From Antedon mediterranea (taxonomy: Eukaryota > Animalia > Echinodermata), in NCBI RefSeq assembly GCF_964355755.1, contig NC_092672.1, forward strand, positions 1,860,001 to 1,924,000: a DNA stretch of 64,000 nucleotides, written 5' to 3'. Positions within the stretch are counted from its first letter, which is position 1, and every line of letters starts with the position of its first letter. The translations under genes and the position numbers were made by a program. The notes beneath the pieces are model-generated. The model worked only from the letters and a program-made list of their open reading frames with translations, was not told where the DNA came from and made no database searches. Positions 1 through 64,000 of the stretch are shown here, piece by piece.

Positions 1-337
1 CGTCACGTCACCTTGTTGATCGTTGCATGACTACAGAACACAATCACAATCTTTATCTGCAATTAGATGTTTATTATTATTCTTCAAATAACAATAATAA
101 TTCAAATCGGTCAGTGTTTCCACATTCTAGATTCAAACAATATCAAAGCGCAACGCAAAGAAGTACGCGCAGCAAAAATAATTTGACCAATCACAAACGA
201 CAGAATGATCGGTTACTTGTGATTGTTTGAAATTAGTTGCGCTGCGTGTACGTACTTCCGGTGCGTCCTAGTTTCGAAGCAAGATTTACATTGATTGCTC
301 TTGTGGAGTGTGCTGCCAATGGAATTCACTAGATATG

Positions 338-358
338 TTAGTATTTATCAAGGCCATA
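338..358 (-). pseudogene. Detached last codons of the carboxypeptidase (YGLDKY*)
   Basis: Removing the element plus one TSD gives GGG AGA TAT GGC CTT GAT AAA TAC TAA, in frame with exon 9. Confidence 0.85.
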
Positions 359-362
359 TCTC

Positions 363-682
363 TAAAGAGACTGTTTATGTTTACTTATTAACCTAGGAGG
401 ACAATTAAGTCTCTTCGGTGTAACTACACACTCATCATTTGTACTCACCTAATCCTTTCTAGGCTGGTACGTGATGGGTATAGTTTGTGTCCTTCTTTGG
501 TTGTGTCTTCGCTTCAAGAGAGAGAGTTTTGCCTCTCGCACATTCAACGCCTGGGGCTGGTCGTGACGTATCTCGCCACTGGCCAGTCCCAGGGCCGGAT
601 TCGGGGGTTGAGTGCGCGTAGGCCCGGCGATTGGCTGTGACGTATAGATGACGTAACCACTAGCCAATCGCCAGGCACTACA
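363..682 (-). repeat. 3' LTR (320 bp)
   Basis: Copy of 12335-12654; preceded on the minus strand by a purine tract and followed by the TSD GAGA. Confidence 0.96.
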
Positions 683-720
683 ATCCTCCTCGTTTTATTT
701 TCTTTGTTTCCTGCCCCCCT
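683..720 (-). other. Polypurine tract
   Basis: Purine-rich ...GGGCAGGAAACAAAGAAAATAAAACGAGGAGGAT directly abuts the TG of the 3' LTR. Confidence 0.8.
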
Positions 721-797
721 GACTATTCTCTGACTGGTCTTCCCAAGGGAGACAGGCGCATTTTAGTTCACCGTCAGTGTCTGACATTGCTGTTCAA

Positions 798-990
798 TTT
801 GATATTGGATTTCAAGTTCATTTGAAAGTTCATTTGATTTCAAGTTCATTTGAAAGTTCTTTTGATTTCCAGTTCCTTTTAAAGTTCATTTGATTTCAAG
901 TTCATTTGAAAGTTCCTTTGATTTCCAGTTCCTTTTAAAGTTCATTTGATAGTTCCTTTGAAGGTGCACTTTGATTTTAAGTTCATTTTC
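798..990. repeat. Degenerate short-period tandem repeat (AAGTTC(A/C)TTTGA-type units) in the element 3' UTR
   Basis: About a dozen aagttc/cagttc units spaced 13-15 nt apart. Confidence 0.8.
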
Positions 991-1021
991 CATGGTGGGT
1001 CCTCCACTCCTTCCTCTTCTT

Positions 1022-1062
<41 letters not shown>

Positions 1063-1865
1063 GTAACACAACGGGGGGCACAGCCCCAACAAGAACAGGA
1101 TTTGAACAACTGAACACCAGAACGTCAAGGTGGGGGAATTACCCCAACAATTACAATTTGAACATATGAAAGCCAACAGGGGACTAAAGAGTCCCGAATA
1201 AAAAAATGTTGCCATAACAATCGAACAGTGGGCAATACATACGAACAATTGAAAAAAGAAATAAAGAAACAAGAAAATCAAATCCCTTCAAGCCATGTGG
1301 CATAGGGTATCCATCGGGTTGCTGACCGGCACCGCGTTCCAGGGAACACTGGTACCTGACAGCCCCCCGGAAGAGAACAAATCTGAGGAACACCGTTCTA
1401 GGGGTACAGAATTACAGATTTGAGAAAAGAAGGCACAAGCCTATGGGGATTGGCAAAAATTTAGCACACAACAGTAAAATTTTGTTCTGGAATTCCAGTA
1501 TATAGGGCTGACTGTTTGTGTGTATACAAAATATTTTAATTATGAGGGAAATTGTCAAAAAGAGACCGCACTGCCAATCGTAATTGAAACAAGGGACTTA
1601 CGGTCCCAGCTAAATAAGTAGAGGACATGTTGGACCTCAAATTTTGGGGTGGGAAGAGGATTTGCTCTTCGCCAATTTTTGGGCGTGCGGTGACTAAGGA
1701 CAGACAATTGTCCTGGGGTACAACAATGTTATACGCAAGTACACCAAGAAGGGGTGTACTGTATTCAAGTGATTAGAACGGTGTGGTATAGTAATAATCG
1801 TTTTGAAGAATTGAGTCCTGTTAAAGAATTGAGTTCTTTTACTTTTTTTTTTTTTTTTCTTTATT

Positions 1866-1909
<44 letters not shown>

Positions 1910-1945
1910 TATATATCCAAACCAACGGCTCCCGTGGCGTGATCC

Positions 1946-3727
1946 TTAGCTGCCCCATTCTTGCTCCAAGGTCAGCCCGTCCAGGAACACCTGCAGCATT
2001 CGGACCGCCGCTTCCCTGGTCTTTTTGTGGGCTGAGCGTCTGAGACAATCCGCCAGCCGCTGGTTTGCCTTGTAGGCCTCTTGGAGGAGACGTCTGTCTT
2101 CAGGCGTCGGTTCGGGGTGCGCCCCAAGGGCTTCACTCCGACCAGCCTGTGCCAACACTGGTGGTTGTTTGATGGAGACGGCTACCTTCTCGACAACTGC
2201 TGGTGCTGTCTCTTCTCTAGGTTGGGCTGGCCTTGATCTGGATGCCTCCCTTCTCCTGTTGATACTTGGAGGCGGTTTGGCTCTGCGAGACGCCCCACGG
2301 TGAGGAGTGAATCGATCCAAGAGATCGACCATCCCCCCCGGGTTCGCCTCCCAAGCCTCGGCCAGGAGCTCCAATAAACAATGTGGGTATAGCAGCGCCA
2401 GTGGACACTGCAGGTTGGTGATATCTACCCACGTTGCTGGCTCTTTGCATCCCACTGCCCGAGCGGTCAACCGCAGGATGGTCATCCACTTGTTGGACAG
2501 ATCGTGGGAACCTCGCGATGGCAGTTTCTGGCGGCACAGCGTCACTGCTCCCTCCAAAGTCGAAGCCTGCCTGGGTAACAGGGAGACCACTCCTTTGACG
2601 AACTCCCAGCGACGGCGGTGAGTTCTAGCGTCGTCCCTGATGTTTGCGGTTCCTATAAATCGGGGGGCGTGCACTAACAGGTGGTCTTTTGATGTGCCCT
2701 GTTGCACGGTACACGCCTTGATGGGGCAAGGGTAGCTCGTCCGCCGCAGTTTTGGTGGTGATGGACTATGTCTCCTTTCGGCGGTCGTGTGGCTAGCCTC
2801 TGTGGCCCCCGTGGGCGCCACTTGGCGTTCCACTTGAGCCCCAGAGGCATGACCACCTTGTGCGCGTCCTTGACTGGACTCGTCTCGGCGGTGACTTGTC
2901 CAACTGTCATCTGGCCGGAAGGCGCGCTTGCCTGGTTTCCTCGATTCTCGAGGTTCCACTTCTTTCTGGTGATCGGTGGACTTCTTGTATCGTATGTCCG
3001 TTGCTCCAAAGATCGGGTCCTCTGCCTGGGCCATCTTCTTCCCGACCAGGTCCCCGACGGACAGGGTACCGAGGTCTGGGCCCTCCAACCGGCAAGTTAT
3101 TCGGTCTGGTCCGATCGTTTGGATCACCCGACCTGCCACGACGCCCCTAGTCAGATCCTGAGCCAGGAGGCGAGCGGTGCAGTCGAGTGGCTGGCGAGGC
3201 GGCAACCCCGCAATATCGATGTTGGCTTCGAACTCGGTGCCATTCTGAAGCCTCACAATAGCATCGAACGAGCCCCTTGTTGATATCCGGTTAGTTCTCT
3301 TCAGGCGCACCTGCTGCCCAACACTGACCCGCGGTTCAGTATTTGGCCGCAACAGGAGCGGCGATGCTGGCCTCTCTGGTGAGGTGGAAACATTTTCCGC
3401 TGGCTGGCGCCTCCCTCCTTCTAGGAGTAGAGGAGACGTCGCTGGCGTTCTTCTTTGTGCTGGTGGCTCTGCTCGGTTGTTGTCCTCTGCCCCTGGGGAT
3501 AAAAGGAGTGCGGCCACGGCAGATATGTTTGTCGGCGGCGGGCCCTCTCCTTGCCCAGCGGGCAAGGGGCCGGACCCGTCCCGAGGTGGAGCTTCTTCTC
3601 CTCCGGAGGGTAGCGGAGTGGTCGCCCTCTCGGAGGCCCGGGCAGGGGCAGGCAAAGAAGGGAACTCCCTCTCCACTAGCTCTGCCCAGTCCATTGGCGT
3701 CACAGCTTCTGAGTAACTCTTTTCCAT
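1946..3727 (-). CDS. Retrotransposon ORF3, unknown function, not env-like
   Basis: ORF of about 600 codons between pol and the 3' LTR (track 1946..3769). The likely start is ATG 3727, after a splice acceptor at 3737-3735. No signal peptide or TM helix seen; has a CX4CX9HX3H motif. Confidence 0.8.
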   Translation of the reverse strand: MEKSYSEAVTPMDWAELVEREFPSLPAPARASERATTPLPSGGEEAPPRDGSGPLPAGQGEGPPPTNISAVAALLLSPGAEDNNRAEPPAQRRTPATSPLLLEGGRRQPAENVSTSPERPASPLLLRPNTEPRVSVGQQVRLKRTNRISTRGSFDAIVRLQNGTEFEANIDIAGLPPRQPLDCTARLLAQDLTRGVVAGRVIQTIGPDRITCRLEGPDLGTLSVGDLVGKKMAQAEDPIFGATDIRYKKSTDHQKEVEPRESRKPGKRAFRPDDSWTSHRRDESSQGRAQGGHASGAQVERQVAPTGATEASHTTAERRHSPSPPKLRRTSYPCPIKACTVQQGTSKDHLLVHAPRFIGTANIRDDARTHRRRWEFVKGVVSLLPRQASTLEGAVTLCRQKLPSRGSHDLSNKWMTILRLTARAVGCKEPATWVDITNLQCPLALLYPHCLLELLAEAWEANPGGMVDLLDRFTPHRGASRRAKPPPSINRRREASRSRPAQPREETAPAVVEKVAVSIKQPPVLAQAGRSEALGAHPEPTPEDRRLLQEAYKANQRLADCLRRSAHKKTREAAVRMLQVFLDGLTLEQEWGS

Positions 3728-3824
3728 ATTTGATCTGAAAGACATAATGAAAAGCACCTTTCCAATCATGGTGAATGTGAATTACAGTGTTAGTCAGCCC
3801 GGGGTGAGACGTTTGAATGCGGAT

Positions 3825-6800
3825 CTACTCGGCACACTTGGTACATTTAAATCGATCGATATCGATAGCTTCCGCTGGAGTAATGTTGACGCATGCTCCA
3901 TGGTACCATTCACCGCACAGATCGCACTCGATCATAAAACGCCCCTCCCATGGCTTCCTACAAGTACAGTAAATGCCGTCATCTTCGGCATCCCCGTCGG
4001 GGTCGGAATTCGTCAGATCAAGGTTGGTGATCCAATTTGGCAAATCCCGATCCCGGCAGAGCTTCAGTTTATCGTGGTGGATTACAAATATTTTATTGCG
4101 GAGACGTACGCGGAAGGCGTACGGGGCCAGCACCTCAGTGACTACCCCCGGACCCTTCCATGGCGCATTCAATTTCTTGTTTTTTCCCTTTATTTTGGTC
4201 TGGTCGAACACATAGACTTTGTCCCCAACTGCGTATGTACGCTCTAGTAGCTTAAGGTCGTATTGATACTTATTGCGCTTTTGCATTGATTTTAGATGTG
4301 TTCTTGCAATATCGTGCGCTAACTTCATATTTTCTACTAGGCCAGTGGTGTATGAATACGGATCAGTAATTGTTGTGCCCCCTGAAGAGCCGAACATGAG
4401 GTCGGGTGGTGTCGATACCTCCCTGCCCAGCATCATCAGGTTTGGTGTAGATTGGGTACTTCGGCATACCGTGGCCCTAATTGCACTCGTTATCTGGGGC
4501 AGATATTTATCCCAGTCCTTTTGTTGTTTTCCCACAAAACACCGGACCGCATTCATCACAGTCAGATTGTAACGTTCTACCTGACCGTTAGCTGAAGGAC
4601 GGTACGGCGTGGTGTGGGTCTTATTAATGAGGAGAATCTTGCAGAGCTCCCCGAAGAGATCGCTCTCAAAATTCGGACCCTGGTCCGAGTGCAATTGCAG
4701 CGGCATACCAAATCTGGAGAAGAATTCCCTTACCAGTACCTCGGCAGTCAATTGTGCAGTCTGCCGGGGTACCGGGTAGGCCTCTACCCATTTTGTAAAT
4801 TGATCCACTACCATCAATACATACAGATTCCCACTACTGGACTGAGGAAATGGTCCTGCAAAGTCTATGTGAACCCTTTCCATTGGGGCTCCCGAGTGGT
4901 AATTAATCTGTTCCGAGCGGCCTTTCTTATTCCCCCTCTTGTGGCTGTTACATATGGGACAGCCTATGACATATCTTTCGATATCCCCGGCCATCCCAAA
5001 CCAGTAGTATCGTTGTTTAAGACGGAGCTTAGTCCGTTTGATACCTTGGTGGGCGGCCGATGGGAGATCATGATAAGCTTGCATTGTTGTTTTAATCAAT
5101 GACTTCGGAAGAACAAGAAGGTCCTCCTCCCCCTGTTTATCTTGAATGAATAACACCCCGTCTCGCAAGCACATCCTTTCCTTACTCAACCAATAATGTT
5201 TTGTTGCCGGGCTAGTAGCGAAAAGCTCATTTGCCGAAGGCAGCGCGTCACCCTTAAACCAGAGTAACACGGGCCCCAGCTCCTGGTCTTTCCCCTGAGC
5301 CTCTTGGATTTCCTGGGTAGAGAAACCCCAATGAGATTGCTCCGCCCTATCCGTGGTTAGTTGATGAACATGTTGGGAGGGCAGGAAAGGCTGCGAGATA
5401 GGTTGATTTTGATGTGTGTGCACACCCGTCAGCGGAATGACGTCATCAACCTGGTCGATGAACGCCCCCCATTGCTGGTGCGCACGTACACAGTACTTAC
5501 ACCCCTTGCAAGGTAAATCAGATAATTTCACCCCATGTTTGTAATGATTAGCCATTTCAGGTGCCCGTGACAATGCATCGGCATTGACATGTTTTTTACC
5601 AGGGCGGTGTTCTACTATCATTACATACTGGCTAAGTTCTTCTATCCAGCGGGCCAGTTGCCCCTGGGGTTCCTTGAACCTCAGAAGCCAAGTCAGGCTA
5701 CTGTGGTCGGTGCGAACCTTAAATGGTTTACCCAGCAAGTAGTGTCTAAATTGACGTGTGAATTTCACAATCGCCAACAGTTCTTTACGGGTGGTACAGT
5801 AGCGTTGCTGCTCTGATGTTAATGCTAAACTAGCATAAGCAATCACACGCTCCTGACCCCCTTGTAATTGGGACAATTCACCTCCGATTGCCTGATCTGA
5901 TGCATCGGTATCAAGGACGAACATGTCATCAGGATTCGGAAGTGACAAAACTGGTGGTTGTGTCAACTTAGATTTAATTGAGTGAAATGCATCTATTTGA
6001 GGTTTGTCCCATCGGAACTCCCCCTTCTTTGCAACTGCATAAAGAGGTCTTGTTAATTCGGCAAAGTGGGGAATGAATGCCCTATGGTAATTTGCTAGGC
6101 CAAGGAAGCGTTGAGCCTCCTTGTAGTTCTTAAGATCAGGCCACCCACACACTGCCGCGATATCGGTATCGGACATCTCGAGAGTGTTGCGGGAGACCAT
6201 ACGGCCCAGAAATTCCACTTTCCTCTGGAAAAATAGACATTTCTTTGGTTTTAGTTTCAGATTATATTGTCGGAACCGACCTAGGGCCTCCCTTAAGTTA
6301 TTGCTGTGGTCTTCAAATGATTTGCCCAGGATAACCACGTCGTCGAGGAAAGCCAGAGCAGTCTGCCAATTTAGACCACGCAAAACCATATTGATGACCC
6401 TAGAGAAGGTTGCCGGACTATTACACAGGCCAAAGGGCATTTTTACAAACTCGAACAGGCCATATTTGGTGACGAAAGCGGTCTTTTTGCGATCGTCGGC
6501 ATTGAGGTTTATTTGCCAATAACCAGAAATGGCGTCCAATTTAGAGAACCATTGATTACCCGACAATGTGTCGAGGCAATCCTCTAAAATTGGTAATGGA
6601 TATACATCCTTTACCGTGATGTTATTTAAAGCCCTATAGTCTATGCAAAATCTGACGTTTCCATCCCTTTTCCGGACTAGGACTGGGGCGGAGGACCATT
6701 CAGAATTGGACGGCTGAATGATACCCCCCTCCAGCATCTTATCCAGTTCTTTGCGTTCTTCATCGGCAAAGTGTAACGGGGTACGGCGAAGTCGGTGTCT

Positions 6801-7751
6801 CACTGGAGCTGCATCAGACGTATCTACCCGGTGATCAATATTAGGGACCTCCCCAATATCGAATTGATCCCTGGCAAACACATCTGCGAACTCAGTAAGC
6901 ATCTCCTTCACCACCCCTGCCTGATCTTCCGATAAATTGGTAATAGAATTTTCATAAGTTGTACGCATATGATGTGGCAATGCGTGTGTGGCCGGAGAGG
7001 TTTCCCCCGGATGGGTGAAAACTTCCCCAGCTACACAGGATTCTATTTCAGATGCAAACCCAATTTCTAAACCTGCTTTGACAGTTACGTATTTGTTGGT
7101 TGTATTGACCATGCAGATCACAGGCGATTCACCTGCGGTGTGCACAGTTCTAGGAATTGTTAGGTTATTGTGGCCATGAGGTTCTACAATGTAGTCATGC
7201 AATTTGGTATCTAACTGACATGAAACATAGGCTATTGATGTAGGTGGTATCACACGCCGCTTGCATGTGATTACTCTGCAGCTAGAGGGCGTTGAGGGCG
7301 CCATACCATTTTGTATTAATGGGACAGCAACCCCACCGACCTTTAACAGCATTTCGCCTATGTTTACATCTGCGTTTGTGCCCCTCATGAAATCTAAACC
7401 CAATAGCATTTCGTCTTCAATCGGTGCAACATAGACATAAGTGGGATAGATGTTTGGCCCAATTTCGAGTTGCACCGGACCTATTTTTCGCCCTTCCATC
7501 GAACTACCCTTACCCGCCATGAATAATTTAATAGTACCCACTGTGGGCGGAGTAGGGGTAATTGAATGGTATAAGCTATCAGATATAATAGATACAGTCG
7601 CTCCACAGTCGACCACAGCGTCAACTTTAACGGATGCGACCGTAACTTTAGTGTAGAGTAATGAATTAGATTTCACTCGCTGTACAATAAGTGATTCAGT
7701 TGGGTCGCACTCTGGAGTGAACAATTTGGAGTCGACCCCTAGTCGTTTAAA
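3825..7751 (-). CDS. pol: Pol (protease, RT, RNase H, integrase, PHD finger), expressed as Gag-Pol by -1 frameshift
   Basis: VVDCGA protease; RFCIDYR, MPFGL and FLDD RT motifs; TDASD..ELLA..TDH..NADALSR RNase H; H-x6-H..CPIC zinc domain; HIDF/SDQG/VERYN DDE triad; WKGP motif; terminal C4HC3. The frame is open from the slippery site at 7751. Confidence 0.96.
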   Translation of the reverse strand, partial: FKRLGVDSKLFTPECDPTESLIVQRVKSNSLLYTKVTVASVKVDAVVDCGATVSIISDSLYHSITPTPPTVGTIKLFMAGKGSSMEGRKIGPVQLEIGPNIYPTYVYVAPIEDEMLLGLDFMRGTNADVNIGEMLLKVGGVAVPLIQNGMAPSTPSSCRVITCKRRVIPPTSIAYVSCQLDTKLHDYIVEPHGHNNLTIPRTVHTAGESPVICMVNTTNKYVTVKAGLEIGFASEIESCVAGEVFTHPGETSPATHALPHHMRTTYENSITNLSEDQAGVVKEMLTEFADVFARDQFDIGEVPNIDHRVDTSDAAPVRHRLRRTPLHFADEERKELDKMLEGGIIQPSNSEWSSAPVLVRKRDGNVRFCIDYRALNNITVKDVYPLPILEDCLDTLSGNQWFSKLDAISGYWQINLNADDRKKTAFVTKYGLFEFVKMPFGLCNSPATFSRVINMVLRGLNWQTALAFLDDVVILGKSFEDHSNNLREALGRFRQYNLKLKPKKCLFFQRKVEFLGRMVSRNTLEMSDTDIAAVCGWPDLKNYKEAQRFLGLANYHRAFIPHFAELTRPLYAVAKKGEFRWDKPQIDAFHSIKSKLTQPPVLSLPNPDDMFVLDTDASDQAIGGELSQLQGGQERVIAYASLALTSEQQRYCTTRKELLAIVKFTRQFRHYLLGKPFKVRTDHSSLTWLLRFKEPQGQLARWIEELSQYVMIVEHRPGKKHVNADALSRAPEMANHYKHGVKLSDLPCKGCKYCVRAHQQWGAFIDQVDDVIPLTGVHTHQNQPISQPFLPSQHVHQLTTDRAEQSHWGFSTQEIQEAQGKDQELGPVLLWFKGDALPSANELFATSPATKHYWLSKERMCLRDGVLFIQDKQGEEDLLVLPKSLIKTTMQAYHDLPSAAHQGIKRTKLRLKQRYYWFGMAGDIERYVIGCPICNSHKRGNKKGRSEQINYHSGAPMERVHIDFAGPFPQSSSGNLYVLMVVDQFTKWVEAYPVPRQTAQLTAEVLVREFFSRFGMPLQLHSDQGPNFESDLFGELCKILLINKTHTTPYRPSANGQVERYNLTVMNAVRCFVGKQQKDWDKYLPQITSAIRATVCRSTQSTPNLMMLGREVSTPPDLMFGSSGGTTITDPYSYTTGLVENMKLAHDIARTHLKSMQKRNKYQYDLKLLERTYAVGDKVYVFDQTKIKGKNKKLNAPWKGPGVVTEVLAPYAFRVRLRNKIFVIHHDKLKLCRDRDLPNWITNLDLTNSDPDGDAEDDGIYCTCRKPWEGRFMIECDLCGEWYHGACVNITPAEAIDIDRFKCTKCAE
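7702..7751 (-). promoter_or_regulatory. -1 programmed ribosomal frameshift signal (U UUA AAC plus downstream hairpin)
   Basis: TTTAAAC at 7751-7745 in the gag frame just before the TAG; pol is in the -1 frame; 6 nt downstream GGGTCG-ACTC...GAGT-G-CGACCC can form a stem (7738-7702). Confidence 0.88.
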
Positions 7752-9949
7752 GAGTCTTCTTCATCTACATCGAATTCATGTTCGACTAGATTTAGCCTTC
7801 TGTTTTGCTTGAAGTTTGATTTATTATTATGTGGTCTATTTGAATTATTGGGAGTCTTGGTGGGGCATTCCCTTGCGAAATGACCCTCCTCACCGCAGGA
7901 GAAACAGCCGGCCCCTCTCTCTGGAGATCTACGTCGAGCCGGGGATGGTTGCCTCTCGCGCGGCCTATCAAGGCGATCTAATACCTTGTCCATTTTCGAA
8001 CAAAGGGCCGAGACCTGTTCTTGCAATTCGTTTATTCGGGTGTTGGAAGCATGAACAGATTCCCGGTCCAGAGAACGATCTCGATATCGGGCACCATGGG
8101 GCGATTGCGGACGTGCAAAACGCACCACGCGCCGTTTATCCTCCCTTTTAGTTAATTCATTAATCCGCCCAAAGTCACCCTCAGCCTGCAAGTTGCACTC
8201 CTGAACACTAGGTTCTGGGTACACCTGGCAGACAGTGGATGGCTGAGGTGGAGTTTCTGGCAGATGTGTAGTTGGTGTTGAGGCCAATTTAGGTGTTATT
8301 ATTGGTTCATCGTTGACACTCTGGTGCCATTCGATAAGTCGGATAGCTTCAGGAATTGTTTTGGGCCGCTGCAGGCTAGCAAATTTGCCGCTTGGCCTAT
8401 CAACACACCCACGACAAAACTTTAAAGCTGCCATTTCTTGGATCCAATGATTGGTGGCCCCTTCACCCCCTTGCGTTCTATACGCCTTGGCTGCGGCTTT
8501 AAGCACTCTGGCTCCCCACTCACGTAGGGACTCCAGGTCTTTTTGGATAAGTTTCTCAAATTTTGCAGCCAGAAGAGATTGGTCTTGGGCGGAGCCAAAG
8601 TATTCGTTAAAACTAACGATGAGCCTCTCGTAAGAGACTGCACTACCATGCAAGGTCAGCAACGTTTGTAAGTACGCGGCTGCCTGGCCCCTCATGCTCA
8701 TGTGGAAAGCTTCCTTGCGTTCGGCCCTAGACCATCCATTAATCTGGGAAAATCCCTCAAATCTATCATGGAATATTCCCCAGTCGTCATCCCCACCGTG
8801 GAATTCTAGATGTTTTTGCGGCCTGAAAGGCTGTTGACCCCGATGATCACCGCGGCCCCACTCGTCCCGCAAGGGTAGGCGGTCAAGCCTATTCCTCTCG
8901 GGGCGAGGAGGTCGAAGGAATCGTCCGAGATCGTGCTCATAATTTTGATGATCATTTCTCCCACCATAATCACCCATCTGATAATTATCTCGGTTGATGT
9001 TTTGTAAGGGTGGTGGTGGTTGATTATAATTCATTCCAGGGGCGGAAGGATGACGAGGACGATAGCAATCGTTGTCCAGGTACCCCCGGTTGTAATTATC
9101 ACCTCCGTACCCATGGTCACCTTGAGGGTAGGAAGGTCGAGTTCCCCATGAGGGATCTCGGTTCTTATTTTGAGCAGTAGGGCGTTGAGGTAGGCCATGT
9201 TCAACAGCGGCATCCCCCCGTCCTACGTTGGTGTTACAATTTATTTCTTTTTCTCGATCCGAATGATCGGGAGGGTAGCCGTGTTCTACAGCTGGATAGC
9301 CATAAAAACCAGCCCCAACCCGGTCATAAGGATGGGCGTCTTCGTTTCCCCCAGCTCCCGTGCGAGCACATGTACTGGGAGACGGTGAAGTATCCACCAT
9401 GTGCACTCCAGAACGGTCAAGAGATCTACCCCGACCAGCAGCAACAGGGCCGCTGGTCGCAGTGTCACCCCTTCTCATTGGAGTACGTGGAAAAACCTCA
9501 TCGCCACCCGTATCGCCCGCCCGGTGGTTGTTGTGGAGCGTACGGGAATCTGGGTTGCTAGGCACGCTTGCCTGGTCTGCATAGCGTTGATCGCCTCCGG
9601 CCCCCGGATGCAAGGATGGGTCGCTCGGCAAAGGTGGTACGGGGGTGCAGGCCTGCTCGGGAGCTTGATCGTGCTCTCCCGAACCGTTACCAGCATCTCC
9701 ATACCCCCCAGTCGGCGGTCCCATTCTCACATACCGAGAGTTAATGGCATAGTCCATGTTAAAGGACAAAAAGTCGAACGAATTATCGCCGACTGCCCGT
9801 GCTAGATCTTGTGGGTTTGTGATATTCCCATAATTATCCCTGTAGGCCCTGATTTTCTCGGCCAAGGGTGGGGGTAAACCCTGTGGGAAATCTTTCGCCC
9901 TACGGACAAAGTTGATCTTAAAAGGTATTGGTTCGATGGTTTTTGGCAT
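7739..9949 (-). CDS. gag: Gag (736 aa): N-terminal HhH-like segment, long disordered region, capsid-like core, CCHC zinc knuckle
   Basis: CFSCGEEGHFAREC knuckle (7865-7906); capsid-like FHGGDDDW..F..RFE...NGWS and QKDLESLREW motifs; lies upstream of pol. Confidence 0.92.
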   Translation of the reverse strand: MPKTIEPIPFKINFVRRAKDFPQGLPPPLAEKIRAYRDNYGNITNPQDLARAVGDNSFDFLSFNMDYAINSRYVRMGPPTGGYGDAGNGSGEHDQAPEQACTPVPPLPSDPSLHPGAGGDQRYADQASVPSNPDSRTLHNNHRAGDTGGDEVFPRTPMRRGDTATSGPVAAGRGRSLDRSGVHMVDTSPSPSTCARTGAGGNEDAHPYDRVGAGFYGYPAVEHGYPPDHSDREKEINCNTNVGRGDAAVEHGLPQRPTAQNKNRDPSWGTRPSYPQGDHGYGGDNYNRGYLDNDCYRPRHPSAPGMNYNQPPPPLQNINRDNYQMGDYGGRNDHQNYEHDLGRFLRPPRPERNRLDRLPLRDEWGRGDHRGQQPFRPQKHLEFHGGDDDWGIFHDRFEGFSQINGWSRAERKEAFHMSMRGQAAAYLQTLLTLHGSAVSYERLIVSFNEYFGSAQDQSLLAAKFEKLIQKDLESLREWGARVLKAAAKAYRTQGGEGATNHWIQEMAALKFCRGCVDRPSGKFASLQRPKTIPEAIRLIEWHQSVNDEPIITPKLASTPTTHLPETPPQPSTVCQVYPEPSVQECNLQAEGDFGRINELTKREDKRRVVRFARPQSPHGARYRDRSLDRESVHASNTRINELQEQVSALCSKMDKVLDRLDRPRERQPSPARRRSPERGAGCFSCGEEGHFARECPTKTPNNSNRPHNNKSNFKQNRRLNLVEHEFDVDEEDSLND

Positions 9950-12322
9950 CCCTGGAAGATAAGAAAAATCCTTCCCAATTAGTTTTATTCTTCATTTATA
10001 GGCCTGGTAAGTACTCCCGTCCCCCCGTGCATCCAACCAGCGAGCGGAGGTAGCATCGGTCTGATGCTGTTTCGATGATTATTTTTGCGTCTCACTCGTT
10101 GGGTGCCCAGAGAGAACAGGGGTAGTACCAGCCCAATACACACCTAGCGCTAATCACAGTTCAATCAAATATAATTACAATGTAAGGGTTACCTCCCCCA
10201 TCACAAAAATTTTAGCTAATTATGTGTACATATAATGATTTATGGGCACTCACATTATGCCACGAAAATAAAATAAAAGGACTACACAAATAGTACAGGT
10301 TAATGAAAAGAATATATGATATACAAGGCATGTGATAAGAGATACAAATCGTTACCAGATGTTATTATAGCCAAGTGTCAATGACATGGGCAAAACAAAA
10401 CATTACAGATTACACACTGTGACAGTTAAGAATCGAAATTCATACAAGACATGTTGAAAAATAATCATGATAAGAATAAGAACATACAAGAACATGCGAA
10501 AATAAATGAGACAAGACACGGAAAAAATTTTATTTTGAAAGAAAAAGGCATACAAGACATATAAATAATTCTAGGCAAAAACCTAAGATAATCAATAAAT
10601 AAATAAATATGCCTAAAGTATCACAAAAAATAATATTCTAACCAAAAATCAATAAATATTAATAAAATAAATATAGGTACCGGCCTAGCCTGTACCCTAC
10701 AAAATAATTCAATTCAAAAAATCTATGCTAAATAAATAGTACTGTACACTAATTCAAGACATACTAAAAATAATAACAACAGGAATAATTAAGCCTATGC
10801 ATAATTACCCCAAAAAATTAAAATAAATCATGAAAATAATAGGTAGGAAATTCAACTAGAATAACCACCTAATAAATAAAACATCGTCTAACTAAAACAA
10901 TAAAAATTTACTAAATAATTTTACGTCGAAAATAGTTCAATAAAAATAAAATAAATCAATCGGAAAATAACTTAATTCCAAGCAAACAATATACACGAAT
11001 GAATAAATAAATAAATAATAATCCTAATGTCATTCCCACCCAAGTGGGAGAGACAAAATAACTATAATCTAACTACCCCGCGATAGCACAGGCCAGAAAA
11101 TTCCAGCACGTCTATCGTCAGGCCATAAATCAATCCAGACAATACACAGACCGGGAGACGAGCTCTCCGTTCTGCATAAAACTAAAATCTAAAAATAGTA
11201 AGGAGTATCCCTATATTATTCTACCAATCAGAATACAGTACTCACCTAGCGTCATCATCGAAAGTCGTAAACAACTGTTGACCTCGTTGATGCAAGCAGC
11301 TATCCGCGAGGGTAGCAAGCGAATGCGTGCTCGCGATTGGCTAGCGATGAATCACACGTGAGAAGACTGATAGGCAGAAAGTTGCTGTTTGCTCAGGAAT
11401 GGCGGCATTCTCAAAGCAACGGCAGTGTAGATAAACTACTGTTTAACCCCGTTGTTCGTGAACACAAGTCGCCAAACCCGAGTCGGATTACCCTAACAAG
11501 CAACACCCTCCAATAACCTCGTTCTGTTGGTCGTAGGTTATGGTAGTGTAATTTAAGGATTAAAAATAATGATAATAAAAATCGTGGATTTGAATAAGCT
11601 AATAAATAATCAAAATACGCGAGAGATGCCAACCACAAAAAATGGCGTCACTCACTAAAAAATTGTTTCGAAATTAAATTTAATATTTTTCCTACAAATT
11701 ATAAATTTGCTAATTATTATGTTTTGTACATTTTTCCAATAATATTCTGAATCACGGGCCAGACATATTCATTGTTCTGGAATCACGGGCCCAGTGCGTT
11801 AAACATACAATAAAAAACGCTGTTCCATGTTCACGTGCATGGTATGTACGTAGCTTCGGCTAGGTCACGGGCCCAGGGCCCAGCCACATCGCTACACACA
11901 CTAATATCTTTTTCGGATCATTAGGAAATAAAAAATGTACCTATCCGAAGAATCAGAGTACAAATGGGTCCCCCATAAATATACTGTCTGACAATTCGGA
12001 TTACGGCACAAATCCAAGACGGAGAAATAATAATATAATTTACTATAAACAACTCCCGACGGCTCGACCCCATCGATCGGACGAAACCTGCAGGCACGAC
12101 AGCAGATTTCGGCCGCGAGACGGAGACGAGTCGTTGACGAGGTGGGAGATGGGTAGTGGGACGTGCTGCCCAGCAAACACAGAGGTCGTTCCTCCAGCAT
12201 TGCCTCTGGGCAACACCACAGGGCGAAACGAGATGTGCGAACTAGAACAACACTCCTACCTTCCCAAACAGCTACACGCGGTTGACAGTGTCCCCCGCCG
12301 AGGCAAAAGGAACACCAGTTTA

Positions 12323-12333
12323 CCTCGTCGCCA
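12323..12333 (-). other. Primer binding site, complementary to the tRNA-Ser(GCU) 3' end
   Basis: TGGCGACGAGG starts 1 nt after the 5' LTR; complementary to CCUCGUCG-CCA, the 3' end of metazoan tRNA-Ser(GCU) as recalled. Confidence 0.85.
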
Positions 12334-12334
12334 T

Positions 12335-12654
12335 TAAAGAGACTGTTTATGTTTACTTATTAACCTAGGAGGACAATTAAGTCTCTTCGGTGTAACTACA
12401 CACTCATCATTTGTACTCACCTAATCCTTTCTAGGCTGGTACGTGATGGGTATAGTTTGTGTCCTTCTTTGGTTGTGTCTTCGCTTCAAGAGAGAGAGTT
12501 TTGCCTCTCGCACATTCAACGCCTGGGGCTGGTCGTGACGTATCTCGCCACTGGCCAGTCCCAGGGCCGGATTCGGGGGTTGAGTGCGCGTAGGCCCGGC
12601 GATTGGCTGTGACGTATAGATGACGTAACCACTAGCCAATCGCCAGGCACTACA
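12335..12654 (-). repeat. 5' LTR (320 bp, TGTAG...CTTTA)
   Basis: No mismatches to 363-682 found by eye; followed on the minus strand by 1 nt and then the PBS. Confidence 0.96.
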
Positions 12655-13257
12655 TCTCCCCAGTACAAGGACTGATGGATAGATCTCTTCACCAGTCGGT
12701 ATGATTTGGTTGGCTGGTAACAGGAATCCATAATCACCAGTATCTCGTAGCTCCACCACGTATGAGTAGTTGGTTCCTAAGACACCACACGCCCAGTCAA
12801 GACTGGAACCTGAAGAAGCATCTGCAGTAAGAAGAACGATCACACAGATTATAAACTTGAAAACATCATGACTGATGAATCATTTTCATGAATTTACGTT
12901 TAGGCCTAGGAATCAGATTTTAAAAACCTTGCATCATGCAAATTCTCGCCTTGGTGGCTTATTCGAGATATGTAAAGATAAATATACTGTATACCCTTGT
13001 GAAGTCGTCTATGTATTGTGATTATATTCCCTTCTTTTCAGTACCGGTACAGCAGAAAACGACCCCACATTACATCAAGCAAGTATCAAGCAAGGATGAT
13101 TCCATATTTAATACATCTTAGAATGTGACATAAACATGGCATAATTGTAAACTTACACAATGTTTCAGCCAATGGACCGGATGTATATTCTTTCCCATGA
13201 ACCTTCTTGATTTCCGCTACAGCCTCATTTCCAAGAGCAAGCTACAGAAATGGTTAA

Positions 13258-13613
13258 AGGCCCATTTACACTAGGAGGATAACGATCGACGATAAATAGA
13301 CAAATGTGCATTTTTCATACATAAAACAAAAGAAATATAAAAACTTTTCATTGTAGAACTATAGAATAACCATCTATGCTTCCTTTGATGAAAATGATAT
13401 TTTCACACGACAATACAATGATTTTATTGTTTTTATTTATCATGACGTCTGATTTGATTGGAATTTTAAAAATATTATTTTTATCAAAGACAGCATAAAT
13501 GATTATCCTATAGTTCTAGAACGAAAACCTTTCTAAATTTACTTTGTTTTATGTAAAAAAAAAATGCATGTTTATTTATCGTCCATCGTTATCGTCCTAG
13601 TGTAAATGGGCCT
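13258..13613. mobile_element. PIF/Harbinger-type foldback MITE
   Basis: About 40-bp TIR AGGCCCATTTACACTAGGA.GATAACGAT.GACGATAAATA; TAA on both flanks; interior also imperfectly palindromic. Confidence 0.85.
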
Positions 13614-13832
13614 TAATACTGGACGTTACAAAATGTACAATGACCATTTTAATGTGACAGGCCTTGCCTAGACAGGCTAATATTTTATATTAGGCCTTGT
13701 ATAGCCTAGATAATTCTTATATTTCCCTGACGTCACCGTTTATATTTATAGTGAGTCTATTTAACGTGCAGCGCATGCGCTCTCCACACTGTACGCTCAG
13801 ATCTGGTTCGTCACGCGAGATGATATATTTAA

Positions 13833-15197
13833 AGTGGAGCTCCACCCAGAAAATTACTATTTTTCATACATTTCAACTATTATTTAAAAATATCATCCCT
13901 TATACTTCATATTTTTTTGAATTTTTTTTCAATGAGTACGATTTTCTTGAAAATCACGCCTTTTTGCGTTTTGGGGGGATACCTTGTAATTTCCTATTCT
14001 TTTACATGCAAAAGGGGGGTATATTTGAATAATCCTAAAAAATTCATTTCTTCACCAAAAAAAAAATGTAAAATGTAAATTTATGTAATTTTTCCAGATC
14101 TTTCTATTTCTGGTATCTTTATCACGTATACATTGCGCAATTTTGCGTAAATAGACACTTTCCCCCGTTCGGGTCCAATTGGGTTTTTTATTTTGCTAGG
14201 GAGTACGATCACGTGACATTTTTCACAATCGCACTACTGCAGCTGGCGATCTGTTATTTTGTCGCGATGTTATTTTTGACGGGCGAAAAGTATATTAAAA
14301 CATTCTGAATGTGACCCTATTATATTTCACAGTGTAATAATGTGATTATGAGACTATTACTAAAATGTCAAATTTAACGAGATTTGAGAAAGACGTGGCT
14401 ATACAGTATATTCAATAAAGCTAGGCCTAGGCCTACTAGAGTGTAGGTATGTACCGATCCTGCGTGGCCTCTAGCTAGGCTAGGCTGACAGCAGTGAAGT
14501 TTGTTTTGCTGGCACCCGACCTTGGCCTACCCATGGGCCATGATAGGGTGCCTGAATAGTTGCTTTTCAGTCAGGTCTAAGCTTGCACATCGCTTTACTA
14601 CTCTTGTTCTGTATACTATAGGATTTTGTGTTTCACAATTCTTAATGTGCGAGAAAACCCAGGAACGATAAATGGGGGCGAAACGACCATGCCTATGAAT
14701 ACATAGGCCTCTAGACAAAAATTCAAGGCTAGCTAGGCTGAGCACACGGCTGAGCTAGGCCTAGCCCTAGCTTAAAGTTAAAAGCAATCTGATAAGATTA
14801 TTATGCTGTTGTTGTACAGTGAAAATCATGAGGTTACATGTAAATTATACTGACATTCTTATCGGAAATATTACTTAGGCCTAAACAAATCGTATTAATT
14901 GTGTGTATAAAATTTATTCCCCATTTTTCGACACATAATTTACCCAAGGGGAGACATTTCATCAATGCGTTGAACGGCGACTAAAACGCGTCAGTCGCTA
15001 AGTGTATTGTAAACTAATAACCCCTAAGTTACTGAAAAACTGTAATGTGTTAAAAAACACTATTTTCTGACCGATTTTTTAGAAATGAGTTTTTGGAAAA
15101 TATTTCCGTATTTTTCCTGTTTTTTTTTATGTAATCACTTTCAATTAAACATACTTAAACATAATATAAGCTGAGAATGTCTGAGTGTAGCTCCACT
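13833..15197. mobile_element. Non-autonomous TTAA-targeting DNA transposon (Kolobok-like)
   Basis: TTAA at 13829-13832 and 15198-15201; TIR AGTGGAGCT(C/A)CAC(C/T)CAGA; purine-purine termini; no transposase ORF. Confidence 0.8.
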
Positions 15198-18100
15198 TTA
15201 AGTTAAGTTTAAAAGTTAGGCCTATGTGCTCACTTGTTGATCTGCGCCTTTTGGTGCTGGGGCAGCAGCAGAGTACGACCATGGTGCAAGCCAGAGCTGT
15301 GTATAGCTGTGCCAGTCTACATACACGGACTTCTTGCGTCTCAAATTTTCTAGATATTCAGTTACCAATTTGACTTCAATCTCTGAGTTTGGTTCACTCC
15401 CTCGGTATGTGAGTGTACACGGCCATGTACTGGCTCCCTCACCTGTAAATTTGTTAAAAAGATGATCGTTGAAAATGTTTTGCGTTAGCTTAGTGCAGTG
15501 AAAAGTTGCATATTACAAGAATACATTTGTAATGTTTAATTTACGTATGCCCCTACTTGAATGTATTAACTTATATTATATAACACCTAAATAAATTCTA
15601 AACTTCTTACGAAAGTTATTTTTTAAAAATCGAAAGTAAGGAAAAGAAATATAGTAAAGAACATTATTGTATTGTAGTATTACATCCCCATTCATAGGGC
15701 CAGTTTCTGTTGGGGTCAGTTCCCATGCACGGTGTGCCCGGATTCGGGGATCGAGTTTTACGCCAAAGACGATCCTAAAAAAATGTTGAAAAAAGATTGT
15801 GTTAGATAATACCATCAATAGTTTTCATTATCAACACATCTTTGTATTCTCTACAGCTTGCTTAGGCCTACTATATTCGTTTGCCTATTCTTACCACGTA
15901 TGTGGTTCTGAAAATAACTTTTGAGTTTCTGGGCGTTGTTGCTGACTAATAAAGATACTAAAAGAATGATTTTATGATAAATTATTATAATGGAAAAGAT
16001 GATGCTGTAAAATGTTGTGATGAGGATACTTAAAACATACTTATTTATTTCATTTCAACAATATTTTATGAGGATGGTGATGATATTAAAAAGTAAAAAC
16101 GATGGTAATGATACTCTAAAGTAGCGTCACTGCAAGTTCATTCATTCATCAGTGGAAAATTACTTCTATTTATTGTCATTTGGATATAGGCCTATACATA
16201 GAATGATGTATTATTTAATATGTTTCGTAACTCTGTACCACGATATTGATCATGGAAAAGGTGCTATGACGTAATTGCCAGAAGATTAATTTACATAATA
16301 TGTCCGGTGGTAAAAAAGTACATAGCTAAAGATTGCTGATACTTTCAGTCGCAAAGTTTTTATATTTTCAAGCAAATTTATTCCAAAGTATGCAATAATC
16401 AAATACAGATGTTACTCAAGCTGCTACGGTATTACACTAATTTGTAGGCAATGTAATGTGATGATTATTGTGAGCATAACATAAGAAAGTTGACTATAGG
16501 ATGTAGGCAGTTATTTGTTCTAATCTTGGGGACTTACCCCGCTCCATGTGTACGCATAGCCGTCCACATTGAGTGAAGGCACTATCAGCCAATCCAAGCC
16601 GTCCAGAAGACGTACTTCCTCGGCGCTACCGGCAACATAATTCTCAAGTAGCTATAAGATAAAAGGCATTATTAAAGCTATGTGGCGGGGGTAGGGGGGG
16701 GGGGGTGGTGATTGTGAAGAAAGATAAAGATAACAATTTGTCTGTAATCTGAAGACTATCAAACCACGTGGATAGACAGTATATAGTAAGATTAAATATA
16801 CTGTAAACAACATTATAAGTACAACATTTTCAACAAAAACATTTTTTTTTTTAAATAAAACAAACTTCTTACTCTGTTGGTGAAATACATCACTGTAGCG
16901 GGTGAAATCCATTCTCTTCCCATTCAACTGGTTTTCCTTGATTACCAGATCCCTTTATCTATTGTATTAAGTTTTAGAAAATTTCTTAAGAAATAATAAG
17001 AATAATAATAATATTATTGCATTGCAATCTGGGATGACGTAATAAACGTCTGTCTTACTAAGCGGGCAACAGCATTTGTAGACGTTGCAGGACCCATACT
17101 CGGTTATTAGGAAGAGTTCAAAAGTTTGACAGAAAATGGTATGATATGACGTTATCTTTTCCATTTGTTCATAAAGTTTGATAGTGTAGACAGAGCTTTA
17201 GGGTTCCTCATACCTTTATTCCTCCAATTGGTCTGCCTTTATACGAATTACCAATTGTAAATGCTTCTGTTATCCCTGGGTACGCGGCTACCATATCTTT
17301 AATCCATTGCTGAATCTAGATTTTAAAAAAAAGAACTATTTTTAGTCATATCCGGTTTCCTATTATCTACTAATATGAAAAAAATGAATTTCAAAAATTA
17401 TGTATTTTTGACACATTTTGAAGTTGTATGTAAATACTGTTCTTACCTCGTCGTACGTATGATACTTAGCATCGTCAAATGACGCTAGTCACTACTGGTC
17501 ACGCGGTCAACCATTCTCTGGTCATCTATAACTTTCTGGACATCATCCATCATCACATCAAATTCTAGGCCAGCAGCTTCAAGAAGTGTTTTGACATAGT
17601 GTTGTTCTTGTGGTTTTACCATGATGTCAACTGGTCTGGAGAGGACTCGTGTAGATTGCCAAAACTCCACTCTGTCTCCAAGTCGTTTTTCCATTTTATG
17701 CATCAGGTTCAGCTCACGTTCAGAATTTAACGTCACGCGGAAAACTTTATAACTGATTAATAGAAGAACGATGATTTTTTACAAAAGCACGAGAGAGAAT
17801 GGATGGAGCATGCAAGGAAGCAAAGAAAATAAAGCTGACATGATATGGTCATGTGCTCCGTTTAAATGATGATCACACGTAGGCCTACACAAGCCAAAAT
17901 TGCACTTAGAAAACCTCAGCAAAAGATCAATAAAATGACAAGCATTCAGAGAAACCAAACTGTTCACACACGCTAAAAAACGCACAGATAACACGCGCGC
18001 GCGGTATCTAAACGACGATCTAGCATTCATATGACATGTTTTGTGACTATAGTGACATGTTTTGTTAATATCTAATAAATAGACGTTTTTCGTTAAGATT

Positions 18101-20976
18101 TTTTTTGTAAACTTTGTTTAGAAGTTTCAATTATTATACTTACCCATCATAGCGCGTTTGTTCAGCAACCACGAGCGCAGCCAAGAGGCATAGCACAGCA
18201 ACCGTTTTGTAATAATTCATTGTTACCCCTGTGACATCAACTACTCTTATGAACTGTAAGTTTTGTATATTACAGAATGTATTCATTATAATCATTATAT
18301 AAATTAAATACTAACATATTGCTGTTATTAAGCCTTCTGCCGCGTTCCCACCCTGAAGATTTGATAAATGTTGTTATCGCAACCTTGTCGAACCACAGGC
18401 TTATTTTCACGTGGTCTGATTGTTTTTCGCGCGCTTTATCGGCAGTTGGTAGAATATGACGATTGTGAAAGATTATTTTGTTTCTCTGACAATCAATCTT
18501 CTTAATAGATCGAAATAATGGTATAAATTATTCAATATACTGTTTTCAAATAATGGCAATATTTTTTTCCAAATATCAACCCTGTAAAACAAATTACTCT
18601 AATGAACGATAAGTTTGCCATTAGAAAATGTACTATGTTATTAAATAAATACTAAACATATTGTTGTTAAACCTGCTGCCGAATTCTCATCCTGAAGATT
18701 TGATAAAAATGTTCTTGTTATCAAATCAAGCTTGACAACGAGCTTTGCCTGCCTCTCACAAGATTTGCTTTCTCTACAGCTCACTATGTCGGTCGGTTGG
18801 TCGGTCGGTCGGTCGGTAAACACTAACTTGAGCACGCGACTGCAGCCATGTATATGGCCTTTTTTTTATTTCCCCTCTTAGTTACTCACATTATTGTACT
18901 TTATTACTGTGAATGAAAGAGAGAAATAAATGTTACTTTTTAATTGACTTGAACTATATTTTTTTTTTCGCGCGGTTTGGTTATCTTTTCGCGCGCTTTA
19001 TCAGCAGTTGGTTTCGGATATTACGATTGTGCAAGATTATATTCTTGCTTAATAATCGATACATTATTCAATACTGTAATACCAAATGCAATTGAGAAGT
19101 TACTTATTTCCAGTGTACGACACAACGTTTTGTTTAAAATGTTAATTGTATAACTTGAATGGAATTTTAAGATGTTAAACCTTAACCTCATTTTTGTATT
19201 TTTTTATGAACATTTTAAACTTTGAACAAACGAAAATAATTTCAAACCATTTACTGTATTTGACAACAAATAAATATAGCATATGAATGGAATAAACTAA
19301 CGCAAAATAGCAGAAAAAATCAATTCAAATTCATGCAAAATATATTTTTATTTCAAAAGTCTGTTTAAATGAAATTGTTGTCATTGAACATTGTGTACAT
19401 TGTACGAAGAAAACCTAAATAATTTGGCAAATCAAAAGTTGTACTTAGACTAGAAATAAAGAAAAACAGAAAAAAATACTGTTAGATGAGCAGAATAATG
19501 CTAATTGTACATATTAATGATATTAATTACAAAGTTGACATAAAAGATTCACTGTCTTAACCTACTTAAGAGCAATAAAATGGTAATTTTGTTTGAATAT
19601 TTTACTTCCAATAAATAATAACAAATTCATTTTGCCATTAACAGATAATTATTGTTTTTTACCATTGATGTGAATATTTAAGGAAGATTTAAAACTGTCG
19701 TAGTTTCAAACTCAATTGTAAATAGGTGATTTAGTTAAAGATGTGGCTGGATAGATATATACACTTTGTATAAAGAATTAACAGTATGGGTTGTGGGCCT
19801 AATGGCAGTAGAATTTTCGGACAGCCCTATTAAAGGGACACTTTATTGGGTCCCGAAATATATAACAGGCGTTATAACTCTAAATAATTACACAGCAAGG
19901 CACATTTAAATTACATAACACATAACTGCATAGTAGAAATAGTAATTTTTGGTCTTTGCTCTTTAGATAAATAAAAATTAATGAAAAGTTGTCAAAAATA
20001 TAGTAATCATAAAATGTTAATTCATTATTTGTTAGAACATAATGTTTAATACAACTGAAATTGAACAATCAATCACAAGACATAATATTGCTGTTAGGTT
20101 AGGTTGTGCTTTCTTAATAAGAAACATTCAAAACAAAGACTAGCTTTATTTGTGTTTACATTTCTTGGTGGTCTTATAACAGGGACGGTGTGCTTCCTTA
20201 AGAAAATATAACAATAATATTGATAATCTATTAATCGATAACCATGTAAGAATTACATCTTGTATTTAAAATGTTACTACTCTGCCTATTATCAAATAAT
20301 CTTTGGCAATTTGGAAAATAAAATTGAAAGAAAGAAAGTTGATATTATGTTTTGATTGCAATAAATAAATAAACAACAATATAATAAGATAAATGAAATA
20401 GAAATAACAGAAAAACAAAATAATATTACTTATCGTAAATTTTGAAACATGAAATGTGGACTTATGTTATTATTCTATGCATATTGTCATAGAAGAATGT
20501 TCTAAAAGGATCTCTATATAAGATATTATATTAAGGTCCAATTTGAGAGCTGTCTGTGACAACAACCATACCTACAGAAATGTATTGTCATTCATTTTAA
20601 TAAATTATTAAATTATTTTTAAAAAGCGAGAATGGGAAGAATATAACAATAAAATCAATATAGAAATAAAATGTATCATATAAAATACATCATTATTTTG
20701 TACAAATTAAGATTATTACCTTATATGGTATTGTTATATTTAAAGCATTTTCATGCATAATTTAATCATTAATAAATAGATAAATAAATAATGTTATTCC
20801 AGATTTGTTAATAGTTTAAAGATAAAATAATTTAAAGAAAAGGTTTCGAAAGCATTTGCAAGATACAATATTTTACATTTTACCAAACATTTCACAACAA
20901 TCATATATTATCATACAACATTTTAGTCACACTGGTGAAACTAAAAAGATCAAAAACATTGCCAAACAAAGACTAA

Positions 20977-21157
20977 AGTTCTGTCTGAACTATCAAAACT
21001 TTATGTGACAAAAAATATGATGTGTCCATATATGGACATAATGATGTTATATCACTACCATATTTGGACAGATCACTACCATATTTGTACATATCACTAC
21101 CATATTTGGGCAAAATACACTTTTTTGTCCAACTTGTTTGATAATGTAGACAGAGCT
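20977..21157. mobile_element. High-copy MITE family (AGCTCTGTCTACACTATCAAAC TIR, Harbinger-like)
   Basis: TIRs plus internal ATATCACTACCATATTTGG repeats. Further copies near 17170-17198, 25372-25488, 28990-29139, 29592-29683, 34779-34901, 40220-40351, 45432-45548, 58282-58470 and 60562-60698. Confidence 0.85.
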
Positions 21158-22154
21158 TAAAAAACACACAAATATATATTATATTAAACACAAATACCTA
21201 ATTATTATATATTGCATAATTTAATTTATATATTGAACATTGTTAGCTTTGTCACAGCAACATTTATATATTGAACATTGTTAGCTTTGTCACAGCAACA
21301 TTTATCATTTTATTTCAGAATTGAAGACAACTTTCCAAACTCATAATCGTGCTAGAAATAAGTCTGATTGTTGGTAAGTCCAGAATGTATTTAAAAAAAA
21401 AATAAACTGGGGTGCCTAGATATCTTAGATTTTAAAGATCTGTTTTTAGTTTTCTAGATCTAGAAAACCAAGATATCTTAGATCTTAGTTTTATAGATCT
21501 GATGATGGGTGTCTAGAAAAGGTTTTTCTAAAAATCCAAATTTCAGATTTACCAGGATACCTGGTTTTTATGGGCGAGGGTAACTAGAAAGTCTTCATCA
21601 GTTTCCCCAAATCTCACCATCAACAATGTTGTTATATTATTAAATATATTGTGCAAACCAATAGATAACAACTTAATAATTATCATTTTTGGTGAGGTAA
21701 GTTTGTTTCCCTATTAAGGTGGTACCATTTTATTGCCAATGTTTTTTCCATTTTTTTTTTATTTATTCAATTTTTTCTTTCTTACAAAGTTTATTTCAGT
21801 TTAAACCAGAAACAACATTTTTCACAACTTTTTTTGTACCTTTTAACGCAAAGCAAAATAAAAATCAAATTATTTAAATAATTTCCCTCAATGCTATTTT
21901 TGTTGAGGAAAATCCCAATTATTCTGACTACTAATATTAAAACTATGTTTTTAAATATGTATAGAAATTGTAACACTTTTTATAGCATTTCAGACGATTT
22001 AGTTTCATTTCCTGATGCAATAGAAACCTATATTAGACAATAATCTCCTACCCTTATCAGATATTATAGTATTTGTAGCTACTAGCAGATATCTTTACTT
22101 TCTTTATGTCAAATCATTAAAAAATAACTAAGTTGAATCATTCAATAAACTAAT

Positions 22155-22512
22155 ATATTTGGTGTGGTGGTATTGGTATGAGTGATGGTATTGGTGGTAG
22201 TATTGTTATTGGTCGAATTAGTATTGTTATTGGTATTATTTGTATTGGTACGAGTGATATTGGTATTGTAGGTGGTATTGTTGGTGGTATTGGCATTGGT
22301 GGTGGTATTGTTATTGGTGGTATGGTATTGGTAGTAGTAATGGTATTGGTGTCTAGAAAACTCAGATCTAGAAAACTCTGAGTTCTGACTTTTCTAGATC
22401 CGAGTTTTCTAGACACCCTATTGGTATTGGTGGTGGTGGCAGTATTGTTATTGTTGTTGGTATTGGTGGTGGTAATATTAGTGATGGTGGTGGTAATATT
22501 AGTGATGGTGTT
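22155..22512. repeat. GGT/ATT low-complexity repeat interrupted by a 70-bp palindromic mini-element (22348-22419)
   Basis: GGTATT/GGTGGT runs; GGTGTCTAGAAAACTC.GATCTAGAAAA...TTTTCTAGATC.GAGTTTTCTAGACACC; related sequence at 21410-21590. Confidence 0.75.
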
Positions 22513-23020
22513 CAGCATAATTACTGAATGTTTTTTTAAAAAACAGAACGTAGCTTCTGGTTTACTCTGTTAATAAATGTTACCTCAAAATGAAGTACCT
22601 TGTCCGTATATCTAATATTCAAATTGTTAATCGTAATTGTTAGAATTTGTAAATAAAAACCTGAAAGAAGTCACCAACAAAATCAACATCAAAACATTTT
22701 TGTTGGCAACTTGGTTGAAAGGTCACCCAATGCACTGTACCGTATCTCTACATGACCTGTTCAGTATCAAAGGTAAATTTCGTAAAGCCTGTATTTTTAG
22801 GTTAGGATAAGACTTATGGACTATGATACAGTGTAACATGTAACACACATATGACAGTGTATTACAGAATTTGCCTATGATACTGGATAAATAGATACAA
22901 TACTTGGGATGTGCTACATAGACATTTGTAACTATCGTTACAGCACCAACATTTCATCATTAATCTGATATATCTTCTTACTTCTTGTTTAGTAATAATT
23001 TGGTAGTTTTTAGTTGTTTT

Positions 23021-26000
23021 TTAGCAACAGTCACTTTTCTGTTTTCCTTCAGTATGTGGACTTCCTGACAGTGTTATGGGTTTTTCTGATTCTAAAATAA
23101 GAAAAATAGTTTATTTTAATCAAACAATTTGTTTATTTGTTAATTGCCTAGCCTTATTCAGATTCTAAGAATGCGCTGCTTATTGAATTAATACAGTAGT
23201 TGTAACAGTTGCACAAGCTATCACAACACATATTAGCTTGTAAGCATGCTCAGAACTTGTTTATTCTCACTTACTACTATTGCTTAGCAGATTACTCCCG
23301 CCTCCTATCCTTTTTCCAACCATCCTCGACTCAATATCATCTAATTCTTTCCGAACAGAAAAATCAAATGAAAGCGCTGCTACCCTTTGAAAAAAATCTG
23401 CTACATTTTCCCCTGCAAGAATTAAAAATTAATCAAGTACGTAATTATATATTTCTAGTTTCCTGGACTTTCTGCTGGAAATATTTATATTTATTTATTT
23501 TAGGCAAGCCAAGGTTTATGAGCACTGTAATTTCCATTAATATTTTGGACAATAAATGAATCTGTATTCTCACTCACGAGAACGATCAAAGCATATTGAT
23601 CAAAACGTCAAGAAATTCAACAATTCTTTATACGTGATGTAACTTTATAAACATAAGTCATTAAAATTATCTCATCTTTATCGCTATCTCATTAATGTAT
23701 TTTCAGTATTGCTAGAGTACATACTAAAACTACCCAAATAATAAACAATAAGTGAATGTTGTAACGGATTGTGTCATATGAGATTTTGGTTATTGTAAGT
23801 CACATGGTTTCAGTTGTGTTCTTACCAAGACATTCTTGTTTGCATCAATTTGTTTTTTTAAAGTACTAATGTATAAAATATTGTGGTTGTCGTAGAGTAG
23901 AACACCTATTAAGGGGACACCTTTAGGACCTAACAAAGTGTCTTCTTAATAGGGACACCTTCAGGAGCCAACAAAGTGTCTTCTTAATAGGGACACCTTC
24001 AGGAGCCAACAAAGTGTCTTCTTAATAGGGACACCTTCAGGACCCAACAAAGTGTCTTCTTAATAGGGACACCTTCAGGAGCCAACAAAGTGTCTTCTTA
24101 ATAGGGACACCTTCAGGACCCAACAAAGTGTCTTCTTAATAGGGACACCTTCAGGAGCCAACAAAGTGTCTTCTTAATAGGGACACCTTCAGGAGCCAAC
24201 AAAGTGTCTTCTTAATAGGGACACCTTCAGGACCCAACAAAGTGTCTTCTTAATAAGGGTTGATCATAGTGTTAAAACATTTCTCCTTGTTTGTTTCACA
24301 GAAAAGAATACATTAATGGGGGTGTTCCCTGAACAGAGATGTCTACTATGAGGTTTTTACTGTATGTTGATCTATGCAATCCCTATTGTGTGATTGTTTG
24401 AATGTGCACAATACTTGCCTGTTAAAGATGATACAGCCCAGTATTCTCCTTGGATTTCATTGGCTAACTTTGTGGCCAGGCCCTCTAACTCATGTAACTG
24501 ATGATCTGCCTGAGAAGTCATAAAAAGTAATTATTTCACTATATAAAATGTCAAAGGAAACATAGACATAAAGGGTTTGACAAGATTGGTGTGGTAATGT
24601 GGGTGTGGTAATGTGGGGGTGGAAAGATGGGGTGGCAATGAGTATATATTTAGATAAATAAATGAAAAAAAGGGTGAAAGTACACAAAAACAATTGTCTT
24701 ACACATAGATCTCTTTTTGTTCCAACTAAGAAAACGTGAGCGTCTTTTCTACACTCGTGTTTCGCTTCATCGTACCATTTTCTAGCGTGTTGAAGGGTGT
24801 ACGGGTCGGACATGTCAAACACCACGATCACAACTAACAGAGACATAGAGTTTACGGTAATTGTAATTCTGTAGCGGAAATTTCTGGTAAAACTTATCAA
24901 AATAACAGATCAATATCCAACAGTTAGTAATCGATACTAAACCTATTTCAAGCAAGACAATCTAACAGGACAATATAGGAACTTGTAACAGTCCTTTGAT
25001 CTTATGTCTGGCTGCCACAAATACCAACAGTACTGTAATGTACATATTCTCCGTAGCGCTCGGTGTCTGGGGCGTGGAACTGATCGTATCGCAGCCACAG
25101 ATAAAGCCTTTTGAAAATCTGCGTAGATAAATTCTAAGTTAATTTGGGGATATAAAAAAGTAATTGCAAGTAACAATACCATGTGCTCCCCTATAGTAAG
25201 CCGCAGCTATACATTTAAATCGTTCTTGACCTGCTGTGTCCCATCTGAAAAAAAGAGATTCATGTATTTATATATACCGTATATAATTGAGTATAGTCCC
25301 AGGGGGGCTGGGGTACAAAATTTGAAATTGTGATCTGATTGCCTTATTAATGATGCATTTACAGAACCATTGTCTGTCTAAACTCAAACTAGTCAAACTA
25401 GTTTGACAAAAAAACATGTGATGTGCCCAAATATGGTAGTGATATGCTTAAATATGGTAGTGATATGACATCATCATGTCCATTATAGTGAGTGAGTTTA
25501 TACTTGCACGGTAGTAATAGTACAGTAGTACGTCACCCTGGTCAGTCACAAAGAATACATGACAAAACATATTTATTTCTACCCTTAAAATGTATAATTA
25601 ATATGAACACTGAAATAATTAAACAAAATCTTAAATATTCTACATTGTGTTTCTTCATAAAGATGACATTTTCCACTTACATTTGTAAATTAAACGGTAC
25701 ATTCAAAATATCGAACCTCTCTACTTCAAAGTCGACTCCGATTGTAGCTTTATAATCCCGATCAAATACTTCATGACAGAAACGGTTGACAAGGCATGTC
25801 TTGCCGACAGCTACATCGCCAATTACAATCGCTTTGGAAACTTTTAATCTGTAAATATAAGCATTGATTAAACAAATTACTTAATGAAAAAGGTCAGGTC
25901 ACGGCGGCATGACTTGTCCTAAACTCACTTACCCTACAGTTCCAGTTTTGTTCGACAGGCACGCTGTTCTTACTTTAGGGGTGAATTCATTTTGTTTGTA

Positions 26001-26465
26001 CGCTGAAGCAATGTCTAGATAACACTGAAAAAAAATATTGTAATAATAAATATAATACTTTTAGACATAGGCCTAGGCCTATATATATTTATAATATTAT
26101 TAGGGACCCAATAGAATACTATTACAAAACTAACTTCCTCTTAATCTTATCTATGATCCCTATATTATTATTAATCTGTAAATTGTATACATTAGGTTTT
26201 TAAAATCCTTAAGCTATTCCCAGGCATAGGGATGGAAATGACGGCGTAGGAGGCTTAACTGAGAGACAGGTCACAACAGGTGAATCCACAGTGCACTTGC
26301 TGCTGAATGCAAAAAGAAACTTTACTATTTTACTGTACTTTACTATCGACGTCGATGACAGATTTTACAGTGCAAGGAGTAGTAGGCATTGATTGGGCTT
26401 AAATAACTTACCGCAGGAAAGGATATTATTGATCTCTCTCTTGGTGTCCTAGATAAACTGTGCAT
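23021..26465 (-). CDS. RAB34: Rab GTPase of the RAB34/RAB36 subfamily, 8 coding exons
   Basis: Exons 26465-26412, 26024-25933, 25848-25681 ([22 protein letters not shown]), 25244-25180 ([20 protein letters not shown]), 24833-24703 (VGTKRD), 24509-24419 (EYWAVSS; GC donor), 23412-23275, 23091-23021 (C-terminal CC). Phases are consistent. Confidence 0.92.
23893..24364. mobile_element. Tc1/mariner-pogo-like MITE with an internal 38-bp minisatellite
   Basis: TA-flanked (C/G)AGTA...TACTG ends; about 9 copies of AATAGGGACACCTTCAGGA(G/C)CCAACAAAGTGTCTTCTT (23910-24251); unexpanded relatives near 19806-19878, 43419-43508 and 52739-52907. Confidence 0.75.
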
Positions 26466-26849
26466 ATCTTCTGTTGTTTTATCTATCCAACTGATATTGA
26501 GGAAATTTATCTGCCAGTAGTAATAAATTCGAAAGTTTCCCTATATTCACACAGCTCAACTTTCGTTTTCAGTCTGTTTTGTTGACATGAGAGAGGTGAC
26601 CGGAACAGGAAACCCAGTTCTTTCTGGGTAATATACTTGTGAAAGTTCACAATTTGTACGCGATTTAGTTACTTTACTGTACAATATTTTTATTAAAACC
26701 TTTAATATAATTCATTTATGTATTATTAATTTTTGTAATAAAATTATATTATTTTACTTGTTGCATTTATTGTAATTAACATTTTTTTAATTGAAAATAT
26801 AATATACAATTTTATAAAATGATATTGGACGATCGGTCTCTTTTTCAAC
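26466..26849. promoter_or_regulatory. Putative bidirectional promoter RAB34/RPL23A with a TCT/5'TOP motif
   Basis: Divergent start codons about 385 bp apart; CTCTTTTTC at 26838-26846 just before the RPL23A ATG. Confidence 0.7.
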
Positions 26850-29800
26850 ATGGGTACCAAAACTCGATCCCAAGGTTAGAAATCTGTCTTATTTTTTCGT
26901 TTTTCGTGACTAACTGAATAAATGAAGATTTTTTCGATGTACTATTCAATACATAAATTATCGAACTTACAGAAAATGTTTAAATATATTTCAAATTATA
27001 TTAAGATAAGCTATTTTTAATGAAATAGAGGTACATACTTCTTCCTCGTGTTGATGTGGCTCACGCAGACTAAGGCCTAGGCTAGGCCTACCTATATGAC
27101 GTGGGCCTGCGCACAGTTGACCGACCAGGCTATGCCTAGCTACTGAAATTGGTACAACTAAGTAACGCTAGTTTATTAATTATTTATTATTTAACACTCA
27201 TAATTGGCCTAGATTGATTACACTTTCCTACCTAACAAAATATTTAATTATTTATAAATTAAAAATAAATAAATTAATATTAATAATAGATTTTTTTAAA
27301 TAGGTTTTTTCTTCAATTTTTAACATCTTGTCACCAATAAATAAGGAAGACTTTTTTATGCATATACATAGATTATTTTTATTCATCAAAGAAATTGGTA
27401 GCTAATAAAATTCTTGTGTGTTTTATAATTTTTGTATGGCTATTAATTATTTATTTTATGAAACCGATAATGCTACTTAATTTTAACTCTGTGGGTACTG
27501 TATGCTTATGACAAGCATATTTTTAGCATTGTGTAATTGTATCATTCCTGTAATGTTACCCACTTCTGAATATTGACATTAAATACAGTGTATTTTGATT
27601 TACAGCGCAACGAAAAGCCGGCAAGAAAGGCCCTGCCACCCTTGAGTCTGCCTCAAAAGTTGAGGCTAGGGCTAAGAAAGACGATGTAAGAGCCCGAGCA
27701 AAGGCCAAGAGTGATGCACTAAAGGTTAGTTAACAGAAATGTGGGTGAAAGGTTTTATAAAACACTCATAGGTATTATTATGTAGTCGATATAGTGTATC
27801 TTTATTACAACTCTTTACTTGTTTATCTTTATGTTTACTTATATATATTTGTATGTCATTGTATTTTTATGTGAACAATTGTGAATCATGAATTTCTGAA
27901 AGGACCAAATAAAGCTGAATCTGAAATGTTATTAATAATGTGGTTTTTCTATTTTCCCAGGCTAAGAAATCGGTAATGAAGGGAGGCGTTCCATTCCGGC
28001 AAAAGAAGGTTCATACCAAGGTCACGTTTCGAAGACCAAAGACTCTCTCGCTGACACGTAATCCAAAATATCCCAGGAGGACCGTTGCCAGGAGGAACAA
28101 GTTGGATGACTACAGCATCATCAAGTTTCCTTTAACCACAGAGAGTGCTATGAAGAAAATTGAAGATAACAACACACTTGTCTTCATCGTTGCCCTCAAA
28201 GCCAACAAGTTCCAGATCAAGACTGCTGTCAAGAAACTATATGACATTAAAGTGTCAAAGGTCAACACACTCATCAGGTAAATATGTCATTTCAACAACT
28301 TATGACATTTTTTTCAGAAATATTAAAATGAATTCCGATGTACTGTAAAACTCCTTTGAGACACCCCTTTGAAAGGGATGTAAAGGCGATGGTCCAGTGT
28401 ACATAGTGCACAATAAAGAACTTGGTACACTATTCCCAAGAGTAGGGGATCGTCTCCTGGTGTGCTGATCTAGTAGGCGCGGCACTGCTGGCTACCGTGG
28501 GTCCGTAGCGGGCCTAATCCACATTTCCTTGACTTCCCGTTAAGCTTCAGGACCAGTACCTTTACTTTACCTTCTTTTTTACGTACTTTACAGTAAAACC
28601 AACGATGGGTAATAATAATAATAGATCATTCTTATATAGCGCATATAAGCAAGCTCTCAATGCGCTGGGTAGTATATTTTATAACACTATTGCCTTGTTA
28701 GGAGATATTTTGTGGGGGCTGAGGTGTCCACTTAATATGATTACTACTGTAGAAGATAAATTTATACAAACAAGAATACTGCTTTTGTGTATACATGATA
28801 TATGCCTCAATGTTCTATCTCAAGCAATGTGCAACAATAGTGAGTTGAAACTTGTGTTATCCTATACATATTATTGTGCCGTTTTGCTCACTTAAAAAGT
28901 TCATTTAAATGCACAGAAAGTATATTAAATTATATCAAATGCAATATGTACTTGTTCAACTAGGGAGCTTTCATTTTGCGACGAATTAAATCTCTGTCCA
29001 CACTATCAAACTAGTTTTGTGATGTGCCAAAATATGGTAGTGATAAGTCCAAATATGGTAGTGATTTGACATCAGCATGCCCATATATGGGCACATCACA
29101 TTTTATTGTCACATAATTTTTAGTAGTGTAGAGAGAGCTTAAGAACTAGATATGTTACATGTAAAATCATTTTACCCAAGACGGAGACAGTTTATGTATT
29201 TATTTATTACCATATTTACTGAGGGTAGCCTATCCAGTTCCTAATAGAACTGATCATTCAGGGCCCTCGAAGGGTAGTAAATGATGTACTTCCTTACTGG
29301 ATTCCAGTTCTGGCGGAGTTCTTCAAGAGTTTTGTAAAAGTGTTCATATTTGTGAAGAGTACACTAAAAAAAAAGTAGTTCATGGGCTTCTTTTCGAGGC
29401 TTTATGGTATGCCACTCAAAAGCATATTTGGTTGCAGTGGTGATAGTTGATGAATCATTTCACACAAAAAATGTACTATATTGTGAATGTTTTACATTTT
29501 ATTTTTCAGACCTGATGGACAGAAAAAAGCTTACGTGAGGTTGGAATCTGATTACGATGCTTTAGACGTTGCAAACAAGGCAAGTTGTTTAAAGCTCTGT
29601 CAATACTATCAAACTTTGTGAAAAAAATGTGATGTGCCCATATATGGACATGATGATGTCATATCACTACTATATTTGGGCACAACAAGTTAAAAGGCTG
29701 TATCTCAGCTTGGTTCCCACTCAACACAAAGACGCAAGCGCACCCGCAGTTGATTTGACCAATCAAGACAGGATGGATCATCTGAAGTGTTGTTTGTAAT

Positions 29801-29978
29801 TGGTCAACTCACTTGCATTGCGTCAATATGGGAATAAAACTTTAAAGGCCTTATGATAACAAACTTGTTTATATTTAAAGATGGTATCTTAACAAGTTAA
29901 AGTTAAGTTAGTTAAAGGCTCACCACAATATATTTTTAATCTTTTTATTTTGTTTTCTTTCAGATTGGAATAATATAA
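26850..29978 (+). CDS. RPL23A: 60S ribosomal protein L23a (uL23), 5 coding exons
   Basis: Exons 26850-26874, 27606-27724, 27961-28277 ([31 protein letters not shown]), 29510-29579 ([21 protein letters not shown]; GC donor), 29964-29978 (IGII*); AATAAA about 60 nt after the stop. Confidence 0.97.
28352..28575 (+). mobile_element. SINE fragment, Deu-domain-like
   Basis: GGGATGTAAAG..G.TGGTCC...TGCAC..TAAAGAAC...CACT..AAGAGTAGGGG resembles the DeuSINE core as I recall it; ends in a CCTTTA-type tail. Confidence 0.5.
29196..29430 (-). mobile_element. Probable 3' end of a CR1/L2-group LINE
   Basis: Minus strand ends GAGGGCCC..CAGTTC..GAACTG..GGCTACCCTC (stem-loop) followed by a TAAATAAT-like tail. 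Confidence 0.4.
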
Positions 29979-30118
29979 ACCCGATTCGACAAAACCATGT
30001 TGCAAATTTGTTGTCTATAAAAGTATCATCTGAGTAAAATAAATAAAGAAAAAAAATGAAAATTGATGTTTTGTGTTTTATAGTTTGTTGCAATTGTGAA
30101 AGAGGGAGAAGATGGCAA

Positions 30119-32078
30119 TTTTTTTTTTCAAAAATGGCCAAAATATAGACTTTTTAAAATTCAATTATTATGCAATAATATTGCCATATATGCACATATA
30201 TTGCGTTATCATCATCTTATAGAGTCATAGTAACCAGTTATGTAAAAAATTAAAAGGATCGAAATTTTGTCATTTTTCGAAAATTTTCCTGTACTTTTGC
30301 CATTTTTTTACCCTATAGCACAATAAACATGCGCAGAGTCGAATAATGGCTTCTGCGCATGTCAACTATGCTATAGTAACCAGTTTTATCGAAAAATAAA
30401 AAGGTAGAAATTTGGTAGTTTTTGGAAGAACTCCCTGTACTATAGTACAGGGAAATTTTCGAAAAATGGCAATTTTTTTGACCCTTTTTGTTTTTTGACA
30501 TAAATGGTTACTATAGCACGATAAACATGCGCAGAGTCGAATAATGGGTTCTGCGCATGTCAACTATGCTATAGTAACCAGTTTTGTCAAAAAATAAAAA
30601 GGTCGAAATTTGGCCATTTTTTGAAAAAATCCAAATGGCAATTTTTTGACATAAATGGTTACTAGAGCACAATAAACATGCGCCGAGTCCAATAATAGCT
30701 TCTGCGCATGTCAACTATGCTATTGTATATTATAGTACAGGGAAATTTTTGAAAAATATCTATTTTTCGAACCTTTTATTTTTTTGACAAAAATGGTTAC
30801 TATAGCACAATAAACATGCGCAGAGTCGAATAATGGGTTCTGCGCATGCCAACTATGCTATAGTAACCAATTTTATCGAAAAATAAAAAGGTCGAAATTT
30901 GGTCGTTTTTGGAAGAAATCCCTATACTATAGTAACGGGAAATTTTCGAAAAATAGCCATTTTTCGACCCTTTTGTCTTTTGACATAAATGGTTACTATA
31001 GCACAATAAACATGCACAAAGTCGAATAATAGCTTCTGCGCATATCAACTATGCTATAGTATATTATAGTACAGGGAAATTTTAGAAAAATATCCATTTC
31101 TCGACCCTTTTATTTTTTTTACAAAAATGGTTACTATAGCACAATAAACATGCGCAGAGTCGAATAATGGGTTCTGCGCATGCCAACTATGCTATAGTAA
31201 CCAGTTTTATCGAAAAATAAAAAGGTCGAAATTTGGCCATTTTTGGAAAAAATCCTTGTACTATAGTACAGGGAAATTTTCGAAAAATTACCATTTTTCA
31301 ACTCTTTTATTTTTTGACATAAATGGAAGTAATCGCAGAGTTGAATAATGGGTTCTGCGCATGTCAACTATGCTATAGTAACCAGTTTTATTGAAAAATA
31401 AAAAGGTCGAAATTTGGCCATTTTTGGAAAAAATCCTTGTACTATAGTACAGGGAAATTTTCGAAAAATTACCATTTTTCAACTCTTTTATTTTTTGACA
31501 TAAATGGAAGTAATCGCAGAGTCGAATAATAGCTTCTGCGCATGTCAACTATGCTATAGTAACCAGTTTTATCGAAAAATAAAAAGGTAGAAATTTGGCC
31601 ATTTTTGGAAAAAAATCCCTGTACTATAGTACAGGGAAATTTTCAGAAACTGGCCATTGTTCGACCCTTTTATTTTTTTATATAAATGGTTACTATAGCA
31701 CAATAAACATGCGCAGAGTTGAATAATGGGTTCTGCGCATGTCAACTATGCTATAGTAACAAATTTTATCAAAAAATAAAAAGGTCTAAATTTGGCCATT
31801 TTTTCAAAAATGACCAAATTATCAACTTTTTAAAATTCAATTATTATGCAATAATATTGCCATATATGAACATATATTGCATTACCATCATCTTATAGAG
31901 TCATAGTGACCAGTTATGTTCAAATTTGGTCATTCTTTTAAAATTTCCCAGTAGTACAGAGATTTTTTCAAAAATGGCCAAAATATCTACTTTTTAAAAT
32001 TGAATTATTATGCAATAATATTGCCATATATGCACATATATTGTGTTATCATCATCTTATAGAGCCATAGTAAACAGT
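30119..32078. repeat. Complex tandem array of palindromic units
   Basis: About 9 copies of GGTTACTATAGCAC..CATGCGCAGA..TCTGCGCATG..TGCTATAGTAACC at 150-200 bp spacing; CCTGTACTATAGTACAGG spacer palindromes; a second ~120-bp unit at 30119, 31800 and 31964. Confidence 0.9.
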
Positions 32079-34547
32079 GAATTGTGTTAACTACAATCTA
32101 GCAAAAGAATAAGAGACCAATTTGTGTTTTTGCACTGTCAAGTTTCAGATTTAATATCGTTGTGACGTCCGCACAACATGTGACTGAACGTTTTTGTCTT
32201 TACAAATAGTGTTTGTCTTTTATTATTCAATTTTATCTTATTTCACACACCGAATCAATGAGTATTAAATTAATCATATTCCATCATTAGAAACAAAAAA
32301 CAAACAAAAATGGAGAAACAAGCAAAAAAATAAAACATATCAAGGCGAGAGAATCGATCCTTGAGACCAAAGATGTAGCAACTGTAAAATTCAGGAGGCT
32401 ACAAAATGAAATTAATAAAATGTCTGCTTTTTACAATCAGCAACTTAGATTGGAATATTGATAACTTTAAAATACTCATCCATTATAACAATAATCATAA
32501 TTATATCGACAAATTAATTATAAATCAATAATATCGATTAATCAATAATATCGATTACAAACCGATTTACATAGGGTTATTACAACACATGCAGCAACCT
32601 TATTGGTTGCTATAGCAACCGGAAAGTGCTTAAATGTTAATGTACAATTATTGGATGATTACATGATTGTTGACATCGAAATTATTAAACAAAACAACTT
32701 TAGAAAATGTTGCACACTCAAAACAATCCGATATTTTATCACAATTTTTTTTGCCAAATTAAAGAAATAAATTACAAGGGTCTTACGCTACTGTTGTTAT
32801 TGTTTGTTTGTATCGATTGTTCCAATTTTAGACCAATTTTACCGCTGATTGGATCAAACAATTTTATATCTACTTTAGAAACTTCACTACAACCGTCGTG
32901 ATAGTTTTTTTCTTTTACATTTCAGTAGCAAAATACACAATTGAGCCTCTGCATATATGCACACAGGCCCACTATACAGGTTGGTCCAATTTAGGCTCAA
33001 GAGCTTGCGCCCTCAAACAAGGTCCTTTGTGTTTTTTTAATTTACACTAGGCCTACGCTCTGTAAACATTGTCACAGTGATTTGCATCGTTTCGCCACCT
33101 AAATTATTGCTATATTATAAACGCATAAAATTTGATGTTTTTTACACTAAAATTGTGGGTAGACAATCACAGTGGATGCGACAATGTTTACACAGTACAA
33201 TGTGTCTAAACTTATTCTGATGATTGCTTTGGTATCCTCACTGTCAGACCATATCGTTAAAATTAAACCAATTTATCAGGGAGTAAATTCTGGACAAATT
33301 CATAAATTCATCAAAATTTTCAATCAACTAATATTTTTTTCTCTTACAATATATTTAATTTCAAATTTAAGTTTTATATTTGAAATAAACAAAATTTTAG
33401 TATTAAATCTAATATAAAACTTAAATTTCAATCTAACCAATAAATTTCAATCAAAAGTCTTGATTTCAATCAATTAGACTAAACTTACAATCCCAGTTTC
33501 ACTCCAATTTGATAAAGAGATTAATTTTAAAGATTTTAGAACCATTTTAAAGCACATTTGTTTTGATCTGACAGTAACAGGACGTTGTCCCAAACGCTAA
33601 TCTCATTGGCTACGTTAAATTACTACGGTTTCTTCGATCTTAACAATCCTAAAGTTAACTCAAACCTAAAAACTGATTAGAAATATAATTCAGTCCAACA
33701 ATACATAGCGCCCTCACGGTTTAATGAAGACATAAAAACTGCACTCTTATGTACAAGGTAAAATATGACGATGTCTTATTATAATTTATGCATAATTCAG
33801 TTATCACCCCGTTATCCCCATCATAAAATCATCTTATTTTAAGTTCTAATAATTCTAAATCAATTAATGTTTTAAAACAACTATAATCCCACAAAATAAA
33901 AAAGATACATTGAGTAAATAGCATTTTTTTTCACTTCATACAACGGGTTAAAATGTCCAACAAATTCAATTTATTTTATTTACATACATAGCTTTAAAAC
34001 AATGTGTTCCCAATGTAAAAAATCTCTAACAACAACATCTAGTTTTGTGGGTTTTTACCAAGTTAAAATATCTGTTTTAAAAGAGGTTTTATTTCAAAAT
34101 AATCTGTTTAACTCTTTACAACTAGTTGTAAACTGTATCAAAGTAACGCTGCTTAGAGGTTGTATAGAGTAGCCACTTTGGCGACTCAACACATCCTCTG
34201 TACCTACTAAGAGTACTGACCACTGTTACAAAACCTCCCTGATTTAATTCCATTTCACATGTAATCGTTTCATCCAAAGATTTTAAAGTAATGAACAAGT
34301 TCTAACACTAATTGTTCGATACCATGGATAACTAATTAGGCACGGTTTTCGTGCCAAAACAAGCACCATTGAAAATGGGTATTTACGTGTGACCCACTTG
34401 TCAAGATATTAAGTTACTACATAAAAATATCATTGGGTACATTACTACAGAATACTGTACAAAGTCACATTTGAATTGTCAAGGTAAGTAGTACGTGTCT
34501 CAATATACAGCAGTAACATACACACTGTATATTAAGACACATTGAAT

Positions 34548-34772
34548 CAGAGGTTCTCAACAGTTGGGCCAGATTGTAATTTACTATTTATTTTGTGGGC
34601 TTGATAATGTCGCAAGGTTGGGTCAAAGCCCCCATACTTTAGGAGGTGGGGGTCCAAGGGCCGAAGCACCTGCAAGCTCACAGAATTTTAAAACCACTGC
34701 TTCTATAATTTTTTAACGGCTATTCGTGAACCAAATGAAATTGACACAAGGGCCATCTGTTGAGAACTCCAG
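34548..34772. mobile_element. hAT-like MITE
   Basis: Imperfect TIR CAGAGGTTCTCAACAG.TGG / CCATCTGTTGAGAACTCCAG; TSD not clear. Confidence 0.55.
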
Positions 34773-37700
34773 CGTTAAGCTCTGTCCACACTATAAAAAA
34801 AATGTGATGTGCCCATACATGGACATGATGTCATACCACTACCATATTTGGACACATCACACTTTTTTTGTCAAACTAGTTTGATAGTGTAAACAGAGCT
34901 TTCAATATATAAAAAAGGGTTTACAACAGCGATACAAATATCATGCTGGGTTCACACTGCGCCATGCCATGTCCAACCACAAGAAGTAAATATAAAAATA
35001 CATCAAATTGTTGTTATACAGTAAGAAAAAAACATATGAGCTGTCCTTAATATGTTGACCACTTGAATAGTCCGAGGGTTTGACCGCTCAAATAAAAGTT
35101 TGAGTTATTTATCTAATCTACAATATAACCGAGTGTCAATTTTGTTAATTACTAAATCCCAAAATGTTTCTAAAAAAAATCTTTATATCTTCTACTATAA
35201 AAGTGGAAAATGTTTATCCAATACTTTTCATATTGTTTTTGCGAATATAATGGTATAAATAGTTGAAACGCAACATATAGTTTCGCTCAATCTGTATTTT
35301 AACTGCAATTTTAGCAACGATAGTACGCACACGAATAAATAAGGTACAAACGGGATTGTTAGCATAAACAATTTCAACTTTTACAGTAGTACAATTGATA
35401 TTGTCTAACTGAGCAGATAGCATTCAAACAGACGACGATGATGATAATGATGAATATCAACAATTTATTAACAACTTCCTAATTGGATTTTTTTTGCACA
35501 TAATTTATAAAATCTTCAATTTATCATGATTGTACTAGAGTGCGAGTTGAGAGTTTTACTATTATGTATTTGAGTTTCAAACAATAATCATAGTGGAGGT
35601 CAAAGTTTGAATGCTATCAACCGTGAACGACGAGTAATACGCTAAACCTTAATCTACGTCCTTAATACCATTACCAGAATCCTACAAACTACGTGATTAG
35701 CATGACAGTGGGAGCCGACCTACTCATGCGGATCTAATAGACAAAGCAACACAAGCTAGCTACGTAACAAGCATTTGATCAAAATTTATATTAAATTTAA
35801 TTTAAAATTAAACAAAAAAAAATATTTATCATACTCCCATTAATTTATCATAGGGTTAAAATTACTTAATTAAAATAAAAATGTAAATACATTATTTAAA
35901 TCACTACAATGATGGGATAGTTATCTTTACATTTCATTTACATTAATTTGCAACATATTGAAATTACTTATTTACATCAATAATTTGAAAACAAAAACAA
36001 AAAAAAGGGTAAATAGACATCATTGCATTTATTAGTCTACAGTATCCAGACTGATATTTGATTTGAGTGAAATTATGTGTCTGGATAGATAGACTATCAT
36101 TCTGTATATACAATAATTATTATTAAACGGCGGCTGAATCGATTTCCATTTTTAGTGAAAAATCATTCGTAAGAATTTCGCCCAAATACATTTTATTTTA
36201 TATTTCTTTGGCAATTTCATATATCTTACCTATTACAGGCAAGACAATTGATCTTCTATCTAAGTGAACACTGTTTTTGCACTGACTAGTTCTAGCACTT
36301 TTTCTATATTTAGTATCATTACTTGACTGTTCTTTGCTCATTTCCAATTTGATGTACTTCACTTTAATAATCAATCTTTCTTCCTCAAAGATACAAATAC
36401 TAAGAGATCATGTCGAGATTATTCTACTGCAGTAACTGCAGTACAATAATGTTGAAATCATCCCTAAATAAAGGAATATTTACTATTCTAAACAAACTAT
36501 TAACCTAGTTCTTTAAAAAACATTTAAAGATTGTATAGTAAACCAACAACATAGAGCAAAATACATAAAATAATTTACATAAATACAGCATGAGTTTGTT
36601 AGCGATAAAAACAAAATGTGTTTCAAAAGAAATATAATGTTTACATAAACAATGTAGCGTATATCTTTATGCTTCGTCCAGAATTAAATAAGTACAGGGT
36701 CAAAGGTCATGTGTATTGCAAAGTAACTTTTCCTCTTCAACATCTAATTACTACAAACTAAGTTTTTTTAAATAGACTTGTTTCTCTTTTCTTTGGAATC
36801 CAGTCGACACCAACGGATAATAAATAAAATAAATTGTTCAAAGTATACAATACTTCCAATATTTATATTATATAATTATGATATATCATTAAAATAACTT
36901 AAACTACATGACAATGCTAAAAGCGATTAAAATTGTGCAAAGAAAAAGAAAGAAATCTACTTAATTAATACTAATTAAAATTCTAAAACTACGAGTGAGA
37001 AATTAGTTATTAAAAATGTCACCTTAAGATGTCTTTATATATAACTTAACTGGAACCGACATAATACAATAGAGAAAAGTCTTGCTTAAGTTGAAATTAA
37101 ATAAAGTTATACGAAAATACACTCCAAAACACCGACAAATTGACCACCATCGTGGCGCCAACACGTAGTACCTATATCTACATGTGCGGGAGAAACTACA
37201 GGAACGAAACACACCGTTTTATTGATTGGGATTTTTACTGCACAATCACAATTTTGGCAAACACCCCGATATTAAAATAAAAAATAACCAAAAGAGGAAC
37301 GTATTCGTATACAACAAACATCAACTCTCAGTTTCCAGAATAAAATATACAATAAATTAAGTGCACGTCAACATTCAGTGCCTATATGCATATTTTACGG
37401 TGCGACGTGACGTTACGCATCACTGCTCTGTATATTGCCTTAATACTTGTGTTTTTATCATCTTATGTGTTTGAAATTTGTTTCTTCAAACATTGTAAAT
37501 ATATTTGAAATCTCCGTAGACAATAAATTCTATTTCCCTGAATTGCCTCAATGTTATATCCTTTGGCATGATGGAGACACGAATGATGGCGCTGCTCCAA
37601 GTTTACAAATGCACCTTTGCCGTTCCATACTTTTTGTCCTTTCATCCTAGTACAGTAATACTTTCTTTACATTCCTGATAAGTAACTTGTGTTAGCCCCA

Positions 37701-37960
37701 CCATTGATGCTCTATTAAAAAATACAGAAATAGAACGCAAAGAAAAAAAACGTTTAGCTTTCATTAATTGAACAAATGCAAAATCTCTCCAAATGTTTTA
37801 ATTAACAATCCTTCTAATAATAGATTATTAAAGAATATTGTATATAATAAACATATTATCTATATAGCACTTTCTTTAATCAGATAGTGAATCTAAGGAA
37901 GTTTTCTATAATTAGAGTTGATTGACTTAGATAAGTTGCAACCACTATCCGCTGGGTTAA

Positions 37961-38164
37961 AGCCTAATTTCCTGTCGACGTTAGTCGACGCTATCGTTAA
38001 CAATAATCGGCGATCTTATACGTAAACATTGAAATGTTAACGATTTACAGGAAAAGGTACTCGCTATCGTTATCATTTCAACTTCATCATTTTCAAACGA
38101 TCGTCGTTGAACTGTTAACGATCAACAATGATAGAGTAGAATAACGTCGACAGGAAAACAGGCT
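37961..38164. mobile_element. Harbinger-like MITE
   Basis: TIR AGCCT..TTTCCTGTCGACGTTA / TAACGTCGACAGGAAA..AGGCT, TAA-flanked. Confidence 0.7.
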
Positions 38165-38817
38165 TAAGTTGTAAGAGGTATGGGCAAACAACACAAAACC
38201 CATAACCATTTTTCAAAAGCTGTCTGCACGCCACACAAACGCGCACCAATTGTTTTCTTTGTTCTGCTGCCTGATGTTAGTTGGGACAAATTCAATGATT
38301 ATTATATATATATATATATATAATCAAATGATGTTAAAATTCTCCTGAAAAGCTTTTGTTAAAGAGATGAGCAGATGAAGGGTCATTTTAATATCATAAT
38401 GTTCGTAAATTTTCATAAAAAAGCTTGCAAATTTGCCTTATTTTCATAAAATTGCTACTTTCAAGTACAAAACCTTCGCTTTCATATATTTAAGAAACAT
38501 ATTTTACATTATAATATAGATTATATAGTATTTTAAATTTGTGTTTCTGTTCAATGCATTTTTAAGTACTTCTGTACAGTACATCTGTTTGTGAATACAA
38601 CGTTTTTAGCCATAAAGGCTACTTGTTGTATTTTTTATACCTTCATAAATAAAAAAATTGTCTTGGAACAAATAAAGGGATATTTGATTTGATCTTTTTT
38701 ATTTGAACACTCGTTTGACTCGGATATACAGTAGCAATTTTAAGAAAATCGGGAATTAAATTATTAGAGAAACAAAGTGCGGTCATACTACCTCCAGACG
38801 TTGTCAGCTGATCATGT

Positions 38818-41800
38818 TTATTGTATGTAACCATTCGGAAAGGACGTAATCAGAGTGCCCTGGAAATTAGATGCAATGGCAGCAAGAAAAGAGAAAGAGA
38901 GAGAATGATAAATTAAAATGATGATTATTTTACTCTCACAACGATGATGAGGAGGAGGAGAAGGAGATGGTAATAAGCGACTTCGATTACTCCAGAGGGC
39001 GCCATATTTCAAAGGTCAATCAGGACAAAAAAGTTCCATCTAGGCTAGCGCGATGATGTTTCAAGGTAGCCTAGATGTATTAACTTTTTTGTCCCGATTG
39101 ACCTTTTAAATATGGCGCCCTCTAGAGTTATCAAAGTCGCTTATTGTGAAGCACAAAATGCATGCATTCTTGTGAAATAAAGCAGATATCTGCTGCCAAC
39201 AGTCAGAATAAATGCCAGGATATATAAAAGGCATATTTATATATAAAAAACAAAATGTTATATATATGCAGTATACACATGTTCTAGTGTACAGAACCTA
39301 TATAGTTACACACGGCAACCAAATGGTATGGCCAGAATAAAATATAAAAACGTTTCTTTGATAAATAATCTTTAGCACATTTTTTTTTCAAGCCACTGTT
39401 AGCAAAAAACACTTTATACTTTCAATATACAAAATATATAAAAAATAGTCTACCAATCAAAAACAATTAAACACACCATGTGATCACTTTGCACAGTTGT
39501 TCCGTTAGTAGGATTTGTTCATTCTTTGGTATTGGCTATAAACTAAAGTGTATTATTTGGGTGCATTTGATTGGATATTTGCAAGGAAAGGGGGTCTACA
39601 AGACTGGGATAAAACAGCCATACCTAACATTGTATGCAAATTTAACACATACAAAAAACAACAATGCATGGTGGCTATCAACGCAAACAACGCATAGTGA
39701 AATCTACTAGGAACAATTGTGCTACTAGTTAGTCAACTCCGCTATAATCTAATGAACAAAATGCTAATATATCAATTGTTAAGATGTGTATAATAAAAAG
39801 ATAATAATAATATCTATATAATGTTAATATACTGATAATATACAGCAGGGAAAACCACAATAAACCACAGATGTAAACTGCGTACCTTCTGCGTGGTTGG
39901 TACGTCAAATGAAATGCAAGGGAATCGGAGTAAAAGAAAGAAAAAGAAAATACAATAACTGCCAGTTAATTTTACTTTAAAAATAATTTTAAAAACTATA
40001 TTTTATAATTATATTTAACAGCAAATCATGACACGTCTTTCAATGTAATTTGTCCTAATTCTCAAAACATTAATTAATTTTTAATTTCTGTCATATAATA
40101 TTATATTTAAACAAATTAATTATTCAGAAAATGCAATAAAGTTCAGCTTTCTTGTTATTTGCCTCCAACTCACGTAGAAAGAAAGATTTTTGTTGTTTCT
40201 CTTAAAAGTCAATTATCAGATAAAGTGTGATGTGCCCAAATATGGTGGTGATTAATATTCCCAAATATGGTGGTGATATGACATCATCATGTCCATATAT
40301 GGGCACATCACATTTTTTTGTCACATAAAGTTTGATAGTGTAGACAGAGCTTAACAGAAGAAAAACGAACTAGAAATACATTCTTTGAAAAATTGTATAA
40401 CATTTTTTTTCAATTAATTTTTTTTTATCTTTTAGCATCTTAATATGTTTAATACACAATTAAATGAATTAGAAAATTTTCTTTGTCAATGTTAAATAGC
40501 ATTATTCAGCTGTGCTGAGTACTCACTTACAACATACATACTGTCGCCTTACAATTTGCTGCATAAAACCATTACATTCCTCATTACTAATATCGTTCAA
40601 CCCAACTAACAATTTGTAATTTTCATTTTCAAATTTTCTCACAACAGTTGTCAGATTTTGTAAAAATATTTTTGGATGTTTGTCAAATCTGTTTTGCGAT
40701 CTAACTGAGGTTTGATTGGCTAATTCACTCGGCGACGGTGTGACTAGTGATGTAAGTGTTTTCAAAAACCGTGATTCATTTAATATAAAAGAATTTCACA
40801 TAGGTGTGCTTTTAGCAAAAGCATTTTCATAATTGACCACAAGTTTGCTTTGAAAAATGTCTTGGCTATAAAAATGTGACAATTTCAATGATTTTTACCG
40901 ATTAACAAATGATGACTGGATTCAAGAAACACTTTAGTAAGCATATTTTGCATTTTAGAAGATTTTTTTTCCAAATAAATAAAGATATGTTCCGAAAAAT
41001 CATGTAAAATTTACAGTTATACAATTATTTCACCCAAAAAAGTTTACAATAATGTGAGTGAATTACATTAAAATAAGATGATTGTTCTCTTCTATCAATA
41101 TTATGCTTTTGTTTTTTCTATTTCTTTTATTTCCAATTTTGTTTCATTTTCAAGGAACTGAACTCACTTAACATTTTGTTTTTCTTTATCTTCAAATTAA
41201 CTTTAACTCAAAAATTTGTCTAAATTATTTATTATAAATTTATAATTATCTATAAGTCTGTTAACATATTTAAAAAAAGTTGTTTTACAGTTAATAATTA
41301 ATAAAAATCAAGCAATAATTTATGCCTTTGTTATAGGAAATATGCATACAAAAAAGTGTGGCAATAAAATAGTGCATTAAAATTATGGTATTCTTACCTG
41401 TCCCATGTCTAGGCCAAAAGATGATGGCTGAGGACTAGGTGCGAGTTGGAACCGTCCCCCTAGGATACTGTCTTGTGCTGTTGAGCTAGCGTATATATCA
41501 TTTGGGCCTGGGCTACTGGTTGCCCCAAACCCACGCCCGCTGAGAGGAGAGGGTGATTGAGCGAAACCTGCCGGTGCATAGCTGTTCATCACTAAAAGAA
41601 TAAAATGTTACATTAGTTTGTTGCACAAACAAATTGAAAGGCCTAAAAATAAAAAATAAAATTATTTTAAAAATGGAGAAAAATAAAATAAGGTCATAAA
41701 TATGGCAACATAGAAAAGTAAAATTTTTTATATTCACGGTAGAAAAAGTAGTCTAAATAAGAAACTGAAATTAATAATAAAAAATAAAAATATAATCTAT

Positions 41801-44800
41801 TATTAAGCAATAGGAAAGTCTTCATAATAACAAGTATATCAATGATTATTGTTAAAACAAACAGCACAAGTTAACAATCCAATCTCATAAATGCAATTTG
41901 TTAATTCAAAAAGCGTGCAACTAATACATGCAACAGAGGAGGTAATCTTATTTGCGGATCGTTTTTTTTTTTTGTGTTTGAGTCAGGGATTCAAATGAAA
42001 AATTTGTTGGCCTTAATTGACCAAATATGGCAACCAATGTTGAGGCCAAAAGTTAGTTAGAGATATACTACCACAGACATTTTCATACAATAAACAATTT
42101 GCAGAAAATATTTTTATAGACAAGGCAACACCACCTAGATTTAAAATAAGCATGAATTCCAAATTAACGTTGCATTTGTTGTGGCAATATATCTTTTTTT
42201 GAATTTTTTAAAAACAATTTTAAAAGTGGGCTTAGAAGAGTAGGCAAAGTTGTATTTTATCTAAATTGTACACGCCTTTTCTCGTTTTTGACGACAGCAA
42301 AAATGTAGGCTATAAGGATTGATACACGTACCCTGATGATGATGGTAGTCCCTCCCTAACTCGTGCAGTAGTGCAGTGCCAGCATCTGTACGCTGAATTG
42401 TAGCCGTACGCTGGGCTGGCCCGGCTGTGCCGTAATCGGGCAGGGAATACGGTAGTGCTCCAGGCCGACGATCAGTCGTGGTTTGCGTAACACCGGCCGG
42501 TAATACGTAGCTACCAGGTGGGTAGGATGCGAAGCCTATGTATTAAACAATACAACAACTTTGATAATGATTTTGATATCAATTTTATAACCTGGTAATT
42601 AAACATTATATTGTAATAATTACAAATGCTTTGTTTGTAATTTCAAGTTTTTTTTTTATAACTATATGAAAAAGATTGTCTACTAATAGTAGTTGACACA
42701 TTTAATTTAAAATAATAAGATTTAAATTGAATTTTTATAACAATTTCCTTAATGACCAGTTTGAAGGTCAACGAACTGTAGTATATAAATAGATAATAAA
42801 ATCAACCAAGTTTGCAAGAACTATATTGAAATTTAATTTTGACGAAGCAATCCACAAAACATTTTTTTTTACGAGAATAAAATGGTTAGTTTAATATTTT
42901 TAATATCCAAAAGCACATCAAATGTATTAATATAAATATGATATAAATATTACAAAAATAATGTTATGATATATTCAGTATATAATATAACGTAGTACAT
43001 ACATCTAGTGTCATTAGGTGTGATAGAGGGATGTAAAAGGAATGATGATTGGATGATTGGAATAGGCATAGAAAGGAAATGGAACTGATCAACAGCTAAA
43101 GAGAGAGGAATTATGCAAGAAATTTCATCCAATCCAATTTTAGCCAAATATGATTCCTAAATATTGTCCCAATTCGCCTCCCATACATTTGTGTTTGTGA
43201 CACCAAACATCACCAAAATATAATGCTGCCACCACTGGTTCTACTCTACTAATGCTTTCAAGCTAATTCACATGTATGCATAATATCGAATATGCAGACC
43301 ATTATGCGAATATGTAAACCATCTATATAAATGTAATACTCATACTATTCTATTGTAAAATATTAATAAAAGGGATATTTTACTTTGAAACGAGGGGAAA
43401 ATAATATATGTTTTAACACTACAGCCAACCCCTATTTAGGAAACACCCCTATTAAAGAGACACTTTGTTGGGTCCCAAAGATGTCCCCTTAATAAGGGTT
43501 CTACCATATAACAAACCTCCATTCCACTTTAACTACGGTATTTATAAAACATTTATTTAAACCAAATGTTTATGACTGTGTAAATGTCAATTTGTGCTAA
43601 GTGATTTTATTAAACTTTAAATACCTTTAAAGCCAAAGTGATTTTCAATTTTTAATAAAATTCTTCAAAAGTATTCACGTGCACATTTGCTAAAGTCGGA
43701 CTTCCGAAACATTTCCATTTTATTAGAATATCGGATGACAACAGTAAGTTACATATTATCTTGCATTGCACCCATTTATATTACGCAAAAATGACGAATG
43801 TTTCTGTAATGTTGTTCATATTAACATGTCATTTTTTAACACATTCAATGTCATCTGTAGCATCTCTTAGTTACATATTATGACATTCTTTTGATACATA
43901 ATACACAAATATAAGTTAATGTTTATTTATAGGATTATTAAATATGCAAGTATTAAAATAACAAATCTTAAAATAATTTAAACATATTATAGAAATAGAT
44001 ATGTTTTAAATAATCAGTGTAAAAAGAAAGGTAATATTATAGCTGATAAAAATAAAGCAGAAAATTGATTTTAAAAAGGTTAATAAAATTGTTATAGTAA
44101 AAGTATTTAGTTTATAAAATAATGAAGATTAAAAATTAATTTAATATGATGAAATGTCGATACATTTATGTAACCAATAAATATGGTTTTTTTTACTAAA
44201 CGAACAAATAAAGGCTTTGCAAAAAGGTTTTTAATTTTATGTTTTTCTGCAAAGAGAGAATTACAATTATTTAACGAGTGTTTAGATTTGCAATCCAATT
44301 GTATATAATACATAACAATCTCATTACACAGTTAATTTTCCTACTTGTCTCAAACTACACCTAAAGCTCAATTTTACTTTCGCCCAAAGCAAAAAAAAAA
44401 GAAGAAGGTTGACAATAATGCTGTGAAAACAAGAAATCATGAGTTTTGTGACAGGACTTAAAGCTATTTTTATTACGTTCTGCAAATGATTTTGTACATG
44501 ATATGCTGCATCCAATCTGCATTCCAGCAGCATCACAAAAACTAAGGTCGTATAATAAAGTCGTCAGAAATGAGCTGAATTACGATGTTGGGTCACTCTC
44601 AGCGTGTACGGACAAATTTATTGATCGATATTGTGTTCATATAGATGACTCATCTAAACTACTTAAAGTGGTTCGCAAGCTTTTTCGATCGTCATCGGTA
44701 ATTGAGTTTGCCAATGTTCACATTCTACAGTTTGGCTAATTTACCATCGTGTAATAATCTTTTATTTAACATAGTATATAATTATTCCGAGGAAAAACTG

Positions 44801-47800
44801 ATTGAATTGTAATAATAATTTTGACAAGGTCTCAAAAGTTTGATTTTATATTATATTTAATTTACTGAAAACAAACTTTGGTTGCTACTGCAGTTTCTAC
44901 ACTGTATTTACTCCTTTAAACATGTTATGTAATAATTTTAGCTATTTTAGTGTGATCATAAACACAGTTTATTGCCGTGAACAGACTTCATAAAAAAATG
45001 AAAAAATAAATAGAAATATTATGATGACACCCTAACATGATGTGCACTTTCATAGTTATCATATCATTATTTTAATCAATTAAATTGGTTGTGGTCCAGA
45101 TAGTAAAAATGATAAAACCTGAACAAGATTGGCGCCAAAAAATTGGAAGCTATCAAAGATGCTATTGGCAATAGTCTCTCATCATTATAGATTAATTCCT
45201 CATTTATTATCTTAGATCAATCTTGATACTTTAATCTCACATGAGACGCATTAAGTGATTTCCTACATGACAACATTATAAGTTCATTTATTGATTGTTC
45301 TTAGAAATGCAACGATGGTGTATGAACTTTGCTAATTTCATTTTAAAATGCTTATATCTCCTAACCCCTTCTATGTGTCAGCCTTACCGTATTAAAGGCT
45401 GTGAAACATATGCGAAGCAATATCTTTTTAAAGCTCTGTCTAAACTATCAAACTAGTTTGACAAAAAAAGTGTGATGTGCCCAAATATAGTAGCCAGAAG
45501 CCCAAATATGGTAGTGATATGACATCATCATGTCTATATATGGGCACAATACAATATCTGTTTTAAGACTACAGCCTATTCCAGGGTCAATTAGTTTGGT
45601 ACTTTTAACAAGTTTTTACTGTAGCCTATATTATATATTTTTTTTAATGTTTAAACTTCCCGTAGAAGGCGAGTTCTTAGATGTCATGACCTAGTTAATT
45701 CTGCCATACTTAAATTTAACTGATTGAAACCCAGGAGCTTAAGTGTGTACCTGTAGTTAAACCATTTCATTTGCAACAAAAAGATGTGCTGTATTTTTAT
45801 CATCATTATTATCATCATTTTTATCATCATTATTATCATCATTATTATCATCATTTTTATCATCATTATTATCATCATTTTTATCATCATTTTTATCATC
45901 ATTATTATCATCATTATTATCATCATTTTTATCATCATTATTATCATCATTTTTATCATCATTTTTATCATAATTTTTATCATAATTTTTATCATCATTA
46001 TTATCATCATTTTTATCATCATTATTATAAACTCAACTATAAAACTGTAATCATAATTTTATCCAATTTCTTACACTAAATGATTGATTCTAAATTAAAT
46101 TAAAACCGTTTTGAATCTTGAATATTTTTCAGTAAATGTTTTCAACATAACTGAAGCAGTCACCTAATGAAAATGTATATATGCCACCATTTCTATGGTA
46201 GATTGGGGTATAAAGGTGCAAAAGTTTAAATGAAAGAGGATTACTATGTAAAGTATATATGGGCTATCATGACAGGTTATATATAATGTTCACAGCAAAA
46301 TGAACCACATAAATATACAGTATATATACACGGCAAACAACCTTTTATTGAAATTTAATAAAATTGTTATATTTTAAAATGTTTATTTTATTGTTAGGGA
46401 ATTGAATTTATCAATATGTATCATTGCGATCAAACACTTTTATGACATTTTTGTTCATTGCTACTAGTTACTTTAGTATATTTTACAGTTAAATGTTACA
46501 TACACAGCCTATACAGATCTTTCTATAAATATTTACTAAATGATGGATATGAATTACAAATTGTATAATATTTTATATTAATTTTTTGTTTAAATTTGTT
46601 AATTGTTAGAAAGTTTTCTTTAAATGACTATAGTGATACAAAACAATTTTAATTTTAGAATGACTGCAAACAGCGTCAGTTCATTAAATGCTTGCACTCA
46701 ACAATTTGTAGTTTAATATTATGCCTAGTAAATTTACCCTGCAATTACAGTGATAAAGCATTGTGTTTAGGTGTACAACAAATCCCCTATCAAGCTTGGT
46801 ATCCACTTGGACGCAACGCTAGGACGTAGGCGCAACACAATTGAATTGACCAATCACAAGCAACAATTCGGGTAATCCATCGTGTCGTACGGATTAGTCA
46901 AATCTCTTACGTTGAACTTACGGCCTTGCGTTGTGTCCAATTGGGAACCAAGCTTTAAAATTTAAACGTCACCAAAATATTTCATTTTCTAAATTGTTAG
47001 CAAATTCTTGAGATTGAAAGCAATGAAGAGCATAGATAAAAAGCACTATCAATGTGAGTAGTCTATAAAAGGGACTAAACGCTTGAACGACTCGACGAGC
47101 AAAGACAGTGAAGCAACCAAGCGTAACAAACATCCGCACATTCTTATAAACCAATCAGAGTTGCGATTACTTCCGATTTTGAAATTTCTTATAAAAAACA
47201 CTCAATTTCAGGATTTGGTGTAGTTGCAGAAACTATCACAACACAAATTGGTTTGTAAGCATGTGCAGATGTTTGTAACGCTCTATTGCTTCATAGTATT
47301 GAATGTCGTGTGTGCAACTGAAAAGTCCAAAATGTGAGAGATATACAACAAAGCAACTGTGTAGAATAACATCTGCATTTGTTTGGTTTTACCTGATGCG
47401 TTAGCGTGACTCGTATAGCCACCACGACCTGTCGGCGGTCGACTGTTCCGTCCAAGCGGATAACTCTGACCAGAGTTTGACAATCTGCTATAGCCTTTAA
47501 TTTTCAAACCACATCTTATTTTAACCATTACAAAAATCATTGCGAAAATAAAAATTATAAAAGCATAATTCAGAAAATTCTTAAATACGAGAAAGAATTT
47601 AAAATATTTGTTTGTAATTTCAGTTTTAAGTACGGGTAATAAATCGTCTATTATGTCTATGTTAAGCCGTGAATCTAAGATTTCTCAATTGTAGCTGATA
47701 CGATACGGAATGTTATGAATCGTAGATTGTAATAACTGTGATACATAATGTCAGGATATTTTACACCCTGTCAGAGAAATTTTGATATTTCTAGAACAAA

Positions 47801-50800
47801 GCCAATGTTACGTAGAAACTTTACATAATTATTCGGATCGAATTTTACAAATTTGATATTAAAGAGAAATTAAACAGCTTTATTAGAAGAAATATTAAAC
47901 GTTAAAGTAAGGAATTTAAGCGTTGATGAGAATTTGTTGAAGGGAAGGAAAAAAAATTTGGTATATAAAATTGAAATTTGACAATCTTGCACAATCTATT
48001 ATTTTATGGAAAAGGACTAATTTTAGGTCATTTTAATTTGAAAGGTTTAATCATCAACAAAATATATTTCATCCAGATATTTTTTATATTCACACAATTG
48101 CCAGAAATGTTTTCACAAGAGTTTATTCTGTTGTGACATATATTCATCTCATGAAAACAACGATATTTATTGTATTTTTGCGAGTAAGAGATAATTCATG
48201 TGACGACACGTCTGGTAACACAGCAAGGATAGTTGCAAGCAAATCTAAACTAATAAGAAATGTACAGCAATATTTTACGAGCTCGAACAACGTATAACTT
48301 GCAAAGTCTAAAAACTAAATCTATAATGAAACCAGTAGTGGCGACGACAAGATACAAGAAATGGGAAGGTTGTGTGAGACAGAGGGTAAGGGGGAAGGGG
48401 AAAATGTTTAAATGTAGGTAATATGCTATGCAACCATTTAACGATTTAGAACAAATTTGTTTGCATTTCATAAAACACATTATGAAGATTATTCAGTGTT
48501 ATTTTTAAATCTTCTCCACAATACCTTGGTTATAACACATCTATTATTTCTTTGGCAATAAAACTATAACTAATTAATATTAAGTTTATACTACTTTACA
48601 TACAAGTGTTAGGCATACAAAGATGCAGTTAATAATTTAACATTTTGAACACAATCACACATGGGAAAACATTATGCAAATTAATCTCATTAACATATTT
48701 AAATTAATCGAATCTTACTAAAGTTACTGTATCAATTGTTATCGTAAAATTTGGAATTTTAATGAATACATTACAGCATAAATTTTTAAAACCTATTTTG
48801 CAATTATTTAGCAAGCTTTTTAGGTAATACTGCTTACTGCAGTGACTGTTTTATAAACGTCTTTTCAAAAATAGTTACTGCAGTAACTGCATTAGAATAA
48901 TTTAGACATGATGCCTAATAATGTTCATAAAGTCTTCAGCAGTTTGATAGCTTTATACTGAAAGACCAAATTTGCTTTCAAAACTCTGTTGAGAATCAAG
49001 TTGTCAGGATTTAGCAATAATGAATTTATTAAGCTGGCATATTTCACACATCTTCTCATTGAATTTCACAGAAATACTTCAATCAGGACTTACACTCACT
49101 CAAATAGAACAACAATCGTCTGATACATTACTATAGATTTTATTTAATACGATTGATATTGACGAGGACGTGTCCATTAACTCCTATTTCTACACTTGAT
49201 CATTTCAAATCGATAAAAACACAAGAGTTGAATTATAAAATCAATTATTAAAATCTACGATCAATTGAGTTCCAAATGATATTAAGTGGTTAAATTCGGA
49301 AATGATAATTTAGTAATCTTACCGCCAAAATAAGGTATAGCTGAATAGTGTGGATATCCTCGTCCAATAGCAGCAAAGTTGGTAGGATACGCTTAAAGAT
49401 AAAAAGGTGACAAAAAATGAAACAAAACCAAATATTATTTGTATAACCAATATATTATGATTATATTAACCCAACATTGTTGTTTCCACTGATTTCACCA
49501 TTTCTTCACACACTTTGGAATTTGGTGCAGTTTCTGAAGCTATCACAATTAAAAAGCATATAACAAATAATTAGGTAGTTCAACTCTATATTAAAAACTG
49601 TAAAATAAATTGAACCTAAATCTTTAATGTTAGAAGTTAAGCACTATACTATATTACCATACTACAGTTGCAATACTTTATCACATGCACCCAATTTACC
49701 TTGTTAAAACCAGATTAATTTGTACACGTTTATGTGGAGAGCAGCAGATTTCATGAAAAATGTTATCTATTTAAAACTTGTAAAAAGTAATTCTTTTTAT
49801 ATCTTAATTATTTTGTTGAGGGACTGTAACACTAAGTAAAGTAGTAATTCACCCACTTCAACTAAATCAATATATTTACTTCAGCCGCCCTTATAAGCCA
49901 ATCAAAGCCCAGTTAATGATATACGATCTTTATACTAAGCTTTTAAGCCTATTCAAAAGTGCGTTCACATTTCGGTTATTACAGAATAACTAATATTAGT
50001 TTCCATGTGTGATGTACTATAAGACGTTTGGTTTGCCGGATGATTTGATTTTGGGTATCAAATTTGAGGTTAAACACTGAACGTACTAACTATGGTACTA
50101 TCTGAATTGTATCAGCTAAATTAATCTCTTGGTATTAGCAAGTATTCAGGAATCATTTCAATTAATACTCTACTGCAGTTACTGCAGTAACTACATTTTT
50201 TACTGCTACAATGGTTTGTCAGATTGTTACTTTATTTACTGCTACAATGGTTTGTCAGATTGTCACTCCACTACAGTGTGTAGCTACCCACAAAAAAACT
50301 TTTAAATAATCAACACAGGTTAAAAGAGAAAACAAAAATGTAGTTACTGCAGTAACTGAAAGTAGAATATTTTTACACGGTCCCTTTAATTATTAATGTA
50401 AATGAATCTTCTTGTTAATTTTTTTATTCATTTTTTATTTCATATACATCTAAGCTCAAGTAACTTGTTAATCATAAGATGTTAATACTATATCATGTGT
50501 TATTGGGTTTTGGCAGAGATGTGCGTTAAATTAAATACATTCACTTTTTAATTTACTTAATGAATTACTTTACAATAACAAAAATACATAATTTAAATAT
50601 TGTTATATTCGTATTTAAATAATAATGATGAAAATAATGTGTAATGATTTCTCTTTTGCCATTTATAGCTAAATTATTATTTGTTTTCTTAAATTATAAC
50701 TAAAATACTAACAAAACAGTCATTAACTAAACTACTATTTTCTTTGCAAACACAGTCAAACAAAATCTTTACATTAAATCTACAACCTTCAATAAAAATT

Positions 50801-53800
50801 GTAATTTTCTACTGAATGAGTGACATAATTATTAAATTTGGTTACAACTAATTTCTTTCTTAATACACACTGTCCATCACCTGTCTATGCTAATAAAAAT
50901 ACTTAATTGTGTATTTTCATTTCTTGACCTTTTGAGCGTGCTCGTAATGCATAGTTGTCCACTTGTAGTTTCATTTTAATATTGCTAAATTCTCGTTTGA
51001 GTTTTAAACGATAAATTTGGAATATAGTCTATTTAATTAAAATATATAAAATCTATAAGATCCTAATTACCTTATTATTGTTACCTTTATATTCATTGTA
51101 TTGTACCTTTTTATGATCATATATAGCTAAAGTGAAATGTTACCAACTCATAATGCTCAGTAATGTAGCCACAAGAAAAAAGTGGTGCGGTTTTCGCACA
51201 AAAAGGGAACAATCTCTGTTCAAGCACCTGGATTGGCCTCTGTAAAAAAGGTTAAAACCTTACCAACCATACTGGTGGCTACGGCCCTAGTGCACTGCTA
51301 ACCATGCACCTATCTCCAATAACGTACCTTACCAACCATACTGGTGGCTACGGCCCTAGTGCACTGCTAACCATGCACCTATCTCCAATAACGTCATTTT
51401 TTATACTATACCATAGAATTGAGAATGAAAAACAAAATGTGATGAGTACCTAGATACTGTCCATTGATGAGGCCCGTACCAACATCCACTATCATCTCCC
51501 CATCTGCAAATAGAAAAACCCAAACTTGGTTCTCAAAAACAATGTCATATATTTCGAATTGGAACCAACCATTCTCCAATTTAATAGGTATATATTGAAT
51601 AAATTGATTTTAAGGAAAATTTTCATCGTAACTTTTCTTTCAAATGATATCTGCCTTCACAATTGTAAATAGTTTTATATCTCTTTTATTTCTTTTTGTT
51701 TTTCTTTTATATTTTATTTTTGTTATAAATATGTTTACTGAAGCACTTTGGAAATCAGTAAATTTGTATTGAAAGTGTATTTCAATTAAAAGAAAGAACA
51801 AATAAATAAATAAATAATGTCAGGATGATAATGATGCACGATCATTAAGATTATGATGAAAATTGCCGTTTTTATCGTTTTAATGCTTGTAATATTTATC
51901 GTAATTCTATTTAGTTAGTACAGTTATCATTATATGTCTACGCCGCTCCTTATAAATACCATATATTATTATTATTATTATATATATTATTATATATTAT
52001 TATTATTTATTATTTATTATTTATTATTAGCACCACAGAAATTGTTACAGTATTTTATTTTATTTTTCAATAAACAACAATTTTTTTTTTTTTTGTATTA
52101 AGTTTCTCTGTATTTGATAAGGCTACATGTGCAGCCAAATATTAATATTTGTAAATAAAATAATAAGTATGTATGTAAATAATTGAATGTACTGAAGGTC
52201 TGGTATATGCTATATTACGTTTTTTTCTTGGAAAAGTATGTAATCTGGACTTAATTTAACTTTGGTGAAACAGAGCTTAAAAAATCCACTAAAAAGTGGC
52301 GCTAGGATAAAAAGAACAGAAATGATTTAATATTAAATGAATCAAACCCCAACAGAATCACTCAATTTCTTGCGATAACGTTATTTGTCATTAAAATAAT
52401 TACACACCATTCCGAGTTATTGTCTTCGCTGAAGAAATAGTTCCCAGCGTGCCACGTAAACCGTGAATTACTCATTGCGAGCGTACACGGGGGAAGAGTG
52501 CTTGCCTTTCGCCTATCTAAATCCACGATGACTGTAACAGATCCTTTTAACTTATTTAAACCGAAAATAATTCCATCCGGTTGATAAATCTGTTTTAGTA
52601 TTTGGTTACAACAGATCTTATATTACAATCAACTTGCATATTCTACAACATACTAATACTTATATTCCATGTATTCTGTATGATAACTGACCTAATTAAA
52701 ACACCAGAAACCCTAAATCTATTATACATAATGAAAACTACAGTATAACACCTCCACTGGGACACCTCTATTATGGAGACACTTTCCTGCGAAGGAACAA
52801 AGAGGATATATGTTACACTACAGCAAATCCCGATTCAGGGGACACCTCTATTATGGAGACACTTTTTTTTGGTCCTGAAGGTGTCCTTTAATAGGGATTC
52901 TACTGTAATTAATAATCTAATAAATTATTTGTAAATACATCTTTATAAAATATTTCTAAATAATAATAAGGATAAAGAGATTCCTACATACGGTAGTAGT
53001 TTATGTAATATCTACTGTGCATCTTGCATATTCTTAACCTAAAGACTAATTACTGTACATTGCTAGGTTAAACCTCATGTTTGATACCGTATTCAAATTT
53101 GCCGCCTAATAAATAAATCAGAAAATATATAAATAGTGGTAAATTGAGAATAGGATAAGATAAGATTTGATGATAAGAAAACTGGACTGGCAATCTTTAC
53201 TTGATATGAAGACTTATTTACCAAGAGGAGTGGGGTGTAATATAAAAAGGTAGAACATGATCAGTTCTTAACACGTTCATTACCAGCTTCACTAGTAAAT
53301 AACTAGAACATACACATAAATATATATTATACTGAATGAACAATTTGCAAAAATAAGACTATTAAATCATAAAATAAATATTATTATACGCTAAATAACC
53401 GAGGAAATGACTTTGGAAATTAGTAGGCTAAGCTATAAAACCTCACCAACTATGTAAACAAAATATCTAAGCTAGCTAGTCTAATAACTACACAATGGGT
53501 TTTAAATAGAAATTCTACTAACTACCATTAACCACATCTATCACTATGTAAGAACACTACAAACGAAAATGACCAGAAGAAATAAAAGGGCAGTAGATGA
53601 TATTGTTTTATTTTGTAAACATTGTTGTCTTATCAATGAGTTTGTGATGTTTATCAATTAATAAATAATTTATACATTGTGATTTTCAAATTAAAATAAG
53701 TAAAGTAAAAATTTTATATTATCGCATTATTCAAATTATAATTTTTTAGGTTAATGTATTCAAGGCGAAAAATGCAATTATCTCGTAAATTAGTAGAAAA

Positions 53801-56800
53801 ATTGCTTAAATATTTTGAATTCTATTTTTGACATTGGATTTTTTTCAATATTTCAAAAATATTTTTATATAAATTATAATAGTTAGAAATGTGCGTCAGG
53901 AAAATCGTAATTGAATTATGTAAAAAATAAATGGATTACTTAGTACAAAAAATACTGCGAGGAAAATACCTTTACGTGTTCATATGTTACAATATTTTAC
54001 ATGCCAATTTGGGTGAAATTCACTTTATGTTGTTGAAATGTACTTAAATTTTGTGCAAACGGTAAATATAAATTTTATAAAATAAAGCTCTTTTTAAAAA
54101 CATACAGTAAAGATTAAAATTCATTTTAAACATGTAAGTTTGTTTTACGAATGAAAGAATATTTTTAGTGTATAAAACTCGCAGTCGGAATGAGCTGATA
54201 AAACTTAAGTATGTAACCATATATGTTAGATTATCTGTTTTAAGAAACACAATACATCATTTAGATGTATAGTTTTTGCAATATTATATGCGAAGAAGAT
54301 TTCATAGTACTATTATAGCGTGTCTCTTGGTCTTTATAAAGATGGTTTAGTTTGTCGATGTGTTATCATTTTGAATAAAGTAAAAATATTCAAGTTTGTA
54401 TGCATATTAATAATGTTACCAGTATATAATGTGTTTAGAATGTTTTATTGAATTTAAAGTTGGTAGATTATTCAAAATAGTTATAAGAAAAAAAAATACC
54501 ACACATTAGGTAAAAAAAAAGTATCTTTTTAGTCAAAATTAAAATGCCACACCACCGTGCTACCAAACTGAAATCCATTTTTAGTCCATCTTTACCATTA
54601 TCATCAAGCGGACGCATTAGAGATGGAGTTCCACAATTACGTCTTTACCAATACCATCATGTTAGGTCTAGAATTTGACCTAGCACTGACATTTGGACGT
54701 TGCAGCAGAATATAATAAAGCCACAAGTGAAGAAATCAAAAGTGGGGAAAAAACATGAAGATTGGGAAGGGGAGGTGTCATCTGGCAACCAGATTGGCAC
54801 TTTCTAATTACCTCTTTAGCAGAAAATTGACTCTAGGGTAGAATATAACTTTGTGCAAGGAAAAATATACATATATTATATATTTAAACTCATCCGTTAT
54901 TTTTCCATTTAGATTTCTTTCCTTGGTAGCGTTTATTGTGATTAAAAAGTGCTAATTAAGATTAGCGAAATGTGCCGTGACTTCAAACCATTCAAAGCAT
55001 AGACAAACCTAGAGAACATCTTTTAAATTTCAAAAAAATTTATTCTTTTATAGAGTTAGCTATTCCTTTCCAAAGTTAGTGAAAATCACTCATGCGTTAC
55101 TGTCATTCAACCAATGTTTTCAAAAATTAATTTTTGAAATTTTTTCAAATTAAATGTTAATAAAACAGACCATTATTAATAATACAAATTTGAGATAGTT
55201 TTGTTTGTTTTGTGTTCTCTAGGCTGTGTCTATAACTTACCATGGTATGACATAGGCCCATACACACCTCTGAGCATGGCTCGCCCTCTAGCCATTTGTT
55301 GCGGTAACATTACTTCCTTTGGTTGCGCTTTCTTCGTCTCAACCTAAAAAGAATAATTCATTAAAAAGATAAACATAAACAGACACTTAGTACATTATAT
55401 TACAACAATATAAAGACAGTTATATTATAATGAAACAAATTTGTGAAAGAAACGCATCAAATTTATATTTCAAAACTTTCAAATATTGCGATATATTAGA
55501 TTTTTGCAGAAAAGCGTCAGTAATGTAGGTCTCTTCGTCACCCTAATAAAATCTGCTTATAAAGACAGCAGAAAAGTGGTGACTGCACCTTTAAGTAATT
55601 ATTCACTCAGATGAGTAGTATATCACAAGCAAACAACTGAGCAGCCAATGTGTTCATATATTCCCTACAGCAGTCTCATAAATTCTATCCTCTTTTTTCA
55701 CCCTTTATTTTAAAGGGACTTTGTTTTCTACCATCATGAATTAATATATGTATCAGAATTTTACATGTATCAATTGATAGTGATATTTAATGATGTCAGG
55801 ATGATAATAAGGCATGACAATTAAGATCATGATGAAAATTATGATGTCATGACGATGATAAGAAGATAATGAAGATAACAACAATGATGAAAGATAATCA
55901 ATATTTTCAAATTCTTTTTTTTTGTTTTTCTTTTAAATTTAAATTTCATTTAGGGACCAGATCAAAGTTAATTCAAATTGGCTGCAGTTACTGCACAGTA
56001 ACTATATTTTGTTTGTTTTTTAACTTGTGCAATTATTTAGCAAGATTTTTTTTTTTTTAACTAATGTAATACATTATTGCAGTATAACATGCATGTAGTT
56101 ACTGCAGTAACTGCAGCCCTTAGTATATGATAAATAAATGATCATTTAAATAAACTTTCTCTATCCCTTAGTTTAGTAAACCAATCAAAACAAAAGTAGA
56201 AAATCCAAAAACAAAAACTCGGAAATCTAAATTTAAAATTTGAAGAAATAATCTAGGTAGCATGCAGGATTGCGAAATGCAGCGACCGATGTTTGCACCT
56301 GAAGCTATTAACAACCTACAAGCTACTATGATGATGGAACATTTCCTTAGTTACTAGACATCGGTTAACACTTGCTTTATAGGCTTAGCGTAATGACGGA
56401 TCAAAGATTCTGTTTTTTCTAAAACATTTTTTGAGTGTTAACGAACAGAAGGATCAATATATTATAAATCCAATTTCAATTGGCCCCAGGAAATACAAGT
56501 CCGTAACAGGTGTTCGCCATCATTTTTCATGTTTTTGTCATTTTTATTTTCTTACTTTACAAAAAAATATAATATTTAATATGGAAAAATTTAAAATACT
56601 GCATGGATTAGGAAATAATTTTAAAATAATATTTCTAACTGACATTTACATTATTTTTTTATAGTTGCTAACTATTTTGTTATGTTCATATCATGTATAA
56701 ATGTAATTTAAAATTCTGTATGACTTATGGAGCTATAAATATTATTATTAATAATTATTAAAGTTTGCATTTAGGGTTGAAAATGATTATTTAAACTGTA

Positions 56801-56924
56801 TGGCTTAAAGAATTTTAAAATCATAATCATCATTTTCTAACCATTTTGTTGTTAAGTTCGTGGAACTGCTGTTCACAGATTTTTTCGACAGATTCTTCTT
56901 TTTCAAACGTTACAAATCCAAAAC
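38818..56924 (-). CDS. MSI: Musashi RNA-binding protein, 3' part (RRM2 second half to C-terminus); 5' exons presumably beyond the window
   Basis: Exons 56924-56842 ([28 protein letters not shown]), 55343-55241 ([12 protein letters not shown]), 51503-51450, 49391-49323 ([13 protein letters not shown]), 47494-47393, 42535-42332, 41591-41398 (ATSSPGP..IY), 38859-38818 ([13 protein letters not shown], cf. Musashi LIATAFTNGYH). All GT-AG and phase-compatible; the small middle exons are less certain. Confidence 0.88.
38972..39144. mobile_element. Foldback MITE
   Basis: Arms of about 75 bp AATAAGCGACTT.GAT.ACTC.AGAGGGCGCCATATTT.AAAGGTCAATC.GGACAAAAAAGTT..CATCTAGGCTA, inverted about a short loop. 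Confidence 0.8.
45796..46028. repeat. ATC/ATT/TTT compound microsatellite (9-12 bp higher-order units)
   Basis: TTT/ATT-ATC-ATC-ATT iterations; explains three overlapping low-complexity ORFs. Confidence 0.9.
46793..46954. mobile_element. Harbinger-like MITE (AGCTTGGTTCCCAC TIR family)
   Basis: AGCTTGGT..CCA.TTGGAC.CAACGC / GCGTTG.GTCCAA.TGGGAACCAAGCT; internal TTGACCAATCACAA; relatives near 117-287 and 29707-29842. Confidence 0.75.
51257..51394. repeat. Perfect 69-bp tandem duplication
   Basis: 51257-51325 repeated at 51326-51394. Confidence 0.9.
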
Positions 56925-56954
56925 CTGAAAGATAAAAAGGTACAAAAATTAATA

Positions 56955-57165
56955 GCTATCAATTTATCAATATCTATCAATTTATCTAATAGATGTTTAT
57001 CAATTTATGTAATAAATATCTATCAATGTATAATCAATATCTATCAATGTATAATCAATATCTATCAATGTATAATCAATATCTATCAATGCATAATCAA
57101 TATCTATCAATTTATAATCAGTATCTATCAATGTATAATCAATATCTATCAATTTATTTAATCAA
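56955..57165. repeat. 21-bp minisatellite (AATATCTATCAATGTATAATC)
   Basis: About 7 near-perfect copies plus degenerate flanks. Confidence 0.85.
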
Positions 57166-60100
57166 TCAATATATCTAACGGATCATTTTTTCTGAGGCTT
57201 TAGCATATTGGGCTGTAAACATAAAGTATTATTTTTAATCATTAAATGCAATTAAAAAAATATTAACTTAAATAAAATAATTGATCAATCAATATCCAAT
57301 TAATCAATTATTAGCAACGTTCACTTATTCAGTTGTCAAACTCTATTTAAAAGTAATTCCAGTGATTAAATTTATTCAAACGAAATTAAGTCATAAGATT
57401 GGACAAATGCAATACTTCTTGCAAACATGTAAATAGCTGACAAACATTAGGTATCATTAATCATAGAACGTCCGATTTAAAATATGCAGACTTTAGTAAC
57501 TAGTCGTTGTAATCTCAACACATCACGCAATACACAATAGCATAATATTAACGGATTCTCAGTACTGTATCTAAATTTGTCATGTATTAAAATCAAAATT
57601 CCGTGAATCTAGCATCTCATCTTATTTGTTGAAAAAAACTATAAAATAGAATTTGTTATGAAGTAAAATTTAATAGCATATATTGCAAATTGTTCCTTGC
57701 ATTTGTTGTTTTGTTATCATGCATTTTAATTGCATAGTAATTTGTTTATTTTATAATTCATATTCTAAGATAAATATTTGTATTTTATCGTGAATACTGT
57801 CAGGGTGTATATATATATATTAATTGATATAATTTAATTCTAAAATAGACTAGACCTGTTCTGTATCACCAATTCTTTGCTGTATGTTGTTATATGTCTA
57901 TGAACCTGTATCTGTATTGCGTCCCTCAAGCTAAATCTCATTCATGAGCTAAGTGACCTCCACAGTAAACCACAGACAAGATTACCCGACATAGATAAAT
58001 GCAGATTCTACATCCTAATGTGTCCGGTTCAACGTCATTTAATGGCTTCTCTACTTTATGACATAACAAAATAATATAAATATATTTAACACCTTCTTTA
58101 GCTTACACATTGGTCTAAAAGCAGTGCTTACCCAACCCAGAGGTCGTACTTAATAAATGTATAATCAATAATTATGTTTCAGAATTATTGTACTAATGAC
58201 GGCAAATGGAAATGTTTTTATATCATTTTTTTAAGCATCAGTTATAGCATTTAATTTAATGGTTCTATATGCCACTGTGTTAAGCCTTGTTTCTACTATC
58301 AAACTTTATGTGACAAAAATAAATGTGATGTGCCTACATATGAACATGATGATGTTGTATCACTACCATATTTGGGCATATCACTACCATATTTGGGCAT
58401 ATCACTACCATATTTTGGCATATCATCACCATATTTTGGCACATCACATAAAGTTTGATAATGTAGAGCTTTAGTGAAAACAACAATTTGCCAACGTAAA
58501 TTGGTTGTATCTTATTTGTGGATGGAGGAAAATAAATGATATAATAAATGAGAAACTGTTATCTTTCAAGTCCTGTTCATATCTTATGTTAATGTAAACA
58601 ATATCTAAGAAAATGGCCCAATAAAATATGCTACGCACACGAAACAAAAAGCAATTTAGCAGAACATGAAAGTCGCAACAATAACGAGTATACACACATA
58701 CACTTAATATGCGCAATGTTATAATAATAAAGTATTATACAACATTTTATTTTTAGGTTACTAAATTAAATTGTTTTAAAATATAAATTAGTTGTGCCAC
58801 TAAGGTAAAAATAATATAAATTATGAAATATGCTAAATTTAATATTTTACAAGTTGTGCAGTTTTATGGAATCGAAAATTAAATGCTGAAAATAATGTAT
58901 TACTTTACAAAGAAGTTTCAAATAATGATTTGTAAAGCGCAAAAAAAATGGTGTGAAAATAAGATCAAGAAAAAAAAGAAAAAATATTCACTTATCCAAT
59001 ATTTTTTATAAAATAAATTTGAAAAAAACAGTTTGTTTTACACAATACCAACTTGTCATTTGAAAGAAGTGATTCAAATTCAATCCATCAAACCATTACA
59101 TTTTAATATCATTTGTTATTTTAATGTATAGCGCAATTTTTTATTATTAAACCAATCCAATACATTTTCATTATTTCAACCAAAAAAAAAAGAAATTTTA
59201 GTAGGATTGATGTTGGATTTTGTGAAATTTAAAGACAGTCAGTTCATTGTACTATGTGAGAGAATCTTTGTGAACGATTGTCATTTTTAAATAGCACAAC
59301 TATCTAAGAAAGCAGCAAAGTTTAATGAGGCAGAGAGAAAACAACGTTTACCTTGCGAACGCTGCAGGCATGCTGAGAAAATCATATTTGTGCATGGCTG
59401 TTTTAGCGAGCCTGCCGTTCTAATAGAATCAAGTAGCATTTAACCAAAATATTCTTCGTTTTAATTATGTAATACAAGAAGAGAGTTGCATTAATTGATG
59501 AAGGAAGAGAGGTCAACTGTTCCAAGACTCAAATTGTTTGGGATGTTGATTTTTGTATAGGTCTTCAAAATGACAGATGCGTTGATTTGATGGAAACAGA
59601 TTGCTTTCAACCCGAATTTGACCTTTTTCAACTAATTAATGTGTTCCTTCTCACTAATCCCTATATTCTAAACTTAATGAAAAATCTGGTTTAATTAAAT
59701 TGATTAATCAAATATTATGTAACTATATGCATTCCAACACAAATTAAAAAAATTGCTTTAATAATCAAGGATTCTATCTCACAAAATGTTTAGTAACATT
59801 TTTCACCAAAACAAAACTTCATTGAAATTTAAATATACTATAGCTTTTAAAATTAATGTTTACTGGATTGAATATCCTCGACATATTTCATTAATAAAAA
59901 TATATATTTTTTTAAATGCCTAATGTAAAAATATAAAAACCGTCAAACCGTTTAGCAGGTGAATGAGGTATTTTAATTACCCCTTCAAATACAAGCTTAG
60001 CCTTCGGCAAAACAATATTAGCAAGGTTAGAACCACCCTATATTGGCTGCTGTTAGGAGGGAATTCAAAGAAGAGCGATATACAAAGTGGGCCTAGAGGT

Positions 60101-61635
60101 AAAACACTTAAATCTCATTTCTGTAGTTCATATTTGTCTGGGTCATGTCTTTTTTCTGGCTATAGTTTTTAGCAAGATTAATTATAAAACATATTACATT
60201 CTGTAGAGCGACCTCCAGTCTAAAAGCAAACACCATTGAATTGAGAAACAAAGAGAAAGGCTTTGACCTCGCTTCATTGACTGGATGATGATCATTCATT
60301 CTATTTATTGCAAACATTAACACTTTCGCATAATGGACGTGTATTTACTTTTACATTAACCACACATGAATAGCCTATAGGAAAATGAAGTTTGAAACTG
60401 CAATATCCAAGAGAGAAAAGATTTATAAATTTCCCCTAAGAAAGACGATGTGTGATATTTAGTCATGGACGAAAATAGAGAATAATTTATGCTATACATT
60501 GATTGGATGAAAATATATTTTTTATGATTTTAAAAGTGTTTACACGATTGATCTTTATTAAAGCTCTGTCTACACTATCAAACTTCTTTGAAAAAAAAGT
60601 GTGATATGCCTAAATATGGTAGTGATATGACATCATGGTGTCAATATATTCGCACATCACTTTTTTTGTCACATAAAGTTTGATTGTGTAGACAGTTTCT
60701 CTTGTAAATACCATAAAACATATTGTATAAGTTTATAACAAATTTAATCATGCAATAGTCTTGGTGAGAAACAAGAAAAGGCTAGATTGCGTGTATGCAT
60801 GCATGTTTACAAATAGCATGGCTGACAATAGCCATTCTACCAACTAATCCACATAGCAATGGCAAATGTAAAACAAGTATTTACAATCCACTTGTGCAAA
60901 CAGGTGTATATTCAAACAAACTGTACGATGCCACATTCTGTTTCAACCAACAATGTAAAAATTGACGTCAACATTAAATTCTCTTTTATTCTTTTGCAGT
61001 AAAACCATACAGATGTGAGTGTGCAACAATGTTTAATCAACGCATTGGATAAACAGTATCGACCTACAAATGTTAACTTCTTCTCATACCTAAATTATAT
61101 TGTTAGATATAAAATTGAAAGTTTCAATAACTATTTTTTCAGAAGGACAATGCATCCTTTAATTTTCATAATTTTTAGGCTCTCTGCCCCATATTTCAAA
61201 ATCGTTGATCCGCAGTTGGGCTTGCTTTCCAGACTCATTAAAGTTGCATCAGACAATAAGAAACATTGGCACATGATGTAGAGAGGATCATTTTGACTTT
61301 CTAAAAGTGAGATTGATACTTAAGCACCGTAACACCTACTCCACAATACTTGAAAACAGAACACAGGTGACAAAAACACTGAAGGAAGTAAAAGATAAAG
61401 CAAGTATTGTACCAAGGAATAATACCTTTACTTAAAATGACCATAGCATATCAAGTCTTACCTAATTGTATAACAAGTATTTCCTGTTTATATATTATGA
61501 TATCCGTGAAGAGTTGTTGAAATTAATTCTCTCACCTTTAACACCTTCAATTTAATTTAAAACGATTCACAATGCAAGAGATTTGTACAGTAAAATGCAA
61601 CACTAAAGTCATTAGATAAGGGGGCGGGTCAACAT

Positions 61636-61835
61636 TATTTTACTGCAGTAAACTACATTTTTACTGCAGTAACTACATTCTTTACTGCTGTAAAGGTTTA
61701 AATTTTTGTTTTCAAAGTAGGAGTCACTGCAATAAACAGGGTGTATGATTACCCAGAAAAAAGCTTGCTAAATAATTGTACAAACAGGTTAAAGAGTACA
61801 AAAAGTAGTTACTGCAGTAACTGCAATAAAATAAT
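61636..61835. mobile_element. MITE family with TACTGCAGTAACT repeats
   Basis: Inverted clusters of TTACTGCAGTAACT; similar copies near 36420, 48830-48905, 50165-50370 and 55980-56117. Confidence 0.55.
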
Positions 61836-64000
61836 CTTGAAAACCTTGTGTGTTAATGTGAAGATAGTGGTAACTGAAATACTATTCTTGATAGCAACAC
61901 GACAGAACAACATGATTATACCTGAACATCTTAGAAATGATTTTAAATACTATGTACCTATATAGTCACGGACGTATAAAGATAAAGACACAAGCACGAA
62001 CATGAATCAGGTTTTAATAAGGAGTGTGATAGTTTGTTGGTTTTTGTTCACCAAATGGACAAACCAATTAAGATGACCATTCACATACTACGCATTATTG
62101 AAACTGCGTTAAACAAACAAATCAAGAAATATCGGTTTTTGTAGCACTTTGCGATGGACACAACAATTGATCCGTGCTCTTGCAACAATGTTGGACAATT
62201 GCAAAAGTCCATTATTTGCGTGTCATTGTAACACATGTTAGAAAATCTGAGAGAGGGTTTAATGACGAACACAGAAAAACAAATGAACTTTTCTAAGCAA
62301 TGTAAATATATTGATTGAATTTTAAAGGATAAAACGAAAGGCTAAATTTCAATCTAATGCACATTCATATATAACTATAAAAAGAAAATATTAAAATATG
62401 AAAAAAATAATAATATAAAAATAAAGAATTAACAATAATGATAATACTGTTGGAAAGTGACTAAAATAAGATGATTACGATTCTGCTATTCAAATAATGT
62501 CATTAGAGCAATGATGTCAGATTAAGGCGGACTTGATATGGGTATATATATCTATATAAATAATACAAAAGTAAAATGTGAACCTAAATTTAATAGAAAT
62601 AAAAATATATTTTCCTAGATTGATGATATTTCCAAAAATATCTCCTTTTTCAGAAAAAATCTAGAAATTCCAAAAATAATCAGAAAAAAACATTAAAAAA
62701 GAACTAGGGTATAAAAGTAGAGCACATCAAAAGTATGCCGAAGGTGATAGGTTCAAATCCCTTTGGTATGCCAATCTTATTATTTCAAAATATGAATAAT
62801 AAAGATACTATTAATAATCTTTTACTGTAAAAGACATTTTCCGGAAATTGAGTTTTTGTCGATTCTGAGCTTTGAATTAAAATTAATCCATCAACGAAAA
62901 CTTTCATTATGTTTGATTTTGAAGAGAAATTAGAGGTGTACAAGCACTCTATGTCACGTACATCAAACATGGCCGCTATTCTTCAACAAACATGGCTGCC
63001 ACTCGTCGGCAAACAGCAAACGACGCTATGAGGTACTGCACTGTATTTTGCATTGTCACGGTCATAAAGGCATCTCATGTACAAACAATAACTTGCACAA
63101 GTCAACATTTGCCTAAGTATTGCAGGTATTGCTAACTACCCCATCATTATTCTACTATTTTTGGATCTCACTTAAGTAAAAGCGGCGGCAAAGACCCCTG
63201 CCTTCCTTATATTCATGTGTTCAAATCATTTCATAAGGCAGAATATTCTTTAACCATATCACAGCTAGGTAAAAGTAAAAAAACAAGAAAGAGTTGTCCA
63301 ATCAAATTCTTTAATCTATGTTTAAAATAAAATTAATATCATGTTACCGAATGCTACACAATATTATTATAATTAATATTTATTAATATTTATTAATATT
63401 ATAATATAATTTGCACTGTATAAACTTAAACTTAGTGATAATATAATTTATAATTGAAAGCATGATCTAATAGAAAGTAATACCAAAAATAACACAGAAA
63501 ATAATCATTTTCCTTTACTCTAGATAATTAAAAATAATGAAAAAAAAAGTCTAAATGGGTCAAATAATGAGACTACAAAAAGCACTATACCACTGCGTAA
63601 TTAAAACAGCTATGAGCTAATTTTATACACAAGAGTGCTTTTTGAATCGATTGTTGAAATCTTCAATTCAAAAACAATTACAGAGATTCATTGTATGTGC
63701 CGTCCGTCGTTCATTGAAATAATGGATCTTTCACGCAAAGTAGTATATAATTGCAGACATCGCAGGAATCAATTTCTATGTTGTTGCAATGAAAATGACT
63801 TAATACTATACTAACATATCATTTTTAATTTCTATCAATTATTTTAGTCTTTCTTCATTTTCCAGTACATATATCCTTTAAAAACACATGTACTTAACAG
63901 CATTGTAATAATGAGGAACTGTTACACATAGCTCTAGGCCTCAGAGCAGCAATAACCTACAACAAACATTATAGTGCAGAGCGCAATGCACAACCTACTG

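What the first reader, a model, noticed from the sequence alone, without database searches (positions are those of the whole stretch)
1946..3795. Non-env third ORF with its own splice acceptor and S1/OB-like and C2H2-like motifs
Seen: an intact ORF of about 590-607 aa in the env position, with no signal peptide or TM segment. It has Pro/Ser/Arg-rich disordered parts, a beta-rich block at about 3328-3083 (VSVGQQV..RISTRGSFDAIVRL.NG.EFEANIDIAGL...VAGRVIQTIGPDRITCRL), a CPIKAC-x9-H-x3-H motif (2728-2669) followed by a helical domain, and a helical C-terminus. Upstream are GACTAAC (3795-3789, branch-point-like) and TGTCTTTCAG (acceptor 3737-3735), then ATG 3727. Inference: a subgenomic spliced mRNA encodes a nucleic-acid-binding accessory protein, for example an anti-silencing factor, RNA export factor or transactivator. 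The S1 likeness is pattern recognition only.
Basis: partly seen in the sequence, partly recalled or inferred. Interest (0 to 1): 0.82.

Follow-up and report, generated by a model that had tools for sequence, protein, structure and literature searches.

The report
Retrotransposon carries Tudor-protein-like barrel gene
A young jumping gene, likely from a feather star, has a third gene that appears to be made as its own spliced message; the protein keeps an old zinc-finger core but, unlike its relatives, lacks their DNA-cutting enzyme and instead carries a barrel predicted to resemble part of the host's transposon-silencing (Tudor) proteins, which would let it act as a decoy against silencing.

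Summary
Confirmed and extended. The ORF (3727-1946, 593 aa) is the third gene of an intact, very young Ty3/Gypsy element (identical 320-bp LTRs, PHD-tipped integrase). A sequencing-run contig joins an LTR donor (12421) to exactly the proposed acceptor (3734), GT-AG; two runs of the same sample with even, DNA-like cover lack the joint. That this run is RNA is inferred. ORF3 is not an orphan: its C2H2-like/helical core is shared, by reciprocal profiles, with ORF3s of a wide Gypsy clade, where it usually precedes a TatD nuclease (17 of 19 PHD-type loci with enough DNA) and once follows a GDSL hydrolase. The crinoid version lacks TatD and has a beta-barrel that is not S1-type: its model best matches the staphylococcal-nuclease-like shell of extended Tudor domains (TDRD1 Z 10.4), without the Tudor insert or nuclease residues. 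Best reading: a modular accessory protein whose barrel likely engages host RNA-silencing factors; function is untested and Rev/CERV-like export is a close rival. The scan noted TatD-type ORF3s on other DNA before; the barrel form was not found in its notes or in ten literature searches.

The parts
12335..12654 (-). 5' LTR (320 bp, TG...TA), with CCAAT/CRE-like boxes seen by eye and the splice donor
   Evidence: 100% identical to the 3' LTR over 320 bp; ends, TSD GAGA and PBS read
12415..12421 (-). splice donor inside the LTR (exon ends 12421, GTGAGT from 12420)
   Evidence: joint 3734->12421 in run X2; motif list; the same donor is in the 3' LTR at 448
12323..12333 (-). primer-binding-site-like TGGCGACGAGG
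   Evidence: sequence; tRNA identity not tested
7739..9949 (-). gag (weak N-terminal HhH, capsid-like, CCHC knuckle)
   Evidence: Pfam PF00098 E 3e-7, PF03732 E 0.005, PF12836 E 0.018
3825..7760 (-). pol: protease-RT-RNase H-integrase-SH3-like-PHD, one open frame of 1311 codons
   Evidence: Pfam hits incl. PHD PF00628 E 6e-8
3789..3795 (-). branch-point-like GACTAAC (use not shown)
   Evidence: sequence; 4 such heptamers in the element
3735..3750 (-). pyrimidine tract and 3' splice site; exon starts at 3734
   Evidence: joint in X2; acceptor enrichment in relatives
1946..3727 (-). ORF3, 593 aa (P0001), pI 9.7
   Evidence: five crinoid homologous sequences at 21-41% identity
3020..3334 (-). predicted staphylococcal-nuclease-like OB barrel plus helix (aa 132-236), extended-Tudor type, no Tudor insert, nuclease motifs not kept
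   Evidence: AF2 pLDDT mostly 70-86; VIA Z 10.4 to TDRD1; BFVD TNase-like E 5.6e-4; hhalign
2303..2737 (-). clade-wide ORF3 core: C2H2-like motif (2728-2669) plus helical domain (aa 331-475)
   Evidence: reciprocal profile searches; AF2 pLDDT mostly 80-94
1949..2113 (-). C-terminal helical hairpin (aa 539-593), where relatives have TatD; crinoid-specific so far
   Evidence: AF2; aligned in P0001, P0002, P0003, P0006; no match to loci or other ORF3 domains
683..1945 (-). 3' untranslated region with A-tracts and short tandem repeats; polypurine tract at 691-684
   Evidence: X2 contigs cover 1258-1830 and the PPT-LTR junction
363..682 (-). 3' LTR

Best explanation
ORF3 is the intact third gene of a young Gypsy retrotransposon, likely expressed from a spliced LTR-to-ORF3 message, and it likely works as a soluble helper whose zinc-finger/helical core docks on the element's own nucleic acid while its predicted nuclease-dead, Tudor-protein-like barrel would bind host RNA-silencing factors as a decoy or adaptor. 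SHOWN: intact ORF; GT-AG joint 12421->3734 in one run; core homologous to the ORF3 core of a wide Gypsy clade; no TatD here. PREDICTED: barrel fold and its likeness to the SN-like shell of extended Tudor domains; loss or replacement of TatD in this lineage (tree plus AU test). INFERRED, UNTESTED: that the run is RNA; that the core binds zinc and the element's RNA or DNA; that the barrel came from a host Tudor-family gene and binds piRNA-pathway proteins. I put the architecture (spliced, modular, non-env accessory protein with SN-like barrel) at about 0.85 and the full mechanism at the confidence given.
For: Splice joint at the predicted base, absent from same-sample runs X3, X4 that cover both ends. 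The protein collection holds exactly the 593-aa product from the third ATG, the one left after splicing. A crinoid-only core profile finds 13 of 19 PHD-type loci at iE<0.002 versus best reversed control 1.8; a relatives-only profile finds P0001 at iE 6.6e-7 and P0004 at 3e-21. Cargo beside the core varies: TatD, GDSL hydrolase in L044, barrel here. Barrel: 13 of the top 14 rows of the wide structure search are extended-Tudor or Tudor-SN chains, TDRD1 Z 10.4, rmsd 2.4-2.6, 93 aligned over about 185 chain residues (so skipping the Tudor insert); K3L 7.0, eIF2-alpha 6.4, SNase 6.3; top 16 likewise. 6 of the top 10 viral matches are named TNase/SNase-like. SN-fold surfaces of eTudor domains bind piRNA factors without the Tudor cage (PMC12526068, passages). 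ORF3 differences listed between copies: 10 synonymous, 8 not, expected share 0.26, p 0.007 (truncated list).
Against: No function tested. The barrel match is structural only: no Pfam, NCBIfam or PDB sequence hit to SNase or Tudor families, Foldseek E-values in PDB are all 0.01 or worse, identity 10-16%, and the model rests on 6 sequences. SND1's uninterrupted SN domains score 8.3-8.5 and viral TNases lead the viral library, so a non-piRNA source is open. The hhalign support (62%, E 7e-5) uses a TNase set picked with a motif chosen after seeing the barrel. The canonical PIWI-tail pocket needs the Tudor subdomain (PMC8249470, PMC12526068 passages), which is missing. P0003 lacks the barrel altogether. 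X2's kind is not on record, it also covers a host intron (12841-13241), no host exon-exon joint is among the 15 joints shown (50 not shown), the short side of the joint is 28 letters, and it is one sample. The sister P0002 shares the first 40 codons, so the joint may come partly from it. A review argues broad piRNA blockers should be selected against (PMC6719617, passages).
Confidence: 0.35

Rival explanations
1. Rev/CERV-like regulator: ORF3 enters the nucleus, binds the unspliced genomic RNA through core and barrel, and promotes its export or holds back splicing; the barrel is simply an RNA-binding OB fold.
For: The donor lies in the LTR, so genomic RNA must retain an 8.7-kb intron. The protein is basic (pI 9.7) with SP/RS dipeptides and basic clusters. 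CERV of Cer1 is a spliced-message, multi-domain, non-env protein with a possible zinc finger needed for genomic RNA export (PMC10309623, abstract and passages).
Against: No sequence or fold link to CERV was found or tested directly; no export signal was tested; it does not explain why most relatives carry TatD on the same core.
Confidence: 0.25
2. Replication helper: the core targets the protein to the particle, cDNA or integration complex; relatives use TatD to trim or repair nucleic acid ends, and the crinoid barrel is a non-catalytic binder that took over a holding role.
For: TatD motifs are intact in the 7 relatives examined, one motif missed in one; the barrel is itself of a nuclease fold; rotifer ORF3 exonucleases were proposed to process element RNA ends (PMC5408684, passages).
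Against: Cargo also includes a GDSL hydrolase (L044), which has no nucleic-acid role; a dead barrel cannot replace catalysis; no binding to Gag or integrase was tested.
Confidence: 0.2
3. LTR transactivator or VANC-like sequence-specific chromatin anti-silencer: the C2H2-like core binds the LTR DNA and recruits host factors.
For: Weak likeness of the motif to ATF-2/YY1/Sp1 fingers (E 0.6-6); PHD on the integrase shows chromatin contact; VANC precedent (PMC6719617, passages).
Against: A single finger with a short 8-9 residue loop, scores not significant; no activation domain or binding-site array was found or tested.
Confidence: 0.1
4. eIF2-alpha mimic like poxvirus K3L, damping a stress kinase.
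For: K3L Z 7.0-7.1, rmsd 2.8-2.9, 75-77 of 83 residues aligned; eIF2-alpha Z 6.1-6.4.
Against: 3.4 Z below TDRD1 in the better model; K3L covers only model residues 1-85 and not the following helix; S1 profile gives 0.14%.
Confidence: 0.05
5. Decaying or functionless passenger, or the joint is not a linear element mRNA (back-splice from the 3' LTR, or a sister element only).
For: TatD is gone; the two LTRs are identical so the joint cannot tell 5' from 3' LTR; one sample only.
Against: Five crinoid loci (six sequences) at 21-41% identity keep open frames and invariant C, C, H, H; the X2 contig 1923-3644 matches this ORF with 0 differences; synonymous excess.
Confidence: 0.05

Closest known systems
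Non-env ORF3s of bdelloid rotifer LTR retrotransposons Juno/Vesta (DEDDy exonuclease, GDSL esterase; PMC5408684, passages and section 3.6 read)
   Same: Third ORF in the env slot without TM segments, said to be expressed from spliced messages; interchangeable enzyme cargo, including a 3'-5' exonuclease and GDSL, much as TatD and GDSL here.
   Different: Different enzyme families; no shared C2H2-like/helical core reported in the passages seen; no SN-like barrel; here the cargo is predicted non-catalytic.
CERV of Cer1 (C. elegans Ty3/Gypsy; PMC10309623, abstract and passages)
   Same: Spliced-message, soluble, multi-domain accessory protein with flexible linkers and a possible zinc finger.
   Different: CERV shares exons with Gag and is nematode-restricted; here the donor is in the LTR, no Gag sequence is included, and the domains differ. 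CERV function is shown, this one is not.
Extended Tudor (Tudor-SN-like) domains of TDRD1, Papi/TDRD2, Krimper, Qin, Spindle-E, TOFU-6, SND1
   Same: Predicted barrel plus following helix superposes on the SN-like subdomain (Z up to 10.4, 93 residues).
   Different: No Tudor insert and so no aromatic cage; 10-16% identity; no sequence-level hit; encoded by a transposon.
TatD-type ORF3 of PHD/HhH Gypsy elements (loci L001-L045 here; earlier scan notes e1-7881919, e1-9984778; no paper found)
   Same: Same position, acceptor just before the ATG, same C2H2-like/helical core, related integrase (up to 55-57% identity).
   Different: This element lacks TatD and the N-terminal helical domain, and has the barrel and a C-terminal hairpin instead.
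VANC anti-silencing proteins of Arabidopsis VANDAL transposons (PMC6719617, passages)
   Same: Transposon-encoded accessory protein; functional analogue of the proposed role.
   Different: Plant DNA transposons, DNA demethylation, demonstrated; no homology tested or expected.

Membership tests
Ty3/Gypsy LTR retrotransposon | two direct LTRs, TSD, PBS, PPT | tested here: met
Ty3/Gypsy LTR retrotransposon | gag then pol in the order PR-RT-RH-IN | tested here: met
Env / fusion glycoprotein | signal peptide and transmembrane anchor | tested here: not met
   hydropathy max 1.13, N-terminus 0.17 in P0001
Env / fusion glycoprotein | sequence or fold match to known fusogens | tested here: inconclusive
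   none listed; lists are filled by the barrel
Subgenomic spliced ORF3 message | GT-AG junction from a 5' donor to the ORF3 acceptor | tested here: met
   joint 12421->3734 in X2, not in X1, X3, X4
Subgenomic spliced ORF3 message | junction shown in a library on record as RNA, with strand and ends | tested here: inconclusive
   X2 kind not on record; contigs only
S1 domain | closest fold and profile match to S1 rather than other OB folds | tested here: not met
   S1-type chains Z 7.0 or less versus 10.4; hhalign 0.14% against 10 E. coli S1 domains
SNase-like OB domain (SN-like subdomain) | five-strand barrel with helix between strands 3 and 4 and a following helix, superposing on SN folds | tested here: met
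   (predicted model)
SNase-like OB domain (SN-like subdomain) | sequence match to PF00565 or solved SN/Tudor-SN chains | tested here: inconclusive
   no hit; hhalign 62% to a motif-selected TNase set
Active thermonuclease (SNase/TNase) | DGDT and R-x-x-G-I-D-x-P-E catalytic motifs | tested here: not met
   present in the 63 TNase-like sequences by selection, not kept in the 4 crinoid barrels; catalytic roles recalled
Extended Tudor domain | Tudor subdomain with aromatic cage inserted in the SN fold | tested here: not met
   strands 2 and 3 are joined by a short turn; alignments skip about 90 chain residues
Extended Tudor domain | descent from a host TDRD gene; binding of piRNA factors | not testable with these tools
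Classical C2H2 zinc finger | C-x2-4-C-x12-H-x3-5-H spacing and family score | tested here: inconclusive
   four ligands invariant in the crinoid set and in 11 relatives, but loop 8-9 residues in crinoids and E 0.6-6 only; zinc binding not tested
TatD-type Gypsy ORF3 | C2H2-like/helical core | tested here: met
TatD-type Gypsy ORF3 | C-terminal TatD domain (PF01026) | tested here: not met
   no TatD hit in ORF3 or in window 1-14000
Rev/CERV-like export factor | nuclear localisation and requirement for unspliced RNA export | not testable with these tools
   needs cell work

The most novel reading that the evidence does not exclude
A crinoid Gypsy lineage captured the SN-like shell of a host extended-Tudor (piRNA pathway) protein, dropped its methyl-arginine reader, and fused it to an ancient cargo-carrying zinc-finger module in place of a TatD nuclease, making an animal transposon-encoded mimic that ties up piRNA-pathway partners at the element's own RNA.
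Probability: 0.2. Interest if true: 0.92.

Novelty: new variant of a known kind. Interest (0 to 1): 0.7.

Why it matters
A 2019 review states that no transposon-encoded anti-silencing factor against the piRNA pathway had been described, although such factors are invoked to explain the pathway's fast evolution (PMC6719617, passages). A transposon protein with a Tudor-less extended-Tudor shell is a concrete, small, testable candidate. Even if that role fails, the finding defines an undescribed conserved ORF3 core that carries swappable cargo (TatD, GDSL hydrolase, SN-like barrel) across a large invertebrate-type Gypsy clade, and shows that several 'uncharacterized' crinoid gene models are, or derive from, retrotransposon ORF3s.

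Tried and rejected
No whole genome is held, so copy number and the context of P0002-P0006 stay unknown; only P0001 is shown to sit in an element. No RNA holder listed. Word-index homologue searches found only 2-3 proteins. Pfam, NCBIfam and PDB sequence searches gave nothing significant for ORF3. Metagenome scan with the ORF3 alignment: 0 of 153 candidate stretches. ESM Atlas: no feature hit; structure hits to OB folds under the bar for aa 125-245 and nothing usable for aa 328-480. The core was never folded and searched alone, so its fold is unassigned, not shown to be new. Barrel and C-terminal hairpin profiles found nothing in 80 loci. S1 identity and active nuclease rejected. Env rejected. 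Second donor 11245 to gag acceptor 9952: no joint seen, little X2 cover there. Frameshift hairpin not unusual (z -0.47). dN/dS in relatives' core: dN 0.14 / dS 0.86 for L002-L018, dS saturated in two other pairs. PF00565 search of one E. coli record gave no loci. No complex prediction was sent: no host partner was available and no specific element-element pair is claimed. Literature searches listed no paper on TatD or Tudor/SN-like cargo in Gypsy elements; PMC6238403 and PMC8556966 hold none of the terms PHD, TatD, ORF3, envelope; Repbase reports, subscription papers and supplements were not seen and may describe the clade.

Full report
1. Setting. The ORF lies in an LTR retrotransposon on the minus strand, 12654-363. 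The two LTRs are 320 bp and 100% identical, with a 4-bp target duplication, a PBS-like and a PPT-like site. gag (9949-7739) and pol (7760-3825) are open; pol reads protease, RT, RNase H, integrase, SH3-like, PHD. This is a young Ty3/Gypsy copy. No whole genome is held. The nearest homologue of ORF3 is named by its source as an Antedon mediterranea protein on a contig of the same length as that of ORF3 itself, so the host is likely that feather star. The element interrupts the last exon of a carboxypeptidase gene.

2. Observation. The frame gives 607, 599 or 593 aa by start codon. There is no hydrophobic segment in P0001. The branch-point claim is the weak part: the heptamer type occurs 4 times in the element, lies about 55 nt from the acceptor, and another AG lies between.

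3. Splicing. Five runs hold the stretch, none on record as RNA. X3 and X4, same sample, cover all 30 bins and lack it; X1 lacks it too but covers ORF3 poorly. One search repeats this for X2 versus X3 at 95% likeness; an X2 contig matches 1923-3644 with 0 differences. Limits: contigs only; 28 letters on the short side; one sample; X2 also covers a host intron and no host exon joint is among the 15 rows shown (50 hidden), so its RNA nature is inferred; the tool warns that depths cannot rank genes, and I do not use them. Because the LTRs are identical, a back-splice from the 3' LTR cannot be excluded, and the sister P0002, which shares the first 40 codons, may contribute. Independent support: the collection's record starts at the third ATG, the first one left after the splice, and an acceptor-like site lies within 22 nt of the ORF3 ATG in 17 of 27 relatives (2 more had no ATG found) against 52 of 810 control ATGs.

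4. Family. A profile search of 1.84 billion proteins found 5 hits at E<=0.001, all crinoid 'uncharacterized' proteins where named (A. mediterranea, Anneissia japonica), 21-41% identical, with invariant C, C, H, H of the motif. Their genomic context could not be read. A scan of metagenome contigs with the integrase-PHD part returned 80 loci (best 80 of 111). 38 have the PHD; of the 19 with at least 2.5 kb downstream, 18 have an N-terminal helical domain, 18 the C2H2-like/helical core and 17 TatD (10 of these 19 helped train the first two profiles and 7 the TatD profile). Free of that circularity, a crinoid-only core profile finds 13 of the 19 at iE<0.002, best reversed control 1.8, and a relatives-only profile finds P0001 at 6.6e-7, P0003-P0006 at 1e-13 to 3e-21, P0002 at 0.007. 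Pfam confirms TatD over cut-off in 7 of 8 ORF3s and in 6 more distant ones; L044 has a GDSL hydrolase plus the core instead. I saw this before consulting the scan's notes, which report TatD-type ORF3s in a sea urchin and J-domain/TatD forms in a flatworm (unchecked leads).

5. Direction of change. In an integrase tree (67 rows, 14 short loci dropped, quick search) and a reduced, outgroup-rooted one (21 rows) the window element is sister to the PHD/TatD group (99) inside a larger group whose other branch also carries core and TatD (97). Forcing all 14 TatD-bearing rows together without the window is rejected (p-AU 0.005; group named after seeing the first tree). So TatD was most likely lost or swapped out in the crinoid lineage; cassette exchange between lineages could give the same picture.

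6. The barrel. AlphaFold2 models (2 and 6 sequences) give a five-strand barrel with helices at aa 132-236, a helical core at 331-475 and a C-terminal hairpin. The alignments span about 185 chain residues with 93 aligned, that is they skip the Tudor insert. In the viral library the best match is a nuclease at E 5.6e-4 and 6 of the top 10 are named TNase/SNase-like. Profile-profile: 62%, E 7e-5 to 63 TNase-like sequences (kept of 80; selected by a motif I chose after seeing the barrel, so biased), 0.14% to 10 S1 domains, reversed controls 0.07% and 2.9%. The nuclease motifs are not kept. No sequence-level hit to Tudor or SNase families exists, and P0003 lacks the barrel. The barrel was not found in any of the 80 loci, so it looks crinoid-specific in this sample.

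7. Selection. Of 18 ORF3 differences listed between copies or alleles, 10 are synonymous against an expected share of 0.26 (p 0.007; 0.04 at 0.33). The list is truncated to best-supported rows, so this is weak. Open frames at 21-41% identity are the stronger sign.

8. How it likely works. Transcription from the LTR yields a full-length RNA and, by removing 8.7 kb, a short message for ORF3 (joint shown, RNA inferred). The constant core with changing cargo suggests a targeting module (inferred). In the crinoid form the cargo is a predicted non-catalytic SN-like barrel. In piRNA proteins the PIWI-tail pocket lies between Tudor and SN subdomains (PMC8249470, passages), but SN-fold surfaces also bind Maelstrom, Krimper and other partners on their own (PMC12526068, passages). 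A Tudor-less shell could therefore bind such partners without reading PIWI tails, acting as decoy or adaptor near the element's RNA. I give this 0.35; CERV-like export 0.25 (PMC10309623, abstract and passages); replication helper 0.2; transactivator 0.1; K3L-like 0.05; passenger 0.05.

9. Known versus new. Spliced non-env third ORFs are known (rotifers, PMC5408684, passages and section 3.6; CERV). PHD domains in retrotransposons are called widespread (PMC6673714, passages). Ten searches listed no paper on TatD or Tudor/SN-like cargo in Gypsy elements; two mollusc/annelid surveys lack the terms, a third gave only clade tables, and a 2026 review gave no relevant passage for my terms. No supplement was read; Repbase and closed journals are not searched. 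The scan's notes held nothing by sequence, place or the Tudor words. Verdict: real, a new variant of a known kind, with a specific and testable anti-piRNA hypothesis; interest 0.70.

Noticed in passing
window 12822-12655 and 358-338: The element sits in sense orientation in the last coding exon of a host M14 carboxypeptidase gene (PF00246 E 9e-12), six codons before the stop; loose ends at 12654 in X2 and X3 look like an empty-site allele or paralogue.
   Followed up: partly
window 3727-3608 and P0002: P0002 is identical to ORF3 for the first 40 residues, then 36% identical; an X2 loose end at 3608 reads as P0002's continuation. This suggests a recent ORF3 cassette swap behind a shared acceptor.
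   Followed up: partly
window 12333-9950: 2.4-kb leader with 37 ATGs, a second strong donor at 11245 and an acceptor 2 nt before the gag ATG (9953-9952); gag-pol may itself need splicing. No joint seen.
   Followed up: partly
window 7751-7745: TTTAAAC slippery-type heptamer in the gag-pol overlap, candidate -1 frameshift; hairpin behind it not unusual.
   Followed up: partly
window 9880-9797; L010:5649-6875; L035:7994-9448: Gag of this clade starts with a helix-hairpin-helix motif (PF12836 E 1e-9 and 2e-6 in relatives, 0.018 here).
   Followed up: partly
L044:3514-4680; L047:9612-10436: A relative fuses a GDSL/SGNH hydrolase in front of the same core without TatD; another has a GDSL-like ORF alone after pol.
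   Followed up: partly
L010, L023, L035: A second gag follows ORF3 within about 0.6-1.3 kb, suggesting tandem elements.
   Followed up: no
window 12515-12486: Short upstream ORF of 9 codons in the LTR before the donor; matters only if transcription starts upstream of it (read by eye).
   Followed up: no
window 1905-1842, 1056-1020, 962-776: Long A-tracts and 12/28-bp tandem repeats in the 3' untranslated region.
   Followed up: no
window 23876-24334, 30313-32091, 45733-46100, 56968-57178: Minisatellites and a palindromic repeat cluster; dispersed MITE-like repeats at 21.0, 25.4, 29.0, 40.2, 45.5, 58.3, 60.6 kb.
   Followed up: no

Follow-up and report, generated by a model that had tools for sequence, protein, structure and literature searches.

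Why does the Pol polyprotein of a Gypsy LTR retrotransposon in the genome of a crinoid, Antedon mediterranea, end in a PHD finger of the H3K4me3-reading type, and could such a finger influence where the element integrates? We addressed these questions in a 64,000-nucleotide stretch of the genome (NC_092672.1, positions 1,860,001 to 1,924,000), referred to below in its entirety as the window, and in related proteins and metagenome loci.

Structure and insertion site of the element

An intact Gypsy LTR retrotransposon occupies positions 363-12654 of the window on the minus strand. The element, its domains and the host gene around it are laid out as follows.

359..362, second copy 12655-12658, no strand: target-site duplication of 4 bp; the empty-site joint skips 12,296 bases, or 12,292 + 4
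363..682, minus: 3′ LTR
683..703, minus: polypurine tract preceding the 3′ LTR
1946..3727, minus: ORF3, 593 aa; C2H2-like finger and helical domain present, TatD lacking; homologous to ORF3 of relatives
3825..7760, minus: pol frame, 1311 aa, stop-free (stop codon 3825-3827), with protease, RT, RNase H, integrase and PHD
3828..3974, minus: C4HC3 PHD finger, final Pol domain, residues 1263-1311
3975..4049, minus: acidic linker from integrase tail to PHD; the block modelled with least confidence, and one that varies more than the PHD
4050..5120, minus: integrase, with an H2C2 zinc domain, rve core and SH3-like C-terminal domain bearing a WKGP (GPY/F-type) motif; family profile A1 matches PDB Ty3 Gag-Pol at E 7e-16
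7739..9991, minus: gag frame, first ATG at 9949, with a CCHC knuckle, weak Retrotrans_gag/PNMA matches and a weak N-terminal HhH match
7745..7751, minus: TTTAAAC heptamer within the gag/pol overlap, pol in the -1 frame
12323..12333, minus: putative PBS-like stretch with TGG at its start, a single base inward of the 5′ LTR
12335..12654, minus: 5′ LTR, 320 bp, TG...TA, 100% identical to the 3′ LTR
12655..18220, minus: host M14 carboxypeptidase gene, ATG at 18220, propeptide and catalytic exons; the last coding exon is split by the element a few codons before the stop

Direct LTRs, a PBS-like stretch, a polypurine tract and a target-site duplication are all found, as in Ty3/Gypsy elements generally, with LTRs that end in TG...TA rather than TG...CA, and Pfam matches recover the Pol order PR-RT-RH-IN with an RVT_1-type RT. 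Three other assignments were considered and rejected. The presence of LTRs and RT rules out a Ginger1 DNA transposon, a group defined by TIRs and the lack of RT; a chromovirus identified by its chromodomain is excluded by the lack of any Chromo match at E ≤ 0.1 in the window (Pfam), the integrase C-terminus being occupied by the PHD; and an env-carrying, errantivirus-like element does not fit an ORF3 that has no Pfam env match and is homologous to zinc-finger/TatD ORF3s.

Because pol overlaps gag in the -1 frame at TTTAAAC, this heptamer is likely to be a -1 frameshift site; a hairpin downstream of it scored z = -0.8, not above shuffled sequences. The Gag N-terminus (window 9750-9880) contains a weak helix-hairpin-helix-like motif (E 0.018), and an ORF in one related locus (L008:3988-4566), probably a Gag start, matches Pfam HHH_3 at E 1e-8. 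In its 3′ non-coding part, the element carries a tandem array with a 28-bp period and long T runs (window 776-1060 and 1840-1910).

Contigs of three of the four runs (X1, X6 and X9) contain the empty site, with position 357 joined to 12654, and thus the insertion is recent and polymorphic. The element is still mobile, as reflected in its identical LTRs, its polymorphism and its disruption of the last exon of a host gene. It lies 5,565 bp from the carboxypeptidase ATG, with 362 bp of the other flank in the window, and this single insertion site (n = 1) does not favour promoter targeting. The last carboxypeptidase intron also holds a palindromic element, probably a MITE (window 13257-13614), whose depth is very high in three of the four runs. 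Further along the window are exons encoding a Ras-family GTPase (24493-24909, minus strand) and ribosomal protein L23a (27925-28278, plus strand).

Class, cage and conservation of the C-terminal finger

A first-pass annotation of this DNA had described Pol as ending in a complete C4HC3 PHD finger after a WKGP motif and an acidic linker, and this description held: WKGP is at Pol residue 1201 (window 4160), the finger begins at residue 1263 (window 3974) and reaches the exact end of the 1311-aa frame, and Pfam PHD (PF00628) matches residues 1265-1309 at 33 bits (cut-off 24), after protease, RT, RNase H, H2C2 and rve. The integrase tail gives weak, sub-threshold Pfam matches to SH3_Tf2-1/Integrase_p58_C, and the finger follows this SH3-like tail, at the position where chromoviruses carry a chromodomain, as had also been proposed. 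A strict C4HC3 pattern with the Met and Trp occurs once in the six frames of the window and in none of 200 shuffles.

The PDB sequences closest to the finger are those of KDM7A, PHF2 and PHF8 (E ~1e-14), among 43 at E ≤ 0.01, which agrees with the BPTF/CFP1/PHF2-PHF8/DIDO pattern recognised earlier; with a family profile, CFP1, PHF2 and BPTF obtain nearly equal scores. H3K4me3-reading PHDs possess a cage with an invariant Trp (PMC3241642, in excerpt), and PHF2 holds K4me3 by Y14, M20 and W29, with Y7 as a cap, holds R2 by E22, and contacts the H3 amino terminus via I45 and the D46 backbone (PMC8166343, in excerpt). The window finger has the C4HC3 zinc ligands of this class and a cage of the expected composition (two to four aromatics, including the invariant Trp, plus Met): Y1264, W1271, M1276 and W1285 align with PHF2 Y7, Y14, M20 and W29, so that the Tyr, Met and Trp listed in the first-pass annotation are indeed retained. 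E1278 aligns with PHF2 E22, as expected for an acidic Arg2 pocket, and equivalents of F19, I21, I45 and D46 are present (I1301 and D1302 for the last two, by alignment), with Pro at the E39 position; the D1280 position is Asp in 36 and Glu in 5 of 50 relatives. PHDs that read unmodified K4 lack a cage and have a cluster of acidic residues ahead of the first Cys, and H3K4me3-specific PHDs show no binding to K4 when it is unmodified (PMC3241642, in excerpt); the window finger has a cage together with an acidic linker before its first Cys.

We compared the finger with the PHDs of PHF2/PHF8/KDM7A, BPTF, CFP1 and DIDO (PDB 3kqi, 7m10, 3kv5, 2f6j, 9c0o and 4l7x), with which it shares ~50% identity and the same cage positions; it differs from these host domains in having Trp at Y14, Pro at E39, a loop one residue shorter and a fusion to integrase, and in that its binding is predicted. 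A model built from a 45-sequence alignment had pLDDT values of 88-97 across the PHD and 58 in the linker, and superimposed on PHF2 and KDM7A with an rmsd of 0.8-0.9 Å over 48-49 residues (0.8-1.2 Å for PHF2, KDM7A, BPTF and DIDO chains), a fit that is expected for a well-known fold and is no demonstration of binding. Single-sequence folding of the PHD was poor (pLDDT 51.5) and was set aside. The alignments support assignment of the finger to the PHF2/PHF8/KDM7A-BPTF-CFP1-DIDO type with its cage positions kept, and we consider it quite probable that this domain binds the methyl-K4 H3 tail.

The PHD is under purifying selection. Close variants in contigs of the four runs, which are not independent lineages and from which one row outside pol was excluded, comprised 10 changes in the PHD, 7 synonymous and 3 non-synonymous (pN/pS 0.10; P = 0.0007 vs neutrality), none of which hit a zinc or cage residue. 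The same variants gave 7 synonymous and 9 non-synonymous changes in the linker (pN/pS 0.37), a value that does not differ significantly from that of the PHD (Fisher P = 0.25).

Over longer distances, seven positions are invariant across 45 sequences (C179, C182, W185, H187, C190, C206 and C209), and in 50 strict fingers the first cage position is Tyr or Phe in 46, Met is kept in 44 and Trp in 48, with all three kept in 41. The integrase tails of these 50 proteins are 32-49% identical to that of the window (P0154 aside), and a close PHD relative from A. mediterranea is 96% identical. The second cage position, equivalent to Y14, is aromatic in 13 of the 50 fingers, Asp in 30 and Glu in 6, and given this variation mark preference may differ within the lineage. 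We take the Asp found here to occupy the same position as the cage Asp of TAF3. An Asp in the PHD cage is recorded for TAF3 (PMC3241642, in excerpt).

PHD fingers and basic tails across the lineage

An HMMER search with the last 211 residues of Pol, PHD included, returned 7,107 matches at E ≤ 0.001, the best 150 of which were used; it was the productive search, word-index searches having returned 2, 1 and 2 matches. We classified 154 proteins, consisting of these 150, P0001, P0002, P0154 and the window protein, with P0003 excluded as a cluster mate. A full PHD was present in 55, a partial PHD in 9, a basic C-terminal motif in 41 and neither in 25, and 24 were too short to tell; these counts come from the best 150 of 7,107 matches, ranked by a PHD-containing query, and are not prevalences. 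Absence or decay of the finger in related copies had been named at the outset as evidence against a functional reader, and the 64 full or partial fingers in this set, together with the purifying selection described above, point the other way.

The 41 PHD-less sister proteins have an acidic tail followed, within 11 residues of the C-terminus, by [TS]RxGR..P..L.DY. This basic motif may resemble nucleosome-anchoring peptides of the acidic-patch/CENP-C type, and no published account of it was among the papers that our literature search listed. None of the 64 PHD proteins among the 154 classified carries the motif, the pattern for which was composed after inspecting the tails. Six PHD-less metagenome loci fetched later (L017, L018, L020, L021, L026 and L027) all have the acidic tail and the motif, degenerate in one case, and 18 of the best 80 of 405 metagenome loci have an integrase tail plus PHD. 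Because the PHD-less sisters end in a basic tail and none of the 64 PHD proteins has both, the pattern suggests that one tether replaced another.

We built an integrase-only tree from the 40 of 105 labelled proteins with at least 200 aa of integrase. The 22 PHD rows and 18 motif rows required one change, compared to a shuffled mean of 13.4, and none of 500 shuffles was as low. Twenty PHD rows form a clade with a support of 99, and the full PHD/motif split has a support of 81, unstarred, in a tree that is unrooted; in this unrooted tree, a single branch separates the PHD-bearing elements from the tail-bearing ones. In the ESM Atlas, a cluster with 80 members has the PHD in 99% and rve in 94%, with Mollusca commonest among the 24 members of known phylum. 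By these sequence comparisons, the PHD is a lineage-wide trait and not a one-off capture. A tree of the PHDs and 43 non-integrase fingers from metagenome loci, over 48 columns, had 1 starred branch of 90 and 10 changes vs 31 after shuffling, and neither a donor host gene nor monophyly of the PHD can be claimed from it. The earlier interpretation is supported in part, for the type of finger, its cage positions, its place in Pol and its upkeep in relatives; methyl-K4 binding and targeting are predictions.

Possible roles of the finger and the accessory ORF3

Several known transposons resemble the window element in part. Chromoviruses such as MAGGY have the same Gypsy Pol order and a histone-reader domain after a GPY/F-type integrase tail, but their reader is a chromodomain associated with heterochromatin, whereas that of the window element is a PHD of the class that reads an active mark, with targeting predicted. 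Chromodomain-tipped Ty3/Gypsy integrases were described by Gao et al. 2008, as cited in PMC6673714 and 10.1101/2021.11.30.470311 (both in excerpt). Chlamydomonas Gypsy-7a_cRei, which we liken by description, is likewise a Gypsy LTR element; its Gag-Pol includes a PHD, for which a role in targeted insertion has been suggested, but it is algal and its figure legend orders PHD before INT, so its finger is probably not C-terminal (10.1101/2022.06.16.496473, in excerpt). Ginger1-9_HM has a Gypsy-like integrase with GPY/F and then a C-terminal PHD, but it is a DNA transposon, having TIRs and lacking RT, and its PHD lies beside an Ulp1 protease domain (PMC2836005, in excerpt). Arthropod CopiaMBD is an LTR element whose host-type epigenetic reader has been suggested to guide its insertion, but it belongs to Copia, its methyl-CpG binding is shown, and the chromatin concerned is silent, not active (PMC6673714, in excerpt). 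PHDs also occur on Chlamys and CR1 elements (PMC8557442, in excerpt), and a 172-genome survey records PHDs co-occurring with retrotransposon domains, including integrases (10.1101/2021.11.30.470311, in excerpt).

The caution in the first-pass annotation that other transposon groups carry PHDs was therefore justified, and the novelty of the fusion is lowered by these published PHD-retrotransposon fusions and by the breadth of the lineage. In full-text searches, chiefly of openly available papers, we found no description of a Gypsy lineage from animals whose integrase ends in a PHD of the H3K4me3 type; Supplementary Table 6 of 10.1101/2021.11.30.470311 may list it. Mollusc and annelid LTR surveys (PMC6238403 and PMC8556966) do not mention PHDs in the portions available, nor does the main text of PMC5890265. 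Although PHD-transposon fusions are already in print, the animal lineage would extend the chromovirus idea, with targeting as yet unproven. Integrases tipped with chromodomains or MBDs steer into silent chromatin, and an H3K4me3-class reader of the element's own would, if the prediction is true, be a natural example of the opposite strategy, one that otherwise appears in the literature consulted, partly in excerpt, as an engineered fusion.

We assign a probability of roughly 0.55 to the reading that the PHD binds methylated H3K4 and tethers the integrase-cDNA complex to H3K4me3/2 nucleosomes, biasing insertions toward active chromatin. Mature integrase would keep the PHD on a flexible linker, the PHD on the integrase-cDNA complex would bind H3K4me3/2 tails, and tethering to nucleosomes with these marks would shift target choice toward active chromatin, the finger having functionally taken over from the basic tail as a chromatin tether. 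Direct support comes from the fusion to integrase in one frame, the kept cage and zinc residues, purifying selection, lineage-wide presence and mutual exclusion with the basic tail. In addition, an ING2 PHD fused to the integrase-binding domain of LEDGF moved HIV-1 integration toward TSSs (PMC8149907, in excerpt), and thus promoter-directed targeting by a PHD is feasible. Counting against the tether are the 3′-exon insertion (n = 1), the variable second cage position, the change of E39 to Pro and the acidic stretch before the first Cys. The PHD-bearing Gypsy-7a of Chlamydomonas inserts into intergenic sequence 2.6 times above chance (10.1101/2022.06.16.496473, in excerpt), an excess that fits targeting or selection and does not show promoter targeting.

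Exclusion between PHD and basic tail also fits a finger that binds H3 tails simply to anchor the complex to chromatin, through nuclear retention or nucleosome capture, as the replaced basic tail would, with little or no promoter bias. The exchange with a basic motif, the position of the lone insertion in a 3′ exon and the variability of cage position II across the family would suit such an anchor, as would the argument of Grau-Bove et al., from the near absence of TE-bromodomain fusions, that targeting of active chromatin is costly (10.1101/2021.11.30.470311, in excerpt). However, the methyl-K4-specific Met and Trp persist in most strict fingers despite the divergence of the adjoining integrase tails (32-49% identity to the window's, P0154 aside), and some mark bias would be expected of a domain whose H3K4me3-specific counterparts do not bind unmodified K4 (PMC3241642, in excerpt); we regard this main alternative, an anchor with little or no promoter bias, as rather unlikely. 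It is less probable again, and in our view improbable, that the finger recognises a methyl-lysine mimic on a protein other than a histone, or that it serves some purpose apart from integration, such as retention of Pol or ORF3 partners at the element's own LTR promoter. The PHF2 PHD does bind an H3 mimic, VRK1 (PMC8166343, in excerpt), and the element encodes an accessory ORF3 with a zinc finger, joined by TatD in most relatives, but the PHD sits at the end of integrase, the place of known tethers, and no candidate ligand was found. That the finger is a passenger, a captured host exon in decay, would account for the partial or degenerate fingers of some cluster representatives (9 of 64 partial), but the low pN/pS, the invariant positions and the presence of the PHD across one side of the integrase tree largely refute it, and we give it very little credence.

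Comparison of PHD-bearing and tail-bearing sisters bears on the tethering model, since the two share the rest of the element and so provide a clean comparative test. The ORF3 of relatives is 590-870 aa long and combines a C2H2-like finger with a TatD nuclease domain, and ORF3s were noted after pol in L001, L003, L004, L006, L008, L009, L011 and L014. Of nine ORF3 pieces scanned, eight matched the TatD DNase domain of Pfam at E values from 1e-21 to 1e-38, DxHxH and ETDxP motifs being present, and the contig of the ninth stops where the TatD region begins. The TatD ORF3 is common to both tail types because the PHD-less sister L021 also carries one (L021:2586-3227). Tentatively, and at somewhat less than even odds, we propose that a Gypsy lineage of animals (echinoderms, molluscs and others), so far undescribed, gave up a basic tail that binds nucleosomes and took on an H3K4me3 reader in a single exchange, and would aim integration at active chromatin, a mirror image of the chromoviruses. 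The tail-bearing sisters, which belong to the same TatD-ORF3 clade, would then serve as an internal control.

The ORF3 of the window matches the finger and helical domain of its relatives' ORF3s with an hhalign probability of 87.5 and, in a separate comparison, an E value of 1.5e-4, and its only close relative is an A. mediterranea protein with 36% identity. A search of the ESM Atlas with ORF3 gave no usable match, and a literature search for TatD together with gypsy retrotransposons yielded nothing but one wheat genome paper. In the window (3735-3750) and, by eye, in 7 of 10 related loci, the ATG of ORF3 is closely preceded by a pyrimidine tract and AG; expression of ORF3 from a spliced subgenomic message is suggested.

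Follow-up and report, generated by a model that had tools for sequence, protein, structure and literature searches.

The window, by which we mean the whole stretch of 64,000 nucleotides analyzed here, was found to contain a complete Ty3/gypsy LTR retrotransposon on the minus strand at positions 363-12654. Two LTRs, a target site duplication, a gag gene and a pol gene with the order PR-RT-RH-IN were all identified, as expected for an element of this type, and the three frames gag, pol and ORF3 were undamaged. The 5' LTR (12335..12654, minus strand) and the 3' LTR (363..682, minus strand) are each 320 bp long and identical at 320 of 320 bases, and the insertion is therefore probably recent. The element is flanked by a 4-bp target site duplication (12655..12658, without strand, repeated at 359-362). 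A primer-binding-site-like sequence located one base past the 5' LTR (12323..12333, minus strand) is presumably a match to tRNA-Ser. The insertion hits a zinc carboxypeptidase gene (M14 family) of the host and splits a coding exon (12655..12819, minus strand; Pfam E 1e-11) a few codons ahead of its stop codon; the carboxypeptidase frame resumes past position 362 and reaches its stop (342-362, minus strand). Owing to the insertion the C-terminus of the carboxypeptidase would become LTR-encoded sequence. The AT-rich flank of the element carries tandem arrays with units of 38 bp (23876-24334), about 181 bp with inverted arms (30227-31892) and 12 bp (45733-46100).

The gag open reading frame (7739..9949, minus strand) is intact and encodes 736 amino acids, with its first in-frame ATG at 9949. 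It overlaps the likewise intact pol frame (3825..7760, minus strand; protease, RT, RNase H and integrase, from the ORF and Pfam), and a heptamer in the overlap (7745..7751, minus strand) is one that we assign to the slippery-site type. Pol is in the -1 frame, and its expression would depend on frameshifting. The leader between the primer site and the gag ATG (9950-12319, minus strand) is 2370 nucleotides long and contains 37 ATGs, so splicing or internal entry is likely needed for gag translation. The integrase ends in a PHD finger (3834..3968, minus strand; Pfam E 6e-8, PDB E 1e-14), which in the PDB comparison was nearest to the fingers of PHF2/PHF8/KDM7A and BPTF. These fingers read H3K4me3. 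ORF3 (1946..3769, minus strand; about 600 amino acids) contains a C2H2-like finger and a helical domain (2357-2770) recognized by a family profile (E 1.7e-11, the lowest score of 38). A pyrimidine tract within 3727-3760 (minus strand) ends in AG at 3736-3735, shortly ahead of the third of the in-frame ATGs of ORF3 (3727), and might provide a splice acceptor for an ORF3 message of its own. Copies related to the region 7700-10400, about 80-99% alike, were seen in sequencing runs of two organisms, some of them with internal deletions in the Gag linker. The Pol relatives that carry names came from Lingula, Pinctada, Elysia and Batillaria, which makes a host among the marine invertebrates likely.

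The first-pass annotation had proposed that Gag begins with a ComEA-like helix-hairpin-helix (HhH) module. The 44 residues on which it was based correspond to Gag residues 11-54, encoded by 9919..9788 on the minus strand, while a plus-strand reading of 9788..9919 is interrupted by stops. By Pfam, the family profile and the structural model, the complete domain, of HHH_3/ComEA type, spans residues 1-65 (9755..9949, minus strand). It is followed by a linker of about 300 amino acids (8834..9754, minus strand) that is polar and rich in proline and glycine; its composition (70% polar residues, proline or glycine and 19% hydrophobic residues) suggests that it is disordered. The capsid (CA) region (residues 373-548; 8306..8833, minus strand) was recognized by the Pfam families PNMA and Retrotrans_gag, both weakly and below cut-off, and a CCHC zinc knuckle of the nucleocapsid type lies further downstream (7862..7909, minus strand; Pfam zf-CCHC E 3e-7).

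Judged from its own sequence, the N-terminal domain is a marginal match. Pfam HHH_3 (PF12836) matched the window Gag with E 0.001 over profile positions 21-48 of 65 only, and the 19.6 bits obtained did not reach the curated cut-off of 27 bits. The domain alone matched Bacillus subtilis ComEA (8dfk) at E 1.7. In the ESM Atlas, Gag residues 1-75 fell with HHH_3 clusters at 0.82-0.88, which is under the 0.9 mark and was used as a lead only, and the whole Gag fell with generic Gag clusters. Word-based protein searches with Gag did not return relatives, but a HMMER search with the whole protein gave 1367 proteins at E≤0.001, of which the best 150, mostly matched in the CA region, were analyzed. No relative was found among the viral contigs searched, and the 16 tblastn matches to plasmids were all at chance level.

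The evidence for homology comes mainly from these relatives. One Gag-Pol protein already carried an HHH_3 domain by automatic annotation, and we used it as seed for a family profile from which the window sequence was left out. With this profile an N-terminal HHH_3-type domain was found in 75 of the best 150 Gag relatives; it started within the first 45 residues in 73 of the 75, and it was present in 57 of the 68 relatives having at least 200 residues ahead of CA. Pfam HHH_3 independently identified the domain at E≤0.001 in 44 of 150 relatives (29/75 and 15/75). An alternative explanation for the half of the Gag matches without a recognizable domain, that it had been lost, was rejected: many of these proteins are cut at a later start, and one of them (P0245) shares its CA with a locus that has the domain (L079). 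The left-out profile gave residues 1-75 of the window Gag 16.4 bits, compared to 8.9 bits for the best of 5000 shuffles. When all 1086 reading frames of the window were searched as a control, an unrelated stretch came close to the domain (10.7 against 11.0 bits), and for this reason the case for homology rests on position and motif order and not on score alone. The window domain holds the residues I-N-F, A, I, R and G-N-I-T in the order of the family. It has the lowest family score of 107. Its best-kept segment runs from the hairpin position through helix 2 to the G-N-I-T turn (residues 24-46; 9812..9880, minus strand) and reached z 13.3 against 200 shuffles, none of which scored as high, whereas residues 7-24 (z 0.3, 67/200 shuffles as high) and residues 44-63 (z 0.8, 36/200) did not stand out. 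On this sequence evidence we regard the homology of the window Gag N-terminus to ComEA/HHH_3-type domains as confirmed, mainly through the relatives. The original description of a well-matching second half and a degenerate first hairpin agrees with the segment scores. Neither of the outcomes named at the outset as fatal to the claim, no predicted HhH fold and no conservation in related Gags, arose.

An alignment of 31 rows, made up of the window domain and 30 domains derived from the loci, was used for a profile search of the PDB and for AlphaFold2. The profile, with the window sequence among its rows, matched EEPD1 (E 1e-19, over two domains) and ComEA (E 6e-13) and also KIF22 and Tex; per domain, ComEA scored higher (48.6 bits) than EEPD1 (40.2 bits). 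The model guided by this alignment had a pLDDT of 82.8, with a first helix of under 4 residues. In a wide structural search ComEA came first (Z 6.7, rmsd 2.9, 63 aligned residues), followed by Tex, another ComEA, TEFM and Spt6; a Z below 8 can reflect a common arrangement. Photosystem II subunit U and GspK, neither of which we know to be a DNA binder, were also in the fold list and count against a DNA grip. A model from the single sequence (pLDDT 59) recovered the two main helices, but had no HhH protein among its structural matches. The check by AlphaFold and Foldseek had a divided outcome: Foldseek ranked ComEA first for the alignment-guided model, but only at E 0.66, and gave no match at E≤0.001 for either model. 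The window domain is predicted to fold like the ComEA DNA-binding domain, and since the ComEA match needs the family alignment and the single-sequence model is without an HhH match, this assignment leans on the family.

In ComEA the second glycine of hairpin 1 and the K62/K63 positions are required for DNA binding. Binding or uptake of DNA by Vibrio cholerae ComEA was abolished when the hairpin glycine G60 was replaced by a bulky residue, when K62/K63 were lost or when one of the two HhH motifs was missing (excerpts of PMC3879209), and transformation of B. subtilis requires ComEA K164 and K199 (excerpts of PMC9747964). We mapped the window residues to the ComEA lysines through the alignment to 8dfk, in which an offset of 56 fits all four lysine numbers. 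The window residues L29, N56, F60 and S62 align to K164, K193, K197 and K199, and none of them is a lysine. Hairpin 1 reads G-L-P in the window, with a proline at the second glycine of the G-h-G motif, and the second motif retains only h-G. Among the clade domains, which have a median pairwise identity of 29%, the second glycine of hairpin 1 is present in 90 of 105 (89 of 104 in another count) and both glycines in 65 of 104. A basic residue is found at the positions of V. cholerae K62/K63 (+2/+3) in 63 of 104, and the structural arginine in 99 of 106. Three properties of the clade count against a DNA grip: a second G-h-G hairpin was found in just 2 of 107 domains, the position of the most important ComEA lysine (K164/K63) is lysine or arginine in only 20 of 105, and the domain as a whole has no basic character (median net charge -1). 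Nine of 104 relatives lack both the second glycine and the basic residues. From the hairpin to the turn, the window domain is 37% identical to its relatives and these are 38% identical among themselves, while the corresponding values for CA are 28% and 46%. Because of this difference, and because the contact residues are absent, the core of the window domain appears to be maintained and its DNA-contact surface not. Any grip on DNA is therefore likely weak or gone in this copy, which without the second glycine and the four ComEA lysines is a poor representative for DNA binding. Degenerate hairpins do not form a single lineage; on the CA tree they occur at scattered points, and the window Gag is there a long unsupported branch.

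The analysis covered 106 loci that carry a related pol. Calls for HhH as well as PHD were possible at 28 of these; the remaining 78 lacked the length needed for one of these calls or for the pair, and several contigs were circularly permuted. The 28 callable loci comprised 19 with HhH and PHD, 4 with HhH only, 5 with neither and none with PHD only. A PHD was found in 103 of 120 Pol matches. The suggested co-occurrence of the Gag domain with the integrase PHD was accordingly seen in so far as the PHD never occurred alone, but HhH is the more widespread of the two, and the four loci with HhH only led us to reject the possibility that they are inseparable. ORF3 had been counted among three accessory chromatin/nucleic-acid modules. 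It does not represent a chromatin module of unnamed kind: the ORF3 of relatives combines a C2H2-like finger with a helical domain and a C-terminal TatD nuclease, the last identified by Pfam in 5 of 8 tested. The TatD histidines and acidic residues show no variation across the 23 ORF3s that were aligned. No TatD match was found in the six frames of the window element. HhH and TatD were both present at 20 loci and both absent at 3, and TatD was called absent in the presence of HhH at none of the 106 loci. In a quick search for the RT/RNase H tree (60 rows, unnamed relatives only, midpoint root), a single clade of 50 rows (SH-aLRT 100) is characterized by HhH and TatD, and a clade of 35 rows nested within it (SH-aLRT 100), which includes the window element, by PHD; in the 10 rows outside, HhH, PHD and TatD were absent wherever callable. 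As each belongs to one clade on the tree, the co-occurrences represent single events and are not independent. The locus nearest to the window element on the RT tree, L015, has a canonical HhH domain, as have L010 and L080. Locus L002 is likewise without the second glycine, but its contig includes a TatD-like stretch, and the link between TatD loss and hairpin wear that we infer is based on the window element alone.

Other domain combinations were met among the relatives. The ORF3 at L022:3514-4680 has a GDSL/SGNH hydrolase ahead of the finger and helical domain, and TatD was not found on that locus. The Pol relative P0086 has a precomputed Tpt1/KptA RNA 2'-phosphotransferase domain (PF01885). 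Loci L068-L091 and L095 come from records titled as MAGs of bacterial symbionts (Sedimenticola, Thiodiazotropha, SUP05), which contain whole contigs of these animal-type retrotransposons; these are likely host contamination.

The reading that we tentatively prefer, and which in our judgment falls a little short of an even chance, is that the HHH_3 domain was inherited throughout the clade as a weak, sequence-non-specific DNA grip tethering the particle to host chromatin, and that this grip has been weakened or lost in the window copy. The domain is placed at the Gag N-terminus across the clade by homology and is predicted to fold like the DNA-binding domain of ComEA. The long polar linker would set it outside the capsid shell, a position that we assume for the N-terminal domain of Gag, and apart from the packaged genome handled by the zinc knuckle. 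Most relatives would have one working hairpin, that is, a G-h-G motif with a nearby lysine or arginine, which would be too weak singly, and the many Gag copies of a particle could provide avidity. Avidity is proposed because domain number matters for EEPD1: its (HhH)2 domains fail to bind DNA by themselves, and binding increases as more of them are present (excerpts of PMC12988330). The particle might then be held on chromatin ahead of site selection by the integrase PHD, in the manner of MLV p12, which tethers the capsid-containing complex to chromatin through histones (excerpts of PMC6021111). In the window lineage DNA binding would have been relaxed along with the loss of the ORF3 TatD, with the fold still maintained.

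The domain could instead be a pseudo-HhH module for protein interaction or assembly throughout the clade, with no role in DNA binding, serving Gag self-association or contact with a host protein or the ORF3 product; the window copy would then be fully functional. The second hairpin motif missing in 105 of 107 domains, the median net charge of -1, the nine relatives without second glycine and basic residues and a window core helix conserved though the hairpin is not would all be accounted for, and (HhH)2 domains mediate the dimerization of XPF-ERCC1 (excerpts of PMC12988330). However, 90 of 105 domains have the second glycine and 63 of 104 have basic residues beside it; kept over deep divergence, this is the pattern expected of DNA contact, and we consider this explanation unlikely. 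A complex prediction for HhH and ORF3 of the relative L087, made without alignments, scored 0.00 and speaks neither for nor against such contact.

We give about the same low probability to the domain binding the element's own nucleic acid, for packaging or protection of RNA or cDNA, or for holding DNA for the ORF3 TatD in the way that HhH serves the EEPD1 hydrolase. It would fit with HhH and TatD marking the same clade (20 loci with both and 3 with neither), with the invariant TatD residues of all 23 ORF3s and with the combination of a worn HhH and no TatD in the window element. However, co-occurrence within one clade amounts to a single event, and locus L002 in part goes against the pattern; a zinc knuckle is already present in Gag, and the 300-residue linker would fit a position outside the shell.

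That the window domain is a decaying and dispensable relic with no function appears very unlikely. It does have the lowest family score of 107, a shortened first helix, an N-terminal half no better than shuffles and a Gag on a long branch. Against this, the region of helix 2 shows the same degree of conservation as among relatives, in contrast to a much more diverged CA, and of the three copy differences that fall in residues 1-65 (among the 40 of 299 listed) two are synonymous and one leads to a hydrophobic residue like that of most relatives. A chance resemblance of an unrelated N-terminus, which could be argued from the score below the Pfam cut-off, the near-equal control in the window and the single-sequence model without an HhH match, is scarcely credible for a domain found exactly where relatives identified through CA and RT have theirs, with the family motifs in order, a score reached by 0 of 5000 shuffles and a canonical domain in the nearest locus of the RT tree.

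The preferred reading, a chromatin tether worn in the window copy, can be compared to known systems. The DNA-binding domain of ComEA (PF12836; 8dss, 8dfk, 2duy) is of the same profile family and predicted fold as the Gag domain, and the two share the N-terminal strand motif and a helix 2 with Ala, Ile and Arg followed by Gly. In ComEA both hairpins work and certain lysines are essential, while the Gag clade keeps hairpin 1 only and the window copy neither its second glycine nor the lysines; ComEA acts in DNA uptake, whereas the Gag domain belongs to a retrotransposon capsid protein. The tandem (HhH)2 of EEPD1, the C-terminal domain of KIF22 and the HhH of Tex/Spt6 were matched by the family profile or the model and are likewise flexibly tethered HhH domains, but unlike Gag these are host proteins with other partner domains. 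Such animal genes are possible donors of the Gag domain. MLV p12 and the chromatin-binding sequence of foamy virus Gag (excerpts of PMC6021111) would be functional analogues as chromatin tethers encoded by Gag; they are short histone-binding peptides and not homologous to the Gag HhH, which is a folded domain of a family that binds the DNA backbone.

Chromoviruses are Ty3/gypsy elements with a chromatin reader on the integrase. Rotifer Vesta/Juno elements have an ORF3 with a DEDDy exonuclease or GDSL domain (excerpts of PMC5408684). Both resemble the present clade in combining the Ty3/gypsy layout with an integrase chromatin reader or a nuclease-type ORF3, and differ from it in that the reader is here a PHD, the ORF3 nuclease of the relatives a TatD, and Gag itself has an extra domain. 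The CERV protein of the Caenorhabditis elegans element Cer1, an RNA export protein, has a leucine-zipper-containing helical hairpin (excerpts of PMC10309623); it too is encoded by an LTR element and its domain has been termed helix-hairpin-helix, and it is set beside HHH_3 by description only.

Among the articles searched, we found no published description of an HhH-Gag/PHD/TatD architecture; one may exist in supplements, Repbase, GyDB or subscription journals. Term look-ups gave no mention of TatD or HhH in PMC6238403, PMC8556966, PMC13524379 and PMC5408684, and the passages of PMC10309623, PMC3286476 and PMC7248198 had no bearing on this architecture.

Altogether, the HhH domain of Gag is real and found throughout the clade, its component parts belong to known families, and the window copy is an atypical, worn example. 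The first-pass interpretation is supported in part, for the type of the domain, its conservation and its co-occurrence with the PHD. To our knowledge, a Ty3/gypsy Gag would not be expected to carry a folded domain of DNA-binding type where retroviruses have matrix or p12. In its broadest form the interpretation would be that a widespread and undescribed clade of animal Ty3/gypsy elements gained, stepwise, a three-part kit for targeting and DNA processing: a folded HhH outside the capsid that would hold directly on to the DNA of host chromosomes, a TatD nuclease encoded by the element and, for one subclade, an integrase PHD of the H3K4me3 type. The active window element would be a natural mutant in which the nuclease is gone and the tether worn. 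Taken as a whole we hold this to be rather doubtful. As HhH on Gag is the rule in a large clade, it is nevertheless relevant to the way in which such particles arrive at chromatin. Natural contrasts for binding tests are offered by the nested pattern, with HhH and TatD first and PHD later, together with a recent element that has a worn hairpin and no TatD.
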